IMG/VR virus record: IMGVR_UViG_3300033978_000457
Location: 36,126-100,125 of that record
Origin: a virus
DNA length: 64,000 bases
Strand: one strand, 5' to 3'
Part shown: positions 1-64,000 of the stretch, piece by piece
Numbering within the stretch: the stretch's first letter is position 1
Layout of the letters: the number at the start of each line of letters is the position of its first letter
Position numbers and translations under genes: made by a program
The notes under the pieces: model-generated
Told to the model about the DNA's origin: nothing
Databases searched by the model: none
The model's input: the letters and a program-made list of their open reading frames with translations, nothing else

Positions 1-182
1 AACCTAAAAATTTGAGTGATTAGTTTCTTACTACCTGGGTTTAGCTTCTGGTTATAGTCTTTGATATCGTCAGCCAGAGGGACTTCCTCTGGCTGCCAAT
101 GCATTCTATTTTGAGCCTTATAATAATCATATGCCCATGGGTAGGAAAAAGGGCGGTAGTATTCTCTGGTTTCTGTTAACAT
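1..182 (-). CDS. nrdB: ribonucleotide reductase class Ia beta subunit, N-terminal part (truncated by window)
   Basis: Manual translation MLTETREYYRPFSYPWAYDYYKAQNRMHWQPEEVPLADDIKD, directly downstream of nrdA. Confidence 0.9.
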   Translation of the reverse strand, partial: MLTETREYYRPFSYPWAYDYYKAQNRMHWQPEEVPLADDIKDYNQKLNPGSKKLITQIFR

Positions 183-185
183 GTG

Positions 186-1973
186 TCAGCCTTCGCACGC
201 TAGACACTCTTGCGTGTCTACTGGTTTACTAAAGTCAAAAGTATGTTTGACTGTAGATTTTGATAGTTTATCTGATTGTCTTTCGGCTTCGGAACGAAGA
301 TAGTAAAGACTCTTAAGCCCTTTTTTCCATGCCAGCAAATGAACATAGTGTAGCTCTTGCTTGCTTACATTCGCTGGGAAGAATAGGTTTATAGACTGAG
401 CCTGGCAGATAAATTCTTGTCTATCCGCAGCTAGTTCAACAAGCCATCTCTGGTCAATTTCCGAAGCTGTTTTAAACACATCTTTTTCCCAATCAGATAG
501 AAACTCAAGATGTTGAACAGAGCCTTTATTTTCTACGATAGAAGCCCATGTCTCATCTGTATTTTTGCCGTGGGCTTCCAGTACTTTTTCTAGATGTTTA
601 TTTTTGTGGGTATTTGTCCCACTCATTGTTTTTTGGTTGTAGGCGTTAGCAGCATACGGTTCCACGCCTGGAGAAGTGTTTCCACATATAATGCTGCTAC
701 TTGCATTGGGAGCAATGGCGAGAAGATGGGCATTACGTACGTTTTCGTAACCTTTTGCGTCTGGGCAGGGGCCTCTTTCGTCTGCGAGTTTTCTTGTTTC
801 TGCATTTGCTTTTTCCTTTATATTAGAAAATATTTTCATATTTATAGATTTAGCCATTGGAGTTTCAATAGGAATGTTCTTACTTTGTAGGTAAGAGTGA
901 AAGCCCATTGCCCCTAGACCCAGTGATCTTTCTCGCATAGCGCTGTAAATCGCTTTGTAGAGTTGCTCAGGAGCGTTATCAATAAAGTGCTGTATAACAT
1001 TGTCCAGCATACGAATAAGATCGCCAATAAAGTATTCATCATTCTTCCATTCGTCAAACTTTTCTACGTTGACGGAAGAAAGACAGCAAACGGCAGTTCT
1101 ATTTGCGTCAGTTGCTAGAGTAATCTCTGTACACAGATTTGATTGACGAACTTTTAAACCTAGCTTACGCTGGTAGTCTGGTAGCGAGTCATTCATTGTA
1201 TCGCCCCATACCATGTAGGGCTCGCCTGTTTCGGCGCGGTTTTGCAAGATTTTAATCCAAAGAGATTTGGCAGATACTGTTTTTGTTACTCTCTTGGATT
1301 TAGGGTCGATAAGCGCCCAAGAATCGTCAAACTCTTCACCTAAAGCTTTAGCTTGTGTGGCGCGTTCAATAATTCTCATAAACTTATCGGAAATTACTAC
1401 GCCATGATGTAGGTTAAGACACGCACGGTTAATGTCACCAGTAGGTCTACGAATGTCTAGGAACTCTTCGATTTCAGGGTGTGAAATATCAAGATAGGCA
1501 GCGTTTGAGCCCCTACGTGTAACGCCCTGTGAGAACGCTAGCATTAGAGAGTCTGTAACTTTCATGAATGGCACTAGTCCGGTTGACTCCGACCCGCTGG
1601 AGGTTTTCTCTCCTGTCGATCTAATATCTCCCCAGTAAGTACCGATTCCTCCTCCCACTGATGAGAGGAAGGCGTCTTCCGTGAAAATTTCTGTAATACC
1701 CTTCCTATTGTCGTCAACATAATTAAGAAAACAAGAAATAGGGAGCCCACGAGAACTGCCACCGTTGCTAAGAAGAGGAGTAGCAAACATAAACCAATGT
1801 AAGCTAGCGTAGTCATAAAGTCTTTGAGCATGTTCCTCATTGTCGGCAAATGTCATCGCTGCTCGCGCAAATGCCTCTTGTGGCGATGTTTCGCCGGGCA
1901 GTAAGTATCTATCTCCTAGTGTTTTGATGCTGAACTCATCCAGCAAATCGTCTCTTTCGTAATTAATTCGCAC
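186..1973 (-). CDS. nrdA: ribonucleotide reductase class Ia alpha subunit
   Basis: ATP.L.NGG, ISCF, SNLCTEI, AIAPNASSS, KSLYY, C-terminal CLACEG. Confidence 0.97.
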   Translation of the reverse strand: MRINYERDDLLDEFSIKTLGDRYLLPGETSPQEAFARAAMTFADNEEHAQRLYDYASLHWFMFATPLLSNGGSSRGLPISCFLNYVDDNRKGITEIFTEDAFLSSVGGGIGTYWGDIRSTGEKTSSGSESTGLVPFMKVTDSLMLAFSQGVTRRGSNAAYLDISHPEIEEFLDIRRPTGDINRACLNLHHGVVISDKFMRIIERATQAKALGEEFDDSWALIDPKSKRVTKTVSAKSLWIKILQNRAETGEPYMVWGDTMNDSLPDYQRKLGLKVRQSNLCTEITLATDANRTAVCCLSSVNVEKFDEWKNDEYFIGDLIRMLDNVIQHFIDNAPEQLYKAIYSAMRERSLGLGAMGFHSYLQSKNIPIETPMAKSINMKIFSNIKEKANAETRKLADERGPCPDAKGYENVRNAHLLAIAPNASSSIICGNTSPGVEPYAANAYNQKTMSGTNTHKNKHLEKVLEAHGKNTDETWASIVENKGSVQHLEFLSDWEKDVFKTASEIDQRWLVELAADRQEFICQAQSINLFFPANVSKQELHYVHLLAWKKGLKSLYYLRSEAERQSDKLSKSTVKHTFDFSKPVDTQECLACEG

Positions 1974-2400
1974 TATAATCCTTTATTAGCTTGCCACGAA
2001 TGTGGTCTACTTCGTGAAGAAAACACCTGGCGTACAAGCCATCTAACTTAGTTTTTATCGTCTTGCCCTTAAGATTTACGTAACTTGCATCAACTGTCTT
2101 AGGCCTAGACAATTTTATACGCTCCCCTGTGCAGGAGAGGCAGCCTTCTAACATAGCCTCTAACTCAAAAGATAGGTGCTCTACTTTAGGGTTTATCATA
2201 TGAACATCCCCTACTATACATAAGGGCATATGAATACCAATTTGTACGGCCGCAATACCCAGCCCCTTTTCTTCTTTCATAACTTTTTCCATTATAGAAA
2301 AGGCTATGTCTATGCTATCTCGATAATCGTGAAACCGTATAGGTTTACTATGATCTACTTTAAGCCTAGGGTCAGGGTAGGTTACTAGAGAATATGCCAT
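1963..2400 (-). CDS. def: peptide deformylase
   Basis: GLGIAAVQIG, EGCLS, HEVDH motifs. Confidence 0.92.
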   Translation of the reverse strand: MAYSLVTYPDPRLKVDHSKPIRFHDYRDSIDIAFSIMEKVMKEEKGLGIAAVQIGIHMPLCIVGDVHMINPKVEHLSFELEAMLEGCLSCTGERIKLSRPKTVDASYVNLKGKTIKTKLDGLYARCFLHEVDHIRGKLIKDYSAN

Positions 2401-3253
2401 TTAATTGTGCTTTCAGCGCGGGGAGTTGCTCCCCAATAGCGTCTACGTGAAAAGACCTGAGATCCATAAGTTCATAAGATAGAAGCATAGAATCTTTTGA
2501 CTTATTTAGATTTTGAATATACGCTGCTTTACCGGGCAGGGGCAGAGCTTCGATAAGATCAAATACCGTACCGTATTCTGCAATAAGTTTAGCAGCACGA
2601 ACTGGTCCTACTCCATCCACTCCTGGAACGTCATCACCCTTGTCTCCAACAAGTGTCTTGAGATGTATATAGTCGTCGGGGCCTACGGGATGTTCCCATG
2701 TATCCACGGTAATTTCTTTGCGCGTAACCGTGGAAAAACGGGATACGTCTTCTTCGATGAGAAGGTCCCAGTCTGCGTCGGAGGAAATAAGCCAGATGGA
2801 ATTGATGTCGAGATTATATTTGTTTTCTACGATGAACGCAGCAATATCATCAGCTTCAACTCCTGGGTATCGAACAAGTGGGATATTACCAAGCTCAGAA
2901 AGTGTTCGCTCATAATAGCCGAAAAATTCTTGAGCAGCTTTTTTCTCTGCTTCAGTTTCTTTCTCGTATTTAAGCTTTCTAGAGCCTTTGTAGCCGGGGT
3001 GCTTTTCTTTACGCCACTTAGAACCCCCTGGACCGTCAGCAACCACCAATATTCGACCGCACTCGTAAGATTTAGCTAGCGAGCGGACTGTGTCAAGGAA
3101 CCCGTCTGGCATATCGGAAGGACGTGAGGCATGTTTCCACCTAAAAGCTAAGTTAAGAGCGTCTACGATTAGTACGTTCTTGGGGTCGCGAGGCTCTGAC
3201 TCGAAGTTTTTAGCCATAGTGTTTCCATTCTTTTTGTAACCATTCTTCACCAA
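2372..3253 (-). CDS. D15: T5 D15-like 5'-3' exonuclease/flap endonuclease
   Basis: IVDALNL, YKG.R, GVEADD, SSDADW, GDKGDDVPGVDGVG; likely start at MAKNFE. Confidence 0.95.
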   Translation of the reverse strand: MVKNGYKKNGNTMAKNFESEPRDPKNVLIVDALNLAFRWKHASRPSDMPDGFLDTVRSLAKSYECGRILVVADGPGGSKWRKEKHPGYKGSRKLKYEKETEAEKKAAQEFFGYYERTLSELGNIPLVRYPGVEADDIAAFIVENKYNLDINSIWLISSDADWDLLIEEDVSRFSTVTRKEITVDTWEHPVGPDDYIHLKTLVGDKGDDVPGVDGVGPVRAAKLIAEYGTVFDLIEALPLPGKAAYIQNLNKSKDSMLLSYELMDLRSFHVDAIGEQLPALKAQLNGIFSSNLP

Positions 3254-3644
3254 GCATAGTATAGCACCCTTTTGCCTTCCAATGCAAGTAGTTTATTACG
3301 GTTCTCGGTTCGCGATCTACAGTAACAAACCATTTAGACCTGTCGTACTTGAAAAACAGTATAGGGGTAGCTGGCACTTGGCTAGCTTGATGAACCAACT
3401 TAGTCCACCACTGGTTTAAATTGTTAGTTGTGTTGGTTAGTATTTTGTCCGATAAAGGACTTTCTTTATAGTTCTTAACCTCAATAATATACCTAGGTTT
3501 TTCATTAGGTATATACAGATCGCCTTTTTGGTACTCAAGAGCCCCAGAAGCAGGGGTTCGTTCCCACTGCATTCCGGTGTGCTCTCTCATCATATCTCTT
3601 ACCGCGTACTCTCCTCTAGCGCCTTTAGCGCGTGCATCAACCAT
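3210..3644 (-). CDS. D14: T5 D14-like PD-(D/E)xK nuclease / resolvase
   Basis: RAKGARGE, ERTPASGA, KGDL, IEVKNY; synteny. Confidence 0.85.
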   Translation of the reverse strand: MVDARAKGARGEYAVRDMMREHTGMQWERTPASGALEYQKGDLYIPNEKPRYIIEVKNYKESPLSDKILTNTTNNLNQWWTKLVHQASQVPATPILFFKYDRSKWFVTVDREPRTVINYLHWKAKGCYTMLGEEWLQKEWKHYG

Positions 3645-5424
3645 TGTTCAACCTTGACTCTCCGTCTTCTTTCGTAACGGTAATCTTTTGGAGCAAGGGG
3701 TGAGACCAACCATGCGATACTAAGAATGTATTCAAGCCCTCTTCCTGTAGTAATACCTCTACTAATCGATCTTTCCCATACTCATCAAGTACGTTCATTA
3801 CCTCGTCTAGAAATAATATGTTTACTTGAGTTTTAGATATGGAATTCATTAATTTTCTAATTGCTAATAGCGTAGCTGTATTAACGCGGGCAAGTTCTCC
3901 ACTAGATAAGGCTGCTACTTCGATCTCTGCTCCGTCATCGGTTAAACTTACGTTTAACTTGTCCGAAGTTATTGAGAATTGTAGGGTAAATCTTCCATCA
4001 GAAAGCTCACCTAAGTAATTGTTCGTGACATTCTCTAAGTCCTTCACGAGGTTTTCTAATTTGTAGGCTACCAACCCATTGGTCGAAAACGCTTTTTTCA
4101 AAATTTCTAATAAACCGAGTTCGGTGTTTGCTGTTTTTAAGCGCTGTTGTACCTTGGCCAGCTCTTCTCTATGCTCGTTTAATTGTTCAAGAATGACCGA
4201 AATTCGTGCATTGTGCTTCTCGGCTTCCATATTATTTTGGATCGCTGCATCGTAAATTTTCTTGTTTCGACCAAGTTCCGCTTCCATTAATATAATGCGC
4301 TGGTTAATCTCGTCAACATCTTCTAGCGTCTTGGTAAGAGTCCTGTCCACTTTTGTGTATAGAGACTCCCATTCATTCTGCTTATTCTTGGCGTCGGCTA
4401 TGAGATTATTCATATTAGTAACTTCTGCTAGCTTAGCAGTTAGTTGCTCTTTTTTAACCCTAGCAGTCTCTAGGCCGTCTAAAGTTATTGACCTGATCTC
4501 TGCTACTTCGATTTTGTTTATATGCTGTAAACACGTAGGACATTTATCATCTAGAGAATCTAGTTTTGCGATTAAAGCTTTGCGACTTTTAATTTCAAAC
4601 TCTAACCCACCTAGCTCGGTGTTGATACTAGAAGTATCCTCTTTTATTTGTCCTACTAAAGTTTTGTCGAAAGATATGCTTTTTAGTATCTCTGTTAGCT
4701 TGTTATTGGACTCTATCTTTTTATTGGTTTCCTTGGCTCTATTGATTCTGTCTTTTAGACTCCAAAGTTCCTCATTTGCTGGAACTTCAGGTACTAGCAT
4801 CATATCTTTTTTGTCTGGTAGATTTTCATTCTTCTTTATCCAGCTAGATAGGGAATTAATTTGACCCTCTATACGTGCTACAGCTGTTACTGTTTCGGAT
4901 ACAATTTCCTTAAACATAGCATGATAAGAATCATATTCATTTAACCCAAATAGATCAATAAGAAACTTTTTTCTATTGGTATCTGTTGCAGTTAAAAATG
5001 ATAGCCCCTCTGTAGTGCTTTGGTATATAAGGGGTACGAATGTTTTAAAATCCATACCTATTAAAGATTCAATAGTTTTAAAAGTTTCTGTAGCTGTGTG
5101 GGAGCTTATGTCTTCTCCATTCTCAGTCAGTTTAACTTTCAGTGTACCTTTACGTGTTATCTGAATTACATAGTGCTTACCGTTTAAGGTAAAAGGTAGC
5201 TTAATCCAATACGAACCATCTCCTAGCCTATTAGGTATGTCTGCTTTCTTAATACCTTTTGAGTTTTTATTAAAGAAAGCTTCCTGAATGATTAAGGCAA
5301 TAGAAGACTTGCCTGCTCCATTCTCGCCCAATAGTTGGGTAATATTGCTTCCGTTTAGTTTAATAGAGTTGTTGTCCCCGTAGCTGAAAGCGCCACCCCA
5401 ACTAACTTCTTCCATGATAAGCAT
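3637..5424 (-). CDS. D13: SbcC/Rad50-like ATPase (T5 D13)
   Basis: GENGAGKS, CPTC zinc hook, LSSGE, FLDE. Confidence 0.95.
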   Translation of the reverse strand: MLIMEEVSWGGAFSYGDNNSIKLNGSNITQLLGENGAGKSSIALIIQEAFFNKNSKGIKKADIPNRLGDGSYWIKLPFTLNGKHYVIQITRKGTLKVKLTENGEDISSHTATETFKTIESLIGMDFKTFVPLIYQSTTEGLSFLTATDTNRKKFLIDLFGLNEYDSYHAMFKEIVSETVTAVARIEGQINSLSSWIKKNENLPDKKDMMLVPEVPANEELWSLKDRINRAKETNKKIESNNKLTEILKSISFDKTLVGQIKEDTSSINTELGGLEFEIKSRKALIAKLDSLDDKCPTCLQHINKIEVAEIRSITLDGLETARVKKEQLTAKLAEVTNMNNLIADAKNKQNEWESLYTKVDRTLTKTLEDVDEINQRIILMEAELGRNKKIYDAAIQNNMEAEKHNARISVILEQLNEHREELAKVQQRLKTANTELGLLEILKKAFSTNGLVAYKLENLVKDLENVTNNYLGELSDGRFTLQFSITSDKLNVSLTDDGAEIEVAALSSGELARVNTATLLAIRKLMNSISKTQVNILFLDEVMNVLDEYGKDRLVEVLLQEEGLNTFLVSHGWSHPLLQKITVTKEDGESRLNNG

Positions 5425-6343
5425 TGAAAATCTCCAAAACAGCGCTTCTTGTATCAGCAGGTAGTTTTAAGACTTCTTCCAGATATATGTCTAATTCTTC
5501 TGGTATAGTCTTATCCATTAGATTGATAGTTACTTCTGTATTTCTCTTAACTATCTTTTTGTCTAATAGGTCTGAATGTTCTACTGTACTTAATTGCTGG
5601 AGGTCGCCCTCTATTTCATAAATTGTGTGGTCATACTTAGTTGGAATCATCTCTTCCGAACTAGATACTGTTTTTCTTATTAACTGTGGCAGATCAAATT
5701 TATGCCAAGTCCATTTTGTTAGATCATCTTCATCTATAAGTATGTACCCTGTTTCCACGTTATTTCTATGGAAACTTGTAGTCATTGGGCTGCCGGGGTA
5801 AACAATATTACGCTGACTATTGCTATGACTATGCAAATCCCCCGCGTATACAATAGGAAATCTTGCGAATTTTTCAAGGTCCACCTCTGGTTTGACATGG
5901 GGAGGAATCTCACCTCTTACGTGGGTAAAAATAGCGTGTTCTGGCAAAGCTTCAATCGCACCTTTTTTATGTAAATCTTCATAAGGTAAAATACTAAATC
6001 GATTGTACGGATCAGTATATGTACCTATTAGTACCTTTACTTTAGGATTTAAAGCGCTAACTACATCTACTAAAGAAGAAAAGAAAGTCTCATTCTTCTT
6101 AGTGGCTTCATGGTTGCCAGAATAACATATAGTTTCTTCGGTACATTGTTGAACAAATTTAAAGAATATACCAAGTTCTGCTAATGAAGGTAATTTATCG
6201 AAAATATCTCCACCTACAATATGCAGGGAGTGTGGTATTTTTGTGAGCTGTTCTAGAAATAAATTATACCTATTGACTGCCCAGTCAACAGGTACATTTT
6301 TTTGCCCTAATTTTATGTGTATATCGGCAGTAAATAATATCAT
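5402..6343 (-). CDS. D12: SbcD/Mre11-like nuclease (T5 D12)
   Basis: ADIH, GGDIFD, GNHE, GDLH, YPGSP. Confidence 0.95.
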   Translation of the reverse strand: MILFTADIHIKLGQKNVPVDWAVNRYNLFLEQLTKIPHSLHIVGGDIFDKLPSLAELGIFFKFVQQCTEETICYSGNHEATKKNETFFSSLVDVVSALNPKVKVLIGTYTDPYNRFSILPYEDLHKKGAIEALPEHAIFTHVRGEIPPHVKPEVDLEKFARFPIVYAGDLHSHSNSQRNIVYPGSPMTTSFHRNNVETGYILIDEDDLTKWTWHKFDLPQLIRKTVSSSEEMIPTKYDHTIYEIEGDLQQLSTVEHSDLLDKKIVKRNTEVTINLMDKTIPEELDIYLEEVLKLPADTRSAVLEIFNAYHGRS

Positions 6344-6359
6344 GGTACCCTTAGGTTAG

Positions 6360-6390
6360 AAAAGGCGGGCCCGAAAGCCCGCCTCTCTGT
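6360..6390. terminator. intrinsic terminator after D11
   Basis: GGCGGGC-ccgaaa/GCCCGCC hairpin with T run on the minus strand. Confidence 0.75.
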
Positions 6391-7041
6391 TTAGCTAAAA
6401 TCAGCCGGGATCTCGTCATCCACAGCTTCGCCGGCTTTACCAGTCGGAGCGCCTGCACGAAGATTATCAAGGTACTTCTTGATATCTTCCGGAGGGGCAC
6501 GCTTGAGAACTTCATCAATAGTAGGATGAGTTTCAAACATAGCTGCAATCTCAGCAGCTAGCGGGCCTTTGCTCTTGCTGCACTTCATTTGCTGAAGTGT
6601 GTATTCTACGTTGAACACCTTGGGGCCTGTTTTCGCTTTTGTGAAAACAATTTCCCAGCCGTCTTTGATGCTGCCGGGGTCGCCTAGGTCTTCTACAAGA
6701 CTTACGATAGTATTGAAAAGTTTCTTCTTGTGGTTGAAAATCAAGACCTTAGTTGGGTCTTTCATATCTACACAAAGGCTTGCGTAAGCCCAGTCAGCCT
6801 TAATATCGGGGTAGTATTCTTTAACATGGTCTTTCTCCTTATTATCGAACTTCTCCGTGTCACGATTGAACGCCAGACACTCTACAGGCGATTTCGCCCC
6901 GTCCGCGTTAGGAATCCAATAGATATAACGGCCTAGAACGCCTCCAACAATACGGATACGGTTTTCACCGTCTCTCATTTTGTAGCTTGGTACTTTCTCG
7001 CGCTCTGCTTCGCCTTTTACTGTATTAAATGATAGTGCCAT
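6391..7041 (-). CDS. D11: T5 D11-like ssDNA-binding protein
   Basis: Synteny; RIVGGVLGRYIYW, ECLAFNR, acidic tail. Confidence 0.85.
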   Translation of the reverse strand: MALSFNTVKGEAEREKVPSYKMRDGENRIRIVGGVLGRYIYWIPNADGAKSPVECLAFNRDTEKFDNKEKDHVKEYYPDIKADWAYASLCVDMKDPTKVLIFNHKKKLFNTIVSLVEDLGDPGSIKDGWEIVFTKAKTGPKVFNVEYTLQQMKCSKSKGPLAAEIAAMFETHPTIDEVLKRAPPEDIKKYLDNLRAGAPTGKAGEAVDDEIPADFS

Positions 7042-7045
7042 TGTT

Positions 7046-7453
7046 TTATCCTTGTTCGTACATAAAGTGTACTGCTGTATTGGTTATTGTTAATAGTTGG
7101 TTTTTTTCGGGTATAAAAGGTGCTAACCTAATATCCAGGGTAGTTTCTTTAGTCAATAGATATTCAGCTAATGATCGTCTACTAGCTAGCGCGATGTACT
7201 CTACTATTTCTTTTATAGGTATTTCATATTTTTTTACTAGCAGCTTTTCAGGTTCTAATAAAAAAGATAGTCCGTCAAAATCTTTCCAATAATATGGATT
7301 TAATCTTTTCTGTTGTCGTGTGGGCATACCCGTAGGCCAAGTAATAGCAGACATAATCTTAATGATTTCAGTGCTATTGCCTTCGGAAAGCTTTTTTACT
7401 CTTGACCAGTCGAATTGAATCATAAGTATAGCACAGCCTCTCGACAAAGTCAA
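7046..7453 (-). CDS. conserved T5-like hypothetical protein between D10 and D11
   Basis: ORF and synteny; EYIALASRRS; likely start near MIQFDW. Confidence 0.65.
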   Translation of the reverse strand: MTLSRGCAILMIQFDWSRVKKLSEGNSTEIIKIMSAITWPTGMPTRQQKRLNPYYWKDFDGLSFLLEPEKLLVKKYEIPIKEIVEYIALASRRSLAEYLLTKETTLDIRLAPFIPEKNQLLTITNTAVHFMYEQG

Positions 7454-7463
7454 GGTTAATTTT

Positions 7464-8741
7464 TTAGAGGTCTATAACCTCATAACCAGCTCTCATAAAA
7501 TAGCCTTTCATGAGTTGTTGCTGCTTCTCTACAGTTTTTCCTATTAAAAGCGGCATCACTACAACTGGGTTTATCTTACCTTCTTGCTTTCGAATCACGC
7601 GCCCTATTAACTGATCCAGTAATGGTTCGTTATTAATAGGGGTGGCAATTATCAGGCAACTTAAGTAATTTTCTGACACACCCTCCGCAAAAATACTCAA
7701 GCTACCATATAGGACGCTATGTGAGCCGTCTCGCATTTTCTCAAGTTGTTTGCCCCTATCTTTTGTAGTGCCGGTAATAAGCACACTTTTAGGGGTTATA
7801 TCGTGGGCTCTTTCTACCAACTTAGTTCTGTTTGAAAGAACTAATACTTTGTGCCCTTTAGCAACGTAACTTGCCGCCATCAGAGCTATTGTTCGTTGGT
7901 AGACTTCGTTATCGGCTAGATCATTTATCTTTACAGCCCAAGGCTGTTCTCCGTCTGCTACTCGTATAGGAAGTTTTACTCGATGAATAGTTGGCACCAT
8001 TCTATTCTCTTCTTCAGGTTTGAATACTTTCTTACTGAAGTAGTCTGGGAATAGTACGTGCAGACCATCTTTACGCTTTGCCGAAGCAGACAACCCTATC
8101 TTGTAAAAGGCATGACTTGCATCAATAAGAGCAGAAAAAGTCCTAGAAGGAATATGGTGGCACTCGTCCACAATAATAGTGCCGAATGACTTATTAATCT
8201 TATCCCCAGCAACTCTATAAAGAGTTTGTATGTTACCAATACTAATAGGCATATTGATATTAAAACGACCACTACCAATAATGCTAGGAGTAAATCCATA
8301 TACTTTTTCGCATTCAGCTATCCACTGATCTCGCAGAGCAAGAGTATGCACTATAACTAGTGTTCTCTGCTCTAGCTTGCCCGCAATTTTTAGTCCTGTA
8401 AAAGTTTTCCCCCAACTTGTATTAGCGTTAATAAAACAGTCAGAAGCTACGTGATCGTGTACAGCGGCTTGATTTGGTCTCAGATCCCATAGAAAAGGCG
8501 GGAAGTCAACAAAATCTAGATAGCGTCTATTAACAATCTCGTAGTCTTCTGGTATTAGGTCCATTCTACCGCTAGGTATGGACATTAGTCCATCTTTTAT
8601 TATCCTAGCATTAGTTAGTATTTTAGGGGGTAGATCATCTCTGTACTGGGGTATCTTATAAGTAAGGGAACGCAGTAAGTGGCTTTGAAGCTCTGGATTA
8701 ACTTCTAGGAATATTCTATTTGTTAAAACTGCTTTTGCCAT
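7464..8741 (-). CDS. D10: SF2 helicase (T5 D10)
   Basis: SWGKT, VDECHH, LSAS, QLIGRVIR. Confidence 0.93.
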   Translation of the reverse strand: MAKAVLTNRIFLEVNPELQSHLLRSLTYKIPQYRDDLPPKILTNARIIKDGLMSIPSGRMDLIPEDYEIVNRRYLDFVDFPPFLWDLRPNQAAVHDHVASDCFINANTSWGKTFTGLKIAGKLEQRTLVIVHTLALRDQWIAECEKVYGFTPSIIGSGRFNINMPISIGNIQTLYRVAGDKINKSFGTIIVDECHHIPSRTFSALIDASHAFYKIGLSASAKRKDGLHVLFPDYFSKKVFKPEEENRMVPTIHRVKLPIRVADGEQPWAVKINDLADNEVYQRTIALMAASYVAKGHKVLVLSNRTKLVERAHDITPKSVLITGTTKDRGKQLEKMRDGSHSVLYGSLSIFAEGVSENYLSCLIIATPINNEPLLDQLIGRVIRKQEGKINPVVVMPLLIGKTVEKQQQLMKGYFMRAGYEVIDL

Positions 8742-8745
8742 GATG

Positions 8746-9231
8746 TTACGTATAAAATACGTGGTCTCCTATAACGACTGTTTTTTCTTTTCCCCACTTG
8801 GGAGAGACGTAGTCAGCGTGGTAATATTTAGCACCGAGGGTAACATCAGTAGGATTTTCTAAAATTGCAATTGCAACGTAGGTTGCAAGCTGGATTGCTT
8901 TTTCTTCCTTCATAATGTCTTTTTTACCGTCGCAGAACCAAGAGAACTGACAACCATTTTTATTTTTTTGCTTTATTACTTGGCATATATCATCAGGAAA
9001 TTGAGGGTCCTTTGTACGATTTAGAACAACTTCCGCTACCGCAAATTGACCCTCAATAGGTTGATTTCTAGCCTCGAAGTATATGTTTTGTGTTAGACAC
9101 TCTATATCTTCTTCTTTATACTGTGGCTCCGTTACTGTAGGAGGAGCTATCTGCTCTTTTACAAACGCATAGTTTGGCGTCCCCGAGCATGCCGCTAACA
9201 GTAATAGGAGTATCAGGCTTAATGTTTTCAT
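8746..9231 (-). CDS. SleB/Hydrolase_2 cell-wall hydrolase with lipoprotein signal
   Basis: LAAC lipobox, CL..NIYFEAR, VVLNR, QFSW, YYHA, IGDHVFY. Confidence 0.9.
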   Translation of the reverse strand: MKTLSLILLLLLAACSGTPNYAFVKEQIAPPTVTEPQYKEEDIECLTQNIYFEARNQPIEGQFAVAEVVLNRTKDPQFPDDICQVIKQKNKNGCQFSWFCDGKKDIMKEEKAIQLATYVAIAILENPTDVTLGAKYYHADYVSPKWGKEKTVVIGDHVFYT

Positions 9232-9871
9232 TGATTTTATGTTTTTCCGTTAGGTAGCGCTTTACAAGCTCACTTCTAACTATATCTTCAACTCCAAACT
9301 CTACTACATCGAACAGGTCTGGCATTTTTTGAAGAATATTCATAAAAGGCTTTAAACCATTAGTTACTAAGTCGGCCTGCCCGGCGTCTCCGCTAAAAGC
9401 AATATTACAATTCTTACCAAGTCTAGTAATAATGGAGTCTAACTCGTGGAAGCTCATGTTTTGAAACTCGTCCACTATCAGAAAAGAATTTTCTGTGTTA
9501 ATTCCTCTTATGAATGAGGTTGATACGAACTCTACTTTTTTCTGTCTTTTAAGCATAGCATACGCGTCGTCTCTTTGGTATAGTTGCGATGCTAAATCCA
9601 TATAAGGTGCTTCATATACTTTAGTTTTATCTGAAGCCGATCCTGGTAGGAACCCTATATTTCTCGTAGGCACAGCGCTACGCATAATAATAACTTTTTC
9701 TTTCCGCTGGGCTTGTACTTCTACTAAGGCTCTATATAGAACTAGTAGAGTTTTTCCAGTGCCGGCAGCCCCATGGACTACTAAGTTTTTATTTGAGGCT
9801 AAAACCTCTTTTTGCCTTGGATTCAAGGCTTTAATGCGAGATAACTGTAAGTTACCATTTGGTGAACTCAT
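9116..9871 (-). CDS. phoH: PhoH-like ATPase
   Basis: GAAGTGKT, IGFLPG, FIRG, VDEFQN, GDAGQADL, DIVRS. Confidence 0.93.
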   Translation of the reverse strand: MSSPNGNLQLSRIKALNPRQKEVLASNKNLVVHGAAGTGKTLLVLYRALVEVQAQRKEKVIIMRSAVPTRNIGFLPGSASDKTKVYEAPYMDLASQLYQRDDAYAMLKRQKKVEFVSTSFIRGINTENSFLIVDEFQNMSFHELDSIITRLGKNCNIAFSGDAGQADLVTNGLKPFMNILQKMPDLFDVVEFGVEDIVRSELVKRYLTEKHKINENIKPDTPITVSGMLGDAKLCVCKRADSSSYSNGATV

Positions 9872-10422
9872 TATACTTTCTTCCGGGTTGGTTTTTCCCA
9901 TTCGTACATTATATTATATAACTTCCAAGGAAGGCCTTTATAATACAACATCTGGGCAAATGACCCGACTGGGGGTCTACTAACTAATACTGGAAAGTTT
10001 ATTCCTTCCAAAATTATCAACGAGTAGAAGTCTTTGTAGATAATATTGTCTATCTTGTGACAGACAAGTTCCTGCATCGACGTTCGTCTATAGTTAAATA
10101 CAGACCCTAGGTTATCTATGTACCAGGACTTGGTACTAGCGGTGTCTTTAATAAGCTCTATAACATCTCCGCGGTGTTTTGAGAGCCTATACATTGGGTG
10201 AGGGCTAAGTAGTCTTCTAGCCCCCAGGGTAGCTACGGAGATGTTTCTATCGTCTACTATATTCCCGCCTACAAAGGTTAAACCATCAACCGTTAGGGGT
10301 TCTTGGTCTACTTTCCAGACGGGATAGTTGACTTTATGCAGCGATCTTATCGTCCTCTCCAAAGAACTTCTCCTCAAATCCGCCTTCAGAATAGTCATCT
10401 GAAATACTGAATTCACATCCAA
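9871..10422 (-). CDS. conserved T5-like hypothetical protein following DNA polymerase
   Basis: IVDDRN...LGARRL motif; synteny; start uncertain. Confidence 0.65.
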   Translation of the reverse strand: MDVNSVFQMTILKADLRRSSLERTIRSLHKVNYPVWKVDQEPLTVDGLTFVGGNIVDDRNISVATLGARRLLSPHPMYRLSKHRGDVIELIKDTASTKSWYIDNLGSVFNYRRTSMQELVCHKIDNIIYKDFYSLIILEGINFPVLVSRPPVGSFAQMLYYKGLPWKLYNIMYEWEKPTRKKV

Positions 10423-12634
10423 TAGGCATACCTGGGATATTTAGTCCTCTGTCCATTTCGATCAATGCTTTTAGTTTTTTACAGTACTGATCAATGTGTT
10501 CGTCTTTAACTTCCGCAAGCACAGAGTCATGTACTAGAGCAAAGATGCTGGCGTCCAGTTTCTTTACTTCTATATATTCTTGCATTTCAATAGCTGCAAG
10601 AAGGTTAATGTCCGAAGAAGGAGACTGAATTAAGAAGTTAATACCAGAACGAACTTCGTGGGCAATAATGCCTTTGTTATCGCTGTTGATGTTTCTAAGA
10701 CGACGCTTACGGCCAAAGTGGCTGTAAATGAACCCGTCTGCTAGAATTCTTTCTTCTGACGTTTTTAGCCACTTCTTAAGTCGCTTAAACGTCTTGAAGT
10801 AATCGTCAATAGCTTCTTGGGCTTCTGACTTAGTGTAAATAGCTCCAGGGTCAGACTCTTGCATACCTTTAGTAACTGTAGCAGAAATCTTATTAGCGCC
10901 GGCACCATATAGAATACCGAACGAGATAGCCTTAGCAGCCTGACGTTCGCCGGGGAATAGTTTTTTTACATCTTCAACTTTACAAGGAAGATTAAACACT
11001 TTCTTAGCGATAGTAGAGTGGAAGTCCCCACCGCTGCGGAAGACGTCCATAAGCTCAGGGTCGCCGGATAGAACAGCCGCGATATACATCTCGGCTGTGG
11101 TCAAGTCCATTGATACAATCTTGTACCCTGGGCGAGCTTTGATACAGCCTTTAACCGCTGGATTATCCCGCGGCAACTGCTGCATGTTTAATTTTCCGGA
11201 GGAAGACAATCGTCCGCTTGTGGTGGAGTGTAGGTTGAAGCTTGTTCTAAGCTTGCTGTCTCTATCAAGTTCGGGGATGATTTTGTCAAGATAAGTGTTT
11301 TTAATCTTTCCCTGTTTTCGTATGGTGAGTATAAGAGCTGGTATCGGATGAGCTTCTGCGAGTTGTTCAAGGACTTCCGCATTTGTGGAATCCGCTCCAG
11401 TTCCCGTAAGAATTCCAGTTGGTTCAAGTCCGAGATAGTCAAAGAGTAATTTCCTTAATTGTTGAACAGAATTTGGGTTAAATTCGGCCGCTTGATCTCT
11501 CTCAAATTTCGCCACCTCAGGGTATGCCTTGAGCTTCTGTACCGCTTCATCAATTTCCTTTGTCATGGTCTTTTGGGCAAGCTTCAATCGCTCTATATCA
11601 AAAGGAACACCATTGTCTTGAATTTTAGTTAGGAACCTAGAGCCAGGAATGAGGATATTCTCATACATCTTCAGGAGTCTAGGATTGCGCTCAACAGCTC
11701 GACGGAACTTGTCATAGAGAAGAAACGTGACGCAAGCGTCGATGGATGCATAAGGCCACATGATATCGAAGGGGATTAGTCCGTAGTTGAAATCGCCCTT
11801 AAGGATGCCATGAGTTTTGCAGTAATCTGAAATAAACTGCCCTAGGGGTTCTTCGTAGTCCCCATAGTCTGTATATTTAAGCGCTAGCGATTTAAGGCCG
11901 TGGTTGCCAGGCTGCTCGTCTAGCGTATAATGCAGTAGCATGGTATCTTCGAAATTAGGGAAGAACCATCTAAAATGATAAGCAAACCAGCCCATATCGA
12001 ACTTGGCGTTATGAAACACAACAATCTTTGTGTTGAATATTTCGCGCAGTAGCGCATCTACTCGCTCGCTGATACAGTCTACATGAATATACGCGCCCGT
12101 GTTTGGCGCTGCCGAGATCGAAATACCGAGCACTTCCCCGTTTCGTGGGTACAGATCGCTGGTTTCAGAGTCAAGACCTATGTATTTGTAGGGCTGTTCT
12201 TTGCACCATAAAAGGTATTTGAAAGCTTCTGTCTCGTCTTGAATACCTTTAAAGTTCTCCATATTATACTTAGGAGCGGATTTACTACCGGTCACAAAAG
12301 CATTAATAGACTTTACAGAGTCTTCCCAAAGAGGTTTAGCCTCTGGCTTGAAAGCAAGCATAGAAGGGTTGATAGTAGGAATGAATTTATCATTCACTAC
12401 TTTACCAGAGTATTCTGTAACAGAACTTTTACCAGTGAAGAACTTGAATGGTTCTGACCCGATTAGGATCACCCAATCGTAGCCATCAGCGATAGAAGTT
12501 TCAATTACTACGTCCTTCTTAAGAACTTTCTTAAGGGTTGGGTCGTCAGTAAGAGATACCTTATCATAATCAAAACTAAACTGTCTATAGACAGTACTTG
12601 TAGGCTTTGTTTCTACTATTAGTACTCTGGCCAT
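10334..12634 (-). CDS. polA: family A DNA polymerase with 3'-5' exonuclease
   Basis: DSET, HNAKFD, DTML, YASIDA, SGRLSS, RQAAKAISFGILYG, VHDS. Confidence 0.97.
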   Translation of the reverse strand: MARVLIVETKPTSTVYRQFSFDYDKVSLTDDPTLKKVLKKDVVIETSIADGYDWVILIGSEPFKFFTGKSSVTEYSGKVVNDKFIPTINPSMLAFKPEAKPLWEDSVKSINAFVTGSKSAPKYNMENFKGIQDETEAFKYLLWCKEQPYKYIGLDSETSDLYPRNGEVLGISISAAPNTGAYIHVDCISERVDALLREIFNTKIVVFHNAKFDMGWFAYHFRWFFPNFEDTMLLHYTLDEQPGNHGLKSLALKYTDYGDYEEPLGQFISDYCKTHGILKGDFNYGLIPFDIMWPYASIDACVTFLLYDKFRRAVERNPRLLKMYENILIPGSRFLTKIQDNGVPFDIERLKLAQKTMTKEIDEAVQKLKAYPEVAKFERDQAAEFNPNSVQQLRKLLFDYLGLEPTGILTGTGADSTNAEVLEQLAEAHPIPALILTIRKQGKIKNTYLDKIIPELDRDSKLRTSFNLHSTTSGRLSSSGKLNMQQLPRDNPAVKGCIKARPGYKIVSMDLTTAEMYIAAVLSGDPELMDVFRSGGDFHSTIAKKVFNLPCKVEDVKKLFPGERQAAKAISFGILYGAGANKISATVTKGMQESDPGAIYTKSEAQEAIDDYFKTFKRLKKWLKTSEERILADGFIYSHFGRKRRLRNINSDNKGIIAHEVRSGINFLIQSPSSDINLLAAIEMQEYIEVKKLDASIFALVHDSVLAEVKDEHIDQYCKKLKALIEMDRGLNIPGMPIGCEFSISDDYSEGGFEEKFFGEDDKIAA

Positions 12635-13470
12635 TCTCTTGTTTTTAACTTTCTGATTTGTTCTTTTGTTAAGCTGCCGGGATCTGCACCCTCGTCGAAA
12701 TAGTTGGTTAACACTATGTTTTTAGTATTAAAACCCATTCCATCGGCTAGTGGTATTATTTTTTCTGCTGCGGCCTGCCCGGCCTCATCTCCGTCAAAAA
12801 GTACATGCAACTCATGTACTCCTAGCATTCTAAGCAGCCCAAGCTTATCCTCATTCATTGTCTGTGTACCAAATGCAGTCATAACAAAAGTTATACCGTT
12901 GTCGTACAATTTAAGCATATCAAATATGCCTTCTACTAGAACTATTGTACTAAACTTTGGTTTGTTAGTCATTGGGTACAAAGGAGCTTGTGCTCCTGGA
13001 GGATGTAGCTTATATTTTGGCTTAGCGAAAGCATCAAACGATCTTGCGGAGAAGTTTATGATTTTACCCGTAATATCGTAGATAGGGAACACTAGTCTAT
13101 TAGGGAAGTCTTCCTCGTATGTAAATGCTTTGAATCTTTTATATGTTGCAGCGGATATACCCCTATAATCATCCTCCCAGAATATTGCATCCTCTGGTAT
13201 CTGCAACCCAACTCTCTCTAGAGTTACCTGCTCGATTTTCTTTTTTAGGGTACTTCGTAGCATATCTAACTTGGATCTGTCTATTCCAAACTTAGCAAAT
13301 ATGTTGCCCCTATGTCCACAAGAAAAGCAATGAAAAATACCAGTAACCCGATCCATTCTCATGGACGGGTTACTGTCATCGTGTTCTGGGTTTAAACATT
13401 TAATAAGAAAATCCTTACCGCTAGGTATGAACGCTATCTTATGCTTTGTGAGTACGTCTTCTACATTCAT
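12619..13470 (-). CDS. DNA primase (Zn finger + TOPRIM)
   Basis: CLNPEH..CFSC, LVEGIFD, FDGDEAG. Confidence 0.93.
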   Translation of the reverse strand: MNVEDVLTKHKIAFIPSGKDFLIKCLNPEHDDSNPSMRMDRVTGIFHCFSCGHRGNIFAKFGIDRSKLDMLRSTLKKKIEQVTLERVGLQIPEDAIFWEDDYRGISAATYKRFKAFTYEEDFPNRLVFPIYDITGKIINFSARSFDAFAKPKYKLHPPGAQAPLYPMTNKPKFSTIVLVEGIFDMLKLYDNGITFVMTAFGTQTMNEDKLGLLRMLGVHELHVLFDGDEAGQAAAEKIIPLADGMGFNTKNIVLTNYFDEGADPGSLTKEQIRKLKTREWPEY

Positions 13471-13490
13471 AAGGAATTTCCATTTTTAGT

Positions 13491-13530
13491 AGTATAGCAT
13501 AAAGATTTACTGGTGTCAAGAACTATTTTT
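13491..13530 (-). promoter_or_regulatory. sigma70-type phage promoter
   Basis: AAAAATAGTTCTTGACA-N17-TATACT; the motif recurs about 18 times on the minus strand. Confidence 0.85.
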
Positions 13531-14875
13531 GCCACTTTCTATCTTCTGCTTCTTCTTTCTCTTCATCTTCCTCTTTAGCGGATACGGTGGCAGAGTCTGG
13601 GCCGATCTTAAGAGTATCCCAGTCCATGCTGGAAGTGAAGTTTGTCTCTGCATTTCTTCTGTCCTTAACACAAGTAAACGTCATAGCACAATCATCTTTC
13701 TGATGCGGGTCTAGCGTGAAGGCTGCGTCGGCCGGATCAAGAATACCCTTAGCAAATCTAGCTTCCCCAGTAGCATCTACCTGATAGGGGCAGACTACGG
13801 GTATACCAAACTTTTGAGCAATATCAGCCTTTAGAAAGTTAGCCACCTCAATCTGTTCGCCCCAATCAAAAGAACCTTTCTTAGATGGTATCTTTGAAAG
13901 CTTGATCTTATTGATGTAGTCGATAATAATTACAGCGGGTTTGATAAGAGGAACTTTACGCTCACATTCAGACCTAATTTTAGCTACAGTCATTTGAGGG
14001 TCATAAACGACTTCAAACCTTGCCTCTTTAAGAGGAAGGGTTATTAGTTTTTTATGAAATTCATCAAAAGAGATATTTAAACTGTAATGTTCTTTATAAA
14101 AATCTTCGCCCCCTTCATACCTAGAGGACCACCACTTAGCTACCCGTACAAGCTCATCTGAGGATAGAGTTCTATTACGAAGCCTATACGCGGACACATT
14201 TGCCCCGATAGAAGCAACACGTTGAATAATATCGCGCTGTTTCATCTCTATCGTAAAGTACATAGAAGATTTTTTCTCTGCCTGCATATTTGCCATGACA
14301 TTAGCGCAAACGAGAGACTTACCCGACCCTCTTCTACCGCCGATCATGATAAGATCCTCTGGCGTGTATTGGATTACGGAGTCAAATTCAGTATTTAACC
14401 CTAAAGGTATGTAACGAGATATAGTCTCTTGGGGCTCGAAAAGTTCTATCCTCTGCATAGTTTCTTGTTCTTCATCAAGATCGATCTTCTTCTCGATGCC
14501 TACAATGATATCTTGTAGTGCTTCAATAGTCTCGGTCGCACTTTCAAACGCTACGGAATTGTCTATAAGTTTCGTTACTCCCTCCAGCACTAGTCGCTGC
14601 GAGTAGTCATTTTTTAGAAACTCTAGTAGAATTGCGGCGTCGGTGTCAACTTCGACCTGCTCAACAATAGCTACTCTCTGAAGTAGCTGTTTGCTTTTTG
14701 CGTCGAACTTAAGCTCTTCGAAGGTAGGTAGTTTGTTAAACCTATCTACGAAAGAGGAAACTTTGTCATATAATGAAGAATATTCTGGAGTAAGATAGTT
14801 TTTTCTGAGAGAAGACCAAGTAGAAATATCTTGCTGGGTTAGTAGCTGCTTAAATAGAGCACTAGCAAGATCCAA
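13523..14875 (-). CDS. DnaB-like replicative helicase
   Basis: GGRRGSGKS, FTIEM, IIDYIN, PYQVD; T5 synteny. Confidence 0.9.
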   Translation of the reverse strand: MDLASALFKQLLTQQDISTWSSLRKNYLTPEYSSLYDKVSSFVDRFNKLPTFEELKFDAKSKQLLQRVAIVEQVEVDTDAAILLEFLKNDYSQRLVLEGVTKLIDNSVAFESATETIEALQDIIVGIEKKIDLDEEQETMQRIELFEPQETISRYIPLGLNTEFDSVIQYTPEDLIMIGGRRGSGKSLVCANVMANMQAEKKSSMYFTIEMKQRDIIQRVASIGANVSAYRLRNRTLSSDELVRVAKWWSSRYEGGEDFYKEHYSLNISFDEFHKKLITLPLKEARFEVVYDPQMTVAKIRSECERKVPLIKPAVIIIDYINKIKLSKIPSKKGSFDWGEQIEVANFLKADIAQKFGIPVVCPYQVDATGEARFAKGILDPADAAFTLDPHQKDDCAMTFTCVKDRRNAETNFTSSMDWDTLKIGPDSATVSAKEEDEEKEEAEDRKWQK

Positions 14876-14887
14876 AGTATTTCTCCA

Positions 14888-14921
14888 ACAAAAACGGGGT
14901 GGAAGTCGCCCTCCACCCCGC
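14888..14921 (-). terminator. intrinsic terminator after D5
   Basis: CGGGGTGGA/TCCACCCCG hairpin followed by T run. Confidence 0.8.
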
Positions 14922-14944
14922 TGTTGCTCATTAGACTAAGTTAA

Positions 14945-15667
14945 TTAGGCTTTTGCAGCAGCTTTTGCAGCTTTTGCGGCGCCCGAATAGTCCTTGGCGT
15001 CAACTCCACGACGAGTCAACATTGTCTTTACTCCACGCTCGGAACGATCAACTTTAGCAGCGATTTCCGCTACAGTCATCGAAGCGAGGTCGAGACCTTC
15101 GAAGGCATCTTCTGTTTTCGCAACGTGCTTAGACGCTGGGATTGCAGAGATTTCCTTTGTGCGAAGGAGCGAGAGCGCTTTACCGCGTACCGAAGGTACA
15201 GTACGGTTTAGCTTGGCAGCGATGTCTTCTAGGAAGGCATCAGCATTTGCCATCTTGATGAAAGTAGCTTGTTCGCTGTCGTTGAAGGTACGCTCGTAAA
15301 CCTTCTTCTCAGTTGGCTTAACAGCAGCAGTGAGTTCCATTGAAAGAACTTTACCCTGAATCTGCTTCGCGCTGAATGTGCCGTTGTCAAAAGCGGCTGC
15401 GATTTCTGCAAAGGTGTAGTCGCCGGAGTTTGCAACAAGGAACTCACGTAGAGCGTCTTCCTGTGCTTCCGAGAACGTTTTGCTAGCTACAGTTGCGGAC
15501 TTTTCGACTTCATAACCTTCTTTGCGAAGCTTTGATGCGATCGAACGTGCGCTTGTTTCCAGTTCTACAGCGGCTGCATTTACAGTTTGAATAGATACTG
15601 GTTCTTCGTTTCCTACGTAAGCTACAAGCTTCGCGAGACGGGGTTCATCCCATTTTGGTAGTGCCAT
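14945..15667 (-). CDS. D5: T5 D5-like DNA-binding protein (tandem HTH)
   Basis: Repeated IA.KL.R / SVRGKALSL HTH units; synteny. Confidence 0.88.
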   Translation of the reverse strand: MALPKWDEPRLAKLVAYVGNEEPVSIQTVNAAAVELETSARSIASKLRKEGYEVEKSATVASKTFSEAQEDALREFLVANSGDYTFAEIAAAFDNGTFSAKQIQGKVLSMELTAAVKPTEKKVYERTFNDSEQATFIKMANADAFLEDIAAKLNRTVPSVRGKALSLLRTKEISAIPASKHVAKTEDAFEGLDLASMTVAEIAAKVDRSERGVKTMLTRRGVDAKDYSGAAKAAKAAAKA

Positions 15668-16389
15668 TATATTAGTTCCTTTATATTGTTAACAATGATT
15701 GTGCCATTAGCACGTGCTTTTTCAGTTTTTGCGCTTTCAATCCCAGACTCGTTAACCAGATACTTGGTTGTTTTAGTCACGCTATCTACTGGTGTATATC
15801 CTTTTTCTAAAAGATAAACATGAGCTTCAGCTTTAGTTTTGAAAGACTTTAGTTTTCCAGTGATACATACTGTATCTCCTGTAATACTTTTCTTCTCAGC
15901 TACGAAGGAGAAAGGCAATTCTACCCATTCTTCTGTATCTAGCCAATTGAGAAGATTAGCTGCGGCTTTTGGGCCAAGGATAGAGTTTGCTAATTCTTCT
16001 GTGATTTCATTGATATGATTTATATTAGCACATATCTTATCCGAGGCTGTTTTGCCTATTAGTGGAATACCCATAGCCGGGAGAACTTGGTTTAGGCTCG
16101 CATTTTTACTTTTTTCAATATTTGCATAGAGCTTATTACCTAAGGTTTCTCCGAGAGCCAAAGTAATATCATCTATACTGAGATCATAAAGCTCAGGAAT
16201 AGAAGTGACATCTAACTTACGAATTGCTGCGGGTCCTAGCCCGATAATTTTGAGGACCTTTCCAAAGTTTTCAATTAATTTGAGTCCTTGTGCGGGGCAG
16301 GCAGCACTTCTACAATAAAGAATGAAGTTGACTGCTACAAGCTCACTACTACAAGATGGACAATGTGTTGGGGCTTCGATCTGTGTCAT
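15667..16389 (-). CDS. ligB: NAD-dependent DNA ligase subunit B (Zn finger, HhH, BRCT)
   Basis: CPSC...C...C, GLGP, IGKT, CITGKL BRCT. Confidence 0.9.
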   Translation of the reverse strand: MTQIEAPTHCPSCSSELVAVNFILYCRSAACPAQGLKLIENFGKVLKIIGLGPAAIRKLDVTSIPELYDLSIDDITLALGETLGNKLYANIEKSKNASLNQVLPAMGIPLIGKTASDKICANINHINEITEELANSILGPKAAANLLNWLDTEEWVELPFSFVAEKKSITGDTVCITGKLKSFKTKAEAHVYLLEKGYTPVDSVTKTTKYLVNESGIESAKTEKARANGTIIVNNIKELI

Positions 16390-16412
16390 ACTTATCTCTT
16401 TACTGTCCTTAT

Positions 16413-16452
16413 AGTATAATCCCGTTGAGCGTCAAAGTCAAGGAATTTTTTT
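16413..16452 (-). promoter_or_regulatory. sigma70-type phage promoter for ligB-D5
   Basis: TTGACT-N17-TATACT with A-rich upstream element. Confidence 0.8.
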
Positions 16453-16453
16453 C

Positions 16454-17122
16454 TTAACTGTGCAAAGAAGAAATATCGATACCATACAAATCTTTGATAA
16501 TTTCACCAGCCTTGATCGCGATTTCTTGATGCTCTTTTTGAGTACCGTTTGCTGAGCGAAGTTGAACAAAGTGAATCCAGCTACGAAGCGTACCGTTCAT
16601 ATAGAGCCTGCTCTTAGTATTTCCTTCTGGAAGTACAGCGCGTGCTTGCTCTTTAGCAATACCGGCTTCAATAGCCCAATTATATGCTTTTTCAGCTTCA
16701 TCATATACCCTATTTTGAGCATACTGCCATGCTGCTTGCAACGCAACGTCATCTGTTTCAATAGAGTTTTGCCTATTTTTTGTATCTTGAAGACGAGCTT
16801 CTCTAACAACATATTGCTCACCAAGTGCTGCGGGGTCAGCGTATCGCTGACTAAACTCCTGAAAGCTGAAAGACCTGTGACGTAGAATCTGACGTGCAAT
16901 GTCCCTAGTAGTTGTGATCTCCATACATACGGAAACCATCTCAAAGGGAGACCAGTGATTATTATCAATAAGATATTTAATCAGCTTAGGAGCTGTATCC
17001 ATTTTATCCTGGTTTGCAGGGTTAGATACTTTAGCACAATAGGCTACTAGATCGAGAGGTTCACTTAGTAGTAGATCCTCAGTGTCTACTGGCTGAGAAT
17101 ACGAAACTAGCTTGACCGACAA
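16454..17122 (-). CDS. thyX: flavin-dependent thymidylate synthase
   Basis: HWSPFE, RQILRHRSFSFQEFSQRY, EQARAVLP. Confidence 0.97.
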   Translation of the reverse strand: MSVKLVSYSQPVDTEDLLLSEPLDLVAYCAKVSNPANQDKMDTAPKLIKYLIDNNHWSPFEMVSVCMEITTTRDIARQILRHRSFSFQEFSQRYADPAALGEQYVVREARLQDTKNRQNSIETDDVALQAAWQYAQNRVYDEAEKAYNWAIEAGIAKEQARAVLPEGNTKSRLYMNGTLRSWIHFVQLRSANGTQKEHQEIAIKAGEIIKDLYGIDISSLHS

Positions 17123-17202
17123 ATCAGCCTCCTGTGAACATAATATAAATTTGGTAGATTAGAGCGGCCACGGCAAGTGATACGCCCATCGCTAGTATGA
17201 AT

Positions 17203-17406
17203 CTATTTCTCATTTAGCTTTTCTCTGAGTTTGCGGTTTAGTCTTTTTAACCGCTTAACTTCTTGCTCTAGCTGACCAATTTTATCAGAGTCTATAGCTT
17301 TCCAAAGACCTGAGAAAATCCCAGCCTTAATAAGGGCATCTTGTGCCTCGTCATCATACTCTACGGTAAATGAACCATTTTTTTCTAGTTTAGCTTCTAA
17401 CAACAT
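17203..17406 (-). CDS. hypothetical protein
   Basis: ORF coupled to neighbours. Confidence 0.5.
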   Translation of the reverse strand: MLLEAKLEKNGSFTVEYDDEAQDALIKAGIFSGLWKAIDSDKIGQLEQEVKRLKRLNRKLREKLNEK

Positions 17407-17746
17407 CTAAAACATCCTTAAGTATTGAAATATGAAAACACTCAGTGTGACCGCCGAAACGCTCAGGAGGATAATATCGCTCATGTGCAAATTCTCTATG
17501 AAGTGTTTGCTCCAGGTTGTAAACTTCTTCGAGAGTTCCTTTAATGATTTTTTGGACTCGATGCTCATAGGTACCAAAGCCCCCTGCGCGGGAAGAAACA
17601 GCTTTGTAGCTTTTTCCTTTGGTGATTCCGATTTTGATACACTCACGTTTTTCGTTCCTCTTATTTACGAGCACTAGAATATATAGTACTCCGGGAGATT
17701 TGGCTACATCTGGGTTATTTTTAAAGTATGTAGTACTATAAGACAT
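17390..17746 (-). CDS. GIY-YIG-related (T5orf172-like) protein
   Basis: GVLYI, KIGIT, LEQ.LH, GHTECF. Confidence 0.75.
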   Translation of the reverse strand: MSYSTTYFKNNPDVAKSPGVLYILVLVNKRNEKRECIKIGITKGKSYKAVSSRAGGFGTYEHRVQKIIKGTLEEVYNLEQTLHREFAHERYYPPERFGGHTECFHISILKDVLDVVRS

Positions 17747-17846
17747 TTATTTTTTCTTTATACAGATACCACACTTAATATCTTTTTCTCTCAGACGCTT
17801 CTTTAGCTCTTCTAGCGTATAAGTCCTATCGCTGATATTTCTACAG

Positions 17847-18809
17847 CTACACACTATCAACTCGACCTACAATTCTTGGGATGATTTCCCCGGATCGAAT
17901 AAGTTCAACTGTGCATCCGATTTCGAGTCCGAGCCCGCGTATATACTCGATGTTGTGAAGGGTTGCGCGGGATACTGTGGCGTCCCCCACCAGTACGGGT
18001 TCAAGGATGGCAACTGGGGATACCACCCCGGTTCGGCCGACCTGCCATTCAACGTCAATAAGTTTTGTTGTAACCGCAGTAGGTTTTGGTTTAAGAGCAT
18101 AAGCTGCTCGTGGATGTTTTGAAGTGTGTCCGGCAGCTGCGAATTTATCATTACTATTCTCCCTTACAACAAATCCATCTAGTGGGAATTTTTGCTCTAA
18201 CTCTGGAGCTTTTACCGTCTTAAACCCAGCAGTCCAAAGAATACCTAGTGAGTCGTAATAAGTATCTGCTAGATAAGGTTGACAATCATATGCTACTACA
18301 GTTAAGTCTCTGGTCTTAACTTCCTCTACGCTTTTAAGATTCATAGCGCCTGCAGCGTAATTACGTGCATTTTCTATGGTTTTAGGGGCCACCAACTCTG
18401 CGTTAATTTGCACAACTACTGCGGTTGTCGGGAGTTGGATAATAGCTGGCACGAGGTGCCGCAGCTTGGCTGTTACGTCCAAACCTTTAATACCATCGCC
18501 TCTGGTGAGAATTTGGTTGAGGTGGAAAGTATCTTCTCCTGGGTTGCAGTAATAACTCATACTTATGGCGGCGCCATCGAGTTTGGGGGTTTGATACGGA
18601 TCATCTAATACAGGAGCAAGAAGCTCTTCACCGTAATGAACTTTCTGTAGCGAGTACATGCGAAAAAAGTGCGGGACGCCTTTTACAGCGTCCGCACCTA
18701 CTTTATTATAGCCTGATTTCTCAGCAAGGCTGTCAAACTCCTCATCAGATATGATGGGAGTGCCAGCATAGTATGCTGCGCTTGCTTTATCGAGAAGTTC
18801 TTTAATCAT
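17847..18809 (-). CDS. ligA: NAD-dependent DNA ligase subunit A (adenylation + OB)
   Basis: YY.G...SDEEFD, KLDG, TRGDG, RNYAAG, WQVGRTG, ATLHN, GEIIP. Confidence 0.95.
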   Translation of the reverse strand: MIKELLDKASAAYYAGTPIISDEEFDSLAEKSGYNKVGADAVKGVPHFFRMYSLQKVHYGEELLAPVLDDPYQTPKLDGAAISMSYYCNPGEDTFHLNQILTRGDGIKGLDVTAKLRHLVPAIIQLPTTAVVVQINAELVAPKTIENARNYAAGAMNLKSVEEVKTRDLTVVAYDCQPYLADTYYDSLGILWTAGFKTVKAPELEQKFPLDGFVVRENSNDKFAAAGHTSKHPRAAYALKPKPTAVTTKLIDVEWQVGRTGVVSPVAILEPVLVGDATVSRATLHNIEYIRGLGLEIGCTVELIRSGEIIPRIVGRVDSV

Positions 18810-18840
18810 TTAAGTATTATGCCATAGCTGGGGTTAAAAG

Positions 18841-19383
18841 TCAAGAACTATTTTGCGGAATCCAGTCAGGGACGGGTCGACTTTTCCAAGAGAACATACT
18901 TGATTTTTCGCCTATATAATAGGCTTTGTACGCCGCAATAGAGTCGTCTTGTTTATATTGATCAGGCATAGCTGGAGTAGGCTGTGTAAAAGGTATATTA
19001 GGAATATTATCTGGAGGATAAGATAAGTAATCTACAAGTTCCCCAGATTTATGATGTTTACCATATCTATAGGTATACTCGTCCAGCAGCGCAATAAACA
19101 GCTTAGATAGCCAAATATAGTTTTCTTTGCTGGCTCTAGCCCATACTGCTGATGGGTGATTAACGTGGGTAGCCTTATAGAGAATATCTTCTCTATCGTC
19201 AGGTAGTTCCCAGTTTTTAAGTCGCCTGCCCCCTTCAGACAGTCGTATCCCCTGTACACCATCTATAACTCTATGAGCTGTAGAAAGTAGCTGAGCATAC
19301 TCTAAAATCATTTTTACACAATGTTTGTCGACATGCTCACGAGCACATTTTTCAACATCGTGACTTAGATAGAAAATGTTCAA
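18841..19383 (-). CDS. pyrimidine-dimer DNA glycosylase-like protein
   Basis: MNIFYL, DKHCVKMILEYAQLLST, YKATHVNHPS.VW. Confidence 0.8.
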   Translation of the reverse strand: MNIFYLSHDVEKCAREHVDKHCVKMILEYAQLLSTAHRVIDGVQGIRLSEGGRRLKNWELPDDREDILYKATHVNHPSAVWARASKENYIWLSKLFIALLDEYTYRYGKHHKSGELVDYLSYPPDNIPNIPFTQPTPAMPDQYKQDDSIAAYKAYYIGEKSSMFSWKSRPVPDWIPQNSS

Positions 19384-19649
19384 ACGTATAAATCCTCTAG
19401 TAATTCGCTGAAATGTTCTTTGATTGCTTGCTTACTCTCGCCTAATGATAAAATCTCTAGACAAGCTATAAATAGTTGTTTGATATTATCTAAATCTAAT
19501 GGCATAACAACACCATCTTTTCCATGGCACCAGTTTTCATCAAAATCTAAATAATATTTACGTATATGAAGGTACTCTACCCCATTAAATACATTTACTG
19601 TGACTCTCCATTGACAATCATCAGTTTGATAAATTATGCGATCATACAT
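19380..19649 (-). CDS. PC4-like ssDNA-binding protein
   Basis: VNVFNGVEYLHIRKYY...KDG. Confidence 0.8.
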   Translation of the reverse strand: MYDRIIYQTDDCQWRVTVNVFNGVEYLHIRKYYLDFDENWCHGKDGVVMPLDLDNIKQLFIACLEILSLGESKQAIKEHFSELLEDLYV

Positions 19650-19908
19650 TGTTTTTCAATACGCTTGCTAGTGGCGCTACTGATGTTACTAAATCAGCTC
19701 GCACTAGTCTATAAGAATCCGTATCCCACGCCCAGGTTAAAACAGTATTATCTGTTTCTTGGGCATGGGTACGTTTTTCTTTTATATATGGGGTACTGAA
19801 GTCTACTGTAACAACATTATATTTTAACTTATTAGACTCTTGGCCTTTATAAGTAACTATTGCGTCACCTGCTTCTTCAATTTTTCTTCTTAGTTCTTCC
19901 TTATTCAT
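19642..19908 (-). CDS. conserved T5-like hypothetical protein (WYL/Sm-like)
   Basis: GDAIVTY..KLKYNV..DF..PYI, WDTDSYR; SD upstream of ATG 19908. Confidence 0.7.
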   Translation of the reverse strand: MNKEELRRKIEEAGDAIVTYKGQESNKLKYNVVTVDFSTPYIKEKRTHAQETDNTVLTWAWDTDSYRLVRADLVTSVAPLASVLKNNV

Positions 19909-20079
19909 TATATCTCCAAGCAGTTGTGTAAGTTCTCTTACGTTACCGCCTGATACACGAAAATCCAGAAAGCTATTGTAAACAGGAGAGTAAAAATTGC
20001 TCCCCAGTTTACCCGTTTGATTGCCTTTACAATTTGAATACAAATTTCTAGTAAAAGTATCATTTTTATGCCTATTGTT

Positions 20080-20172
20080 TGGTACTTCCGGCGGGAGTCG
20101 AACCCGCATTTTGCGGCTATCTACCGCTAAACACTTTATAAGGGTGGTAGTTTACCATTAACCTACGGAAGC
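20080..20172 (-). tRNA. tRNA-Ile(UAU) with long variable arm
   Basis: GCTTCCG/CGGAAGT acceptor, CTTATAA loop, GCGG-tagatag-CCGC V-arm, TTCGA, CCA; own promoter at 20192-20230. Confidence 0.75.
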
Positions 20173-20244
20173 ATAGTATTACTATCTCAAAAGTATATTA
20201 TAATTTGAGACTTATGTCAAGAACTATTTTTAAGAACTACTTTA

Positions 20245-21486
20245 TTAAAAAGAGTGCCAATTTTCAAACCCTTTAATATAGAGCTTTTTAAATTTATCTA
20301 TATCATAGAAGTATTCTTTACCAGTTTTTGGCTCACTAGACAAGTCCATATTATTAATTGAGAATGGAACGCTAGCATGAACATACCAATCCTCATAGCT
20401 TTTATCTTCATAGAATGATATATCAGAGACGACTAGTTTATAGTTCTTAGATTTTAAATATTCTCTAGACTTCTCACGTATTTCTTGATTTTCATAATGA
20501 TTGTGCTCAAAAGTAATAGCTTTAAATTTATATTGATCAAATGGAATTTTTAATAGAACATCCATAGAGAGACTCTGCGGAGGGTCTATATCTATTTGTA
20601 GGTAATCTATCACTTTTGGCGCATTTTGCTCAGAAAGTAATTGAACATAGTCTATTTTAAGAGCATCTGTTTGTAGACACAAATTATCTCTTAAAGCTCT
20701 AAATCTTTGTGTTGGACTAAATGCTAAATCTATAGAGATGCCCTTCCAATCAAACTCTCTCTCTAATAAACAAGTATTGCTGTGCAGCTCTGGGTCACCA
20801 CTACCTATTTCTAAATAAAACCCATCTTTTTTTCCTTTAGCTACTAGAAGTGCAAATAAATCTTGGTGAGATTGAGCATAGCTTTTTTGTATATTTTCCG
20901 CGCCCTCAAAAGTTCTTTTTAGTGCAGAAGCTACTAAAGGGCTGTGCCTTGTATAAGCATTAGGGTTACCTACCTGAAGAACATTATATTTTATGAGGTT
21001 TTTGTAGAAAGGAGAAAATTTATCACTATGTACATCCAAACAATGAATTATTTCTCTAGACTCGTCTGTATTGCCTATCCACCAAGCAGATACTGCTTTT
21101 TCAAAAAATAGTCTATAATCTTTCTGCTCACATTTATCAAAACCTACAGAAGCAACCATGTAACAGTCGTGCCATCTTTGCTTTTGTTCGTAAAATTGAG
21201 ATAGAATAAAATAAGGTTCTGGGTTGTTGGGGTCTAGAGCTACTGCTCGTTTTAATAGGCCTTCTACTGTGCCCTCTCTACCGCCCGCTGCCATAAAGTT
21301 TCTAGCTGCCCCGCTTATAGCTGTATATACTTTTTTACGGTCATTGCCCGCAATATCTGCTGCTTTTAGATAGTGCGTTACTGCAGAGGCTAGCTGCCCT
21401 ATTTTTTCATAATAGTTGGCTAAATTTATGTTTGCCTCAAAACTGTATGGGCTACGTATGTATGTATTAATTAAATCTTGGGTCAT
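20245..21486 (-). CDS. TPR repeats + FkbM-type SAM methyltransferase
   Basis: N-terminal TPR-like helices; SQSHQD-like motif, YLEIGS, DYLQIDID, TFEH. Confidence 0.8.
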   Translation of the reverse strand: MTQDLINTYIRSPYSFEANINLANYYEKIGQLASAVTHYLKAADIAGNDRKKVYTAISGAARNFMAAGGREGTVEGLLKRAVALDPNNPEPYFILSQFYEQKQRWHDCYMVASVGFDKCEQKDYRLFFEKAVSAWWIGNTDESREIIHCLDVHSDKFSPFYKNLIKYNVLQVGNPNAYTRHSPLVASALKRTFEGAENIQKSYAQSHQDLFALLVAKGKKDGFYLEIGSGDPELHSNTCLLEREFDWKGISIDLAFSPTQRFRALRDNLCLQTDALKIDYVQLLSEQNAPKVIDYLQIDIDPPQSLSMDVLLKIPFDQYKFKAITFEHNHYENQEIREKSREYLKSKNYKLVVSDISFYEDKSYEDWYVHASVPFSINNMDLSSEPKTGKEYFYDIDKFKKLYIKGFENWHSF

Positions 21487-22441
21487 ATAAACATTCCTCA
21501 GGCATTTTTAAAATGAAGGCACTATTGTCTTGGAATCCGAAACTTATTAGAACATTCCCGTTTTTAAAAGCTAATCCACAGCAAAATTCTATTTCACAAT
21601 CCATAAAAGAAAAGCATTTCTTTGATACGCTAACTACTTTTAAATCTTTGTCGTAAAAAACTATTCTATGTCTATACTTAGCGTTTTTGCTGCCAAGCTC
21701 ACTATTAAATAGGTATACTTCGTGAGTTATACTTACATATCCGTCTCTAAACGGTACTACATGGGAGCTTCCTCTTAAATCAGCACATGTTTCTATATTG
21801 CTATGGTGTATAGCTACTTGTTTAGTTATGCCATCTTTATACTCTACTATTTCAGTAGGACTATGCCATTTTACATAAGTTATTTCTGGCTTACCTAAAA
21901 CTACTGCCCAGTTCTTTTCACAGTAAGATTCTACTAGCCCAGGTGTAGGTATTCTTTGTCTAGATACTTCCTTACATACTCCATCGATATACTCTAACTC
22001 TGAGAGTTCCATACGACCTTCACCGTTAGTTGTAGTATCCCTTCTAACGCCAGTTATATAAAATTTACCCTCGTGTTTAAACAACCTACCATCCTCTAGG
22101 CCAACGAACTCCCATATAGGGTCCTTGTCAAGGGCGCTAGTATCTATTTTAGAATAATTTAAAATATTTAGATCATCGTCTAACTCTGCAAAATAATTGA
22201 AGGTTCTTAAGTACGGGTCTGCTTCTGGGTGTAAATACTGTAACGGGCCATATAAATGGTAAAATTTTTGACTTTCGCTATGATATAGAATATAATTCAA
22301 TACTCTAATGTTGACGTAAGTTTTATCCCCATCAACGAACACAGAGGGGTTCATAATACCCATCCCATTAGTTTCTTGGCTGGGCAGAATTAATTGCTTT
22401 ACCGTTCCCCCATTGTCTAGGGCTAACTGTGCTAAGTTCAT
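21467..22441 (-). CDS. five-bladed beta-propeller glycosidase-like protein
   Basis: MNPS, GLEDGRL, EKNW, LRGSS, IEFCCGL, SFGFQD blade motifs. Confidence 0.7.
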   Translation of the reverse strand: MNLAQLALDNGGTVKQLILPSQETNGMGIMNPSVFVDGDKTYVNIRVLNYILYHSESQKFYHLYGPLQYLHPEADPYLRTFNYFAELDDDLNILNYSKIDTSALDKDPIWEFVGLEDGRLFKHEGKFYITGVRRDTTTNGEGRMELSELEYIDGVCKEVSRQRIPTPGLVESYCEKNWAVVLGKPEITYVKWHSPTEIVEYKDGITKQVAIHHSNIETCADLRGSSHVVPFRDGYVSITHEVYLFNSELGSKNAKYRHRIVFYDKDLKVVSVSKKCFSFMDCEIEFCCGLAFKNGNVLISFGFQDNSAFILKMPEECLYDPRFN

Positions 22442-23175
22442 ATTGAAATCCTTTGTAAATCTATATTATTATTTTTCCACCAATTTAGTATAAACTCATG
22501 TGAGTCATGGTGTAGTGGGCCTTGTCCGTCATACATTACTAATTCTGTGCCTTTATATGTAGACTTGCAATTAACTGTGTCTTCAACAAATAGTGGAAAT
22601 ATGTAAACATTACTATTACTTGGGTCAAGTATAACATTTTCTACTATAGGCAGAAATGATGTTTTTAAGTCTACACAGAAATTATTAGGGGCTATTACAT
22701 GCTGATCTATTACTTTCTTTGCGTAAGAACGCTTTACTATAAAAGCTGCAATACACCAATCATTCCAATTTCTACTTCTTATCTTTGTAGGAGTTTCTAG
22801 CCCCTCTCCGACATTTACTAATTGTATTGCTTCCCAGTTCGTTGGTAATATACTAATAAACTCTTTTAAAGTAAATTTCCAATAATCTAAAGTTTCAAAA
22901 GAAACATCGTCCTCCATTATTATACAGAAGTCGTCTTGGCAAGTATTATACCAATCGTATAAATTATAAAGGTGAGACGCTATAGGCCCATAGCTATTGC
23001 TATGTAGCGCCTGTAACGTCTCACCCTTTAAGCTAAAATCACTTGTCTCAAATCTTTCACAAATAATGAATTTATAGTTATTAGTATATTTATTAATTTG
23101 TCTTACAAAATTATCGCGTCTGTCAGCAGACTCTCTTAGAGTTATAACTCTTATTGTAGGCAGATTATCTAACAA
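22438..23175 (-). CDS. glycosyltransferase family 25
   Basis: I.L..S.DRR, G...SH, IIMEDD. Confidence 0.8.
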   Translation of the reverse strand: MLDNLPTIRVITLRESADRRDNFVRQINKYTNNYKFIICERFETSDFSLKGETLQALHSNSYGPIASHLYNLYDWYNTCQDDFCIIMEDDVSFETLDYWKFTLKEFISILPTNWEAIQLVNVGEGLETPTKIRSRNWNDWCIAAFIVKRSYAKKVIDQHVIAPNNFCVDLKTSFLPIVENVILDPSNSNVYIFPLFVEDTVNCKSTYKGTELVMYDGQGPLHHDSHEFILNWWKNNNIDLQRISI

Positions 23176-23189
23176 GTTATCCTTTGATT

Positions 23190-25346
23190 TTATGGTTTTT
23201 CTACTGCTTTTGCTGCTTCGGCTGCTGCAACTGCTGCTGCTTCTGCAGCTACTCTTGCTGCTTCTTCGGCTGCTGCAACTGCTGCTGCTTCTGCTTCTGC
23301 AGCTACTCGTGCTGCTTCTTCAGCTGCTGCAACTGCTGCTGCTTCTTCTGCCGCTTTTGCTGCTAAAGCTGCTTCTGCAGCTGCTACTTGTTCAGCTAGT
23401 GCTACTTCTGCGGCTATTCTAGCTGCTTCGGCCGCTTCTACTGCTGCTGCTTGTTCTGCTGCAATTCTTGCTTCTTCAGCTGCTCGTGCTGCTTCTTCGG
23501 CTGCTATTCTTGCTGCCTCGGCGGCTGCTACCTCTTCAGCGGCTACTCGTGCGGCTTCAGCTTCTGCTGCTAATCGTGCTGCTTCTTCGGCTGCTGTTGC
23601 CTCTTCAGCGGCTACTCGTGCTGCTTCAGCTTCTACCGCTAATCGTGCTGCTTCTTCGGCTGCTGTTGCCTCTTCAGCGGCTACTCGTGCTGCTTCAGCT
23701 TCTGCCGCTAATCGTGCTGCTTCTTCAGCTGCTATTCGTGCTGCCTCGGCTGCTGCTGCCTCTTCGGCGACTACTCGCGCTGCTTCGGCTTCTGCTGCTA
23801 ATCGTGCTGCTTCTGCTAATGCTGCTTCTTCGGCTGCTATTCTTGCTGCCTCGGCGGCTGCTACCTCTTCAGCGGCTACTCGTGCGGCTTCAGCTTCTGC
23901 TGCTAATCGTGCTGCTTCGGCTTCTGCTGCTAATCGTGCTACCTCTTCAGCGGCTACTCGTGCGGCTTCAGCTTCTGCTGCTAATCGTGCTGCTTCGGCT
24001 TCTGCTGCTAATCGTGCTACTTCTTCGGCTGCTGCTTCTTCGGCTGTTATTCTTGCTGCCTCGGCGGCTGCTACCTCTTCAGCGGCTACTCGTGCGGCTT
24101 CAGCTTCTGCTGCTAATCGTGCTGCTTCGGCTTCTGCTGCTAATCGTGCTACTTCTTCGGCTGCTGCTGCTGCCTCTTCAGCGGCTACTCGTGCTGCTTC
24201 AGCTTCTGCTGCTAATCGTGCTGCTTCTGCTAATGCTGCTTCTTCGGCTGCTATTCTTGCTGCCTCGGCGGCTGCTACCTCTTCAGCGGCTACTCGTGCG
24301 GCTTCAGCTTCTGCTGCTAATCGTGCTGCTTCTTCGGCTGCTGCTGCCTCTTCGGCGGCTACTCGCGCTGCTTCGGCTTCTGCTGCTAATCGTGCTGCTT
24401 CTTCGGCTGCTATTCGTGCTGCCTCAACTGCTGCTGCTTCTTCGGCGGCTACTCGCGCTGCTTCTATAGCTACTCTTGCTGCCTCAACTGCTGCTGCTTC
24501 TTCAGCTGCTACACGAGCTGCTTCAACCGCCTCTAGTCGTGCTGCTTCTTCTGCTGCTATACGAGTTACTTCAGCAGCTGCTGCTTCTTCTGCTGCTACA
24601 CGAGCTGCTTCAATTGCTGCTGCTACACGAGCTGCTTCAGCTGCTGCTGCTTCAGCTGCTGCACGTTCTTCAGCTTCTTTAGCAGCTTTCTTTTGTTGTT
24701 TTCGAGTTTCTGATTCTTCTACGTTTGCAGACTCAGCAACTTTTTTAGCTTCTTGAATAAGTTTTGTAGCAAAAGTTGATGCTTTTAAATCTGCCTCTTT
24801 TTTAAGAAAATCAGCTGCTTTTGCAACTAAATCAGCAGCTTCTTGTTTCCGCTCATTTATCTTAGCTAATAGGCCGCTAACCATCTTTTCTAGGTCGCGT
24901 ACTTCTTCTAGTACTTCATTTGCTTTTAGAGTAGCTTTAGCTGCTTTATGAGTAACTTCTTCAATTTGTTTTTCCTTTTTATTTTCTTTGCTAAAATCTT
25001 CTTCTTCCATTTTTTTAGTTGGAGTATTGATGAACATATCTAATAAATTAAAAGGTTTTAAAATACCTTTACCGTCTAAGTATTGAACTGGCACAGTTAA
25101 AAATCCATTTGAATTTTGTACAGGAGCAGTTACTATGAACGCGGCATAAGCTTTTTTATTATCTGACTGAAATAAAATTGTATCTCCAACAAAAATATCT
25201 TCTTCGCTTAAAGAATTAAAGTCCTCATCTTTATGGTCTAAAAAAATAAAATTAGCTTCTTTTATTTCTGTTGCATTTAGTCTAAAGGACCCAAGTCCTG
25301 GGTCTCCTGGGTTTATGTAGTCACTATATCTAAATAATCTTTTCAT
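23190..25346 (-). CDS. globular domain + long Ala/Glu/Arg helical repeat protein
   Basis: About 490 aa of EAAR(L/V/I)AAE repeats after a 110 aa beta-rich domain. Confidence 0.85.
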   Translation of the reverse strand: MKRLFRYSDYINPGDPGLGSFRLNATEIKEANFIFLDHKDEDFNSLSEEDIFVGDTILFQSDNKKAYAAFIVTAPVQNSNGFLTVPVQYLDGKGILKPFNLLDMFINTPTKKMEEEDFSKENKKEKQIEEVTHKAAKATLKANEVLEEVRDLEKMVSGLLAKINERKQEAADLVAKAADFLKKEADLKASTFATKLIQEAKKVAESANVEESETRKQQKKAAKEAEERAAAEAAAAEAARVAAAIEAARVAAEEAAAAEVTRIAAEEAARLEAVEAARVAAEEAAAVEAARVAIEAARVAAEEAAAVEAARIAAEEAARLAAEAEAARVAAEEAAAAEEAARLAAEAEAARVAAEEVAAAEAARIAAEEAALAEAARLAAEAEAARVAAEEAAAAAEEVARLAAEAEAARLAAEAEAARVAAEEVAAAEAARITAEEAAAEEVARLAAEAEAARLAAEAEAARVAAEEVARLAAEAEAARLAAEAEAARVAAEEVAAAEAARIAAEEAALAEAARLAAEAEAARVVAEEAAAAEAARIAAEEAARLAAEAEAARVAAEEATAAEEAARLAVEAEAARVAAEEATAAEEAARLAAEAEAARVAAEEVAAAEAARIAAEEAARAAEEARIAAEQAAAVEAAEAARIAAEVALAEQVAAAEAALAAKAAEEAAAVAAAEEAARVAAEAEAAAVAAAEEAARVAAEAAAVAAAEAAKAVEKP
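23210..24670. repeat. coding tandem repeats (AEAARLAAE-type units)
   Basis: Repeated gcttctgctgctaatcgtgct / cttcagcggctactcgtgc blocks. Confidence 0.9.
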
Positions 25347-25378
25347 GTTTTTCCTATAGATAATAAATTATCTCTTTG

Positions 25379-25534
25379 TCATACTATTCTTGAAAAATAA
25401 GTTCCGTTTTGTCCTATTAGCATAAACGGTGGAGAAGTGCCGCCACCACTTACAGGTAACTTACTAAATGGTAGTAAACCAGAAGGTAGTCTAGGAGGTA
25501 AGAAAAATCTAGGACGAAATACTCCGTTGCTCAT
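25379..25534 (-). CDS. small Pro-rich hypothetical protein
   Basis: Manual ORF MSNGVFRPRFFLPPRLPSGLLP... Confidence 0.4.
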   Translation of the reverse strand: MSNGVFRPRFFLPPRLPSGLLPFSKLPVSGGGTSPPFMLIGQNGTYFSRIV

Positions 25535-25554
25535 CGTATTCTACCCTTCTTTAT

Positions 25555-26025
25555 TTACGAAACTTCTTCGAACCAAATAGTTCCGCTTACGGTAATACTG
25601 TCTGCTGGTGTAGTTTCAAGTTCCAGTGTCCAGCGATCTCCAGCTTTTATATATGGGCGCGTTTCGGGCGTATATATCATCATATACGGAACACGAACGT
25701 TCCAAACATGGTCTTCTAATTCTGTAATAGTACCAGCCGTCATTTTAGTTGTGTTATTTACTTCGATAGTAGCACCACATGCTGTGTCGTCTACACCTAG
25801 AGGGGCAGCAGTAGGCACAGTGCCACCGCTACCTGTAGTGGATCCAACACCTCGGTTACAGGTAAGGACAAGGCCTTCTTCCTGTGCATCCCCTACTTCC
25901 GTTGATTGGGAAATAGACCAAGCATGTACTTTTATTGGTTTATTTGTTCCCGCTAAGACTTCAAAGAAATCTTGCTGAGCGGTAACTGCTATTGATTTAA
26001 AAACTGCAGTATACATTCTTCCCAT
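25555..26025 (-). CDS. putative structural beta-sandwich protein
   Basis: Thr/Gly-rich beta-type sequence in the fibre operon. Confidence 0.6.
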   Translation of the reverse strand: MGRMYTAVFKSIAVTAQQDFFEVLAGTNKPIKVHAWSISQSTEVGDAQEEGLVLTCNRGVGSTTGSGGTVPTAAPLGVDDTACGATIEVNNTTKMTAGTITELEDHVWNVRVPYMMIYTPETRPYIKAGDRWTLELETTPADSITVSGTIWFEEVS

Positions 26026-26029
26026 ATTT

Positions 26030-26785
26030 TTACCTCATTAGTAAATGTTGAAATACATTATTAATTCTTGCCTCAATTGGCAGCCCAAATTTTTCTTGCC
26101 CAGTGTCTCTCAGGACACAGACTACAGATGCCCAACTCTCATTACCCGCATTTTGCCCAGTGGTTGACGCAGCTATATCAACAGCTCCAGAAGTCCAATT
26201 TACGCTCATTAAACCTACACGAGAATCAGCCGTCTCTACAATACTTGACTGAATAAAATTATTTACAGATGCAATGGTCCAAGCAGTTGTCAAACTATTT
26301 CCTGCGGCGCCTCCAGCAGCAACAACAACAGCTCCAGTTGTTGTTGGTGTTATACTAGGAGGATTTACTCTAGAAGAGCCTGCCCCTGCAGAACCTGCAG
26401 TAGCCGTTCCATTAAATGGTTGAGTTAAACTAATTCCTCGCCAAACATGAATAGCATAGGCTCCCCCATCTTCAATATTTCCAGTTGGTCCTATTAATAC
26501 TTGTGTATCAGGCGTTGCAGGCATAAATTTGTAATATAAACTTAACCTTGTATTATTATTATCAGTGCCATTTGCGGTACCAATTAATATATATCCTGAA
26601 GTTGCAATGCTAGGCGTTGCAGGCGTACCTCCAGATGCATAGTTAATAGCAACAATAACTAAATCATTTGCAGAAACTCCAGCATCGCTGCCCCCAGTTA
26701 GACCGGAGTTGAGGGCAACTGTTGTGTCTCCAGTAGTTGCCCCTAAGAACCCTGCGGTTTTGCCTCCTACGTATGAAATGGCCAT
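26030..26785 (-). CDS. putative fibre-associated beta protein
   Basis: MAISYVG N-terminus, G/T/A-rich. Confidence 0.6.
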   Translation of the reverse strand: MAISYVGGKTAGFLGATTGDTTVALNSGLTGGSDAGVSANDLVIVAINYASGGTPATPSIATSGYILIGTANGTDNNNTRLSLYYKFMPATPDTQVLIGPTGNIEDGGAYAIHVWRGISLTQPFNGTATAGSAGAGSSRVNPPSITPTTTGAVVVAAGGAAGNSLTTAWTIASVNNFIQSSIVETADSRVGLMSVNWTSGAVDIAASTTGQNAGNESWASVVCVLRDTGQEKFGLPIEARINNVFQHLLMR

Positions 26786-26788
26786 TTA

Positions 26789-28564
26789 TTACGTTCCAAT
26801 CAGAGTTACTTTTAGCCCTTTTGCCGTGCCGTCACCAATTTGATCAACATCTATAGTAATTTCAGCATCGTCTGCTAATGATGTATCTGATATTACTGCT
26901 GCGGTAGCAGCAGTAGTTGAGGTTTTTTCTGTATTATCAATAGTTAGTTTAGTTGATAATATACTAGTGGCTTCTTCGTTGACATCTACTGTAAAAATAT
27001 TACCAGATGTTTGGGCTACGTTTAAATTTCCTCTAATACTTGTAAGTGTCATTGCAAAAGGCATACGGAAAGTAACTTTACTTGTACCTGCTGTAATTGC
27101 TGTAGTTTCATCACTAGCTGCAATTATGAGTATTTTAGAGTTTACAGGTCCTTGGGTGCCTTGCGCACCTGTAGTACCTTGAATGCTTGCTCCTGTAGTA
27201 CCTTGAATACCTTGAGTACCAATTATGCCTTGAATACCTTGACTACCAGCACCTGTAATGCCTTGAGTACCTTGCGCACCTGTAATACCCTGAATACCAG
27301 CACCTGCAGTGCCTTGAGTACCTTGAGTACCAGCACCTGCAATACCCTGAATACCTTGAGCACCTGCAGTGCCTTGAGTACCTTGACTACCAGCACCTGC
27401 AATACCCTGAATACCTTGAGTACCGGCACCTGTAATACCTTGAGTACCTTGAGTACCTTGAGTACCCGTGTTACCTGTTATACCTTGAGTACCTGTATTG
27501 CCTGTTGTACCCTGAGTACCTTGAGCACCAGTGTTACCTGTTGTACCCTGAGTACCAGTGTTACCAGTGTTACCTGTTGTACCCTGAGTACCTTGACGGC
27601 CTTGAATACCTTGAGCACCTTGGACACCTTGAGTACCCTGTGGACCTTGAGTGCCTTGTATACCTTGAGAACCAGTTATACCCTGAGTACCGGCACCTGT
27701 AATACCTTGAATACCTTGAGCACCCTGAGAACCAGTTATACCTTGAATACCTTGAGTACCAGCGCCTGTAGTGCCTTGAATACCTTGAGTACCTTGAATA
27801 CCTGTAATACCTTGACTACCAGCACCTGTAATACCTTGGGTGCCTTGAGTACCAGCGCCCATAGTACCTTGCATACCTTGGGAACCAGTTATGCCTTGAA
27901 TACCTTGAGAACCAGCACCTGTAGTGCCTTGAATACCTTGAGTACCTTGAATACCTGTAATACCTTGACTACCAGCACCTGTAATACCTTGGGTGCCTTG
28001 AGTACCAGCGCCCATAGTACCTTGCGTACCTTGGGAACCAGTTATGCCTTGAATACCTTGAGAACCAGCACCTGTAGCGCCCTGAGAACCTGTAGTGCCT
28101 TGACGGCCTTGAGTACCTTGACTACCAGCACCTGTAATACCTTGGGTGCCTTGAGTACCAGCGCCCATAGTACCTTGCGTACCTTGGAAACCAGTTATGC
28201 CTTGAATACCTTGAGAACCAGCACCTGTAATGCCTTGGGTACCTTGAGTACCTATGGTGCCTTGTGTACCTTGACGGCCTTGAGTGCCTTGAGTGCCTTG
28301 AATACCTTGAGTGCCTATAGTACCTTGGACACCGCTAGCGCCTTGAGTCCCTTCGACGCCTTGACTTCCTGTAGTACCTTGAGTACCGGCGCCTGTAGTA
28401 CCTTGAGTACCTTGTGCGCCGGCACCCCCACCTTGAATTCCTTGAATACCTTGACTTCCTGTTACACCATTTGCGCTCCATACAGTACCATTCCAAACGT
28501 ATCTAGTACCGTTTGGGGCAATATATTGATCATCTATGCTTGGAGAATTAGGAAAATTTATCAA
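26789..28564 (-). CDS. collagen-like protein (G-X-Q/G-X-T) with C-terminal globular domain
   Basis: About 440 aa of [12 protein letters not shown] triplets; N-terminal FPNSP..YVWNGTVW. Confidence 0.9.
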   Translation of the reverse strand: MINFPNSPSIDDQYIAPNGTRYVWNGTVWSANGVTGSQGIQGIQGGGAGAQGTQGTTGAGTQGTTGSQGVEGTQGASGVQGTIGTQGIQGTQGTQGRQGTQGTIGTQGTQGITGAGSQGIQGITGFQGTQGTMGAGTQGTQGITGAGSQGTQGRQGTTGSQGATGAGSQGIQGITGSQGTQGTMGAGTQGTQGITGAGSQGITGIQGTQGIQGTTGAGSQGIQGITGSQGMQGTMGAGTQGTQGITGAGSQGITGIQGTQGIQGTTGAGTQGIQGITGSQGAQGIQGITGAGTQGITGSQGIQGTQGPQGTQGVQGAQGIQGRQGTQGTTGNTGNTGTQGTTGNTGAQGTQGTTGNTGTQGITGNTGTQGTQGTQGITGAGTQGIQGIAGAGSQGTQGTAGAQGIQGIAGAGTQGTQGTAGAGIQGITGAQGTQGITGAGSQGIQGIIGTQGIQGTTGASIQGTTGAQGTQGPVNSKILIIAASDETTAITAGTSKVTFRMPFAMTLTSIRGNLNVAQTSGNIFTVDVNEEATSILSTKLTIDNTEKTSTTAATAAVISDTSLADDAEITIDVDQIGDGTAKGLKVTLIGT

Positions 28565-28605
28565 TTATTTTACCTTATAGAAAAATATAAAATTTTTCTT
28601 TCTTT

Positions 28606-31458
28606 TTAGAAGTTTATCATCATTCTACAGAGTAGAGTTGTAGTATTTAGGAAAGTATATAGGTAACCAACGTCACCTAGAGGGTCTTCGATATATTCTA
28701 GGAAGTTACCATTATGTGCAGCACCGTTTAACAGAGTCGTTGTACCTATTCCAGTAACTTCTTGTGTCCGAACATCCATAGCAAAGAGACGTGTTGGGCC
28801 CGAAGCAACGTTTCTTGTTAAGAATACTCTATCGCCCCCATCATAACAATATGATGAACCTGCTGTATATGATTCTGATTGAGGGTGAATAGTGATACCA
28901 AAATCCCATTTTCCAGTTGTAATATCATAGCGATCAATTTGGTTAGCACCACCACCACGTGGTGAGTAGATATATCTAGCTCTATTATTTGTACTGTTGT
29001 GAGCCCAAACAAGATCAATACCCGTACTACGAACTGGTATGGACAATATACAATAAGCAGTTGTTGCATCTGGCGTACCGGTAATAGTTAGTGCAGTAGC
29101 TGTATTTGCAGTAATTACGCTTTCAGTTCCACCAAGTGTGCCTGCCATAAAACGAATACGTTTACCTGCCCAGTAATTTGTAGTCCAGTTTTTTGTTGTT
29201 GCCTCTGTAAGCGTAGAGGCGGCACCAGCCGTGGCTAGTCCCCAGGAGTCAGCAATTTCATATTTTGTGGTTGCATCTGGAGTAAAAGATTGTGTTGTAT
29301 ATGTTAAAGTTGTTGCTGTGTTTGATGTAATTGAGATACGACCTGAGCCATATCCAGTACCCGCCTCAACTTTAAATAGATAACCAGCCCAGCAATTTAC
29401 TGGCCAATTTTTGCTTGAATCTACAAGAGTAGTAGCAGAGCCACCTGATGCACGACCATACGCTGCTTCAACACCCTGCCTACGTTGATCATCCACACCA
29501 AAAGCTTTAGTATCTTGGATGTAGTAACGAGATGTACCGTTTGCACCAGCCACAATCGTTGCAACTGTAAGAGATGTAGCTGTGTTTGAAACGATCCAAC
29601 GAGTCTGAGTAGCACCTGCTAAACCTGCAGCTTGAAGAATCACTGTTCTTCCAACGTGCTCGTTTACGATCCAGTTCTTAGATGGATCAACAATGACAGT
29701 TGTAGACTGCGAGGCTGTAGCTGCCATTGATGCCGCTTCTGATGTAGCAACAGAGAATGACGTTATTCCGTTAACACCGATAACCGTGTAAGCTGCGTTC
29801 CATCCTGCGCTGTTGCACCCAGCAAATGTAACACTATCACCAGATTTGATGAAGTGGTTAGTTGCCGTTGTAATTAGTGCTGTTGGGCCAACTGTCGTGA
29901 TTTCGATTGTACATCCAGATCCGGTACCACCGGTTGTAGCTCTACCTGTACCGACCGCGAATCCTGTAGCTGTTCCTGAATGCTGAAGAGCAATACTCGT
30001 AACAGCACCAGAAGCTCCAACTCCAGTCACGATAACCTGAGCACCAGTACCACCAACCGAACAAGTTAGAACGTCACCAAGCGAATAATTTGTGCCTGCT
30101 GCCGTTGGCGTAGCGTTTACTGCTTGAATACCAAGCGCAATACGTGCTCCGGTAGTTACGCCAAATGGAATCCAACCCCCAGCAGTACCATTAAGTGCAC
30201 AAGTGATGTTAGCTGCGACCCCATCATCAAAGTTAAGCCCACTCATCCAATAATCGTTTTCAATGGAGTAAGCAAACATTGAACTGACTGAGCCAATCAT
30301 CGTGAAAAATTTGTCATAATCAGGCCAAATTTCATAGTCGCTAGTAGAGTCTGGGGTTACAGTCCAGTCTCTGTTTAATTGAAATACTGTAGCGGTGTTG
30401 CCAACAATTCTACGATGTTGACCAATGCCTAAACCTGATTTGATATAAAGACGATAATTTACGTAGCGATCAACTGGCATAGCTGCGCCAGCATCAGTTA
30501 CCGTTCTAGCGGTGGCTGAAAGTGCGCCTAGTTTAGCTGTTACTAAAGCTGCGCCAACTTTGCCTGTTCTTTCGCAGGCAAAATCGGTCATAGCTGCGGA
30601 TGGAAGAATAGTAGCAGGTAATGATTTTTGTTGCCATGTGTCTGCAGCAATATCGTAGTAATACAACGTTGGTGCGGTTGCGCTTCCAATAAATGCGTAT
30701 ATACCGCCTGTTTTAATAGTGGCAAAAGAAGAATAATTTGGTATTGTATCCCATGCAGTAACTGTATAGCTTGCGGAAAGGATTTCAAAGTGAGATTGTG
30801 TACCAGCTGTGCTGATTGGGAGTGCGTAGGGAGCTACAGCTAAGTAAGATTGATTGTTCCAGTGATCGTGTGGCATAAGGTTAGCATCAGAAACGTACAG
30901 CGTTGTTGCATCGTTATAAAGAATCTTCTTATAACCTGTAACGCCGGTGCTGAATGTAATCGCTACTGTGTAGCCAGCCCACTGATTTATTCGCCATTTC
31001 TTTGTAGAATCTGCAATGCTAGCTGCTGCTGCAGTTGTTACAACACCGAAATCATGAATAGTATCTCCAACGTAAGTTAGGGTTTTTTCCTGCCCCGTTC
31101 CTGGCCCTTGAATAATTCTAAGAGTTTCACCGTTAAATTTACCTGTACCAATACCCCCAATTTGCACTGTGGTTGATGTAGCAGAAATAATTCGGGCGTG
31201 ATGCCCGCGATTTTTAGTAACACGGAGTTTAGTTCCAACAGCTGGCAGACCTGGACAGGTTGCAAGCTGAATAAATGTATCTGCCCAAACATCGTATTTG
31301 TAAAACGCGCTACCAACTAGAATATAGATAAATCTACTGTCTGCTGAATCTTCTGGAGATGTCATGGCGCTAATACCGCTAACCGCTACCGGACTTTGAC
31401 TCATCAATTCAAAGAATGGAAGATCAATAGTTTTCTTATTATTATTTTCAAATGCCAT
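28606..31458 (-). CDS. large putative adhesin: Kelch-like blades plus repeated beta modules
   Basis: YD...DTW / RYD..TGKW blade motifs; repeated D..K.W..N.W.G...I..NTAT. Confidence 0.65.
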   Translation of the reverse strand: MAFENNNKKTIDLPFFELMSQSPVAVSGISAMTSPEDSADSRFIYILVGSAFYKYDVWADTFIQLATCPGLPAVGTKLRVTKNRGHHARIISATSTTVQIGGIGTGKFNGETLRIIQGPGTGQEKTLTYVGDTIHDFGVVTTAAAASIADSTKKWRINQWAGYTVAITFSTGVTGYKKILYNDATTLYVSDANLMPHDHWNNQSYLAVAPYALPISTAGTQSHFEILSASYTVTAWDTIPNYSSFATIKTGGIYAFIGSATAPTLYYYDIAADTWQQKSLPATILPSAAMTDFACERTGKVGAALVTAKLGALSATARTVTDAGAAMPVDRYVNYRLYIKSGLGIGQHRRIVGNTATVFQLNRDWTVTPDSTSDYEIWPDYDKFFTMIGSVSSMFAYSIENDYWMSGLNFDDGVAANITCALNGTAGGWIPFGVTTGARIALGIQAVNATPTAAGTNYSLGDVLTCSVGGTGAQVIVTGVGASGAVTSIALQHSGTATGFAVGTGRATTGGTGSGCTIEITTVGPTALITTATNHFIKSGDSVTFAGCNSAGWNAAYTVIGVNGITSFSVATSEAASMAATASQSTTVIVDPSKNWIVNEHVGRTVILQAAGLAGATQTRWIVSNTATSLTVATIVAGANGTSRYYIQDTKAFGVDDQRRQGVEAAYGRASGGSATTLVDSSKNWPVNCWAGYLFKVEAGTGYGSGRISITSNTATTLTYTTQSFTPDATTKYEIADSWGLATAGAASTLTEATTKNWTTNYWAGKRIRFMAGTLGGTESVITANTATALTITGTPDATTAYCILSIPVRSTGIDLVWAHNSTNNRARYIYSPRGGGANQIDRYDITTGKWDFGITIHPQSESYTAGSSYCYDGGDRVFLTRNVASGPTRLFAMDVRTQEVTGIGTTTLLNGAAHNGNFLEYIEDPLGDVGYLYTFLNTTTLLCRMMINF

Positions 31459-31459
31459 G

Positions 31460-31777
31460 TTATACTGTCCACTTCACATTGGCGCGGGGGCCTACTGCGT
31501 ATCCTACGCGATTTTGAGATTTCATTTGGTCAAATGCCGAAACACCACCAATAGCCGCAATGTTATTTAGTGCTGCAACTGTAGTTACTGTAGTTACTGT
31601 AGTTACTGTAGTTACTGCAGCTAAAGTTGGTAAGGTTGGAATGCTGGCTTCGACCTGTAAACGATTAGAGCCGCCACCAACAACGTTTCCTAGTGGTTTA
31701 AGTAATCGAAAAATTTGACGCAATAACCCTAAACTGTCATCTTGCGCCATACCTTCTAAAGGCTTTTTATCCGCCAT
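31460..31777 (-). CDS. hypothetical protein with (TTV)n repeat
   Basis: VTTVTTVTTVTTV from a 9-bp tandem repeat. Confidence 0.6.
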   Translation of the reverse strand: MADKKPLEGMAQDDSLGLLRQIFRLLKPLGNVVGGGSNRLQVEASIPTLPTLAAVTTVTTVTTVTTVAALNNIAAIGGVSAFDQMKSQNRVGYAVGPRANVKWTV

Positions 31778-31780
31778 AAT

Positions 31781-33532
31781 TTATGTCCCATCACTTATCG
31801 TTAAATCCACGATGTTGCCTAGAGCGTCTGTTTCCCACCACATCCAAATACCGGTAGCAACGGGTCTAGTTTGTTGTACGTAGACTTCTGTAGCTCCACC
31901 CGGACCCCCGCCGGAACCTGAGGGACCTTGTATGCCCTGTGTTCCTGCACCTGTACTACCTTGAATACCTGTAGCACCTTGAATACCTGTAGCACCTTGA
32001 ATGCCTGTAGCACCTTGTGACCCTGCGCCTGTAGTGCCTTGAGTGCCTTGAGTGCCAGTAGCACCTTGGGTGCCGGTAGCACCTTGGCTGCCGGCGCCTG
32101 TAGTACCTTGTATGCCCTGCGCTCCTTGTGATCCAACAGAACTAATTAGTACTGCAAGGTGAACATTATTAGCAAATCCTGTTGTTCCAACTCCTCCCGA
32201 AGAAAGCAGGGTAACAGGGTATGTAACATACGCGTTAGAAGTGTTGGCATTTACAACAGTTGGGTTACCAGAAAGTTGCCAACTTTGAAAATCAGCACTT
32301 TCAATTTTAGACTGTATTCTGAATTGGCTACCTGAGGTTAGTGCAGCTAGGATAAATTCTATATCAACGCCATCATCGTTGATGTGAAAAAAGTTAATTT
32401 GCGTAGCACTAGTTTGAGTCGCATTATTCCATAACAAGTGACCTGAAAGAGGCTGACCACTAGTAGTATTAGCATCGGCTCTATAGGTAAAGACGGATGT
32501 AGATCCGCCTAAGGAACCCTGAGTACCTGTAGCACCTTGTGTACCTATAATACCCTGGGTGCCCTGAGTACCCTGAGTACCTTGAATACCTATAGCGCCT
32601 TGAATACCTATAGCGCCTTGAGTGCCTGTAGTGCCTTGTGACCCTGCGCCTGTAGTACCTTGTATTCCTGTAGCGCCTTGAGTGCCTACAGCGCCTTGGG
32701 CTCCTGTATCACCTTGTGTGCCTTGGGCTCCTACGTCCCCTTGTGTGCCCTGGGCTCCTACGTCCCCTTGTGTGCCTGCGTCCCCTTGTATGCCTGTAGC
32801 GCCTTGCGCCCCTTCGCCTGTAGCGCCTTGAGTACCTATAGCACCTTGAGTACCTGTAGCACCTTGAGTACCTATAGCACCTTGTGTTCCTGCACCTGTA
32901 GTTCCTTGAGCTCCTGTAGCTCCTTGTATACCTGTACCTATAGCACCTTGAGTACCTGTAGCACCTTGTGTTCCTGCACCTGTGGTTCCTTGAGTTCCTG
33001 TAGCTCCTTGTATACCTGTACCTGTAGCACCTTGAGTACCTATAGCACCCTGCGTTCCTACGCCTGTAGTACCTTGAGCACCAGTAGTACCTTGAGTACC
33101 TGCTCCTATAGTGCCTTGGGTACCCTGAGCACCCTGAGCACCCTGAGAACCAGTTATACCTTGAATACCTTGAGTACCCGCACCTATAATACCTTGGGTA
33201 CCTTGAACACCAGTTATACCTTGAGTGCCTTGAGTACCCGCACCTATACTACCCTGGGTGCCTTGAGAGCCTAGTATACCTTGAGCACCTTGAGAGCCCG
33301 TTATGCCTTGAATACCTTGAGCTCCAGCACCTGTAGTGCCTTGGGTACCTTGGGTACCTACTGTTCCTAAAATACCGGCTGTACCTTGAGTACCTATAGT
33401 ACCTTGAGTACCCTGCACTCCCTGTATGCCAGGCACTCCCTGATCAACAGGCAAAGCTAGTTGTACTACAACTTCATTTTCTATTACTTCAAGTGTTATC
33501 GTTTGGCCAGGCACTAGTACATAGTTTGTCAC
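31781..33532 (-). CDS. collagen-like protein with internal globular domain
   Basis: GTQ/GAT/GAQ triplet tracts interrupted by a ~125 aa domain. Confidence 0.9.
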
Positions 33533-33885
33533 TAAACTGTTACCTCTGGCGTCAGGGTAATTTTGCCCTGCATCGCTCTTGTCACATCACCACTGGGCAA
33601 TACTACTTCTATGTCATATACATAACTTGTAGCTTCTAATGCGCTAGTGTCTGCAGCTATTAAAGTTATCCCAAAAACTCCTGTTGCAGTGTTTAAGAAC
33701 GCTTTTCCATTTGCTATAGTGCAAGATAGGCTAGCAGTAGTTGATGTGTGGTTTTTCTTTAATGCCCCACGAATTGTAGCGCCCGTTAAATCTACGGGCA
33801 CATCGTTAACTACATAACGCATACGAATAGGGTAATCAGCACCTTGCGGAACTACATAATCTCTAACAACTGGATCAGCAATCAA
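33532..33885 (-). CDS. BppU-like adaptor domain protein
   Basis: QGAD, PVDLTG, L.A.DT..L, YVYDIEV, QGKITL.PEVT. Confidence 0.7.
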
Positions 33886-33920
33886 GATACTCCCTTTTGA
33901 ACCTGCATCAATTTAGATAC

Positions 33921-33957
33921 GAGAAAAAGGGTAGCAGATGGCATCTGCTCCCCTCTC
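33921..33957 (-). terminator. intrinsic terminator upstream of the fibre island
   Basis: GGGGAGCAGATG/CATCTGCTACCC hairpin + TTTTT. Confidence 0.7.
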
Positions 33958-34099
33958 AAAAAATTCATAATGCGGAAAGATTTTGGGCCTATGGGTACCA
34001 TCCCTAGTCTTTCCGGCGATCTTAGATCGCTCTCCCCAGGGTTAAATGGGGCACCCGATTTGCCTTACGTTACCACACGCAGTTTTGTCGGGACATATT

Positions 34100-34171
34100 T
34101 GGTATGAGGAGTAAGATTTGCACTTACATTGCTCCAAGCAAATGGAGGTCTTAGATTTAGATGATCCTCAT
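34100..34171 (-). ncRNA. tRNA-like RNA with 6-nt anticodon loop
   Basis: ATGAGGA/TCCTCAT-A-CCA; CTCCA-TTTGCT-TGGAG; GTAAG-TGCAAAT-CTTAC. Confidence 0.6.
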
Positions 34172-34172
34172 A

Positions 34173-34247
<75 letters not shown>

Positions 34248-34452
34248 AAATTATTCTTTAACATCAAATAGATAAAACTTGAGCATACTAACTTTTCTTG
34301 CGAATTGGTTGCGCAGCCACTCTATTCTGGCTCGCATATCTAGTGTCATGTACAACCTTTACAAGAGATTCTCGATCCCTGACTTCGGGGTGCTTCTCTT
34401 GATATGCTTTTAACAGTTTTTCTTCTAGTTCGGTCATTTCTCTTTTCTCATA

Positions 34453-34539
34453 TGGCGGATAGCGGTCGGTCTCGATCCACAGTGCTTTCACACCCAACCG
34501 CTTTCAAGGCGGTGCCCAGTCCCACTGAGTTCACTATCC
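34453..34539 (-). tRNA. tRNA-Ser(UGA)
   Basis: CTTGAAA loop, long V-arm, G73, CCA. Confidence 0.88.
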
Positions 34540-34544
34540 AAAAT

Positions 34545-34795
34545 AATTTCGGCACAAAACCCGCTAAGCGGTGAGGCCGGGATTTTCCGAATCCTATCAA
34601 CAGAGCCGGAAAGAAACTTATTTGAGGGGAGCAGCACGTTAATCTACTTGCCAATACTCTAACATAGGTACCTATGCGCCGGCGAGCTCTTGCTTTGGTA
34701 GTGCCACCCTCAAATAAGTTCGCTTGTCTCTTCTCAATCGTCGCTGGGCTAAAGCCAGGTCACATCTGTCCGAGCATCAAGAACTTATTCTTTAT
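34545..34795 (-). ncRNA. putative structured RNA with alternative long stems
   Basis: Follows promoter 34805-34845; 14-bp stem 34615-34628/34707-34720. Confidence 0.5.
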
Positions 34796-34829
34796 CGTCC
34801 TTACAGTATAGCTCGGACCCATCACAAAG

Positions 34830-35054
34830 TCAAGAACTATTTTTTAAGTTCTGCATTTCAAGAGATAGCTGATAAAGTAGTCGAATTTGCTCATCATGTG
34901 TCAGAAATTTATAGGGATCATAAAGACAGAAATCCCCTGCAGACCTAGGTTCTTGAGTAAGGAAGACACATTCTCTAGGATAATCAGTAGAGTTGGTCAG
35001 CACTCCAAAATCGATCTGCTTTCGACCGATATCATGAATAATTACCTTCATCAT
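34830..35054 (-). CDS. hypothetical protein
   Basis: ORF coupled to upstream gene. Confidence 0.45.
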   Translation of the reverse strand: MMKVIIHDIGRKQIDFGVLTNSTDYPRECVFLTQEPRSAGDFCLYDPYKFLTHDEQIRLLYQLSLEMQNLKNSS

Positions 35055-35362
35055 TTTTGGCGAGCCTTAGCGTATACATGCCAGACGTAGTTGCCATTAT
35101 CCTCTAGATACGTGCCTAGAAATTCAAATCCTTCATCAATGGGTTCCCCAGTGCCGTAGATTCTAATCTCTGCTATAACTTTAACAGTTGACTCAGGGCA
35201 ATGTTGAACCCAAACCATGGGACTATCTTTTTGAATCGCAGCATAAAGAAACTTTGCTGGCATCCCTAGCTCAATCTCACCTGAAAAGGCGGAGAACTTG
35301 TGGACGACTCGCTTCGGAGAAGGAGCAAGCATATGCTCAAGAGTTAGACCAGTCGCAGTCAT
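35051..35362 (-). CDS. conserved phage hypothetical protein
   Basis: YGTGEPI...FLGT....YVWHVY motif common in phages. Confidence 0.65.
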   Translation of the reverse strand: MTATGLTLEHMLAPSPKRVVHKFSAFSGEIELGMPAKFLYAAIQKDSPMVWVQHCPESTVKVIAEIRIYGTGEPIDEGFEFLGTYLEDNGNYVWHVYAKARQK

Positions 35363-35379
35363 AATGTTTCCTTAAAAAA

Positions 35380-35457
35380 TGGTCGGGGTGGCGGGGATCG
35401 AACTCGCGAAACCTCTCGCTCCCAAAGCGAGCGCTCTACCATCTGAGCTACACCCCG
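35380..35457 (-). tRNA. tRNA-Pro(UGG)
   Basis: CGGGGTG acceptor, TTTGGGA loop, CCA. Confidence 0.93.
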
Positions 35458-35497
35458 AGAATAGTGTGAGGCCGATATGGCTCGGCCTCAAGCCCTC

Positions 35498-35854
35498 TTA
35501 CTTGAAGAGTGTAGTAAAGTACTGAGCAGCTTTGCCAGTTAGTTTGCTAATGACTTCTTCATTAACTTCTTTGCCAGCAGCTTCAATAGCTGCGGTAAGC
35601 GCCGCATGAGCAGATTCTTTGGAAACGCGAGTTCCCGCAGCTTTCGTTCCACTCTCTTTATCAGCTTTCTTAGCTGGGGTACCTTTCGTCACATAAACAC
35701 CTGCTTTTGACAGGATCATGCGAACAGAGTTAGGTGTGAATCCCATGTTCTCCGCAACATCAGCAACAATTTGCACTGAAGTTTCAGGGGTAGGATCTTG
35801 GTCTAGATACTGCTTAATAGCATCAGCTTTAAGTTCGTCGTTCCAGGTTGACAA
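35498..35854 (-). CDS. D3: T5 D3-like DNA-binding protein
   Basis: PTPETS..IV, PNSVRMILSKAGVYV, KLTGKAA. Confidence 0.8.
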   Translation of the reverse strand: MSTWNDELKADAIKQYLDQDPTPETSVQIVADVAENMGFTPNSVRMILSKAGVYVTKGTPAKKADKESGTKAAGTRVSKESAHAALTAAIEAAGKEVNEEVISKLTGKAAQYFTTLFK

Positions 35855-35914
35855 TGTAGTTTACTCCTTGATTGTTATGAACATAATAGCACGCCTCAGG
35901 TTTGAGGTCAAGAG

Positions 35915-36577
35915 CTATTTTTTAGATATCAACTGTTTAGTTGAAATATATTTACTTAGGTGAGCTAGCGATCCTAGTTCTTCTAGACGATGAGAAGCAT
36001 AGTAGCCCCCAATTCGACCAGATTCTGTAGGCTCAAAGATGTAGCACTGATAGCTATCAGTACCATCTCTATTTTTAGCTAGATCGACTTTAATGAACTC
36101 ACACGCTGCATGGCGTGTAGCAGACCATAAAATCTCCCCCGGCTTAGGAGGCTCTAGCATTACACACTCATCTGGCAGAAACGCTGACTTAAACAGATCG
36201 TCTCCTTTGGCACGCTCAGGCACTCCAATATTGTCTAGAACCTTCTTGATAACAGATGGCCCTCGAAACGTGAATTCCGAAATATCTGAAATTGGGTACC
36301 CTTGCAAAAAAGACAGAACAATAGTAGAGATCTCACTATCAGTAAGTGGAGTATTTTTTGTTCTCTCGAAGTTTTTCTTTCTTCGAGCTGCCTTTTCTTG
36401 ATATTCTTCAATAATATTCTTTAGTCGAGTAGTATTATAGCTGATATTCAGAGCTTCGCAAGCTTCTTTCTTAGAAATAGGCTTTTCGCCCTCAAGAAGA
36501 CCGATAACACGCTCAATAGTCGCGTCATCAAGCTTTTCGTGCTCTTTTTTCTTTACGCCTTTTTTGTTGGCGGCCAT
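35915..36577 (-). CDS. D2: T5 D2-like DNA-binding protein
   Basis: KKEACEALNISYNTTRL; synteny with D3. Confidence 0.82.
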   Translation of the reverse strand: MAANKKGVKKKEHEKLDDATIERVIGLLEGEKPISKKEACEALNISYNTTRLKNIIEEYQEKAARRKKNFERTKNTPLTDSEISTIVLSFLQGYPISDISEFTFRGPSVIKKVLDNIGVPERAKGDDLFKSAFLPDECVMLEPPKPGEILWSATRHAACEFIKVDLAKNRDGTDSYQCYIFEPTESGRIGGYYASHRLEELGSLAHLSKYISTKQLISKK

Positions 36578-36762
36578 GTTCTAGTTCTCCATACTAGTTC
36601 AATTACTTCCATACTAGTATCATCCGGGTGACCTTCTGTGCTTAATTCCCACATATGGTACTTGTTACGGATATAACGCCCAAGAGTATGATGATACTGA
36701 ATCAGGTCCCGAGGATTGCAGGTAAAGAATCTGCGTAAGTCGTCCCCAGTCCAAGTTTCCAT
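36553..36762 (-). CDS. hypothetical protein
   Basis: YHHTLGRYIRN.Y.MW, HPDD.S; probably leaderless ATG at 36762. Confidence 0.6.
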   Translation of the reverse strand: METWTGDDLRRFFTCNPRDLIQYHHTLGRYIRNKYHMWELSTEGHPDDTSMEVIELVWRTRTWPPTKKA

Positions 36763-36967
36763 GATTTCATCATACACCTCTTTAGCGATGAAGTCAAGAG
36801 TCATTTTCTGCGTCTTCTTCCGGAAAGATTTCTTCCGCTTCTAGCACTGGATCTTCTATCAGTAACGGGTCTAGAATAGTAAATATTTCGTCTTCAACAA
36901 CAGGTAAGGTTGTAGGCTCTAAAACTACAGGTTTTGTAACTGGTTTTTTACCATAATATCTTGACAT

Positions 36968-37480
36968 TTATTTTTCCATAGTTTCGTCGTCATCTACAGG
37001 AAGGTCGTCTTTCCCAATTCCGCGAAGCTGCATGGTCATTAGCGCTAGAGCATTCCAGGCTACATGACCCAAGTGATGACATTTAGTTTCTTTGTCGTAT
37101 TGTTCTCCGCTTACCCAAGCATCTAAGTGCCTGTGCAAGCTTCCTAGAGTTTCGGACCAGCTCAGTCCTTTTTCCCAGTTGCGAGGCTCGTATTTATTTG
37201 CGCCTACTGTAAGAATCTGCGCTAGTGATCGAATCCACGATTGTGGAATAAGATCAAAGCGTGTTTTGCCAGTATTAAAGCGCATACCTAGGTTTGTTTT
37301 TTTAGCGGCTTCTTGTTCCCACGGGAGTAGATCCCGTTCATTTACTAGAACCCACATTTTTCCGTTCCAGGTTAGTTCTTCTTCATCCAGATTTTGAGCT
37401 GCTTCCGCTAATGCGCCTCCACGTGGTTTGGTGTCCCCGTGTTTGAGATTAGGTATCATTCTCATAAAATTACTTCCCAT
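36968..37480 (-). CDS. dATP/dGTP diphosphohydrolase-like protein (DUF5664-type)
   Basis: GK.RFDLIP, GANKY..RNW.KG, RHL, HLGHVAWN. Confidence 0.82.
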   Translation of the reverse strand: MGSNFMRMIPNLKHGDTKPRGGALAEAAQNLDEEELTWNGKMWVLVNERDLLPWEQEAAKKTNLGMRFNTGKTRFDLIPQSWIRSLAQILTVGANKYEPRNWEKGLSWSETLGSLHRHLDAWVSGEQYDKETKCHHLGHVAWNALALMTMQLRGIGKDDLPVDDDETMEK

Positions 37481-37695
37481 TTAGTTTCGAGGTTAAGAGT
37501 GCGCCAGCCTTCTTTTTCAATATCGTATACTACGATATGATTTTCATTCTTCTGGCCCGTAGATGTCCCATTCACTTCCGGAATCAGATCCGGCTTCAGT
37601 GTACAGAACATCTTTCTTGTGCTTCCGTCCTTTTTTACGAACGAGATCGTCAGCTCTTTTTCTCGCAACAAATTTAAGAGGTTTTCTTTGTTCAT
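37462..37695 (-). CDS. WYL-like small protein
   Basis: F.KKDGS.RKM.CTL, VYDIEKEGWR. Confidence 0.72.
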   Translation of the reverse strand: MNKENLLNLLREKELTISFVKKDGSTRKMFCTLKPDLIPEVNGTSTGQKNENHIVVYDIEKEGWRTLNLETKWEVIL

Positions 37696-37915
37696 TTGGC
37701 ACCTTAAAATAATTAGCCGCTCGGATGAGCATTTTGTAGTCTTTAATATCACCTTTTAGAGGCACTTCTGCGCTATGAAGATAGACCTCTAAATTATCTG
37801 CAAGTGCATCTAGGCGTGCGACAACAATTTTATCTGCTTCGTCGCCGTCTAAAGACACTTCTACAGTCATTTTCATTTTAATCTCCAAGAAAGGCTTGCC
37901 CGCTTTCGCGGGCAA
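37544..37915 (-). CDS. hypothetical protein
   Basis: ORF with SD before MKMTVEV; long overlap at the C-terminus. Confidence 0.45.
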   Translation of the reverse strand: MPAKAGKPFLEIKMKMTVEVSLDGDEADKIVVARLDALADNLEVYLHSAEVPLKGDIKDYKMLIRAANYFKVPNEQRKPLKFVARKRADDLVRKKGRKHKKDVLYTEAGSDSGSEWDIYGPEE

Positions 37916-37924
37916 GCTTGTTAA

Positions 37925-38467
37925 TTAGAATTTACGAACTAGGTCTACGCCGAATCCGGTAGTCTTAACATTCTTCTCGTCCCAGACCATAACGCTGCCG
38001 CCAACTTTTAGCTGGTCGTTAACTGTATAGAACACTGTTCCACGTAGGCGGTCTAGGTTCTTACCGCCGCTAGGATCACGAACGCGGTAAGCTGCTTCCC
38101 AGCTATACTGTTCGTCGATTTTGCCGAAAGCACCAACTTCTGCACCTACGAAGCTGCGATTGCTGCCTTCTGTAGTTACGCCTAGTTCACCCTTTACGAA
38201 AGGTGTTACACCCCAAAGAACGATTGGAGAGTGGTAACGTGCACCAGCTACTAGTTCGGATTTACCGCCGAAGTCATCCTTAGCCATTGTAGACTTTAGT
38301 TCTAGGCTGGCAATAACTGGGCCCATAGGCTTAGCTACTTCCATTCTTACAGCAGCGCGCTGTTCCTTAGAAACTTCTTTCTCTAGCCCTAGAGTTACCG
38401 TTTGAGCTAGTGCGGGTGTGCCGATTAGGGCAAGTGCGGCTACGGCCGCGAGCATTAGATTTTTCAT
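37925..38467 (-). CDS. outer-membrane beta-barrel protein
   Basis: Sec signal (ALA-Q), alternating beta strands, C-terminal Phe (VDLVRKF). Confidence 0.75.
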   Translation of the reverse strand: MKNLMLAAVAALALIGTPALAQTVTLGLEKEVSKEQRAAVRMEVAKPMGPVIASLELKSTMAKDDFGGKSELVAGARYHSPIVLWGVTPFVKGELGVTTEGSNRSFVGAEVGAFGKIDEQYSWEAAYRVRDPSGGKNLDRLRGTVFYTVNDQLKVGGSVMVWDEKNVKTTGFGVDLVRKF

Positions 38468-38691
38468 TCATTTCCTTTTGCAACTTGTGTTGCAATCCTG
38501 AAACCCATGGTTTCGTCCTCGTGGTAGTCACTAATATAGTCGCGTAGTACGACCATCATAGCTGTCGCAAGGTCGATTTCTTCGCCTTCCATTGCATAAG
38601 CTACTTTTTCGTATGCTATTCGCATAAGATTGTCATCTTCATCCTCTTCAAACATTTGTTCGAAGTTATTGTCCTTCAAGTTCACCGTCAT
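38464..38691 (-). CDS. hypothetical acidic protein
   Basis: ORF coupled to neighbours. Confidence 0.5.
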   Translation of the reverse strand: MTVNLKDNNFEQMFEEDEDDNLMRIAYEKVAYAMEGEEIDLATAMMVVLRDYISDYHEDETMGFRIATQVAKGNE

Positions 38692-39181
38692 ACGCCTTTT
38701 TTACGATTAAAGATTCTTTACCTGTATCAACAATAAACGCATCAATATGCGAGAAGTCATTGCGCTCTGCAATCGTTATTCGCTGGTTACCAATAATACA
38801 GAGAAAAGGTTTTGTAGCATCAAAGGGTCTAAGGTTTGAGAGACCTCTAGTTGCTTCCTTATATTCTTGAGCTGTATTATATGTAAGGATTACTGGGTAC
38901 TTCATTTCATTCAAGACACTAATCTCCAGCTCGGGACTTGGGTCTTGAGTTACTGCTAGCGCGATCAACCCGCGGGGGATGGGCTTTGCAGTTAGTTTTT
39001 TATTGTGAATTTCTGGAATACCATCTTCCCTGAAAAAGAAAAAAGTATATTCTATTTCTTTGACTTCTGCCTCAAGAACATATTCCCTAATCTGTTGGGA
39101 GTTCTGAGGTTGCTCGTTCATAATAGTCCCATCCTTCAATAAGTAAGTCAATGTACTTTCCTGTCTTTTTAATATTCTCAT
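38666..39181 (-). CDS. hypothetical protein, possible ParB-like fold
   Basis: MKYPVIL...IIGNQR. Confidence 0.45.
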   Translation of the reverse strand: MRILKRQESTLTYLLKDGTIMNEQPQNSQQIREYVLEAEVKEIEYTFFFFREDGIPEIHNKKLTAKPIPRGLIALAVTQDPSPELEISVLNEMKYPVILTYNTAQEYKEATRGLSNLRPFDATKPFLCIIGNQRITIAERNDFSHIDAFIVDTGKESLIVKKAYDGELEGQ

Positions 39182-39374
39182 TTAAAGTATCGAAAGCCTC
39201 AGGCGTCAGCACAAAGAGGGGAGGGTCCGCGGTAAATTCTACTAGCACCGGTTTTAGGTCCGGCGGAGCAGGTTTATCGGGTTGAGCCTCAAGATAAAGC
39301 GGTTTATACTCAGTTCGGGGAGTTGCGCAGGCTGAAATCAACAGCGCTGGAATTAATATCGTCAAATAACGCAT
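39087..39374 (-). CDS. o-spanin (Rz1-like lipoprotein)
   Basis: LISAC lipobox, Pro-rich, overlaps the i-spanin 3' end. Confidence 0.75.
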   Translation of the reverse strand: MRYLTILIPALLISACATPRTEYKPLYLEAQPDKPAPPDLKPVLVEFTADPPLFVLTPEAFDTLNENIKKTGKYIDLLIEGWDYYERATSELPTD

Positions 39375-39696
39375 TGAGTTCCTTATTAGCCTCGGTGGAT
39401 ACTTTTTCAGGTGGAACAGTTTTAATAATCTCCTTAAATACAGTAACAGGCTTGTTTATGTACTTAACTTCGATCTCTGCTTTACGATTTTGATAGTCTT
39501 TTAACTCCGCGGACAATCGAACTCGCTCTCTCATAGAGAGATCAATGGTTGCCTCTAGTTTTTGCACTTTTTCCACCAAAAGTACTTTTTCATTGCGTAA
39601 GCCCTCAATTTGGGTATTTTGATACATTATAAAGCCGCCAACAGCCAACGCTGCTACTGCTCCACCTAAAATGCCCCATATATTAACTCCGGCCAT
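39310..39696 (-). CDS. i-spanin (Rz-like)
   Basis: N-terminal TM followed by coiled coil. Confidence 0.75.
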   Translation of the reverse strand: MAGVNIWGILGGAVAALAVGGFIMYQNTQIEGLRNEKVLLVEKVQKLEATIDLSMRERVRLSAELKDYQNRKAEIEVKYINKPVTVFKEIIKTVPPEKVSTEANKELNALFDDINSSAVDFSLRNSPN

Positions 39697-39715
39697 TTGT
39701 TTCCTTTAAATTTAT

Positions 39716-40077
39716 AATACCAGCCACACCGTAAAGTATGGCTGGTACTACGTCCAGAGTTTCTGTTTCTAGGCCTCTGTAACTCCCAATAAGGGTTACG
39801 CCGCTAAGCGCATGTCCTCAAATGCTACGTTGTCGTTTGCATTTAGTTGTTTTTGAACTTCTAACGGAGTTCATTCGAGTTGTCCACTATTTTACAACGC
39901 CAGTCGATCCTATGTCGCCCCCATCAAAAACATACCAACCCCTATCCGAGGCCCCACTGATAGTTGGGCTTAGCTCTAAGCTCTATCAGAAGCCGTCGAG
40001 TTACCGAGGTATGCTTTTGGTGGAGGCGCCGGGTACTGCCCCCGGGTGTTGCCGCCTTATCGTCGTTTCATACAACT
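39716..40077 (-). ncRNA. ssrA: circularly permuted two-piece tmRNA; tag (A)ANDNVAFEDMRLAA
   Basis: Acceptor piece ends CCCGGGGGCAGTACCCGGCGCCTCCACCA (40018) upstream of coding-piece start GGGGGCGACATAGGATCGAC (39922); G3-U70; tag ORF 39796-39840. Confidence 0.95.
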
Positions 40078-40585
40078 ATAATTTAGGTTTATTGATAATA
40101 TCAATAGAAGCTTGAGTTGTGTCGATGATCACGTCTTTTTGACTAATGATCTCTTCCATGATCTTAGACACTTCATTACTAGTAAGTCCTAGTGAATCTT
40201 GTGCCTCAAAAAGTTTTGCGGAAAAAGCAGAAGCATGAAGAGAATACTGAACTTTCATATCCCGAAGAATTTTAGCAAGTTCAACAACTGCCTTAGGGTA
40301 CTTGTTTTCCACTGCATTAACAATAGTTTCAACAGTAATCACAGGCTTCTTAACTTCTTTTTCTAATGCTTCCTGCATCATAACCTTTCCAACATAACCC
40401 GGCGTTCTATAATCTACAGGCTCAACGCTGCCCGTAATTCCTATTGCGCCCTTTGCCTCATCAGTATAGGACGGTTCAGGAGTAATGTCAAGTACCATAT
40501 TCTGATATTGAGACAGCACTCCATTTCGATCCCTAACTGGAAGGAGCTTTCTAAAAAAATCAGTCGTTTTATTCTTGAAGTTCAT
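40076..40585 (-). CDS. hypothetical protein
   Basis: ORF with SD. Confidence 0.55.
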   Translation of the reverse strand: MNFKNKTTDFFRKLLPVRDRNGVLSQYQNMVLDITPEPSYTDEAKGAIGITGSVEPVDYRTPGYVGKVMMQEALEKEVKKPVITVETIVNAVENKYPKAVVELAKILRDMKVQYSLHASAFSAKLFEAQDSLGLTSNEVSKIMEEIISQKDVIIDTTQASIDIINKPKL

Positions 40586-40600
40586 TTTCTTTTCCTTAAA

Positions 40601-41752
40601 TTAAGGGAGCATTTTATGGGCGTCGCTGCCCGTATCATCTTCGTGTCTAGACCTGAAATATTTTCTCAGATCGTCTCTAAGTTTAAGGTCTTCGGTCCAT
40701 AACTGAACTAAGCCCTGACTATCTTTATACGCATCTACAGTTGGATCATATTGATGCTTCACTAGAATTTGCCATCTGCTGTTATAGCCCCGGTTTGATT
40801 TCTTGCCGTGGTAGCCGTGCGTTATAAGACCAGCCATATAACCAACATCGTGCTTAATATAACGCTCAGCACGATCCTGCCATTCTAGTACTTGTTCTTT
40901 GTATTTTGGGTGTACGTCAGGATGGTAGGATTTATCCGCCTCTCCAATAAGCGCACAAGCCATGTGACGGTCGGCTGATCCAAGAATTGCGAAGTCGATG
41001 AGCCCGCCAAGGGCGTCAAGGGCTTCTCTACGAGCCGCCCAGGCGTACCCAGGGTGTCCCTCATCGAAGCCATAGCCACCATAGCCATTATAACCTGGCT
41101 TTGTTCCTTTTTTCTTGGATCCATTACCAGAAGCATTAAATGTTACCTTTCCATGGTACCAATCGTGAATAAATCCACTATGCATTTGCATAGGTTCGTG
41201 TCTTAGAGACAAATCCTGTGCATATGAGAACATTTGAATCAGCATGTAGTGCTGAAGTTGTTCTATAGTTTCGTTAACCCAGTCTTCTCTTGTAAAAGCA
41301 ACGTCTGCATCAACCCATGCTACATATTCCCAGTCTGCTGGAAGTTTTTGTATTACTAGGTTTAGCATGTTCTCTTTGTGCCATAGCTCAAAGTAAGAAC
41401 GTAATTGTAAATGTCTGCAATTTTTAGGGTTTGTAAGAACGTGGGGTCTATCCCCAAAGGCCATTTCTACCGTGTAGAGAATGGCACCTGCGTCTTCTAC
41501 TTTTTGCGCAAATTTTTTATATAAGTCAATGCGTGACTTGGTACGTAAAGGATTAGACACACAAGTTACTACATATAACTTTCTGTTTCCTTTATGCCCA
41601 GGAGAATCAGCCTCTCTATCTGACGCCTCTGGATATCTGAGAGACGGGTGCAAGTGGTTATGCCTCCCGCCTCTCTTCAGAGATTCTGCCCAATCTGCGT
41701 CTTCTATATAGACACCTTCTGCGTGAGGTGTTATAGAATGTTTTTTTGACAA
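40601..41752 (-). CDS. GT-A fold glycosyltransferase-like protein
   Basis: WHKENMLN, VAWVDADV, GHPGYAWA, ILGSAD, HGYHG. Confidence 0.65.
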   Translation of the reverse strand: MSKKHSITPHAEGVYIEDADWAESLKRGGRHNHLHPSLRYPEASDREADSPGHKGNRKLYVVTCVSNPLRTKSRIDLYKKFAQKVEDAGAILYTVEMAFGDRPHVLTNPKNCRHLQLRSYFELWHKENMLNLVIQKLPADWEYVAWVDADVAFTREDWVNETIEQLQHYMLIQMFSYAQDLSLRHEPMQMHSGFIHDWYHGKVTFNASGNGSKKKGTKPGYNGYGGYGFDEGHPGYAWAARREALDALGGLIDFAILGSADRHMACALIGEADKSYHPDVHPKYKEQVLEWQDRAERYIKHDVGYMAGLITHGYHGKKSNRGYNSRWQILVKHQYDPTVDAYKDSQGLVQLWTEDLKLRDDLRKYFRSRHEDDTGSDAHKMLP

Positions 41753-41764
41753 AATTCTCCCTTA

Positions 41765-42409
41765 TTACGTTGCTGTGAACGTGAAGTTAGCAGGAACTGC
41801 TGCACCAAATGGGTCTGTAGCAATAACACGTAGAGTATAAGACGCGCCTACGTTTGGTGAAGTACCAGAGAATGTACGCGTTGAAGCCGTAAACGTTAAC
41901 CATGCTGGTAGTGCGCTGCCGTCTTGTAATGTCGCTGTATAAGTTAGCCTATCGGCCACTCTTACAGTACCAGTACCTGTTGCAGTAGTAGAGTTCTTTG
42001 TAAAATATACTCCAACGGTAGCGCTTGCTGCACCTATAGCAACATAGTTAGTTGCTGTTCCACCAACTGTAACAATAACATAGCGTCTACCTTCTATAGT
42101 AGCTGTTGCGTTTAAAACTGGCTGTAGATCCGCAAAGGTATTTTCTGGAATTACGTATGTCCATAGAGTATTTCTAGCTGCAGTTTGTGTTGAAACTGCG
42201 TTAGCGACTGTGGGCGCTACGTTAGCATCGCGCGCATTAACAATACCTCTGCTGTACGCTCTGCTAGCTCCGCCAAAAGTTCTACGAAGTTGCATTGTTG
42301 TATATTCAGGGTTTAAAGCTGCATAAGCAGCATTTGTTGGTACAGCTGCTATGCTGTAAGTACTAAATGTGTTAGCCACACTTGTAAGCCTGTCTGTAAT
42401 TCGGCCCAT
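41765..42409 (-). CDS. Ig/cadherin-like (He_PIG-type) domain protein
   Basis: LTYTATLQDGSALPAWLTF....RTFSGT, V.ATD. Confidence 0.78.
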   Translation of the reverse strand: MGRITDRLTSVANTFSTYSIAAVPTNAAYAALNPEYTTMQLRRTFGGASRAYSRGIVNARDANVAPTVANAVSTQTAARNTLWTYVIPENTFADLQPVLNATATIEGRRYVIVTVGGTATNYVAIGAASATVGVYFTKNSTTATGTGTVRVADRLTYTATLQDGSALPAWLTFTASTRTFSGTSPNVGASYTLRVIATDPFGAAVPANFTFTAT

Positions 42410-42630
42410 ATAAAATCTCCTTATATGTCGGCCGGATAATTCGAGCCTTAATTGTATTATAAGATAGTTAAGTCACTAAGTCAAGAAAAATTTTTCTTGA
42501 CATTATTTTGTAGTGTCAAATTTAATAATACCTTTTTTCTCTAGCGTATCTATTGTATACGATATACCGTCTAACGTGCCTATTTTGTAGGCTAGGGCTA
42601 AAGCTATAGCAAATAGTATTAATACTCCTA

Positions 42631-43008
42631 TTACTTCAAACATGCAATCTTTTCTAAATCGGGAGGAAAATAGTTAGGTCCTTTTAGAACTTTTCCGTCT
42701 TCCCGATAGATGGGTCTGCCATCTTCTCCGAGCTTGCTCATATTAGAGCGGTGAACTTCTTGAAAGCCCATATCAATCTGCTCTGGAGTAAATCCCAATC
42801 TCATAAGGTTGCCATAAGCAAAATAAAGAGTATCAATCCCAGCATCCAGTTGGGCCGTGCGGTCTGTTCCCGCTTCGTCCATTTCATCTAGTTCTTCCTC
42901 AATAAGGCGGCGGCCTAGCGCTTTAGATTCTCCAAGTCCCATCATGTTTGGTAGTTGACCGTATGTAATCATAAAGTCTTCTACTAGTTCCGCGTTAGTT
43001 ATTTTCAT
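42631..43008 (-). CDS. MazG/PRA-PH-like NTP pyrophosphohydrolase
   Basis: LIEEELDE, D..D.LY, EVHRSNMSK, REDGKVLKG. Confidence 0.88.
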   Translation of the reverse strand: MKITNAELVEDFMITYGQLPNMMGLGESKALGRRLIEEELDEMDEAGTDRTAQLDAGIDTLYFAYGNLMRLGFTPEQIDMGFQEVHRSNMSKLGEDGRPIYREDGKVLKGPNYFPPDLEKIACLK

Positions 43009-43324
43009 TTAATTCCTTAGCTTCTTCGCCCGGTTTGGGAATGTATACTAATGTTTCCATAGACTGTAGCTTAGTGTCGATCTCAGAGATTTTAAGTTTA
43101 ATAGCCTCATCTATACCAGCTTGACTATTTTTATAATCGATCTCAGACTGCACGCTTACTAGCGTTACAGCCAGCACTGTATTAAGAATAAACCCTGCCA
43201 TTAGGCCAAACAAAAAGCTTTGCGCTTTATGTTGCTTAATGATAAAGTTTTCTATTCGTTCCACTTGCGCATCAGGCGCGAAAGCGTCTCGATTGAAAGA
43301 ACTATTTTTTCTCTTATGTACCAT
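42995..43324 (-). CDS. hypothetical membrane protein
   Basis: Single TM segment. Confidence 0.55.
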   Translation of the reverse strand: MVHKRKNSSFNRDAFAPDAQVERIENFIIKQHKAQSFLFGLMAGFILNTVLAVTLVSVQSEIDYKNSQAGIDEAIKLKISEIDTKLQSMETLVYIPKPGEEAKELNENN

Positions 43325-43417
43325 ATGAAGTATCCAAAAGCGTCCATTATTGTTTATTCATCCACTCTACAACTTTGTTCCAATTAACCGAAATTGATTT
43401 AGCTTGTTCTTGTACAG

Positions 43418-43825
43418 TCATCGTTGATAACTCCCATAAAGTCGCTCAATGACGGGAATGTCATTATTCTTAGCTTGTTGAATCATATTCCTAGTGCCGG
43501 CTCCGCCGTTGAAAGCGAGCACTTTGTCAGGTTTACCTTCTACGATCATACGTCTATTCCGGCGGGGACCGGCGGCTCGACCGTATTTTGCCCATTCTGT
43601 TTCGCTGATAGGGTATTTTTCTAGTCTTATTCCCATATCCTTGGCAAACTCAGCCGCTACTGTATCAGCGCCTGTGGCCATGCCAGATATAATAGTATCT
43701 AGATGCCTATGCCACAGAGCTGCCATGCCTGCGGGGCAAAGTAATTCTGTAATATGTTTGCGGATGAAATTTCTTTCCTCCGCAAACAGACCAAAGTTTC
43801 TACCACCGCAGACTAGAAGTCTCAT
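43418..43825 (-). CDS. SLOG/YspA (DUF2493-like) protein
   Basis: LLVCGGR, SG.ATGAD, YGRAAGPRRN, GT.NM. Confidence 0.88.
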   Translation of the reverse strand: MRLLVCGGRNFGLFAEERNFIRKHITELLCPAGMAALWHRHLDTIISGMATGADTVAAEFAKDMGIRLEKYPISETEWAKYGRAAGPRRNRRMIVEGKPDKVLAFNGGAGTRNMIQQAKNNDIPVIERLYGSYQR

Positions 43826-44364
43826 TTTTCAGCAGCCATTCTTGCTTTAAGTTCACCAAGTTCAATAGGACGGAAGTCGATGTTTTCTACCGAGACGCAA
43901 AAGTAACGCGTGTCGATTTTACCCCATTTGGGGTCTAGAACCCGCGTTCCGTGGAGGTGCCCGTGAACATTTCCTCCGCACCATCGTGCAACGGAATCTG
44001 GGTGTAGCGGGATGTGGGAGAGGATAAGGTCATCCAGCTTGTGCGATCCAAGAATGTCTTCGAAAAAAGGACTGTAATCGTCAAGTTTGAAGATGTCATG
44101 ATTTCCTCTGACAAGTTTCTTTCTTCCCTTTAGAGCATGTAGAATACTTAGATTCTTACGTGCAATAACCACGTCACCAAGATGGTAAACGCGGTCTTCG
44201 TCGCTTACTACAGCGTTCCACCGTTGGACCATTTCGCGGTCCATTTCTTCCGTACTAGTGAATGGTCTTAGAGGCGTGCCATCCGATTTCTTAAAAGTTG
44301 ACCACGTTTTTTCGTGTCCGAAATGCGTGTCACTTATCAGCCACGTTTTTGTCATCTTCTTCAT
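43822..44364 (-). CDS. calcineurin-like metallophosphoesterase
   Basis: SDTHFGH, HLGD, GNHD, HGHLH. Confidence 0.9.
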   Translation of the reverse strand: MKKMTKTWLISDTHFGHEKTWSTFKKSDGTPLRPFTSTEEMDREMVQRWNAVVSDEDRVYHLGDVVIARKNLSILHALKGRKKLVRGNHDIFKLDDYSPFFEDILGSHKLDDLILSHIPLHPDSVARWCGGNVHGHLHGTRVLDPKWGKIDTRYFCVSVENIDFRPIELGELKARMAAEK

Positions 44365-44867
44365 CTTCTTCTAATTCGAACCACATCATATCAGCAAAGA
44401 GCCGATCAATGTTCTCTTGTAGTTGGTAAGCTTGCTGCTCCATGAGCAGGGGCAAGTTAATGAGGAGTTCCCCATCAAAAGAAACTTCCCACATATTATT
44501 TTTAAAATTTACATCAATCAACATTTGTCAAGCCTTTCAAGTTCTGAATCAATAAAATGACGTGCCATTTTTAGACAGTTTCGTGGATTCTGTGGAGCCC
44601 AAGACGATACGTCAAAGGGGTAATACCCTAGCGCCACGTCCCGATCTCCTTGAGTTCCTGCGGCATAATACCGGAGGTAGGCAATCGCTGCCCATACTAA
44701 TTCATTATCTACGAAGCCGTTATTCGCTTCATCCACCACTTCAATCATCCATACTCCCCGTATAAATAGCGATTGTTACGAATAACACCGAGAACATAAT
44801 TAACTCGTCTTTGCCCAGTAGGCTAAGAGAGAATGGAAGGCCCCAATGTTCAAAGTCTAAATACGCC

Positions 44868-45086
44868 CTAACTCTCATTTGCTTCAGCATCCTGCGTAAG
44901 TCGCTCTTGAAGTTCTTTACGAAGTCGAATTCTCGCCGCGGCCATCCTAGCTCGACGTTTTTTTCCCTTCGAGACGAAGCCATCTGACCTCTCGATGTAG
45001 CGACGGAGGTCGCCATCTTCAGTGACTTTTTTGCTTAGAAGCGACATCGCTTTAGCTGTATTATTTTTACGTACTTGTACGTGCAT
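44868..45086 (-). CDS. rpsU: ribosomal protein bS21
   Basis: V.VR.NN..KAM..L.KK...G, F.SK..KRR, basic C-terminus. Confidence 0.8.
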   Translation of the reverse strand: MHVQVRKNNTAKAMSLLSKKVTEDGDLRRYIERSDGFVSKGKKRRARMAAARIRLRKELQERLTQDAEANES

Positions 45087-45095
45087 CTTCGATCC

Positions 45096-45530
45096 TTAAT
45101 CGTTTAATATGATTAAATGGTAAATGAACTTAACATCACCATTTTCCTGCTCTTCATGTTCTACATATAAATTTTGGGTAAGGCACTGTGAAATTTGCTC
45201 TGCAGCAACTTTCATCAACATGTCTTCATCTAGGTTAGGTAGGGCACTTTGCTCTACATTAATGTAGAAGTTGATGACTTTAAACGATTTGTTTAGCGTC
45301 TCAACAGCACTAGCGTAAGCTTCTAACTGAGGCTCAAGTTTGCCCTCTACTTCATCACCAGCACGTAGTTTATCTAGTGTAGCTAGAAGCTCTTTCTTGC
45401 CCTGAGTGTGGCCAGAGACCCAAATAGGGTTCTGGTAAGTCTCCATAAGGAGAGGGCCCCAGCTCTTAGCCCATGCTAGCATTTCCTCATCAGTTTTAAT
45501 GGCTTCCCATTCTTTTCTGACGGTGATCAT
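45096..45530 (-). CDS. hypothetical protein
   Basis: ORF coupled to neighbours. Confidence 0.55.
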   Translation of the reverse strand: MITVRKEWEAIKTDEEMLAWAKSWGPLLMETYQNPIWVSGHTQGKKELLATLDKLRAGDEVEGKLEPQLEAYASAVETLNKSFKVINFYINVEQSALPNLDEDMLMKVAAEQISQCLTQNLYVEHEEQENGDVKFIYHLIILND

Positions 45531-45740
45531 GATTCCCTATCGCCGGGGTTTCTAGAAACTCTTTTTGCCTTGTTATTTGCTAGCATATACTCCAGTCGGG
45601 TAATACGATCTTGGTGGGATTCCACCACTCCCATAGTACGTTCGTGGAGCTTAATCAAACGGCTTATCATAACTTGCTGCTCTTTGATGTGCGTCAGCAA
45701 ATTGTCCAAAGTTTGACCATCAGCGGTCATGTACTTTTCT

Positions 45741-45905
45741 TCAGTCATCTTTAACCCTTTTAAAAGTCCATCCACGTTTTCGTAGGTAGGACACCTGATT
45801 GCGTACAGCTTGTACGCTTCTTCCTAGTTTTTCTGCCAGTTCTTCGACCGGAATTTCATTATACTCTTTTTTAAGAAGTAATCTTTCCACCTGAGTCCAC
45901 TGCAT
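45741..45905 (-). CDS. small HTH protein
   Basis: Manual ORF MQWTQVERLLLKKEYNEIPVEELAEKLGRSVQAVRNQVSYLRKRGW. Confidence 0.75.
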   Translation of the reverse strand: MQWTQVERLLLKKEYNEIPVEELAEKLGRSVQAVRNQVSYLRKRGWTFKRVKDD

Positions 45906-46193
45906 TAATAAGCTCCATTACTTTAAGCATTGTAGCTTTACGCTCACGAACTAGAAAAGTTTTTGTCTCTAGATAACTGGTCATAACTTCGAGCAGTTTA
46001 GCACGTGGAAGATTTTTCTCCATTTGAATCTTGGTGTAAGCCTCTACAACGGGCCACCAGTAATCAACGACTTTTTGGGATTTTTCCGGCAACATGTTAT
46101 TTCTCCATTTCAATAACTATAGCACCAACTTGACTCTATGTCAAGACTCAAATTTTGATACTCAAACGATAATTAACATCATTTAATTATCTT

Positions 46194-46850
46194 TTATATA
46201 AAATTACCTTTTAATTTATACTTTAAGGGGAATCTTTTCACCTTAAAATTTGAGCGTTCTATTAAAAGTCTAAACAAAGACTCTGGGTGATAATAATTTC
46301 TACTTATATAAGTAGGCACAAAATTAAAGAAATCCGCAAGAGATTCCATAACATAAGGATTAGCTACGCAAAGAACATCGTTATAACCACCCCTGTGATC
46401 AAATCCTTCTGGTATATACACAGTATAGTCTTCCGGATAAATATCTGGAAAAGGCTCAGCCAGCTCGATATCCATTCTAGTTCTTATTACTCTTTTATAG
46501 TCATAACTTTGCGCTATATGGTTTACTTTAAACATTTTGTAAAACATAAAGTATACATTTTGAGCCACAGCCTCTTCAGCAAGCGCGCCGTCATAAGCTA
46601 CTGCCGCACCTGCATTAAATTCTTTTGGTGAAAAGTGTTCAACCTCTAGTATTTTAGGCCAGTAGTGTTTATATACCTCGTCTAGTGACATAGTATCAGG
46701 TATATGCGAATTGTCTCTAGTTAGAATAGTATTAGGGCCCCAAGTGGAAATGAATACGTCAGACGCTTCACCTAGAAACCTATTGAAAGGTTCTACGCAT
46801 CTAACTGCATCTCTAATTTGGCCAAATAATTGAACTTGTGTGTCTCTCAT
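46194..46850 (-). CDS. glycan-related hypothetical protein
   Basis: GQIR, DVFISTW, YKRVIRTRMD, YND, HPE motifs typical of polysaccharide-locus proteins. Confidence 0.55.
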   Translation of the reverse strand: MRDTQVQLFGQIRDAVRCVEPFNRFLGEASDVFISTWGPNTILTRDNSHIPDTMSLDEVYKHYWPKILEVEHFSPKEFNAGAAVAYDGALAEEAVAQNVYFMFYKMFKVNHIAQSYDYKRVIRTRMDIELAEPFPDIYPEDYTVYIPEGFDHRGGYNDVLCVANPYVMESLADFFNFVPTYISRNYYHPESLFRLLIERSNFKVKRFPLKYKLKGNFI

Positions 46851-47428
46851 CTTGAAAAATAAATATTAGCTTCTTTGCCGTTTTCTGTATCCCAAGTGTA
46901 GGTAAATCCATTACTTGTCAAAAACTTGCCAACATTATCTAATGTATTATCTGTGTTATACAGATTTACCGTTAATGCTACTTCACAGCGTCCAGCTAAT
47001 ATACTCCCTATTCTAGCACCTAAACTTTGTAGTACAATTAGATCATTCCCCTGAGCATCGATCCATAAATAATCAACCAATCCTATATTATGTGTAGCCA
47101 TAAATGTATCAAGTCTAGTCTTGTAAACTTTATACGTATGGGTCACATTAAAATCTGGTCGCCCTTCCCAAAGATCATGTATTTTTGGGTTAAAATCATG
47201 TAGCGATGAGCAGCCCCAATCTCCTTGACCCGCTACCTTAAACGTGCCCCAACCATTTTCGTAGTCAACAGCAGCACATACTGGGTAATAATGCTTATAC
47301 TTAGACAGTCGCTTTGATAAATCTAAGTGTAACTCTGGTGTAGGCTCAAAAGCATACACCCAATATCCCTGATTAAGAAAAGACTCAGTATCTCTACCGT
47401 TATTAGAACCAACTTCTATCGCTATCAT
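46847..47428 (-). CDS. FkbM family methyltransferase
   Basis: IEVGSNNG, YAFEP, RLD, DYLWIDAQGND. Confidence 0.88.
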   Translation of the reverse strand: MIAIEVGSNNGRDTESFLNQGYWVYAFEPTPELHLDLSKRLSKYKHYYPVCAAVDYENGWGTFKVAGQGDWGCSSLHDFNPKIHDLWEGRPDFNVTHTYKVYKTRLDTFMATHNIGLVDYLWIDAQGNDLIVLQSLGARIGSILAGRCEVALTVNLYNTDNTLDNVGKFLTSNGFTYTWDTENGKEANIYFSR

Positions 47429-47850
47429 AAGCTATCCCTATATCTAATAGGCCAATCAGTACAAATACCGTAGTTACTAAACTCATCATTAAGCTCAGGA
47501 AGTACAGCAATACTATTCTTAATAGGTTGCACTCCAGGGTAGGCCCAAAGTATGCCATAACTAGTATAAACTACGTCATCTTTATCATGCCAAAATCTGT
47601 GCAGAGTTTCTAGTTCTAGAGCTTCCTTGTTCTTGCAATGAACCCACAATAAAGCTGCCCTATCTTCTAACCAACTTAAGGGTACCAAGTATTCTGGCTC
47701 GTCATGCCCAAGGTAAAGTTTGTTTTCTATCTTTCTTAGGTCAATCTCTACTTCAAAATCCATCTCTAGAGCTCTATCAATAAACTCGGGGTGATTTTCC
47801 ATGGCGGAAAGTGGGCCGTTTAAATTACCTCTGTGAGATATTATTATCAA
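47425..47850 (-). CDS. GDPD/PLC-like phosphodiesterase
   Basis: ISHRGN, EN, EVEIDL, LGHD, HCKN. Confidence 0.75.
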   Translation of the reverse strand: MIIISHRGNLNGPLSAMENHPEFIDRALEMDFEVEIDLRKIENKLYLGHDEPEYLVPLSWLEDRAALLWVHCKNKEALELETLHRFWHDKDDVVYTSYGILWAYPGVQPIKNSIAVLPELNDEFSNYGICTDWPIRYRDSL

Positions 47851-48535
47851 GATAGCTCCTTAAGTCCTCTGGCGTTCCTAACCCTTGCATCTTTGATACT
47901 TGTTGAATGGTAATTCTTTTACCGTCTTGTATTGCTTCGTTATATACTGGGCAAATATAGAACTCTCCATTAGTTCGTATATTTTTCTGTATCATTTGGT
48001 GGGCGTACTTGACGTAGTCTGCTCCGCTTTTCCAATAATAAATACCTACAGTAGCATCATCACTAATAGGATTTTTTTCGGCTACTTGTTCTACCAGTTC
48101 GCCCGATACTTTTGCAAAGGACCATTTAGGGTTTGTATCTTTGAAAGTTAATATACCACCATCGTATTGAGAAAATAGCTTAATGGTCTCTGCACTGTTC
48201 CATTCAATTAGCTGGTCACTGTTTGCAATAAGAAGCGGTATGTTGTAATTTATATGATCTTCTGCAAGCAGAGAAGTGCACGCTGCACCCTCTGTTATGC
48301 TATCTACTACGATTATCTTACAAGAAGGAGCAAACGATCTAAGCTCATACTCCAAGTTATACTCGTAGTAATGCTCCCTTAAAACTAGGAAGATATACCT
48401 GGCTTTAGTAATACCTATGTTTTCATACACTAACTGTATCATAGGTTTGCCGTTAATTTTGATCAATGGCTTTGGTAATTTATAGTGCTCTAGAAATCTA
48501 GAACCCCTACCAGCCATTGGAATTAATATATTCAT
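47825..48535 (-). CDS. sugar/phosphate nucleotidyltransferase-like protein
   Basis: IPMAGRGSRF, PKPLI, TEGAA, NSDQ, EK, GTPEDL. Confidence 0.85.
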   Translation of the reverse strand: MNILIPMAGRGSRFLEHYKLPKPLIKINGKPMIQLVYENIGITKARYIFLVLREHYYEYNLEYELRSFAPSCKIIVVDSITEGAACTSLLAEDHINYNIPLLIANSDQLIEWNSAETIKLFSQYDGGILTFKDTNPKWSFAKVSGELVEQVAEKNPISDDATVGIYYWKSGADYVKYAHQMIQKNIRTNGEFYICPVYNEAIQDGKRITIQQVSKMQGLGTPEDLRSYLDNNISQR

Positions 48536-49085
48536 TAAGTACCTTTACTAAGTGGTCTCTATTTTGAATTTTTATAACTTCGCTAGCCCTACTATCCCAT
48601 GCTGCTTTAAGTCCTATAGGACTGTCCTCGAAAATAACAGAGTGAAGCATTGGAAAATGATCTATTAATTCATTATAAATTTCAGGATCTGGTTTAGGTT
48701 TGACAACATCTTCGTTACTACGTATAAATAAAAATAAATGCCCTACACCTAGGTTTTTCAACGCAGTAAGTATAGAGCTTCTAATTGAGTTACTAGCTAC
48801 ACATAAAATATTGTGCTCTGCTAGTTTACTTAGCAGAGCAATTAATTCTTTATCTTCTTTTACATTATCGAAAGATGTGTATTTTTGTTTTGTTTTTGCA
48901 ACTTCTTCTGGGGCTCCAAGCATGTCCAATTTCGTGAGAGTTGGAAGACCATTGTATTTACTTAAATGATCTTCATAGGAGATTGGTAGATAATTATGTT
49001 CAATTAGAGCCTTATTTAAGGCTTCAAAATGCATATCCTTAGTATCTACTAGAACCCCATCGAGATCAAAGATCATCAGTTGCAT
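48507..49085 (-). CDS. HAD-family phosphatase
   Basis: FDLDGVLVDT, ASN, KPDPEIY, FEDS..G. Confidence 0.9.
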   Translation of the reverse strand: MQLMIFDLDGVLVDTKDMHFEALNKALIEHNYLPISYEDHLSKYNGLPTLTKLDMLGAPEEVAKTKQKYTSFDNVKEDKELIALLSKLAEHNILCVASNSIRSSILTALKNLGVGHLFLFIRSNEDVVKPKPDPEIYNELIDHFPMLHSVIFEDSPIGLKAAWDSRASEVIKIQNRDHLVKVLNEYINSNGW

Positions 49086-49609
49086 CAAAACATCCTGGGA
49101 AGATTTCGCGCGCGAGTGCGTTGCCTTCATGGAAGTGAACAGCTCCCCAATATTCTGAGCTATTGAGTTTAATTGGCAGAAACCGAATAGACCCTCCGTT
49201 ATCAAACGTAAGTCGATTAGAAGCATACTGGTTGTCTACGTCTTGAGTAAGATTTAGAGCGCGCATGATTTCGTTAACGCACTCGTCTTCTGTATCATAG
49301 CACATGAGTACTCTAGAGCCTGCTAGCGCGGCCTCTACTGCTTCTTCAATTGTCATTTTCTTTCCTCTTTGCTAGTTCTTCTTGAACCTGCCCTATGTTA
49401 AAAATGCCGCCACGGTAATAAAATCTGCCCGACCTTTTAACTCTATGAGCTGCCTCCCAGCTCTCTAGAACAAATAGTGGGACCATTCTAATATTCAAAG
49501 TATAACTCCAATAACCATGACCACCACAACAAGCCAGCATATACCAAGGAAGGCCCAGCGGCCCGCCTTGGTACATAGTGCTAGTAACATTAAGAGGCCT
49601 AATATTGCG

Positions 49610-50422
49610 TTAGACATCAAAGCAGGCTTCCGGGTTAAACTTAGGGTTCACTGCACGGTTAAAGTAACCATATGGGTTACCAAGCACGTTTGTTTCGCCG
49701 ATCATATAATCAATTTTGTGATGCATATGACCATGAACCCAGAACTTCAGGTTCTTAGCAGCAAGCACGTCTGCATCGAGTGCAGTGTAGTACGCGCCGT
49801 TAAGTTCACTGCCATACCGGCCGTTGCGAAACTCCGGAGCCACAGATTTGTAGCTAGGAGCCATGTGAGTCATGACAACAGCGGCATCGTAGTCGCCGTC
49901 AAGACGATCGAAGATGTACTGTTTGCTGATGCGATGCTTATGAAGACTCTTCCAAGGGGTGTTTCCAGCCCAAGTAATGTAGTCATTCATGCCTTGTGCG
50001 GCTGCAGTGATCGTGTCCAGGTTTTCGTTGTCGAAGTCTGTCCAAAGCGGGGCACCGATGAAACGAATCTTGCGCTCCATACCATGCTCGTCTGTTTCAT
50101 AGAGATCAATACGATTGTTGTCTAGATGAAAGAGATTCTTATAGCGCTCAAGAGCGGGGGTAAGAACAGCAATAGGGTCAGCGTTAGGGTCCGTCCAGTT
50201 GTAGCCTTCGTGGTTGCCGCTAGTATAAAGCACAGTCTTATACTTTTTGCACACTTCTTCTAGGAAGTAGTGATACCGCGCAGCGACGTTAGGCTTGCTG
50301 TCAAAATGGTTTGCAAGAAAGATATCGCCTGCCAGCAGCAGGACGTCAGCTTTCACTTTATTTCGTGGAATGAATGTGTTGCCGAACTCTAGATGAAGGT
50401 CGGACATATATGCAACACGCAT
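49610..50422 (-). CDS. metallophosphoesterase
   Basis: SDLHLE, LAGD, GNHE, THMAP, HGHMH, NPYGY. Confidence 0.9.
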   Translation of the reverse strand: MRVAYMSDLHLEFGNTFIPRNKVKADVLLLAGDIFLANHFDSKPNVAARYHYFLEEVCKKYKTVLYTSGNHEGYNWTDPNADPIAVLTPALERYKNLFHLDNNRIDLYETDEHGMERKIRFIGAPLWTDFDNENLDTITAAAQGMNDYITWAGNTPWKSLHKHRISKQYIFDRLDGDYDAAVVMTHMAPSYKSVAPEFRNGRYGSELNGAYYTALDADVLAAKNLKFWVHGHMHHKIDYMIGETNVLGNPYGYFNRAVNPKFNPEACFDV

Positions 50423-50427
50423 TGTAA

Positions 50428-50817
50428 TTACTTTCTAGGATGTTTAGGGGGCCAGCCATTTACATGTCCAAGCTCGTGGCACATAAGGTTGGCATATTGT
50501 CCGCCGCCTTTAAAAGTGCAGGGGTTTGGTAATGTGTCTGGAAATGTAACAAACGTATCTTTGTCGGCTAGTTTGCTACAAACAAGTTTTGCGTATCTTG
50601 AGCGATTTTCGCAAGCTAGAGGCATAGTCATTAGTTCTACACTAGCGCAAGCTGTTGCTTCTCTGTCTCCAGTTAATCGCTGACATTTTTTCTGAACAGC
50701 TTTTTCTGACAGAAATTCAATACGCACAGCAGTATCTTTTTGATAATTAACTGGTGGTTGTGTAATTTTTGTTCCGCTGGGGAGTATAAACGCGGCAAGA
50801 ATTAGTGCTTTAGACAT
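50428..50817 (-). CDS. secreted Cys-rich protein with HExxH motif
   Basis: Signal-like N-terminus, CHELGH. Confidence 0.5.
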   Translation of the reverse strand: MSKALILAAFILPSGTKITQPPVNYQKDTAVRIEFLSEKAVQKKCQRLTGDREATACASVELMTMPLACENRSRYAKLVCSKLADKDTFVTFPDTLPNPCTFKGGGQYANLMCHELGHVNGWPPKHPRK

Positions 50818-50882
50818 AAAAAAATCTCCGAGTTAGCTATAATCATAGCCCATCTCGGAGACAAAGTCAAGAATTATTTTTT
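50815..50882 (-). repeat. duplicated promoter/RBS cassette, copy 1 (copy 2 at 51799-51866)
   Basis: Near-identical ~68 bp with TTGACT-N17-TATGAT and an internal inverted repeat. Confidence 0.85.
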
Positions 50883-51519
50883 GTGTGCCTTCTTAAATAG
50901 ATCAATATCCGCATCTTCCTGTGACAAACTTATCTTCACCGTCTCGGCCGAACCACTTCCACATCATGCATTTACTGCCTAGGCATTTTGTAATGCCTTC
51001 GTCATAGCTGCTTCTATTGAAAGAAGTTTCGCTGCCTCTCATGCGCCCAAACGGGCACCACTTCTTCTTAGCTTCATCTTCAGTATAATAAGTCATTAGT
51101 AAAAATTCTCCCAAATTGCTTGTAGCAAAATCCAAGTTACAAATGCCACAAGAGAGATGCTCCAAATTATCCACGTAACCCCCAGCGCCCAAGTGACACC
51201 AAGATAGTGTGCTGCCAACCCTACTGGCACAGTCAGCACTACGAAGGTCAGAATCAATCTAGGGATCATTTAAGCATTGTCCTCAACTTTTCAGCAACTG
51301 CACGTGCTGCATCAAACTCGACCGTTTTACGGTCAGCGACACGTATGACGCCTTCTAGTGCATCTAGCGCCTCAAGTAATGCCTCATAAGAGGGCAAAGT
51401 TTCCCTAGCGTATTCATATGCACACATTACATCAAACTCGTCCGCCTCAACTGGGCGTCCAGCAATTTCGCTATGCATTTTTAACATTTTTGCAAGGATC
51501 GCTTGCGCTACTTGTTGAA

Positions 51520-51801
51520 TCATTTTTTCCTCCCAATTGCAGTCAGGTCGTCGCTAGCACCAATATACATATATGCACCCTTGTTGCAGATAGGGGCAGA
51601 CGAGAGAAGCTTACGTTGGATCTCAGCGCGCACAGAGTTAGTCTCGTTGTGCATAGCTATGAGCAGCGACTCTTTTTCTTGAACGCACACTACGCCTACG
51701 AGGTCGCTCGTAGGGGGTAGAGTGGTGTCGGGCACATACCGCTCGGGCATGTTCCATGACTTGCCGCGGAGTGGCTTGCGTCTAGTTACCTTCTTCTTCA
51801 T
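51520..51801 (-). CDS. conserved phage hypothetical protein
   Basis: AP..NKGAY.Y......IGRK motif. Confidence 0.6.
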   Translation of the reverse strand: MKKKVTRRKPLRGKSWNMPERYVPDTTLPPTSDLVGVVCVQEKESLLIAMHNETNSVRAEIQRKLLSSAPICNKGAYMYIGASDDLTAIGRKK

Positions 51802-51850
51802 AAAAAATCTCCGAGTTAAGCTATAATCATAGCCTATCTCGGAGACAAAG

Positions 51851-52318
51851 TCAAGAGTTATTTTTTAGTAGTGTCCTTGCCTTATCAATATCACGGTAGC
51901 ACACACCATATTCCCAGTTAGTCTGAACCAGCGGCTGTTCTGGTTTAAAATCCCCGTCATCGTCTAGAATGACATGCTTAGTCACGCCTGGGTTATCATG
52001 CAACCACTCATCTACTTCTTGTCCGCGAAATCCCCCACGGAGTTGGGGAGTTGCGCCAATTACAGGCGCATGAAGCCCCCTATATGCAAACATTCTTTGA
52101 ATCTCAACTAGCGTATGAAATTTGCGCCAAGTAGAAGAAATAACAATATACAAAGAAAATTCTGTGCAAAGTGCATTTACAAGTTTGCAAGCAACTGGGT
52201 CTAGGTCCTCGGCATGGCGATGCATAAGCCCACCATGAACGATGATATTTTCTTTGTTAACGATAAACCACTCACGCGAGTTAAGCACGCCGTCGATATC
52301 AAGGAATAGAACTTTCAT
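51851..52318 (-). CDS. HAD domain protein of RNA-repair (Swiss-army-knife) type
   Basis: FLDIDGVLN, ISSTWR, RG.E, ILDD. Confidence 0.85.
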   Translation of the reverse strand: MKVLFLDIDGVLNSREWFIVNKENIIVHGGLMHRHAEDLDPVACKLVNALCTEFSLYIVISSTWRKFHTLVEIQRMFAYRGLHAPVIGATPQLRGGFRGQEVDEWLHDNPGVTKHVILDDDGDFKPEQPLVQTNWEYGVCYRDIDKARTLLKNNS

Positions 52319-52628
52319 TTGCTTTCCTAAACAGGTCAATAATATCTTGTTTGGTAGTCGAGTGATGATCGTTAAATACAGCAATATTATGGTGGAACTC
52401 CTCTGGTAGAGCGTCTTCTACCAAGTGCTCTGTAGCAAACTCGAGCCCATGGTTTTCTACGTCATTAAGCTCATAACGAGCACGCCCAATAAATCCTAGA
52501 GCACAGAAGCTACAAGCATCTTCGCTCCACGTATCTACAACCTCGCCGCGAGCGTCTCTAGCGTATGTCTTTTGGGTCCACTCGTACTTATCTAGAAGTT
52601 CGATTGCCTTCGTTAGTACTTTGTTCAT
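52299..52628 (-). CDS. conserved phage protein (DUF6197-like)
   Basis: WTQ..YARD, FCALG, FND, LF.KA. Confidence 0.6.
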   Translation of the reverse strand: MNKVLTKAIELLDKYEWTQKTYARDARGEVVDTWSEDACSFCALGFIGRARYELNDVENHGLEFATEHLVEDALPEEFHHNIAVFNDHHSTTKQDIIDLFRKANESSIP

Positions 52629-53118
52629 ATTCATCATCCTCTTTTTCAAAGCTAGAACGTCTATAGTCGCCGCTATCAATGCTGTCACGAATCTGATTCT
52701 CAATTTCATCATCGTAATTATCTTCTGGTAACGCTAGTCTCACCAGTCTACCAACATTCATTATAGCCCAGTGTGCTTTGCGCTCAACCTCACAAGGAGA
52801 GCAGTTGTTGCACTTATCGTGGCAGGAGCATAAAACAAATCCACCACATTCACACTTTTTCTTTTCCAACATTATTGGTAGTATCTTACTAAAGAACCAA
52901 GGTTTAATGTACCTGTCTTTAGGCGATGAACCTACATCATTTTTCCAGCGAAAATATATAATCTTATTGATAGGAAGGCCTTCAATTCCGTGCAGTACGG
53001 TTCGTCCGAACTTTTCACAGCTATCAAAATCATTCACATCAAAAGCAAGTTCCACATCTTTGAATGTGGCGTTTCTGGGATCGCTGCCTTCGGAGTGTAG
53101 GGTAAGTGTACTTTTCAT
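52588..53118 (-). CDS. hypothetical Cys-rich protein
   Basis: ORF 6 nt after promoter -10; multiple CxC/CxxC. Confidence 0.5.
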   Translation of the reverse strand: MKSTLTLHSEGSDPRNATFKDVELAFDVNDFDSCEKFGRTVLHGIEGLPINKIIYFRWKNDVGSSPKDRYIKPWFFSKILPIMLEKKKCECGGFVLCSCHDKCNNCSPCEVERKAHWAIMNVGRLVRLALPEDNYDDEIENQIRDSIDSGDYRRSSFEKEDDEYEQSTNEGNRTSR

Positions 53119-53239
53119 GCTTTCAGCATAGCAGGTTTCGACTTCCTAGTCAAGAGCTATTTTTCACGTCAACTAGAGAAGCGGATCGACGTTCGTCAGG
53201 GTTTCAATAAGTTCTACCTAGAGATCACAAAAATTTTAG

Positions 53240-53268
53240 TTGACTTATTTGAAAAGTCATGGTACTAT
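53240..53268 (+). promoter_or_regulatory. plus-strand sigma70 promoter
   Basis: TTGACT-N17-TACTAT. Confidence 0.7.
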
Positions 53269-53615
53269 AGTAGTACAAGAGCTGAGAAGGACAGAATTAA
53301 TCCCTACCTGTCTGGAGAGCGGTGGGCTGACGCGAGCCATTTTTGTACTATTCGCTAAGCGAGCAGTTCAGCCACACCGCTCTCGTACAGACGTAATTTG
53401 ATTTAATAAAATACACATCATGGCAAGAGCGCCGCAATCCGTGCGTTAAAAACACACCATCTCGGGTCATTTTCAAGCCCCGAAATCCGTTCATTTTGTA
53501 TTGCTGAGCACAGGACTGGGTAAATTATACAGGCTCTCATGGAGCTTTGAGAAACCTAGACGGTGGGAGGGATACATACCCACATTCCGCCCGCCGCCGC
53601 GACACCACCGACCAC

Positions 53616-53650
53616 AAAAAACCCGCTGGGATTGCTCCTAGCGGGTTTCT
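53616..53650. terminator. bidirectional terminator
   Basis: AAAAACCCGCTGGGA/TCCTAGCGGGTTT hairpin. Confidence 0.8.
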
Positions 53651-53657
53651 CGTTTAT

Positions 53658-54050
53658 TTATGTACGTAACGGTAGGTTAGCCGTCTCAGGGGCTAGTAGT
53701 CCTAGTCGAGCCTTCACCATTGCCTCTAGGGCTGTAGGTGTAATGCCAAACTGCTCTAGTGCATCTGGTGTTCGTTCAACAACATACTGTAGAACAGTAG
53801 CGATAAACGCATTGTCGAACTTGACCTCTAGGTTATTCTCTTTTACCTTTTGGGTTGCGTAGCCAATACCGTAGTTAATGGCTTCCTGGAGAATCTTTCT
53901 AGCAGCCTCTTCGGTAACAAGCACTCCAAAAGGAGTTTTAGCTTGAATCCAATCAACAAGAGGTTTTGCTAGTGCATTTAATATAACAAGCAATGCGGGC
54001 ACGCCAAAAGCGATGATCCATACTGCTAGTTCGTTAAAGTTAACAGACAT
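53658..54050 (-). CDS. putative holin (LL-H-like single TM)
   Basis: N-terminal TM followed by amphipathic helices, AI.YA, KARL. Confidence 0.5.
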   Translation of the reverse strand: MSVNFNELAVWIIAFGVPALLVILNALAKPLVDWIQAKTPFGVLVTEEAARKILQEAINYGIGYATQKVKENNLEVKFDNAFIATVLQYVVERTPDALEQFGITPTALEAMVKARLGLLAPETANLPLRT

Positions 54051-54076
54051 TTTTTCTTTCTAAGCTGCGTGCGAAC

Positions 54077-54475
54077 TTAAGCTGCGGCGGAGGCCGCCGC
54101 CCTTATTTTCGCCGAACTTGGTAGTCCTCTATCAATCACTTGATAGGAGACAATATTTGCGCCGAAATAAGTTTCGACAAACGCTAGTACATCTTCTGCG
54201 TCAAAGTCCTTGCACGAATACAAGTCCATTTGTAGCATTCCAGGATAAGGGTTGCCAGGCACATTATCCCAAATATGAATGCTTGCATGAGAAGTTGTGA
54301 TCACAACTACTCCTGTAACGCCACTGTTGTGTGGGTCGTCACAGTACTTTGCCTTGGCAGGCATAAAGATTTCCATATCAACTAGTTTAACCAGCTGAGT
54401 TAGGAAGCTCTCGATAACTCCTTCCGACTTTGGTGGGTTGTCAACGAGTGCTGTCAGTACGAGATGCTTATGCAT
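54077..54475 (-). CDS. speD: S-adenosylmethionine decarboxylase-family pyruvoyl enzyme
   Basis: GVTGVVVITTSHASIHIW, DLYSCK.F. Confidence 0.85.
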   Translation of the reverse strand: MHKHLVLTALVDNPPKSEGVIESFLTQLVKLVDMEIFMPAKAKYCDDPHNSGVTGVVVITTSHASIHIWDNVPGNPYPGMLQMDLYSCKDFDAEDVLAFVETYFGANIVSYQVIDRGLPSSAKIRAAASAAA

Positions 54476-54601
54476 ATAAATGACTCCGAAAGGACTTTCA
54501 ACCTCCCACGGAGATGGGGAAGTTTGACAGTCCAAGAATGGTCAACTTGACCGATTGTCGGGCTGCCGTCCAGACTCTCGTCCGCCTAGCTCCAAATGAT
54601 T

Positions 54602-55039
54602 TTACGTAAGGTGATCCGCAGCATGGCTAGCTGCAAAAGAGTCAGGCTTGATCTTAGCATTTAGGCCTAGACCTCTAGCATAAGATAATACCTCTTTAAC
54701 CGCAACGTTTGACTTGTGTTTAGGGTTGGGGTTAATATCTAAATGGACCTCTAGTTGACGCCCATTTAACTCTTCTAGAACCTCTAGCGCAAGACCAAAT
54801 GCAAAATTTGCTTCGTTCTGTAGTCTTTGCTTTAGGTTTCCGTATTCGGGAAGAGTATAGTCGTGGTGTATAATTCTAGCGCCATTTGCGCTATTCATAT
54901 GCACGATGAAAACTACAACGTAATGTGCGGTTTTGCGGCCGTCTTTTTGTCTGCTAACCGAACTATCGCACCCAATGTAGAAGCTACTTGATGCACTTGC
55001 GGTTTGAATAGCTTCTTTACATTTATCTACGAATTCCAT
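54602..55039 (-). CDS. RNase H-like YkuK family protein
   Basis: YIGCDS, RL.NE, EVHLDIN, KP.SFAAS.AAD. Confidence 0.85.
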   Translation of the reverse strand: MEFVDKCKEAIQTASASSSFYIGCDSSVSRQKDGRKTAHYVVVFIVHMNSANGARIIHHDYTLPEYGNLKQRLQNEANFAFGLALEVLEELNGRQLEVHLDINPNPKHKSNVAVKEVLSYARGLGLNAKIKPDSFAASHAADHLT

Positions 55040-55054
55040 TGTAGTCCTTTGTGT

Positions 55055-55129
55055 TGGCGATCACGGTAGGACTCGAACCCACATAATTGTGCTTAGAAGG
55101 CACATGCCTATCCTTTAGACTACGTGATC
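55055..55129 (-). tRNA. tRNA-Arg(UCU)
   Basis: CTTCTAA loop, CCA. Confidence 0.9.
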
Positions 55130-55218
55130 AGTACGTTTATAAATAAATTTGTCTGTTGGCTTAACAGAGTCCCACAGCATTAGTGCCATACCAAGGACTA
55201 CTTGAATTACGAAAAGCA

Positions 55219-55545
55219 TTAGTCTAATTCCCTTTTTGTTATTTGTTTACCTATGCGGCGCGTATCTTTAGAAGATTGACGCTTGAGCGCACGATTGTTT
55301 CTGCGCTTAGCCCCAGTTTCATTAAACGTATCCATTTTACCAGAACCATCTGGCTTAGCAGACTCAAAACGCCAGTAGCCACGAGACTTCTCGTTTTTAC
55401 CATCAGCACCCTTCTCAGTGAGTTTCTGGTCCCTGCGCTCACGAGCTTCTCTAGCGGCGTTCCGATATAGATTTACCCCAAGGCTTGCCCATGTTCTTAG
55501 GGTGCGCTTGGGGTATACGTGATTATTTCGTTTTGTGTCACTCAT
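55219..55545 (-). CDS. basic hypothetical protein
   Basis: Arg/Lys-rich ORF. Confidence 0.5.
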   Translation of the reverse strand: MSDTKRNNHVYPKRTLRTWASLGVNLYRNAAREARERRDQKLTEKGADGKNEKSRGYWRFESAKPDGSGKMDTFNETGAKRRNNRALKRQSSKDTRRIGKQITKRELD

Positions 55546-55701
55546 TTTAAACAGTCCTAGCAAGCCGGTGGGGTATCTGGGATTAGTGATATCCTATTCT
55601 ACCCGTAGGTAGAACTCCTTGCCCATCCTCCGTTTAACGTATGGCCTGTTACGTCTGCCCGTCGGCACTTTCCTTACTACGCTAGGACTCTTTAAAGTGA
55701 G

Positions 55702-55775
55702 TGGTGCTTCTTCTGAGAATCGAACTCAGGATTGAGGATTACAAAACCACCGGTATACCATTTACCTAAAGAAGC
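55702..55775 (-). tRNA. tRNA-Thr(UGU), weak anticodon stem
   Basis: TTTGTAA loop, two U-U mismatches, CCA. Confidence 0.8.
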
Positions 55776-55822
55776 ATGTGGAGTGTAAGTTTTGATTAGC
55801 ATTTCTCCAGTGGCTAATTCTA

Positions 55823-56119
55823 TTATACTACAACTGCAGTAGGAGCGCTGTCTCTGTATCCTGGGCCCTTAGCGTTACTGGCACGCACTGTGCAAATAAT
55901 TCTACGCCCAACATCCCCAGCTACAACTACGTATGTATTACCTGTTGCAGTACCTGTACCGTTCCAAGAATAAGTGTATGACAGCGGTGTATTAGTCCAA
56001 GTTCCGTTAGATACCGTCAATGTTTGGCCCACCGCAGCAGTTCCAGTTATAGCAGGAGCTACTGTATTTTTAGGCCTTAAAAGGCGACGACGACGTCTAC
56101 TAGGTAATACTTCTTGCAT
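55823..56119 (-). CDS. small Ig-like domain protein
   Basis: P.ITGTA.VGQTLT...GTW, YTY.W, D.G..I.C.V.A.N. Confidence 0.75.
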   Translation of the reverse strand: MQEVLPSRRRRRLLRPKNTVAPAITGTAAVGQTLTVSNGTWTNTPLSYTYSWNGTGTATGNTYVVVAGDVGRRIICTVRASNAKGPGYRDSAPTAVVV

Positions 56120-56239
56120 ACGATTCCTTTAAAGGCTGCTCGATTGAGGGCTCTTACCCCACCATTCGCTAGGCATCGCTCATCCTAGTGGTGTATTCTC
56201 ACCCGTATCTTAGTTGGGACCAAGCCGTTATGATTTTGA

Positions 56240-56314
56240 TGGCGTTCCAAGAGAGAGTCGAACTCCCGACCTAACCGTTCGTAGCGGTTTGCTCTTCCTC
56301 TGAGCTACTGGAAC
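56240..56314 (-). tRNA. tRNA-Arg(ACG)
   Basis: CTACGAA loop, CCA. Confidence 0.92.
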
Positions 56315-56418
56315 ATATTGAATTAGGTAGAGCTGCAGTTCATGAGAACCCTAGCTGAGAGGGTGTGTGACATTCGCTTAGCCCACACAACTCGTTAGTG
56401 GGTACTCGTACCTAAAGA

Positions 56419-56494
56419 TGGCGGTTCTGACGGGTACCGACCCCGCTAATGTCCGGTTGACAACCGGGTGTGTTTACCAATTCACCACAGAACC
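56419..56494 (-). tRNA. tRNA-Asp(GUC)
   Basis: TTGTCAA loop, atypical T-loop GTCGGTA, CCA. Confidence 0.88.
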
Positions 56495-56569
56495 AATAAT
56501 GGATTAGAAGGTAACGGCTTACACGCTACAGCTGGCTGGAGGCATTTCTGACACTCCCTTCTAAATGTA

Positions 56570-56783
56570 TAATATATAAGAGAGTTGTGCTTCTTCTTTT
56601 TCCCAATAGTCTTTTTCTGAGCGTCGACGCCCGTGTGAGAAAGAATCTAAGGTAGTGATAGCAGGATTGAAGCTGCTAGAAGTGGCACTTAAACCGCGCA
56701 ACTATAGAAACGTGCTTACCCGTCTTCACACGGTCCGACATTCCGCCTATAGCCTGTAGCTAACACAACTCACTTATATATTA
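56570..56783 (-). ncRNA. ~214-nt rod-like RNA, 6S-like architecture
   Basis: Closing stem of about 20 bp, central bubble, inner GTCGGACCGTGTGA/TCACACGGGCGTCGAC stem. Confidence 0.55.
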
Positions 56784-56786
56784 TCA

Positions 56787-56861
56787 TGGAAGTCCCTGCG
56801 GGTTCCGACCCCGCTTCCCGTGAGTGAAAATCACGGATCCTAGCCACTAGACGAAGGGACC
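56787..56861 (-). tRNA. tRNA-Glu(UUC)
   Basis: TTTTCAC loop, T-loop GTCGGAA, CCA. Confidence 0.88.
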
Positions 56862-56881
56862 ATCTCTGATCTTGTATACGT

Positions 56882-56922
56882 AGTATAGCTCCGATTGAGC
56901 TCGTAGTCAAGAACTATTTTTT
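56882..56922 (-). promoter_or_regulatory. sigma70-type promoter of the tRNA/ncRNA operon
   Basis: AAAATAGTTCTTGACT-N17-TATACT. Confidence 0.85.
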
Positions 56923-56935
56923 AAATCTTAGAAGG

Positions 56936-57010
56936 TGGCACGAGGGGAGAGAATCGAACTCTCATCTACGGTTTTGGAGACCGTCATTCTAGCCGTTGAA
57001 CTACACTCGC
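56936..57010 (-). tRNA. tRNA-Trp(CCA)
   Basis: CTCCAAA loop, CCA. Confidence 0.92.
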
Positions 57011-57027
57011 GCACAGCCCTCTAAACT

Positions 57028-57198
57028 TTACTCAGCAACTCGTGTAGGCTCATCAACAGGTGGAGTTACAGGAAGAGGCTGAGGCTCAGAACCTGGACCT
57101 GCATCAGCAGGAGGAGGAATTACGTCTGGCTTGGGCTCGCTATTGGAGCAAGCAGTAGCCATAAGAGCAAGAGCGATAGTTGCAGTAATAAGTTTCAT
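57028..57198 (-). CDS. small Pro-rich lipoprotein
   Basis: MKLITATIALALMATAC lipobox. Confidence 0.7.
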   Translation of the reverse strand: MKLITATIALALMATACSNSEPKPDVIPPPADAGPGSEPQPLPVTPPVDEPTRVAE

Positions 57199-57225
57199 TT
57201 TAGTCCTTTCAGTTACAATTAAAGA

Positions 57226-57308
57226 TGGTGTCCACGGAGAGACTCGAACTCTCACGATTACTCGCTGGATTCTAAGTCCAGTGCGTCTACCAATTCCGCC
57301 ACGAGGAC
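57226..57308 (-). tRNA. tRNA-Leu(UAG)
   Basis: CTTAGAA loop, V-arm, CCA. Confidence 0.93.
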
Positions 57309-57314
57309 ATTGTA

Positions 57315-57397
57315 TGGTGGGCAGCTGTGGTTACGATCCACTCCCCAAAGGACGGGTTTTACAGACCCGATGCTGAAACCATCAGCTTTAGCTACCC
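57315..57397 (-). tRNA. tRNA-Tyr(GUA)
   Basis: CTGTAAA loop, V-arm, T-loop ATCGTAA, CCA. Confidence 0.85.
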
Positions 57398-57619
57398 AAA
57401 GTATTTCTCTACGGACCATTGACCAAGCTCGGTGTACCCACCAATAACTACACCATCAACCACTACGCATGGGACGGTAGGCCAAATCTGTTTGTATTCT
57501 TCACTAGTAATATCTTCACCAACCCTAACCTGGATGTAATTAATTGCTAGCATATTAAGTAAATTGCGTGCTTTTACACAATAAGGGCAATCTTCTTTAG
57601 TATATAGAACAATTTGCAT
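57392..57619 (-). CDS. glutaredoxin
   Basis: CPYC, TVP, IGGY. Confidence 0.92.
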   Translation of the reverse strand: MQIVLYTKEDCPYCVKARNLLNMLAINYIQVRVGEDITSEEYKQIWPTVPCVVVDGVVIGGYTELGQWSVEKYFG

Positions 57620-57634
57620 TAGGTTTCCTTATGT

Positions 57635-57708
57635 TGGAGCGGACTACGAGATTCGAACTCGTTTCGACGGGTTGGAAACCCGAGGCACAACCCATATACC
57701 AAATCCGC
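57635..57708 (-). tRNA. tRNA-Gly(UCC)
   Basis: TTTCCAA loop, U73, CCA. Confidence 0.92.
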
Positions 57709-57714
57709 TAAAAA

Positions 57715-57792
57715 TGGCTGGTAGCATTGGACTCGAACCAATCTCATTCCCGGTTAACAGCCGGGCACCCTCACCTGGAGAGCTAGCTACCA
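57715..57792 (-). tRNA. tRNA-Asn(GUU)
   Basis: CTGTTAA loop, CCA. Confidence 0.9.
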
Positions 57793-57972
57793 AGAAGAAT
57801 AGTCCGTAATATCTACTTTAACGAGAATAAACGGATCGTCTATAAATCTAAACATAGCATCTACGGCAATCCCTATGCCAGTTTGATGCTCAATAAGACC
57901 AGCAAAATAAATGTCATCCGAAGTGGCAAGTATAGTATCAATATGCCCATGCTCTACTTCGTTAAGCGTCAT
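57787..57972 (-). CDS. hypothetical protein
   Basis: ORF with SD; stop codon inside tRNA-Asn. Confidence 0.5.
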   Translation of the reverse strand: MTLNEVEHGHIDTILATSDDIYFAGLIEHQTGIGIAVDAMFRFIDDPFILVKVDITDYSSW

Positions 57973-57988
57973 TTTAAATTCCTATGAT

Positions 57989-58064
57989 TGGCTGGGGCTG
58001 ATGGACTCGAACCACCGCATGGTAGAATCAAAGTCTACTGCCTTACCAGCTTGGCTAAGCCCCA
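57989..58064 (-). tRNA. tRNA-Gln(UUG)
   Basis: CTTTGAT loop, CCA. Confidence 0.95.
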
Positions 58065-58069
58065 GCAAA

Positions 58070-58145
58070 TGGTGGACCCTATCGGACTCGAACCGATCAC
58101 CTCCTGCGTGCAAAGCAGGCGCTCTCCCAGATGAGCTAAGGGCCC
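58070..58145 (-). tRNA. tRNA-Ala(UGC)
   Basis: G3-U70, TTTGCAC loop, CCA. Confidence 0.96.
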
Positions 58146-58322
58146 TTATTTAATCCTAATCTTCTGCACCCTAGTTTTAGGAGCTGCATCTTCCATTCTA
58201 TGCTTATGGTCTAGCCAACCAGCAGCCCACTCTGTAGCTTTCCAACTACCTCTATCGTAGGGATTCCGCTCTATGGGTACACCTTCGATGCGGGCCATTC
58301 TTCCTAGGCTGTATTCTTCCAT
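58146..58322 (-). CDS. Rmf/CrpP-like small protein
   Basis: Manual ORF: LGRMARIEG...NPY......W..GW. Confidence 0.55.
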   Translation of the reverse strand: MEEYSLGRMARIEGVPIERNPYDRGSWKATEWAAGWLDHKHRMEDAAPKTRVQKIRIK

Positions 58323-58335
58323 AAGTCACCTATAA

Positions 58336-58421
58336 TGGCGGAAAGCTGAGGTCTCGATCCCCAAACCTTTCGGTTCGCTTCCTTTAGCAAAGGAGCACAG
58401 ACCCTGTCTGCTTAACTTTCC
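58336..58421 (-). tRNA. tRNA-Ser(GCU)
   Basis: TTGCTAA loop, V-arm, CCA. Confidence 0.88.
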
Positions 58422-58627
58422 GTATTTTCTGCTCCGAAGAGATTAGTCCACTCTTCAGGTGTCACACCTGTCATAAGGAATTCCCGCTCACCTGCTGTCA
58501 GGTTCGGGAATGCATCTTGAATGAGAGGTCCGAAACCGCTTGCCCAAGTGGCGTAGGCTTCGGGGTCAATGTTCAGTTCCATGGTGTTAGCCGCGCCAGT
58601 AAAGGCAGAGATACGACCGATCTTCAT
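58412..58627 (-). CDS. conserved phage hypothetical protein
   Basis: LIQDAFPNLT..EREFLMTG.TPEEW. Confidence 0.7.
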   Translation of the reverse strand: MKIGRISAFTGAANTMELNIDPEAYATWASGFGPLIQDAFPNLTAGEREFLMTGVTPEEWTNLFGAENTES

Positions 58628-58676
58628 TTAGTTCTCCATCATTGAACAAACAGTATAACCCGCATTGAGCGGGTTG

Positions 58677-58895
58677 TCAAGAACTTTTTTTTAAGCTGTC
58701 TTCGTATTTTTTTGCCTTTTTAAAAGCTTCTCTAAATGCACGTTTAGGATTGTTTGCTATAGCAACGCATAGCACTGGCTCAAAAGCTAGCACATCCTTT
58801 GCTAAAATGACTTCCCACAGGTCTAGTCCTTGAGATATAGTCATTCGCCAATCTTCACCAAGTTTACGAAGGTCTTGCTCTTGCTCTACTAGCAT
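58677..58895 (-). CDS. hypothetical protein
   Basis: ORF with SD. Confidence 0.5.
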   Translation of the reverse strand: MLVEQEQDLRKLGEDWRMTISQGLDLWEVILAKDVLAFEPVLCVAIANNPKRAFREAFKKAKKYEDSLKKSS

Positions 58896-58905
58896 CTTTA
58901 ACTCC

Positions 58906-58983
58906 TGGAGGAAAGGGTGGGATTCAAACCCACGGTTTTAAGGATTTGCAGTCCCTTGCGTTGGGTCACTCCGCCACCTTCCC
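58906..58983 (-). tRNA. tRNA-Cys(GCA)
   Basis: CTGCAAA loop, U73, CCA. Confidence 0.9.
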
Positions 58984-59074
58984 GAAAATATCAACTAGGT
59001 CCACTCAGGGGTTACAGCCCCTCGCTTCGCCCCCTGTAAGGAACCGCGCTGCGATATCCTGCGCGCCTATTCTT

Positions 59075-59150
59075 TGGAGAACCAGGTGAGACTCGAACTC
59101 ACGTAAAGGAGATTAAGAGCCTCCCGCTAAACCACCTCAGCTACTGGTTC
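59075..59150 (-). tRNA. tRNA-Lys(CUU)
   Basis: CTCTTAA loop, CCA. Confidence 0.9.
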
Positions 59151-59318
59151 AATAGTGTAATATACTTCGCCTAGCGAGTCATCTTCAGCGTCTACCCTTA
59201 GATATTCTGCTACTAGCTCGACAGCTTCTTCTATAGAAGGTATCTCTATAGCAAAAGCTCTATGATCATCAGTATAACCGTACTCGTCTAGAGTATGGGT
59301 CAATATTCGGTATTTCAT
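59127..59318 (-). CDS. small acidic hypothetical protein
   Basis: ORF with SD; probable paralogue of 60102-60251. Confidence 0.55.
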   Translation of the reverse strand: MKYRILTHTLDEYGYTDDHRAFAIEIPSIEEAVELVAEYLRVDAEDDSLGEVYYTIEPVAEVV

Positions 59319-59333
59319 AGTTACCTCTAAAAT

Positions 59334-59408
59334 TGGAGAACCAGGAGAATTTCGAAATCTCAACCTGCGGATTAAAAGCCCGACGCTCTGCCTTTGAGCT
59401 ACTGGTTC
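59334..59408 (-). tRNA. tRNA-Lys(UUU)
   Basis: CTTTTAA loop, CCA. Confidence 0.9.
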
Positions 59409-59414
59409 ATTATT

Positions 59415-59490
59415 TGGTACGCGGTGAGGGATTTGAACCCCCGACCAAGCCGTTATGAGCGGCCGGCTCTAACCACTGAGCTAACCGCGT
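59415..59490 (-). tRNA. tRNA(CAU), probably Ile2
   Basis: GGCCG-CTCATAA-CGGCT arm; paired 1-72 so not an initiator. Confidence 0.85.
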
Positions 59491-59757
59491 TTAAAACATT
59501 CCGTCGTGCAGCTCTGGGTCATAAGGTTCTGCCCAGCCTTCGATGTGCTCTGTATAGCTGTCCTGATGCTCTTCGTCTTCAAACTCTTCGGGAGCATCTT
59601 CTATCGGGTAGTACCCGTATGACTCTGCATGTTGCAATGCCATGTCCCACACAACGCTATTTAAGTCTTCTTGTGTGTGGTCGTCAGGCATTTCCAGCAT
59701 TTCAGCACACTCTGTGCCCACTGTGGCAGCAAACATATGCACTACGTACTTTTTCAT
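59491..59757 (-). CDS. acidic hypothetical protein
   Basis: A.QHAESYG...YDPELHD. Confidence 0.6.
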   Translation of the reverse strand: MKKYVVHMFAATVGTECAEMLEMPDDHTQEDLNSVVWDMALQHAESYGYYPIEDAPEEFEDEEHQDSYTEHIEGWAEPYDPELHDGMF

Positions 59758-59774
59758 TGCTTTTCTCTATAAAA

Positions 59775-59849
59775 TGGTACCCGGTGACGGGATTGAACCG
59801 CCGACAATTCCCGTGTAAAGGGAGCACTCTACCGCTGAGTTAACCGGGC
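59775..59849 (-). tRNA. tRNA-Val(UAC)
   Basis: TTTACAC loop, CCA. Confidence 0.95.
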
Positions 59850-59857
59850 TTAAAATT

Positions 59858-60021
59858 TGGTCAGTGTGCCATCTAGGCGTCTCCGGCCCACGCCGGTGTT
59901 CTAAGCTTTACCCTGTTGTCTCCTGTACACCTGTGCACGGATAACAAGCCTACGCTAGGGAATCTGCAACCTACTCTGCCCGTTAACAAGGCTACCCTCA
60001 GTTCCACTAAACTAACACTGA
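59858..60021 (-). ncRNA. ~164-nt CCA-terminated tRNA-like RNA
   Basis: TCAGTGT...ACACTGA-CCA terminal stem, D-arm-like start, large insert. Confidence 0.6.
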
Positions 60022-60024
60022 TTC

Positions 60025-60098
60025 TGGTACTTCTTAAAAGAATCGAACTTTTATCTAACGCCTATCAAGCGCCTGCTCTACCATTGAGCTAAAGAAGT
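60025..60098 (-). tRNA. tRNA-Ile(GAU)
   Basis: TTGATAG loop, CCA. Confidence 0.88.
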
Positions 60099-60101
60099 AT
60101 A

Positions 60102-60251
60102 TTATTGTACTGGCTTGATCATGTAGTAGTGTTCTTCGTCCTCGAACTCATCTGCATCGAGATAAGAATCTACTAGCTCGTCGGCCTCTTCACGAGTTAC
60201 ATTACGGTCGATAACTACGCCGTCCATGTATACGTTGTATTTCTTTTCCAT
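60102..60251 (-). CDS. small acidic hypothetical protein
   Basis: Manual ORF MEKKYNVYMDG...EEADELVDSYL...YYMIKPVQ. Confidence 0.55.
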   Translation of the reverse strand: MEKKYNVYMDGVVIDRNVTREEADELVDSYLDADEFEDEEHYYMIKPVQ

Positions 60252-60265
60252 GTTTCACCTGTAAT

Positions 60266-60348
60266 TGGTATCCCCTGCCGGAATCGAACCGGCACTCCGA
60301 AGAAACAGATTTTAAGTCTGCCGCGTCTACCAGTTTCGCCAAGGGGAC
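60266..60348 (-). tRNA. tRNA-Leu(UAA)
   Basis: CTTAAAA loop, V-arm, CCA. Confidence 0.93.
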
Positions 60349-60687
60349 TTAATCTTCTTTACCGAAAGTATCTCTAGTTCTTAGCACTTCTACCATATAA
60401 AGCAAAGAGGGCTTCTGACTCTTGGTTAACCCTACCATCTGCTCATAATCTAGATATAGCATCTCACAAATCTCGTGAACAAGCTCTTCCTTAGAGACGG
60501 GTTTATCCGCATACTTTGGGGTATACGGCACCTTCTGATAAATCTTAAGACGAGAGAGCTTTCCGATAATTGATCGTGTTGACACTTCAAATTTATCGGC
60601 TAGAAAATCCACTGTCTCCTTAGTAGGAGCGAAAGTGTATTCCTCTATCATGAGAGCGATCTGCTCGTCTGTGTATTTTTTGCTCAC
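60349..60687 (-). CDS. T5 A2/D5-like HTH DNA-binding protein
   Basis: YT.EQ, LA.KF..STRSIIGKLSR..IY. Confidence 0.7.
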   Translation of the reverse strand: MSKKYTDEQIALMIEEYTFAPTKETVDFLADKFEVSTRSIIGKLSRLKIYQKVPYTPKYADKPVSKEELVHEICEMLYLDYEQMVGLTKSQKPSLLYMVEVLRTRDTFGKED

Positions 60688-60923
60688 TTAAATATCCCAA
60701 AAATTTCTTTTGTTTTGGTAACGGTCCAGATGTTATCTAACAGCTTTTCGTCATTACCACCGGCAGCTACATATTCAGCGCCTAATTTGATATATCTATC
60801 TTCCCAGTTTTCTACTAACTGCCTCACTTGGGCAGACAATTCGTTGATACGAGTTGCTTCATCTTCTAGCAATCGTAAGTGTTTCTCTAGCCCTTTATGT
60901 AGGGGGAATGCTTCTACAGTCAT
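60684..60923 (-). CDS. hypothetical protein
   Basis: ORF with SD GGAG. Confidence 0.5.
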   Translation of the reverse strand: MTVEAFPLHKGLEKHLRLLEDEATRINELSAQVRQLVENWEDRYIKLGAEYVAAGGNDEKLLDNIWTVTKTKEIFGIFK

Positions 60924-61274
60924 GAAATCTCCACATTCCTACGCGGCCCCGTCTCGCCCGTAGAATGACATTCCGTTCCGGCATGGGAGCCCGGCCAGCA
61001 CTACAAGGTCCGCAGACACAAGAGTGAACATAGCCGCCGAATGTCTTACCTAAACTTTATGAAGTGTATATAAGGTATTTAACTGCTATAACCACCATTC
61101 TCACTTCGAAGTCTATAAATGGGTTGAGCAATCTAAGCATCCCTGTGCACCAGGGTTGTTTCTCTTATATACACGTCGTAAAGTTTACAGAAACATACAG
61201 AGACAAACCAGCATTCTCATCCCGTGAGTCGATCGTACGGGCTGTGCAAGGTTTTATCACTCTGTATGCATCAA

Positions 61275-62190
61275 TAAACTTCTCTGACCAAGCTCCGACC
61301 TTCGCTTGGGCAAGTCTCTAGCAATCTAGAGCCCTATAGAGTTTTGCAAAACTCTTCCACATCATTAAGGTAGGGCCACGACTTCCTACATCACGATGGT
61401 CATTTTTAACGAAAGGATGCTTGCATCCAAAACGCCGGGGCGGTACCGGTCTAACCGCCTATGCACATAATTTGAGTACTACTTATGTGACTGAAGTAGA
61501 CGGGGGCTCTCACCCAACTGGTCCGCACTATCACGGATATCTACTTAGTGGAACGTGATGTTAATGACCTCTTACCACTATGCGTCAAGTATTAGGACTT
61601 TAAAGTGCGTGCAATACCAATGCACTGAGGAGTAGGAAAATTCCTCGTCTGATTTTGGTACAGACCCTTCCAAGAACACCGTAGCGCCTACCGCGTCTAC
61701 CGGAATAGCCCAGGCTTTCAACCTGCACTTGTCTTGCATTCCTCGTGCGCAAAACCAAACACTATCCAATGTACCCCTTTGGCAGGAGCGTATCTTAAAC
61801 TAGAGTACGCACAGTAGTGAGTTACAAGTTTCTCACTAATAGCTGTCTCGCCGCTATTGCCCCTCGTCTATATGTCGGTGGGGTGTACCGGAACTGGAGA
61901 CGAGTAATGCCTTTCGGCACTTATTTACGTCTAGTGCGTTCGATTAATCGCGTCCAATCGCTCCCGTCATGGATCAGGTGGGTTTCAGAGGTCTCTATTG
62001 ACTTACCCATATCTCAACTCTGAGGCAAGGGGTCCCTTACGAGGCTCCCGAAGACTCTGGGCTTTTAGATTTCGCCCTACCTGTGCAACTTGAGGGTGTG
62101 CACAACCGCAGTAAGTGATTAGGTTTTAGCTCACTAGGGCTTTGTTTGTAATACGAGGTCAAGCCCTGTCTACATACAAACAACCATAAA
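61275..62190 (-). ncRNA. candidate giant ornate structured ncRNA (~0.9 kb)
   Basis: No credible ORF; many hairpins with GNRA loops and pseudoknot complementarities; downstream of promoter 62310-62349. Confidence 0.7.
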
Positions 62191-62191
62191 T

Positions 62192-62263
62192 CGCGCGGTG
62201 AAGGGGTTTGATACCTTCAGCTTCCACCATATCCGGTTCGCGTCTACCTTCCGCCAACCGCGC
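62192..62263 (-). ncRNA. tRNA-like element lacking a normal anticodon arm and CCA
   Basis: GCGCGGT/ACCGCGC acceptor, Leu-type D arm, GAAGG/CCTTC T arm. Confidence 0.55.
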
Positions 62264-62309
62264 TAGATCAAATGGACAGGCTTTGCCCCCTCTTCGATCT
62301 TGAATACAC

Positions 62310-62437
62310 AGTATACACGATATGGGCCCTGCAGTCAAGAACTATTTTTCAGGCCTCGGGGAGAACTTCTTCTGGTTGTTCTCCCATCGTTTAAACAGTA
62401 TAGCTGAGCTTCAGTCCCCAGTCAAGAAGTATTTTTT
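62310..62437 (-). promoter_or_regulatory. tandem sigma70-type promoters driving the ncRNA/tRNA operon
   Basis: Two TTGACT-N17-TATACT (62310-62338 and 62397-62425). Confidence 0.85.
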
Positions 62438-62442
62438 AACTC

Positions 62443-62673
62443 TCAGACCGCGCTGCCCATTGTTATGCCGACAGCGTAGATAAGTGTAATAACTCCCTGC
62501 ACAAAGAACAGGCTCCACTTCTTCCAAATCCACCCTAGATAAAGCCACCCGAGGTTGCCTACTAGGCTAATCCAAAGGTTGAAAGGGTGAATATTAAAAC
62601 TCGTTAGAGCTACCCCGACAATCAGGGTAGCTGTAATGCCCCACTCAAGGGTAAGATCTTTGTTCAGTGTCAT
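62443..62673 (-). CDS. small 3-TM membrane protein (PnuC-like half)
   Basis: Hydrophobic, P.NLW..LVGN.GW. Confidence 0.6.
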   Translation of the reverse strand: MTLNKDLTLEWGITATLIVGVALTSFNIHPFNLWISLVGNLGWLYLGWIWKKWSLFFVQGVITLIYAVGITMGSAV

Positions 62674-62674
62674 T

Positions 62675-62881
62675 TCACATCTCGTTAAGTTCTTTGTTGT
62701 GCGCCTTACGCAGAGCAACAGCATATCTCCAGCCATCACCAAATTGTTCTTTGTCAGCCGGAACCAGATCGTCTAGGCACTCGTAGAAAGCATCTGCGTT
62801 GTCTCTACACTCAATAGCGTAGATGAAACCTTCGCGCCATGCAATTGGCTGGCCGAAGAAAATTCGATCAAGTTCTTTCAT
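62675..62881 (-). CDS. degenerate Rmf-like protein
   Basis: AWREGF.YA...F.DGW.YA. Confidence 0.45.
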   Translation of the reverse strand: MKELDRIFFGQPIAWREGFIYAIECRDNADAFYECLDDLVPADKEQFGDGWRYAVALRKAHNKELNEM

Positions 62882-63045
62882 ATTTTTTCTCCAAGGTACT
62901 TATCACGAGCCCAAGTCCAACCCTCGTACCAGCTTTCTAGATGGTACTCATTGTCGTAGGGGCAATCGTTTTCGGACACGCCGTGCTCGTAATCTTCGTA
63001 TCCCCGAACCCACTCAGGACTATGCTTTGTAAAATCTACTATCAT
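62878..63045 (-). CDS. Rmf/CrpP-like protein (55 aa)
   Basis: RGY....G.S...CPY.......W..GW..A. Confidence 0.65.
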   Translation of the reverse strand: MIVDFTKHSPEWVRGYEDYEHGVSENDCPYDNEYHLESWYEGWTWARDKYLGEKI

Positions 63046-63103
63046 AAATAACCCCCTCCAGAAAAAGACTAGTGCTTTTGAAATAGACCCTTGTAGAAAA
63101 AGA

Positions 63104-63301
63104 CTAGCCCTTTTCAAAATGGTCAGTAATTCTAGCGTCCATAACAATATCGTTGTATTCTTCGCCACGAGCATACGAGTACCCTTCGCACCACATCTCA
63201 GCATCCTTGCTGGCTGGCATATAAGGGCAATCTGCTATCGTTTTAGCACTGAAGAAAGCTTTCCAGCCTTCTTGAAATTTGTTAACAATAACTATAGTCA
63301 T
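63104..63301 (-). CDS. Rmf/CrpP-like protein
   Basis: EGWKAF......CPY.......W.EGY..A. Confidence 0.6.
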   Translation of the reverse strand: MTIVIVNKFQEGWKAFFSAKTIADCPYMPASKDAEMWCEGYSYARGEEYNDIVMDARITDHFEKG

Positions 63302-64000
63302 TTTAACACTCCATAAAGTTGTATAAAAACTAGTGCAAGTGATCTCGTCTATATCTTTAATCTCTCGCACAACGCTGGTCCTCATCCATCAGGAGCTAGG
63401 CCTGGGCTTTGTTGGATACAGTCACTTTTTCATTGAGAGCGCAAAAGATATGTAGATGTTGCACTAGTTATTATACCACTCCTCCGATCATTTATAGAGT
63501 ATAGGTTCAATCGAGGCGGAAGTCAAGACCTATTTTCGGGATTCTCCTGTGAGCCGCACCCCATTTTTGTCCTGTAATTGACAGCGTAAGCGCTTTCCTG
63601 ACCGGGGCCATTCTCGAAAAAACTGTCAAGAAATTTCTTTGAAATTGTCAAAATTGCGTCATTTCACGACGAACCCAGCAGCTTTTCTCTAACTATCTCA
63701 AACCATCGTCGTCGATCGCCAACTATCCCCCGGGCGACGAAACTAAAATAGATTAACCCAAACTATCCACGATTTGCCGGGATTAACGGGATTCATCGGC
63801 GGTAGCTGGGCGCAGTTGAGCGAGAACTATAATATAGTAGTTGACACACTGTTTCAGTTTTGCACTGTCAAGCCCGGCCGAGAAATAAAAAATAGATGTT
63901 GCACTCGCACTGGCGCAGAGCTTGCGCGCGCCGTTGCAATTGAGAATCAGTCGCAACTGGGCTAAAACCTTGAATTCATTGGTTTTTTTGCTGCAAAAAA

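Follow-up and report, generated by a model that had tools for sequence, protein, structure and literature searches.

C. difficile encodes beside bclA3 a glycosyltransferase, SgtA, which carries a GT-A domain and a TPR region and adds beta-O-GlcNAc to threonine, and also to serine, of collagen repeats (PMC7157674). In bacteriophage T5, p132 sits on the tail tube as the anchor of the L-shaped side fibres (PDB entries 7qg9 and 7zhj). Glycosylation of virions by virus-encoded enzymes has been described in mycobacteriophages, where glycosyltransferases encoded beside structural genes decorate virion proteins (Freeman et al. 2023, as cited in PMC12619734), and for giant viruses a recent preprint noted GH130-like propellers that lack sequence similarity (bioRxiv 10.64898/2026.08.04.742344). 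In the literature examined we found no description of a propeller and TPR cassette linked to collagen-like tail fibres.

Here we describe a 13.6 kb block of 12 tightly packed minus-strand genes (positions 20245 to 33885) in a lake phage related to T5; the window is the whole stretch of 64,000 nucleotides that was analyzed. The main new result is that, in dozens of unrelated phages, the propeller gene and the TPR gene found in this block lie as a pair next to genes for collagen-like fibres. On balance, and with moderate confidence, we read the block as a displaced side-fibre module combined with a cassette for O-glycosylation of the fibres, analogous to SgtA-BclA3.

Layout and genomic setting of the block

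A preliminary description of this DNA had reported a co-oriented, packed run of fibre-type genes followed by glycan-handling enzymes and bracketed by tRNAs. All of the listed genes were confirmed on the minus strand, including the 950-aa protein, the small beta proteins and the long helical protein, and the gene order supports the succession of fibre-type proteins and glycan-handling enzymes (Table 1). Gaps between the genes of the block range from -20 to +41 nt, apart from a single 208-nt gap that holds a 51-codon ORF. The bracketing tRNA genes were recovered by ARAGORN (anticodons gcc and tat). According to codon counts, tRNA-Gly decodes GGT and GGC, which make up 78% of the glycine codons in the collagen genes of the phage, and tRNA-Ile decodes ATA, which makes up 44% of their isoleucine codons.

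Table 1. Genes of the block and flanking tRNAs, with positions in the window
Feature	Position	Strand	Remarks
tRNA-Gly(GCC)	34173..34247	-	upstream flank of block; ARAGORN
p132 collar homologue, 117 aa	33532..33885	-	first gene of block
Collagen-like fibre protein, 583 aa	31781..33532	-	PF01391 E 1e-36; tail-fibre PHROGs
105-aa protein with (Thr-Thr-Val)x5 tract	31460..31777	-	perfect 9-nt repeat
950-aa all-beta Kelch-type propeller protein	28606..31458	-	AlphaFold2 pLDDT 88.8
Collagen-like fibre protein, 591 aa	26789..28564	-	PF01391 E 1.4e-40; PHROG tail proteins
251-aa Gly/Ala/Thr-rich beta protein	26030..26785	-	family of 52 proteins
156-aa beta protein	25555..26025	-	very large, highly conserved phage family
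51-codon putative ORF	25379..25534	-	ORF list; within the 208-nt gap
718-aa protein, Ala/Glu/Arg-rich helical rod	23190..25346	-	translation
GT25-like soluble GT-A-type glycosyltransferase, 245 aa	22438..23175	-	phrog_2835
Five-bladed propeller, GH130/GT108 fold, 324 aa	21467..22441	-	AlphaFold2 and Foldseek
TPR protein, 413 aa	20245..21486	-	overlaps propeller gene by 20 nt
tRNA-Ile(UAU)	20080..20172	-	downstream flank of block; ARAGORN

The synteny break first proposed by comparison with T5 holds against the T5-like Proteus phage PM135. The DNA polymerase is 48-49% identical to that of PM135 and the replication genes are collinear, indicating a T5-like backbone. Positions 2372 to 20109 of the window are collinear with positions 26258 to 44051 of PM135, and the next PM135 gene, gp043, corresponds to window positions 35915 to 36577 by phrog_3611 and BLASTP (E 8e-11). 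Because collinearity resumes at this match, the 13.6 kb block fills what is a 0.8 kb gap in PM135 and interrupts an otherwise collinear backbone. Genes of the nucleotide pool, encoding ThyX and a MazZ-like dATP/dGTP diphosphohydrolase, are found nearby. Collar and fibre genes end the late block of PM135. At the end of our phage's late block are genes for a J-like protein and a collagen fibre of 1720 aa, together with small genes; a gp37-like distal fibre and the protein for its assembly are also encoded in the late block. No collar gene was detected in it, and the collar and fibre pair of PM135 is missing there.

Collar homologue and fibre proteins

The first gene of the block had been described as a BppU-like adaptor, an assignment that we replace by that of a T5 p132 collar homologue. 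The 117-aa protein matches phrog_1084 (E 1.9e-22) and phrog_3304, "L-shaped tail fiber protein assembly" (E 6e-9), its family profile matches PDB chains 8hqz_Q (E 9.5e-8) and 7qg9_R, which is p132 (E 1.5e-5), and hhalign relates it to the PM135 collar protein with a probability of 93.8%. The gene is present as a single copy in the genome. Since this sole p132 homologue lies inside the block and the late block is devoid of the collar and fibre pair, we consider the block to be the phage's own side-fibre module; the extra coat or appendage proposed earlier is probably not what it encodes.

Two collagen-like proteins rich in Thr/Ser triplets had been reported, and both pass PF01391. Each contains approximately 122-125 G-X-Y triplets, which are Thr/Gln-rich and proline-poor (G-T-Q, G-I-Q and G-X-T). 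The 583-aa protein has a globular domain of about 125 aa between two collagen stretches (Thr 17%, Pro 1.5%), and the 591-aa protein has a short N-terminal head and a C-terminal globular domain of about 95 aa (Thr 19%, Pro 1%). Collar-like genes followed directly by a collagen-like fibre gene were seen in other phages too.

The AlphaFold2 model of the 950-aa protein is a six-bladed propeller built from the N- and C-terminal segments, with large beta domains inserted, and matches Kelch domains (VIA-align Z 24). This phage-only family has at least 283 homologues (about 55% identity, all 940-970 aa), and BFVD matches were to uncharacterised phage proteins only. The homologues are located at the ends of tail modules, after tape-measure and tail-protein genes; the protein probably serves as a distal part of the fibre or in binding. 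By tblastn, the 105-aa gene was found immediately upstream of the 950-aa homologues in the loci L001 to L004, a conserved pairing. For the 251-aa protein, no match was found in Pfam, PHROG or NCBIfam. In the 718-aa protein, residues 120-718 consist of 47% Ala and 22% Glu and are encoded by tandem DNA repeats; these roughly 600 aa of helical repeats would form a long rod, and the N-terminal beta domain (about 95 aa) occurs in 3-8 copies in phage-type proteins of 500-3800 aa.

The 156-aa protein has 669 homologues at about 60% identity, matches nothing in PDB or Pfam, and probably forms part of the virion. In other siphophages its homologues are placed between the genes of the head and those of the head-tail connector, just ahead of the latter, which suggests that some proteins of the block may decorate the head and not the tail. 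Extended to part or all of the block, this would mean head or neck fibres, a capsid "coat", instead of side tail fibres of the T5 type, and the tail is not short of fibres given the J-like central, 1720-aa collagen and gp37-like fibres of the late block. We regard this as distinctly unlikely, since the sole p132 collar homologue, whose T5 counterpart anchors fibres to the tail tube, is encoded first in the block, and since the 950-aa homologues elsewhere follow tail genes.

The enzyme operon and its association with collagen-like genes

The last three genes of the block form a translationally coupled operon with overlaps of 4 and 20 nt, the stop of the first overlapping the propeller start by 4 nt. 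The earlier GT25 label of the 245-aa protein stands in part: it matches a glucosyltransferase family, phrog_2835 (E 9e-30), and homologues in 98 cyanophage records are annotated as GT25, but the Pfam GT25 score (18 bits) is under the cut-off of 24. An analogy with GT25 enzymes acting on collagen via hydroxylysine was ruled out because the collagens of this block are almost without Lys or Pro.

The "propeller glycosidase-like" protein is indeed a propeller and can be placed more precisely in the GH130/GT108 fold. Its AlphaFold2 model (pLDDT 86) matches GH130 phosphorylases, a mannoside synthase and Leishmania GDP-Man mannosyltransferases in the PDB (Foldseek best E 3e-10, TM 0.60-0.65). The score against PF04041 was 16.7 bits, below the gathering threshold of 26, and a profile search of PDB sequences gave no match. 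The family has 46 invariant columns, mostly of charged residues, including E116-D117-x-R119, and the E-D-x-R stretch aligns with positions 88-117 of PF04041. The protein could act as a phosphorylase or hydrolase instead of a transferase.

As for the "TPR-FkbM methyltransferase", the N-terminal TPR part was confirmed (TPR_17, 33.8 bits, cut-off 24.4), and in a profile comparison it also matches the TPRs of O-GlcNAc transferase. The FkbM part was not confirmed: the C-terminal Rossmann-type domain has only sub-threshold matches to FkbM and Methyltransf_23, which weakly support a methyltransferase-like domain, and hhalign against true FkbM domains was negative. No membrane or export signals are visible in the sequences of the three enzymes, which appear to be soluble.

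The TPR gene adjoins the propeller gene in all 80 IMG/VR viral loci examined. The preliminary description had named independent distribution of enzyme and collagen genes as evidence that would refute its reading; instead, a collagen-like ORF was present in 50 of these 80 loci and in 1 of 80 control loci centred on ThyX (Fisher p 7e-19). Dereplication left 38 clusters, of which 22 hold a collagen-like ORF, in 18 of them within 3 kb, and most collagen-negative loci end within 2.5 kb upstream of the pair. Loci centred on other structural genes gave 0/19 (156-aa) and 1/9 (950-aa); depending on the measure, 1 to 3 of the nine 950-aa-centred loci hold a collagen-like ORF, and none has the propeller and TPR cassette within 10 kb. 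Some related cassettes add genes for FkbM methyltransferases (E 7e-18), Methyltransf_24, GT2 and GT11, and in some phages GT2, GT25-like, TPR and methyltransferase domains are fused in a single protein. Synechococcus phage DSL-LC02 has the pair between the gene for a collagen-like protein and those for tail fibres. In Actinomycetia phage DSL-LC01, a distantly related propeller (28% identity) is encoded in the midst of nucleotide and cell-wall genes and not beside fibres. The propeller family is essentially viral: a search of 185,579 genomes of prokaryotic species gave only 7 matches, each on a contig of a metagenome-assembled genome.

Gene linkage cannot separate modification of the fibres from mere siting in a hypervariable host-recognition region. 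The enzymes might remodel host envelope glycans (LPS, S-layer or capsule), for example in superinfection block or progeny release, and share a fast-evolving host-interaction region with the fibres. This reading has been published for the glycosyltransferases that pelagimyophages encode in their hypervariable tail-fibre region (PMC7029224) and for those of actinophages (PMC10202952), and GH130 enzymes are classically degradative phosphorylases. We nevertheless find it fairly unlikely: the three proteins appear soluble, no Gtr-type or lipid-carrier genes were present in the cassettes examined, the link is specifically to collagen-like genes, which the other structural loci lack (0/19 and 1/9), and the fusion of TPRs to several different catalytic domains suggests one shared protein substrate.

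TPR proteins are common co-chaperones, the universal core of the cassette is the propeller and TPR pair with an optional catalytic fusion partner, and carbohydrate-binding folds are also among the best structural relatives of the propeller. The pair might then assist assembly of collagen trimers or be a lectin-like fibre part, and not act on the fibre as enzymes. This appears very unlikely, given that the invariant, mainly charged columns of the propeller are typical of an active site, that genuine glycosyltransferases and methyltransferases are regularly found joined or fused to the pair, and that the propeller has no fibre-attachment domain. Most improbable is another cytoplasmic target, for example a small molecule or the bases of the phage DNA. 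DNA is often the substrate of phage glycosyltransferases (reviewed in PMC12619734), the ThyX and MazZ-like genes are close by, and the DSL-LC01 homologue adjoins a DNA glycosylase and a methyltransferase; yet the pair keeps to fibre and not nucleotide-metabolism neighbourhoods across the 80 viral loci, the TPR adaptor argues for a protein substrate, and no hydroxymethylase or kinase partners were seen.

Proposed fibre glycosylation and comparison with known systems

The phage probably sugar-coats its own fibres, as suggested by gene linkage and the SgtA-BclA3 precedent. Gene identities, protein folds, the synteny break and the linkage across phages are established by the analysis, and from there we infer that the fibres are the enzyme substrate, which sugar is added, its methylation and the order of assembly. 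On our reading, the side-fibre module of the phage has moved from the late operon into the replication arm, with a three-gene tailoring operon joined at its end. The p132-like protein would form or join the tail collar and carry the collagen-like proteins as trimeric shafts; the Kelch-propeller protein and small beta proteins could be distal or accessory parts and the Ala/Glu rod a further filamentous part. The three enzymes would work in the cytoplasm on newly made fibre proteins, with the TPR domain recognising its collagen-like target in the manner of the TPRs in SgtA and O-GlcNAc transferase. Sugars, probably with beta-mannose among them, may be attached by the GT25-like enzyme and the propeller to Thr/Ser of the G-X-Y repeats, and methylation of the glycan may fall to the C-terminal domain of the TPR protein. 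As these collagens are without Pro, O-glycosylated Thr may stabilise the triple helix. If present, the sugars could shield the fibre or tune its binding.

As in the T5 p132-pb1 pair and that of PM135, the gene for a long fibre comes immediately after a small collar gene. Unlike those pairs at the end of the late operon, this one lies 15 kb into the opposite-strand replication arm; its fibre is collagen-like, with no detected similarity to T5 pb1, and is followed by a second collagen, the Kelch-propeller protein, other parts and enzymes. Mycobacteriophage glycosylation targets the C-termini of capsid and tail-tube proteins, and the sugars of mimivirus are hydroxylysine-linked. The fibres of this block can be likened to the glycosylated collagen-like fibrils of giant viruses, although enzyme families and targets differ.

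The phage propeller shares five blades with GH130 beta-mannoside phosphorylases and GT108 Leishmania mannosyltransferases/phosphorylases (PDB 9fj8, 7fir, 9erg and 6q4z; Foldseek E 3e-10 to 1e-8, TM 0.5-0.65), together with an invariant acidic and basic constellation including E-D-x-R. It differs from them in sequence (12-17% identity), and its family is phage-restricted and always paired with a TPR protein. SgtA-BclA3 is a spore coat system of known activity, and the setting here is a phage fibre with predicted enzymes. The TPR of the block is fused to a methyltransferase-like domain and not to GT2, its transferases would be the GT25-like protein and the GH130/GT108-like propeller, and its collagens lack the Pro of the BclA GPT repeats. 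As with SgtA and BclA3 of the exosporium, a TPR-bearing soluble sugar-enzyme system is encoded beside a Thr-rich collagen-like protein, and GT2 and TPR fusions with the same architecture as SgtA occur in related phage cassettes.

Place of the fibre block in a T5-like genome

The window covers bases 36126-100125 of a single viral contig of 100,125 bp, estimated to be about 96% complete, whose DNA polymerase shares 48-49% identity with those of the T5-like Proteus phage PM135 and other Demerecviridae. Encoded tRNAs number 21, besides one tmRNA. Structural genes occupy the plus strand from 1 to 34.7 kb of the genome, and almost all other genes are on the minus strand. Sequences of this phage are present in lake-water metagenomes from many studies; among the runs listed with phage sequence, none was an RNA run.

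The block consists of twelve minus-strand ORFs, with fibre genes first and an enzyme operon last. Neighbouring ORFs overlap by up to 20 nt or are separated by up to 41 nt, with one exception, a gap of 208 nt that contains a 51-codon ORF. One tRNA gene lies at each flank. This gene layout, including the collagen matches and the bracketing tRNAs, agrees with the inserted island of the preliminary description. On one side of the block the window is collinear with PM135, gene for gene, from the flap endonuclease to gp042. In PM135, gp043 (annotated "helicase") begins 0.8 kb past gp042; its counterpart in the window (phrog_3611, E 1e-31; BLASTP E 8e-11) lies beyond the block. Since counterparts of gp042 and gp043 flank it, the block, together with small genes and tRNAs spanning about 2 kb, breaks a conserved junction, and the interruption of T5-like gene order claimed earlier is thus real.

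The roughly 290 nt between the tRNA-Gly gene and the first gene of the block lack an ORF, are GC-rich and self-complementary, and contain a terminator-like hairpin. We found no sigma-70-like promoter for the block, the promoter and terminator scan gave 33 sites against 27.9 expected, which is no better than shuffled sequence, and no k-mer shared with late intergenic regions supported a common late promoter. In the collagen genes, GGT and GGC make up 78% of glycine codons (GGT occurs 139 times per 1000 codons, against 22 elsewhere) and ATA makes up 44% of isoleucine codons; these favoured codons are the ones read by both flanking tRNAs. CAA accounts for 84% of glutamine codons, matching a tRNA-Gln(UUG) also encoded in the window. 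Past the gp043 counterpart is a gene for a 170-aa protein with the N-terminal domain of dATP/dGTP diphosphohydrolase (PF18909, E 7e-32), which could reflect manipulation of the purine dNTP pool or a modified base.

Coordinates of the block, its flanks and related features (window positions unless another sequence is named)
Feature	Coordinates	Strand	Remark
Segment collinear with PM135	2372-20109		PM135 26258-44051
tRNA-Ile(UAU)	20080-20172		flanks block
Block	20245-33885	minus	twelve ORFs
413-aa TPR protein	20245-21486	minus	enzyme operon
324-aa propeller	21467-22441	minus	enzyme operon
245-aa GT25-like protein	22438-23175	minus	enzyme operon
Repeat in 105-aa protein gene	31578-31617		perfect 9-nt repeat, 4.4 copies
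ORF-free stretch	33886-34172		between collar gene and tRNA-Gly
Terminator-like hairpin	33949-33933		in ORF-free stretch
tRNA-Gly(GCC)	34173-34247		flanks block
gp043 counterpart	35915-36577
PF18909 protein	36968-37480
tRNA-Gln(UUG)	57989-58064
2OG-Fe(II) oxygenase	genome 34150-34698 (L202:14150-14698)		just before window
Contig start with fourth collagen-like gene	genome 1-3629 (L201:1-3629)		upstream of terminase genes
Six-gene block of another siphophage	L186:45-4586		contains 156-aa homologue

Collar and fibre proteins

The first gene of the block encodes a 117-aa protein that had been described as a BppU-like adaptor. It belongs instead to the family of p132, the T5 collar protein: it matches phrog_3304 ("L-shaped tail fiber assembly") with E 6e-9, a 9-member profile matches PDB 8hqz_Q (E 9.5e-8) and 7qg9_R (E 1.5e-5), and hhalign against the PM135 "collar tail protein for L-shaped tail fibre attachment" gives a probability of 93.8%. 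A profile search of the whole genome found this gene in single copy. Its stop overlaps the start of the gene for the 583-aa collagen by 1 nt, and a collar-like gene directly precedes a large fibre gene, usually collagen-like, in 9 other phage loci. The collar gene lies on the strand opposite to the late tail operon, inside the replication arm, rather than at the end of that operon. While the collar and a fibre gene end the late operon of PM135, that of the window phage has no collar gene and closes with a J-like central fibre, then a collagen-containing fibre of 1720 aa, three small genes and finally a 2OG-Fe(II) oxygenase. Because the only collar copy is in the block, the late operon lacks one and the collar-then-fibre order recurs elsewhere, we read the block as the displaced side-fibre module of the phage itself rather than the additional coat or appendage proposed before. 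On this reading, an entire T5-type side-fibre module, together with its collar gene, can be moved into the early/replication arm.

Aquatic phages very often carry collagen-like tail fibres. The two in the block, described earlier as collagen-like proteins rich in Thr/Ser triplets, match PF01391 strongly (124.9 and 137.3 bits against a cut-off of 27.2) as well as many tail-fibre PHROGs. They contain about 122 and 125 G-X-Y triplets, with periodically recurring G-A-G phase shifts in the translation; position X is chiefly Thr, Ala or Ile, position Y chiefly Gln or Thr. Threonine makes up 17-19% of residues, proline 1-1.5% and lysine 0.2-1%. This scarcity of lysine rules out hydroxylysine-linked glycosylation of the GT25/COLGALT type.

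Other collagen-like genes lie outside the block. The collagen part of the 1720-aa fibre is Pro-rich, with 33 prolines at X, 21 at Y and GPPGPP-type runs, unlike the block collagens. Three genes past it, the 182-aa 2OG-Fe(II) oxygenase (phrog_61, E 2e-37), last gene of the late operon, is possibly a prolyl hydroxylase for this fibre. The contig begins inside a fourth collagen-like gene, followed by a 688-aa protein similar to a "long tail fiber distal subunit" and a 277-aa tail-fibre assembly protein; the sequence assembly probably broke within collagen repeats.

The 950-aa protein belongs to a phage-only family of more than 283 clusters at about 55% identity, all of 940-970 aa, on contigs of 35-353 kb. 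Its closest relatives share 81-83% identity, one of them (82%) on a 173 kb contig, and an identical copy is present on a 112 kb contig. The 105-aa gene upstream is conserved together with it, and elsewhere the two come after tape-measure, tail-protein and fibre genes. An AlphaFold2 model (pLDDT 88.8) shows a six-bladed Kelch-type propeller formed from both chain ends, with large inserted beta domains. It aligns with KLHDC10 (VIA-align Z 24.2, rmsd 2.7 over 264 residues, model range 12-950); Kelch_1 is annotated on some homologues, and a 481-aa Kelch relative matches at TM 0.81. Foldseek against PDB returned only generic multi-propeller matches (TM about 0.1), and neither PDB nor BFVD held an informative relative. 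The repeat in the 105-aa gene codes for (Thr-Thr-Val)x5, a tract which, judged from sequence, is possibly slippage-prone or modified.

The 156-aa protein belongs to a family with 669 homologues sharing about 60% identity; searches, including one of PDB sequences, found no known relative of this family. In other phages these homologues are encoded just ahead of head-tail connector genes, which leaves some probability for a rival reading of part of the block as head fibres. The 156-aa and 950-aa genes are not generally linked: in loci fetched around the 156-aa gene the 950-aa profile found no match, and the 156-aa profile likewise found none in loci around the 950-aa or propeller genes. In another siphophage (L186) a 156-aa homologue is part of a six-gene block between head genes and the head-tail connector, which also includes a 510-aa protein with weak Kelch matches and hints at a head-proximal decoration module. 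The 950-aa Kelch and 156-aa families are large, highly conserved phage families without assigned function. The 251-aa protein represents a small family without annotation, and its profile found no homologue in any fetched locus. The 718-aa protein combines a beta domain of about 95 aa, which occurs 3-8 times in very long proteins, with about 600 residues of Ala/Glu/Arg helix.

The enzyme operon

The last three genes of the block overlap by 4 and 20 nt. The 245-aa protein matches phrog_2835 ("glucosyltransferase", E 9e-30), has homologues in 98 cyanophage records, many annotated GT25, and shows an E-D-D motif at residues 88-90 of the translation. Of the GT25 assignment in the preliminary description, homology to phage GT25 and glucosyltransferase proteins holds, but PF01755 is matched at 18 bits, under its cut-off of 24; the homologous domain in two fusion proteins scores 17-19.5 bits. 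A PDB sequence search with this protein gave nothing useful and a metagenome scan no match. Scanning viral contigs by pattern with either the GT25-like or the TPR protein alone likewise gave no match, and their homologues were seen only in loci fetched with the propeller.

The 324-aa protein had been called a propeller glycosidase-like protein, and its fold bears this out. An AlphaFold2 model (pLDDT 86) is a five-bladed propeller superposing on GH130/GT108 members, with Foldseek E values down to 3e-10 and TM 0.60-0.65; the top 40 matches are almost all GH130 or GT108. These include GH130 beta-mannoside phosphorylases, a mannoside synthase and GDP-mannose-dependent mannosyltransferases of Leishmania (GT108). 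No significant sequence match was found: PF04041 aligns only to residues 104-133, at 16.7 bits against a cut-off of 26, and the family profile had no PDB sequence match. The family has 46 invariant columns, many of them charged residues, including E116-D117-x-R119, R133, R134, R143, K176, K191, R223, H240 and H258; these may include a catalytic Asp and basic residues for binding phosphate or nucleotide. A chaperone or lectin role for the propeller and TPR proteins was weighed as a less likely rival.

The third protein, of 413 aa, had been presented as a TPR-FkbM methyltransferase. Its TPR part stands (TPR_17, 33.8 bits against a cut-off of 24.4), and a search with its profile reaches consensus TPR proteins at E 5e-25 and, at E 4e-5, the TPR region of O-GlcNAc transferase. 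The FkbM part stays tentative: the C-terminal domain scores 14.8 bits against PF05050 (cut-off 22.7; best family member E 5e-4), and hhalign of the family against two bona fide FkbM domains gave no match. Methyltransf_23 matches weakly in 6 of 13 family members (E 1.4e-3 or weaker), and E-I-G-S-G-D-P in the translation resembles SAM-binding motif I. The block contains no GT2 domain.

Linkage to collagen-like fibres and comparison with known glycosylation systems

Scanning IMG/VR with the propeller gave 126 relatives, and 80 loci were fetched. A match to the 413-aa protein is the next or a nearby gene in all 80; the short neighbours (about 185 aa), which are common, align with its TPR half, and long neighbours align over its full length. 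The GT25-like domain is present in 22 of the 80 loci, mostly within proteins of 720-1250 aa in which it is fused with GT2, TPR and methyltransferase domains; all four are combined in the 998-aa protein of one cassette (L083). Separate FkbM (E 7e-18), Methyltransf_24, GT2 and GT11 genes can adjoin the fusion proteins. In Synechococcus phage DSL-LC02 the pair, annotated "beta-mannosyltransferase" and "FkbM family methyltransferase", lies between a collagen-like protein and tail-fibre genes, and its 717-aa neighbour has only the TPR domain in common with the 413-aa protein. Synechococcus phage S-SCSM2R, which is in culture, carries the cassette as well. Because TPR is shared while catalytic domains vary, the TPR module looks, from these domain architectures, like a common adaptor bearing different catalytic domains.

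A collagen-like ORF, defined by at least 8 uninterrupted triplets, occurs in 50 of the 80 propeller loci, often directly adjacent and co-oriented, compared with 1 of 80 control loci around ThyX genes, matched in total length (Fisher p 7e-19). In two further control sets, scored by a coverage measure, such an ORF was seen in none of the 19 loci around the 156-aa gene and in one of the 9 around the 950-aa gene. When propellers were clustered at 80% identity, the association was kept in 22 of 38 clusters, in 18 of them within 3 kb, and most collagen-negative loci end within 2.5 kb upstream of the pair. A distant propeller homologue in a non-fibre context and 950-aa-centred fibre loci without the cassette count against universality. 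The propeller family is confined almost entirely to viruses: a search of 185,579 prokaryotic species genomes gave 7 matches, all on MAG contigs from unrelated phyla. These contigs, assigned to Chitinophagaceae, Methylococcus, Planctomycetia, Owenweeksia, Lutibacter, Saccharibacteria and Saprospiraceae, most likely stem from phages and were misbinned.

Remodelling of host envelope glycans is the published reading for similar genes (PMC7029224, PMC10202952) and was weighed as a less likely rival, as was modification of DNA by the enzymes. From their translations the enzymes appear soluble, the cassettes examined encode transferases and methyltransferases exclusively and lack genes for lipid carriers or export, and the conserved partner is a TPR of the protein-binding kind. 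In the reading we consider most likely, the enzymes act on the fibres: the TPR protein would bind collagen-like fibre chains, the GT25-like enzyme and the propeller would put sugars on Thr/Ser, and the C-terminal domain of the 413-aa protein may methylate the glycan. The conserved, virus-restricted pair is a concrete candidate for glycosylating phage receptor-binding organelles, and fibre glycosylation would bear on host-range prediction, on evasion of antibodies and defences and on phage collagens as biomaterials.

In Riftia cuticle collagen, galactosyl-Thr has the helix-stabilising role of hydroxyproline. A more far-reaching proposal, which we consider rather unlikely, is a phage-only propeller and TPR system dedicated to collagen-like fibres, in which TPR would dock on the nascent fibre and recruit interchangeable methyltransferase, GT2, GT25 or other domains, and the propeller would O-mannosylate Thr of G-X-Thr or G-Thr-X, the sugar replacing hydroxyproline in stabilising the helix. 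If true, glycosylation would be needed for fibre assembly and not be mere decoration, and one phage would use two collagen chemistries, a P4H-like oxygenase by the Pro-containing fibre and a glyco-cassette by the Pro-free ones.

Glycosylation of collagen is known from giant viruses. GH130-like propellers have recently been noted there too (bioRxiv 10.64898/2026.08.04.742344), collagen glycosylation is known in spores (PMC7157674), and virion glycosylation is known in mycobacteriophages according to work cited in PMC12619734. We found no paper on a propeller and TPR cassette or on its link to collagen-like tail fibres; new here are this core, an association checked against controls, a collar setting of T5 type and folds for two previously uncharacterised proteins. 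Among analogues with an experimental basis, SgtA of C. difficile comes closest; it consists of a GT-A domain with four TPRs, is encoded beside bclA3 and adds beta-O-GlcNAc to Thr of collagen repeats (PMC7157674). The window enzymes similarly share one co-oriented array with Thr-rich collagen-like genes; the block differs in having no GT2-TPR fusion, an architecture found in related cassettes such as L083.

What the first reader, a model, noticed from the sequence alone, without database searches (positions are those of the whole stretch)
59858..60021. 164-nt CCA-ended RNA: tRNA shell around a ~110-nt insert
Seen: it fills the slot between tRNA-Ile(GAU) and tRNA-Val exactly. It starts TCAGTGT-TA-GTTTAGTGGAAC (acceptor plus D-arm-like) and ends ACACTGA-CCA. 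The interior has several stems (CCTAGCGTAGG, GTGCACAGGTGTAC, GGCGT..ACGCC with crossing CCGG/CCGG) but no TTC loop. Inference: an aminoacylatable or decoy tRNA-like RNA of unknown class.
Basis: partly seen in the sequence, partly recalled or inferred. Interest (0 to 1): 0.75.

Follow-up and report, generated by a model that had tools for sequence, protein, structure and literature searches.

The report
Orphan CCA-ended RNA in phage tRNA operon
A 164-base stretch between two tRNA genes of an uncultured lake phage related to T5 most likely encodes a small stable RNA that is cut out of the tRNA transcript like a tRNA; it resembles the still unexplained "stable RNAs" of phages T5 and T4, it is not a tRNA, and its job is unknown.

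Summary
On the minus strand, 59858-60021 fills the Ile(GAU)-Val(UAC) slot. It begins UCAGUGU-UA-GUUUAGUGGAAC and ends ACACUGA-CCA. A flush 7-bp stem plus CCA arose in 55 of 200,000 shuffles of the gap.

It is not a tRNA around an insert:
- It has no T arm and no anticodon arm.
- Rfam gives no hit even at E<=10.
- ARAGORN finds nothing, and none of 2,277 internal deletions yields a tRNA.

It is a discrete accessory cassette. The closest relative contig and a near-identical variant join Ile and Val directly, skipping 170 nt at ACCA repeats. One population variant carries 1 change in 164 nt. One metatranscriptome contig covers exactly positions 21-161 and nothing of the flanking ORFs. I found no homologue anywhere, so covariation could not be tested.

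The closest known things are the annotated "stable RNAs with unknown functions" in the T5 tRNA region, above all RNAI (107 nt, terminal stem, GCCA), and T4 RNAC/RNAD.

Best reading (0.55): a stable RNA matured by the tRNA-processing enzymes, cargo function unknown. Charging is unsupported.

The scan has noted similar stem-closed cassettes in other phage tRNA operons, but no look-alike of this sequence. Verdict: new member of a known, unexplained kind; moderate-low interest.

The parts
59858..60021 (-). The whole 164-nt candidate RNA (position 1 = 60021, position 164 = 59858)
   Evidence: It is a discrete indel unit relative to L003 and to an X20 contig. An RNA-library contig covers 59861-60001.
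60015..60021 (-). P1 5' strand, UCAGUGU (positions 1-7)
   Evidence: Pairs with positions 155-161. Pair probabilities 0.69-1.0.
59861..59867 (-). P1 3' strand, ACACUGA (positions 155-161)
59858..59860 (-). Encoded 3' CCA (positions 162-164), followed by the AU-rich trailer AAUUUUAA, as behind the tRNAs of the operon
   Evidence: All 18 cluster tRNAs encode NCCA.
59999..60014 (-). D-arm-like hairpin (positions 8-23; UA-GUU-UAGUGG-AAC)
   Evidence: Matches the tRNA 5' consensus at U8, A9, G10, A14, G18, G19. It shares up to 15 of 24 bases with real tRNAs of related arrays. Pair probabilities about 0.6.
59966..59995 (-). P3, irregular hairpin (positions 27-56)
   Evidence: MFE only; not tested by covariation.
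59912..59948 (-). P4, long hairpin (positions 74-110; inner GUGCA-CAGG-UGUAC)
   Evidence: Inner helix probability 0.68-0.99, outer 0.51-0.67.
59883..59896 (-). P5, CCGGC-GUGG-GCCGG hairpin (positions 126-139)
   Evidence: Probability 0.97-1.0.
59868..59878 (-). P6, GCC-UAGAU-GGC mini-hairpin directly abutting the P1 3' strand, in the place of a T arm (positions 144-154)
   Evidence: Probability 0.91. The loop is not a T loop.
59855..60024 (.). The 170-nt segment missing in element-free relatives (replaced by one T); the breakpoints lie in the ACCA repeats of tRNA-Ile and of the element
   Evidence: X20 contig joins 59854 to 60025. L003 has Ile and Val 6 nt apart. The BLAST blocks overlap on ACCA.
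60025..60098 (-). Upstream neighbour tRNA-Ile(GAU), ending ACCA, 3 nt before the element
59775..59849 (-). Downstream neighbour tRNA-Val(UAC), 8 nt after the element's CCA
62310..62425 (-). Two tandem sigma-70-like promoters, the nearest upstream on this strand. No promoter or terminator lies next to the element.
   Evidence: consensus matches only.

Best explanation
The stretch is a gene for a small stable non-coding RNA of about 161-164 nt. It is an accessory cassette of the tRNA operon of a T5-like lake phage.

Proposed biogenesis (inferred, not shown):
- It is co-transcribed with the tRNAs from the promoters near 62340/62425.
- Its acceptor-like terminal helix with encoded CCA and AU-rich trailer lets the host's tRNA-maturation enzymes excise it: RNase P at the 5' side of the helix, RNase E and 3' exonucleases trimming back to CCA.
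- The helix and the CCA end then protect it from decay.

The interior (P3-P5, about 130 nt) would be the functional cargo, most likely a binding surface for a host or phage protein. Its target is unknown.

It is the same kind of thing as phage T5 RNAI (terminal stem + GCCA) and the other T5 and T4 'stable RNAs with unknown functions'. It is not homologous to them in sequence.
For: - Shown: the terminal 7-bp helix plus CCA is flush with the inter-tRNA slot, which occurred in 55 of 200,000 shuffles. The trailer and leader resemble those of the 18 neighbouring tRNAs. No promoter or terminator lies beside it.
- Shown: it behaves as one unit. L003 and an X20 contig whose flanks are 100% identical lack exactly 170 nt, 59855-60024.
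- Shown: a diverged population variant (X15) has 1 change in the 164 nt, against 4 changes plus a 3-nt deletion in the adjacent 130 nt of ORF49.
- Hint: the only piece of this 1-kb stretch that is at least 99% identical in metatranscriptome X19 is a 162-nt contig covering positions 21-161. It ends on the last base of the helix, and nothing lies on the flanking ORFs.
- GC is 0.53, against 0.43 for the window.
- Precedent: the T5 annotation lists eight stable RNAs among its tRNA genes. RNAI (GGCUC...GAGCC-G-CCA), RNA3 (ACCA), RNA2H and RNAIV all have terminal helices. T4 RNAC and RNAD lie in the T4 tRNA cluster, with roles unknown (PMC3014915, PMC9697503).
- The phage is T5-like. Its PolA is 48% identical to Proteus and Klebsiella phages of 97-113 kb, which I take from my own knowledge to be T5-like. 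It also has SbcC and DnaB.
- Processing model for CCA-encoding polycistronic tRNA transcripts: PMC2190699.
Against: - No homologue was found in the phage records, in 49 related tRNA arrays plus 10 metagenome loci, in five related viral records, in T5 or T4, or by exact-word scans of the viral and genome collections. No covariation test was therefore possible.
- The fold is no more stable than shuffles (z about -1.1), the same as the coding controls. Proven stable RNAs such as T5 RNAI and T4 RNAD score no better.
- The element is dispensable: close relatives lack it.
- The RNA evidence is one low-depth contig from a run that was chosen because it holds these words. Contigs cannot show ends or strand.
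- The helix lacks a proper discriminator register.
- Processing by RNase P and RNase E is inferred, not shown.
Confidence: 0.55

Rival explanations
1. It is a non-functional remnant: a decayed tRNA gene or a recombination scar left in a hypervariable tRNA region. It is transcribed only because it sits in the operon.
For: - The 5' 24 nt keep the tRNA acceptor/D-arm consensus, but the rest has no tRNA features.
- It is an orphan with no homologues.
- It is absent from the closest relatives.
- Its fold z-score equals that of the coding controls.
- The region is a mosaic of small cassettes.
Against: - A perfect 7-bp helix plus CCA flush with the slot is rare by chance.
- The diverged X15 variant has only 1 change in 164 nt, while the neighbouring ORF changed more.
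- The only RNA contig of this phage in X19 over the 1-kb stretch falls on it.
- Its GC is raised, as in structured RNA genes.
Confidence: 0.2
2. One reading: a tRNA mimic that is either charged with an amino acid or acts as a decoy for host factors that recognise the acceptor stem and CCA end. Examples would be tRNA-targeting defence toxins or tRNA-end-modifying enzymes.
For: - Acceptor-like helix, CCA and D-arm-like motif.
- Phage tRNA clusters are known places for counter-defence tRNAs (my own knowledge, not tested here).
- Other agents of this scan noted ACCA-ended tRNA-shaped phage RNAs (leads only).
Against: - It has no T arm, no anticodon arm and no discriminator in register.
- It has none of the acceptor-only identity marks: G3:U70 for Ala, G-1 for His (read from the sequence; the rules are from my own knowledge).
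- Nothing links it to a defence system, and it is absent from close relatives.
Confidence: 0.1
3. It is a small mobile element (MITE-like) that inserted behind the CCA of tRNA-Ile. The 'stem' would be a 7-bp terminal inverted repeat and the 'CCA' a duplicated target.
For: - Presence/absence is clean between near-identical genomes.
- ACCA stands on both sides of the indel.
- TCAGTGT...ACACTGA is an inverted repeat in the DNA.
Against: - There is a single copy in the 100-kb genome and none elsewhere.
- The repeats are only 7 bp.
- The spacer behind the second CCA (AAUUUUAA) does not equal the empty site (AUUUAA), so there is no clean target duplication.
- Loss or gain by recombination at the ACCA repeats explains the indel equally well.
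Confidence: 0.07
4. It encodes a 44-aa peptide (GTG at 60007 to the stop at 59873, minus strand).
For: The frame is open.
Against: - It has a GTG start with no Shine-Dalgarno sequence before it (read from the sequence).
- It is Arg/Cys-rich, unlike the two small ORFs of the cluster that I read: ORF88, which is acidic, and the ORF in the Lys-Lys gap.
- No PHROG match.
- The one natural change is non-synonymous (Gly to Ser, read by eye).
Confidence: 0.03

Closest known systems
Phage T5 RNAI (rnaI, 107 nt) and the other annotated stable RNAs of the T5 tRNA gene region (RNAIII, RNAIV, RNA2H, RNA1, RNA2, RNA3, RNAX; NC_005859)
   Same: - It lies between tRNA genes on the tRNA strand of a T5-type genome.
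- It is closed by a terminal helix. RNAI ends GAGCC-G-CCA and RNA3 ends ACCA, so they have an encoded CCA end without a full cloverleaf.
- Sizes are 73-172 nt.
- They are annotated as stable RNAs with unknown functions.
- The fold z-score is similar to that of RNAI and RNA2.
   Different: - There is no sequence or covariance-model similarity.
- RNA1 and RNA2 of T5 keep a canonical T arm; this RNA does not.
- It has a D-arm-like 5' motif, which I did not see in RNAI by eye.
- Its existence as an RNA is only hinted at, whereas the T5 RNAs are annotated as stable RNAs.
Phage T4 RNAC and RNAD (species 1 and 2 RNAs) in the T4 tRNA cluster
   Same: - They are small RNAs (139 and 119 nt) that directly follow tRNA genes.
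- They are transcribed from the tRNA region; RNAC and RNAD were detected by RNA-seq and a Northern assay in T4 infection.
- Their function is unknown (PMC3014915, PMC9697503).
- RNAD runs into CCA.
   Different: - RNAC has a canonical T arm (CCGGG-UUCGAAU-CCCGG) and no encoded CCA.
- There is no sequence similarity.
- The phage lineage is different.
tRNA (Rfam RF00005), including intron-containing tRNA
   Same: 7-bp terminal helix, U8-A9, a D-arm-like hairpin with GG, an encoded CCA, and the position in a tRNA array.
   Different: - It has no T arm and no anticodon arm.
- No discriminator base is in register.
- It is 164 nt long.
- There is no model hit, and no internal deletion restores a tRNA.
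Bacterial Y RNA (YrlA) and tmRNA, two other tRNA-mimicking RNAs
   Same: A terminal helix formed by the 5' and 3' ends, plus partial tRNA mimicry.
   Different: - Both depend on a T-arm-like module, which is missing here.
- No Rfam family of any kind hits the element, and ARAGORN finds no tmRNA in it.
- The phage already has a two-piece tmRNA at 39705-40135.

Membership tests
tRNA (RF00005) | T arm with a T loop stacked on the acceptor stem | tested here: not met
   No tRNA model hit at E<=10. ARAGORN finds none. The 3' side has only a 3-bp hairpin with the loop UAGAU.
tRNA (RF00005) | Anticodon arm (5-bp stem, 7-nt loop) | tested here: not met
   Only a below-threshold ARAGORN drawing at 70% stringency.
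tRNA (RF00005) | 7-bp acceptor stem + discriminator + CCA | tested here: inconclusive
   The choice is 7 bp then CCA with no discriminator, or 6 bp + A + CCA with the D-arm out of register. All 18 cluster tRNAs have 7 bp + N + CCA.
tRNA with an intron or insert | Removing one internal segment restores a cloverleaf | tested here: not met
   ARAGORN intron mode finds none. 0 of 2,277 single-deletion derivatives were called tRNA.
tmRNA | tRNA-like domain with a T arm plus a tag reading frame | tested here: not met
   ARAGORN tmRNA mode finds none. No Rfam tmRNA hit on the element.
Phage tRNA-region stable RNAs (T5 RNAI etc., T4 RNAC/RNAD; a class defined by place and behaviour, not by homology) | Encoded among tRNA genes on the same strand, with no promoter or terminator of its own | tested here: met
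Phage tRNA-region stable RNAs | Closed by a terminal helix, in some members followed by NCCA | tested here: met
   Compare T5 RNAI and RNA3.
Phage tRNA-region stable RNAs | Accumulates as a discrete stable RNA during infection | tested here: inconclusive
   One 162-nt contig in one metatranscriptome covers positions 21-161, with no cover on the flanks. Contigs do not show ends, strand or level.
Phage tRNA-region stable RNAs | Sequence or structure homology to a T5 or T4 member | tested here: not met
   The covariance model with filters off found nothing meaningful in the T5 and T4 regions.
MITE / IS-derived element | Several copies, long terminal inverted repeats, target-site duplication | tested here: not met
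   Single copy. The repeat is 7 bp. The flank behind the second CCA differs from the empty site.

The most novel reading that the evidence does not exclude
The RNA is a minimal acceptor-end mimic: helix, CCA and D-like hairpin, with no T arm or anticodon arm. It would use tRNA maturation for its own biogenesis and then act as a decoy or sponge for a host factor that recognises tRNA 3' ends, for example a tRNA-end-directed defence toxin. That would make it an RNA anti-defence cassette that is gained and lost between otherwise near-identical phages.
Probability: 0.07. Interest if true: 0.7.

Novelty: new member of a known kind. Interest (0 to 1): 0.33.

Why it matters
Small stable RNAs inside phage tRNA clusters have been known from T4 and T5 for about fifty years (my own knowledge of the dates), and not one has a function. 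This element adds an uncultured freshwater example with a clean natural presence/absence polymorphism between near-identical phages. In principle that allows a comparison with and without the RNA. It also shows that an acceptor-like helix plus CCA, without the rest of a tRNA, recurs as the frame of such RNAs. By itself it is an orphan with thin evidence, so its value lies mainly in being one more data point for a class that deserves systematic study.

Tried and rejected
**Homologue searches, all empty**
- blastn 'distant' against the phage records.
- Exact-word scans of IMG/VR with a 5', a 3' and a central word, and of the genome collection.
- nhmmer and blastn against 10 metagenome loci and 49 related viral loci.
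- The single-sequence covariance model R1 over 662 kb of related loci, five related viral records, and the T5 and T4 tRNA regions.
- The one 15-nt match, in L024, lies on the strand opposite its tRNA array and is chance.

**Other points**
Contigs of the closer ORF88 homologues (P0002, P0004) could not be fetched that way. The metagenome scan gave L003, which carries P0003.
- RNA runs: X20 does not hold the element, only the empty site.
- X19's contig has 10 and 11 unmatched letters at its ends. I considered read-through into adapters from a 141-nt insert (141 + 10 = a 151-nt read). I could not see the letters, so this stays a guess.
- Fold stability was rejected as a criterion. The element's z of -1.1 equals that of the coding controls and also that of proven T5 and T4 stable RNAs.
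- A screen of 145 inter-tRNA gaps in related arrays for other CCA-ended stem-closed slots found mostly tRNAs that ARAGORN had missed, and nothing like this element.
- The T5 RNAX region shows no sequence similarity to the window's 0.9-kb non-coding head region.
- I ran no further search on the 44-aa frame.

Full report
**What is there.**
The window is the right-hand 64 kb of a 100,125-nt IMG/VR viral record from lake water. The record encodes a family A DNA polymerase, an SbcC-like protein and a DnaB-like helicase. Its polymerase is 48% identical to those of Proteus and Klebsiella phages of 97-113 kb, which I take from my own knowledge to be T5-like.

ARAGORN finds 21 tRNAs and a two-piece tmRNA, and Rfam recovers them apart from one weak tRNA, all on the minus strand. 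Eighteen of the tRNAs form a cluster at 55055-60348, interleaved with small ORFs.

The finding lies between tRNA-Ile(GAU) (60025-60098) and tRNA-Val(UAC) (59775-59849). On the minus strand the gap reads GAA, then 164 nt, then AAUUUUAA.

**Is it more than chance?**
- A perfect 7-bp Watson-Crick helix that starts within the first bases of the gap and is followed by CCA near its end arose in 55 of 200,000 dinucleotide-preserving shuffles.
- The helix has pair probabilities of 0.69-1.0 in the thermodynamic ensemble.
- Three further hairpins are well predicted: positions 84-97, 126-139 and 144-154.
- The whole molecule is not more stable than shuffled sequence (z -1.2; -1.1). That is no better than two coding controls. 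It is also no worse than T5 RNAI, T5 RNA2 or T4 RNAD, so this measure decides nothing.
- GC is 0.53, against 0.43 for the window.

**It is not a tRNA, with or without an insert.**
- Rfam 15 gives no hit of any family on the element, even at E<=10 in a 173-nt search.
- ARAGORN finds nothing in tRNA, intron, tmRNA or mitochondrial modes. At 70% stringency it only draws implausible cloverleaves.
- I deleted every internal segment that leaves 66-98 nt. That made 2,277 constructs, and ARAGORN called none a tRNA.
- There is no T arm. The 3' strand of the helix is preceded only by a 3-bp hairpin with the loop UAGAU.
- The first 24 nt do match the tRNA consensus at U8, A9, G10, A14 and GG, sharing up to 15 of 24 bases with real tRNAs of related arrays. 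Descent of the 5' end from a tRNA gene is therefore plausible.
- The helix-CCA register is off. Either it has 7 bp and no discriminator, or 6 bp plus A73 with the D-arm displaced. All 18 neighbouring tRNAs have 7 bp + N + CCA.

**It is a discrete, dispensable cassette.**
The adjacent 88-aa ORF led to the closest relative contig, L003, where that ORF is 72% identical. In L003, Ile and Val are 6 nt apart.

A BLAST comparison shows a backbone that is 76-97% identical, broken by small cassettes present in one genome or the other. The two blocks that flank our element overlap on ACCA: the 3' end of tRNA-Ile in L003 aligns with the 3' end of the element.

Laying public runs on the region gave three results:
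- A contig in run X20 has flanks 100% identical to ours and joins 59854 to 60025, skipping 170 nt with one T in between.
- A DNA variant in run X15 carries the element with one change (G72A). It has four changes and a 3-nt deletion in the adjacent 130 nt of ORF49.
- In the freshwater metatranscriptome X19, the only piece at least 99% identical is a 162-nt contig covering 59861-60001. That is positions 21-161, ending on the last base of the helix. Nothing lies on the two flanking ORFs.

The X19 result is a hint of a discrete abundant RNA, not proof. The run was chosen because it holds these words, the depth is 3.6, and contigs cannot show ends or strand.

**No relatives.**
Nothing similar was found by blastn in 50,697 phage records, by four exact-word scans, or by nhmmer and blastn in 59 related loci. 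A covariance model built from the sequence and its predicted fold also found nothing in 662 kb of related tRNA arrays, five related viral records, or the T5 and T4 tRNA regions.

**How it most likely works.**
The nearest promoter-like sites on this strand are at 62425 and 62338, and the next is at 58680. No promoter or terminator adjoins the element. It is therefore probably part of a polycistronic tRNA precursor.

In E. coli such precursors are separated by RNase E cuts 1-3 nt behind each encoded CCA and by RNase P at each 5' end (PMC2190699). The element offers the same signals: an acceptor-like helix, CCA and an AU-rich trailer like those behind Val, Lys and Asn.

I infer that it is excised by the tRNA-processing enzymes and persists as a stable RNA whose interior is the functional part. 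The processing steps and any function are inferred, not shown. Charging is unlikely. It has no anticodon, no G3:U70 and no G-1 (read from the sequence; the identity rules are from my own knowledge).

**Comparison with what is known.**
The RefSeq record of phage T5 annotates eight misc_RNAs among its tRNA genes, as 'stable RNA with unknown functions' or 'tRNA-like stable RNA'. In sequence:
- RNAI (107 nt) is GGCUC...GAGCC-G-CCA, a terminal helix plus NCCA without a cloverleaf.
- RNA3 ends ACCA.
- RNA2H (172 nt), RNAIV and RNAIII are closed by helices of 8-12 bp.
- RNA1 and RNA2 keep a T arm.

T4 has RNAC and RNAD directly behind tRNA-Arg. Their roles remain unknown (PMC3014915). They were detected by RNA-seq and a Northern assay in T4 infection (PMC9697503). 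Rfam has no family for them.

The element therefore belongs to a known but unexplained kind, and its architecture is closest to T5 RNAI. It is not a homologue of any known member.

**Earlier notes of this scan** (leads only). They describe stem-closed RNA cassettes in other phage tRNA operons, one of them in a freshwater T5-like phage. None shares this sequence.

**Verdict.**
- The 'tRNA shell around an insert, perhaps aminoacylatable' reading is only partly supported.
- Most likely (0.55) this is an orphan stable-RNA cassette of the T5/T4 kind.
- Rivals: a decayed remnant (0.2), a tRNA-end decoy or charged mimic (0.1), a MITE-like insertion (0.07), and a 44-aa peptide (0.03).

Noticed in passing
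window 56495-56786 (minus strand): The 292-nt gap between tRNA-Glu and tRNA-Asp has no credible ORF. It folds with a closing helix of about 20 AU-rich pairs that starts directly behind the CCA of tRNA-Glu. It looks like another stable-RNA cassette, resembling T5 RNAIII and RNA2H in being closed by a long terminal helix.
   Followed up: partly
window 61275-62190 (minus strand): About 0.9 kb without a credible ORF lies just downstream of two tandem strong promoter-like sites (62425, 62338). Parts of it are 82-96% identical in L003. By position it parallels the 719-nt RNAX of T5, which follows a promoter and precedes tRNA-Arg, but blastn and nhmmer find no similarity.
   Followed up: partly
window 58984-59074 and 56315-56418 (minus strand): Two more short non-coding gaps, of 91 and 104 nt, lie between tRNAs. 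Both have GC-rich predicted hairpins and no ORF.
   Followed up: no
L002 2762-2922: In a related 105-kb phage, the slot before the ORF88 homologue holds a structured segment of about 95 nt closed by UAGAUGA/UCAUCUA. It is directly followed by a tRNA-like gene whose anticodon arm is cut down to 9 nt (Rfam tRNA 29.0 bits, exactly at threshold). ARAGORN misses it.
   Followed up: partly
L032 11574-11699: A CCA-ended RNA of about 112 nt with a canonical T arm (GUGGG-UUCGAGU-CCCAC) and an acceptor-like helix lies between tRNA-Leu and tRNA-Val of a related phage. ARAGORN does not call it. It may be an oversized tRNA-like RNA of the T5 RNA1/RNA2 type.
   Followed up: no
whole record (G000), window 1-64000: The phage carries 21 tRNAs but none for Ser, Tyr, His or Phe in the assembled record. 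The record ends 4 kb beyond the cluster and is rated 96% complete.
   Followed up: no
window 59127-59363 (minus strand): A small ORF with a good ribosome-binding site (GAGG + ATG) in the Lys(UUU)-Lys(CUU) gap runs 24 nt into the 5' part of tRNA-Lys(CUU).
   Followed up: no
window 39705-40135 (minus strand): The phage encodes a permuted two-piece tmRNA of the alphaproteobacterial type (tag ANDNVAFEDMRLAA), which hints at an alphaproteobacterial host.
   Followed up: no

Follow-up and report, generated by a model that had tools for sequence, protein, structure and literature searches.

What is encoded in the long stretch without genes that lies ahead of the tRNA array in an otherwise gene-dense phage genome? 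The DNA considered here (the window) is a stretch of 64,000 nucleotides, the right 64 kb of a linear virus record of 100,125 bp estimated to be ~96% complete. The family A DNA polymerase of this virus shares 46-49% identity with its counterparts in Proteus phage PM135 and Klebsiella phage Sugarland, both T5-like siphoviruses of ~100-110 kb, and the source is an uncultivated T5-like lake phage of ~100 kb. Nearly all genes of the window are on the minus strand. ARAGORN and Rfam at gathering thresholds detected 21-22 tRNA genes and a permuted alpha-type tmRNA, which were the sole types of Rfam match at these thresholds in the whole window. The tmRNA (39705-40135, minus strand; alpha_tmRNA, 108 bits) carries the tag ANDNVAFEDMRLAA. 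It hints at an alphaproteobacterial host, and a permuted tmRNA is also present in the related contig L049. As developed below, we think that the locus probably encodes a discrete, structured non-coding RNA of ~1.1 kb, running from ~62390 to ~61288 on the minus strand. Produced from tandem promoters at the head of the operon, modular and belonging to no catalogued family, this RNA would be released from the operon transcript and act on translation.

A sequence-only reading of this DNA had noted about 0.9 kb without credible ORF at 61275-62190, downstream of two tandem strong promoters, and had proposed a giant, pseudoknot-rich non-coding RNA. The absence of credible genes was confirmed over an even larger region: the ORF-free stretch measures 1,519 nt (60924-62442) and is bounded by a 76-aa ORF and, on the 3′ side of the RNA, by a 79-aa ORF (ORF79, 60684-60923, minus strand). 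The few ORFs of 48-68 codons found within it are not credible. The 76-aa ORF (62443-62673, minus strand) encodes a small membrane protein matching DUF6552 (E 1.7e-9).

Just downstream of the latter, the motif TTGACT-17-TATACT indeed occurs twice on the minus strand, at 62425-62397 (P1, preceded by A-rich sequence) and at 62338-62310 (P2). P1 is conserved in the two closest relatives of the locus, L058 and L059 (see below), and would direct a start near 62390. P2, recognized by its consensus match and in the conservation alignment, would be located within the RNA made from P1. Between both promoters, hairpin H1 (GGGAGAAC/GUUCUCCC, 62359-62385, minus strand) is kept in L058 and L059, and two C-to-U changes in L059 lead to G-U pairs. 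P1 and P2 follow the promoter consensus of this phage, an A-rich stretch, GTTCTTGACT, 17 nt and TATACT, which is present in 13 copies in the window, all on the minus strand. A long form of this consensus, AAAAATAGTTCTTGACT-N17-TATACT, can be seen for example at 63526, 62425, 62338, 58680, 56910, 34833, 20220, 13519 and 7453, and its upstream half is common, word for word, to distant relatives (L061-L071 and others). Since the next consensus promoter after P2 is found only at 58680, the RNA heads a unit composed of the RNA itself, ORF79, a 112-aa ORF (ORF112) and the first eight tRNAs. The tandem copies of this sigma-70-type promoter would thus drive the RNA, the leader that follows it, the two ORFs and these eight tRNAs.

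We searched for the stretch in public sequencing runs and compared the run contigs over 59600-63600. It was found in 24 runs of lake or freshwater origin belonging to 19 studies; metatranscriptomes account for eight runs, from three studies. Run X10 includes a 1,066-nt RNA contig identical to 61293-62358. A 997-nt contig of run X21 covers 61307-62084 and 62191-62372 with 30 substitutions and 3 small indels, and carries 33 other nt in place of 62085-62190; it therefore represents a fourth natural variant, besides the window, L058 and L059. Run X23 includes a 457-nt contig on 61678-62134. Such contigs carry no information on strand, ends or abundance, and DNA can occur in RNA libraries. The protein genes on either side (60349-60923, and from 62443 on) are uncovered in the three RNA runs and the DNA contigs of run X9 cover 28 of 30 bins; uncovered parts were not counted as evidence. 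From these libraries, the body of the RNA extends over 61293-62358, with the minus strand assigned on the basis of the promoters and of the excess of G-U over A-C described below.

In two studies, the ends of the contigs are at most 14 nt apart at both extremities, and the X9 DNA contigs continue past them. This coincidence is a weak hint that they correspond to real RNA ends. On the 5′ side, they extend to 62358 and 62372. Both positions are upstream of P2, in agreement with initiation at P1 near 62390. On the 3′ side, they stop at 61293 and 61307, both within a hairpin (61309-61288). The interval 61275-62190 delimited by the sequence-only reading is thus non-coding as proposed but falls short on its 5′ side: because the RNA contigs span 61293-62358 and 61307-62372, the element continues ~180 nt beyond 62190. 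The full transcript would be a single RNA of ~1.1 kb, and its homologs would measure ~1.3 kb in L058 and ~1.05 kb in L059.

Homologous loci were retrieved with an alignment (A1) of metagenome relatives of the neighboring 112-aa protein. Among the 90 loci obtained, the element was present only in the two closest, L058 and L059, and there promoters, RNA, leader, ORF79, ORF112 and tRNA-Leu(UAA) follow each other as in the window. The 112-aa protein itself (60349-60687, minus strand) is part of a family unassigned in Pfam, which occurs in 90 phage contigs of marine and freshwater origin (L045-L134) and has a conserved core, RSIIGKLS and PKYA(D/E)KP; in the closer relatives its gene directly precedes tRNA-Leu(UAA) and heads the tRNA array. 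It is also encoded by ~16 closer contigs of ENA and Logan (P0001-P0016). Together with X21, rebuilt from the contig comparison, the window, L058 and L059 provide four variants that form two close pairs. All copies share invariant blocks of 11-30 nt, which are conserved beyond the adjacent protein. Between these blocks, indels of 10-160 nt add or remove whole hairpins. We also looked for a protein conserved at the codon level: no ORF is shared by the four variants, and indels in multiples of three account for only 6 of 19 and 4 of 22 cases.

More remote copies were sought by several approaches. The upstream regions of L061 and L062 did not align to the element, and nhmmer together with 11-mer word sharing over 132 loci revealed only the promoter motif in common with distant relatives. 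Two covariance models, R1 and R2, run on 91 sources recovered only the three known copies, and exact-motif scans gave 0 hits in IMG/VR and in GTDB genomes. In IMG/VR, queries with single small neighboring proteins retrieved no relatives, and the aligned-protein query only distant ones (32-45% identity). No match was obtained by blastn against 50,697 cultured phage records. The DNA-polymerase relatives L003-L008 are fragments which do not reach this locus. In the sources searched, no member of this RNA family was thus detected beyond the present phage lineage.

Folding of the single sequence is unexceptional, with an MFE z-score of about -1.7 on both strands. Strict GNRA tetraloop hairpins amount to 3, versus 0.8 +/- 0.9 in shuffled sequences (P ~0.05). 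We also examined the substitutions between variants. In an unbiased test, the structure was taken from one sequence and examined on the four-variant alignment, random partners of the same base serving as null. On the minus strand, 42% of the changed pairs were still paired (null 32 +/- 3%) and 31 double changes were counted (null mean 12, maximum 21). Values were lower on the plus strand, with 34% versus 28%. By domain, 9 pairs of the 3′ part were changed on both sides compared to 4.1 +/- 1.5 expected, a result attained in 1 of 500 shuffles, and slid controls gave 1-4; for the 5′ part, 3 pairs were observed compared to 1.0 (15 of 500 shuffles). A set of 24 helices (126 bp) picked by eye comprises 20 compensatory pairs distributed over 14 helices, and its G-U pairs outnumber A-C mismatches by 18 to 2, which designates the minus strand as the RNA.

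As judged from the aligned variants, the helices persist through compensatory substitutions on the minus strand. The covariation that the sequence-only reading had asked for is thus found at the level of helices rather than of the long-range fold, and its power is low with four variants forming just two close pairs. Two long-range pairings suggested by RNAalifold, 62325-62317/61365-61357 and 62082-62074/61376-61368, were not accepted, the second being in conflict with a local hairpin that covaries in X21.

The architecture of the RNA appears modular, with invariant cores, a four-way junction, a three-way junction, a long 3′ hairpin, a terminal loop hairpin and variable expansion segments (all positions on the minus strand). 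Following the 5′ region, hairpin H2 (62265-62300) consists of outer, middle and apical stems with compensatory changes: in the outer stem A-U is replaced by G-C, and the pair 62289:62275 switches from G-C to C-G in X21 and L058. It is followed by a near-invariant, cloverleaf-shaped four-way junction (62193-62263). A 7-bp stem (GCGCGGU/ACCGCGC) closes this junction, and its three arms are a D-like one, one of 4 bp with a GAUA cap, and a T-like one of 5 bp in which G-C is replaced by A-U in L059. The variable module V1 (62085-62190), the segment exchanged in X21, is mostly deleted in L059. It borders an invariant 30-nt core block, CACAGGUAGGGCGAAAUCUAAAAGCCCAGA (62057-62086), which was identified in the variant alignment and holds a GGGC/GCCC hairpin. 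In hairpin H9 (CCUG/CGGG, 61963-61978), three of the four pairs covary, with three pair types, and none is broken.

Further downstream, hairpins H13 and H14 (61816-61858) show two compensatory changes and a one-sided one in the former, and one compensatory change in the latter. The three-way junction (61494-61546) includes UCCG/CGGA and a GAGA-capped GGGU/GCCC. These inner hairpins are present in all four variants, and the closing helix is GUAGA/UCUAC in the window and AGGAU/AUCCU in L059; folded as a single sequence, the junction has a z-score of -2.2. Hairpins H27 (GGCGG/CCGCC) and H28 (GGAUGC/GCAUCC), at 61415-61459, display one compensatory pair each as well as G-U transitions. In the long near-invariant hairpin (61357-61399), GUAGG/CCUAC is changed to GAGGG/CCCUC in X21, corresponding to two compensatory pairs. 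Finally, the hairpin at the 3′ end where the RNA contigs stop, CCAAGC-GAAGGUCGGA-GCUUGG (61288-61309), becomes GUGAGC/GCUCAC in L058 by three compensatory pairs, with conservation of the GAAGGUCGG loop.

All the motifs quoted in the sequence-only reading are present, and they contribute unequally to this picture. Among its five hairpins presented as GNRA-capped, GCC-GAAA-GGC and GGGU-GAGA-GCCC are canonical and the second alone is universal; CAGGTT-GAAA-GCCTG, GAGTTTT-GCAA-AACTC and CCTC-GTAA-GGG do not form canonical tetraloops. The multiway junction stands, in the form of the three-way junction described above. The H-type pseudoknot at 62135-62185, which is part of V1, is kept in L058, where C-to-U changes retain G-U pairs, and is missing from L059 and X21, which points to a dispensable, peripheral expansion module. 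A second crossed pairing proposed between 61560 and 61390-61410 is not supported: one partner lies in an insertion specific to the window and the changes in X21 are uncompensated. We noticed by eye another, weak candidate of the H type at 61860-61890 (minus strand), where the CCCC loop of a CGGU/ACCG stem could pair with a downstream GGGG. Once a 1-nt alignment slip is corrected, L058 and L059 carry CCAC and GUGG at these positions, a change from C-G to A-U. With the named pseudoknots being lineage-specific or unsupported, and this single compensatory change for the remaining candidate, the term pseudoknot-rich is not established.

Could this RNA be nothing more than a portion of the transcript of the tRNA operon? 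It stands at the head of 18 arrayed tRNAs, and L058 and L059 share this gene order, with the 79-aa and 112-aa ORFs (60349-60923, minus strand), then tRNA-Leu(UAA) and the rest of the array. It could be a mere structured 5′ leader or spacer, cut off in the course of tRNA maturation and surviving as folded RNA without any function. No consensus promoter or clear terminator separates the RNA from the downstream ORFs and tRNAs, and distant relatives (L061-L063, L071), with the same tRNA order and a 112-aa protein 54-57% identical, have ~400-600 nt of unrelated non-coding DNA at the locus. Nevertheless, a passive leader requires neither 1.1 kb nor two promoters. Moreover, blocks of 20-30 nt are invariant next to a protein which is just 84% identical in L058 and L059, and helices are maintained by compensatory change; both features point to selection on the RNA itself. 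We consider a functionless leader unlikely.

A distinct, conserved non-coding leader does exist between the RNA and ORF79 (60924-61287, minus strand). It is outside the RNA-library contigs and without Rfam match, and its fold is unexceptional (z = 0.26). The final ~120 nt before the start codon are near-invariant in L058 and L059. The leader may serve to control translation or as a site of processing.

Returning to a discrete, functional RNA, we found no intrinsic terminator after the 3′ hairpin, so its 3′ end would need processing. The stable folded part may thus be freed from the operon transcript and accumulate. Once freed, it might act on the translation machinery as a scaffold or sequestering RNA, as proposed for GOLLD and ROOL; this role is suggested by the context, because its neighbors are tRNAs, the tmRNA and three small Rmf-like proteins. 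The latter are encoded by ORFs flanking the RNA and the tRNA array (62878-63045, 63104-63301 and 58146-58322, all on the minus strand) and match Pfam RMF (ribosome modulation factor) with E 8e-6 to 8e-5 and 23-26 bits, just below the cut-off of 27.9 bits.

Another possibility is that the stretch consists of a string of small RNAs independent of each other, for example decayed tRNA genes or regulatory sRNAs. The cloverleaf-shaped domain and the weak cross-match of model R1 to tRNA-Met (E 0.3-0.7) are compatible with it, as is the independent gain and loss of modules among variants. An additional unannotated small RNA also appears to be expressed within the tRNA array: in the spacer 59858-60021 (minus strand), between tRNA-Ile(GAU) and tRNA-Val, a 162-nt RNA contig of X23 matches 59861-60001 exactly. 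Against such a string, the RNA contigs of two studies cross the whole 1 kb unbroken. P2 is the sole internal promoter, and there are no internal terminators at which the contigs halt. Furthermore, neither the tRNA model nor ARAGORN finds anything at the element, and 62193-62263 in particular is absent from the 21 matches of RF00005 and from the ARAGORN calls. Independent small RNAs are therefore quite improbable.

We then asked whether a single large RNA of this type belongs to a known family. The sequence-only reading had hesitated between a divergent GOLLD or ROOL and a new giant class, to be distinguished by a cmscan including OLE, HEARO, RNase P and introns. With Rfam 15, permissive filters and E <= 10, the region 60600-62700 gave 0 matches on both strands, and thus none to OLE, HEARO, raiA, RNase P, group I or II introns, 6S or rRNA; the model RF01998 (group II intron domain) also gave no hit. 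The GOLLD model RF02032, whose gathering score of 150 bits refers to the conserved 3′ domain, yielded nothing at E <= 10 over the entire 100-kb genome (10 candidates scored). The same was observed at E <= 10 with the ROOL model RF03087 (gathering score 99.1 bits), for which control genomes were likewise blank, so that the full Rfam scan is the stronger test. Our literature searches retrieved no description of this RNA.

A very divergent GOLLD or ROOL, beyond the reach of narrow Rfam models, would share the setting reported for these RNAs (PMC12286853), being phage-encoded, adjacent to a tRNA array, from lake water and longer than 800 nt. In view of the two models without match at E <= 10 and of the blank permissive scan, we regard this as highly improbable. 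The branch of a new class is the one that fits, given RNA contigs from three studies, a mosaic organization with covariation, the position at the operon head and the absence of Rfam match. As for a DNA-level element (origin or packaging site) or small peptide genes, the proximity of the stretch to the end of the linear record (~2-4 kb) and the few 48-68-codon ORFs might evoke them, but they can be almost completely discounted given the 18:2 bias indicating selection on one RNA strand, the presence of the stretch in RNA libraries, and ORFs that are not conserved with indels not in threes.

Taken together, these results suggest a structured RNA that apparently represents a new class among the large RNAs of phages, similar to GOLLD and ROOL in its setting. 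We tentatively put forward a broader possibility, for which the case is still somewhat short of balanced: freshwater T5-like phages may carry, by their tRNA islands, a third, unrelated class of giant RNAs of 1.1-1.3 kb, with a tRNA-shaped domain, interchangeable modules and tandem early-type promoters, possibly forming a higher-order assembly and acting on host ribosomes or the tRNA pool with the Rmf-like proteins, tRNAs and tmRNA. To our knowledge, no giant phage RNAs other than GOLLD and ROOL are well known; both occur near tRNA genes and form RNA-only cages with no known function. If a third unrelated class is real, this setting would repeatedly select very large folded RNAs, which would narrow their function to tRNA or ribosome biology. 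The present RNA would also lend itself to study, with clear promoters, natural variants that mark the dispensable modules, existing lake metatranscriptomes in which it can be measured, and candidate partners in the Rmf-like proteins, tRNAs and tmRNA.

How does this RNA compare to known systems? With tRNA (RF00005), the domain at 62193-62263 shares a 7-bp closing stem, three arms in a cloverleaf layout and a GG in the D-like loop. It differs by an anticodon-like arm of 4 bp with a 4-nt loop, a T-like loop of 9-10 nt without UUC and the absence of a CCA end. It is tRNA-like in outline only.

GOLLD is phage-encoded, was first found in lake metagenomes, exceeds 800 nt with many stems and with conserved and variable parts, and often adjoins or contains tRNAs (PMC12286853). 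Likewise, the RNA described here comes from a lake phage, is located at the head of a tRNA array, is mosaic over ~1.1 kb and includes a cloverleaf-shaped domain; its contigs of 1,066 and 997 nt are above 800 nt and its stems are many (24 curated helices). GOLLD assembles into a homo-oligomeric nanocage (14-mer); the likeness drawn here concerns setting, size and mosaic organization. In addition, conserved blocks are spread along this RNA, in contrast to GOLLD in which they are concentrated in the 3′ half.

ROOL is a large, abundant RNA of phages and prophages, encoded near tRNA islands and of unknown function (PMC12286853). The RNA of this lake phage resembles it as a large phage RNA near tRNA islands. 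It is about twice as long as ROOL, and it comes from freshwater phages whereas ROOL is mainly found in rumen and Firmicutes settings.
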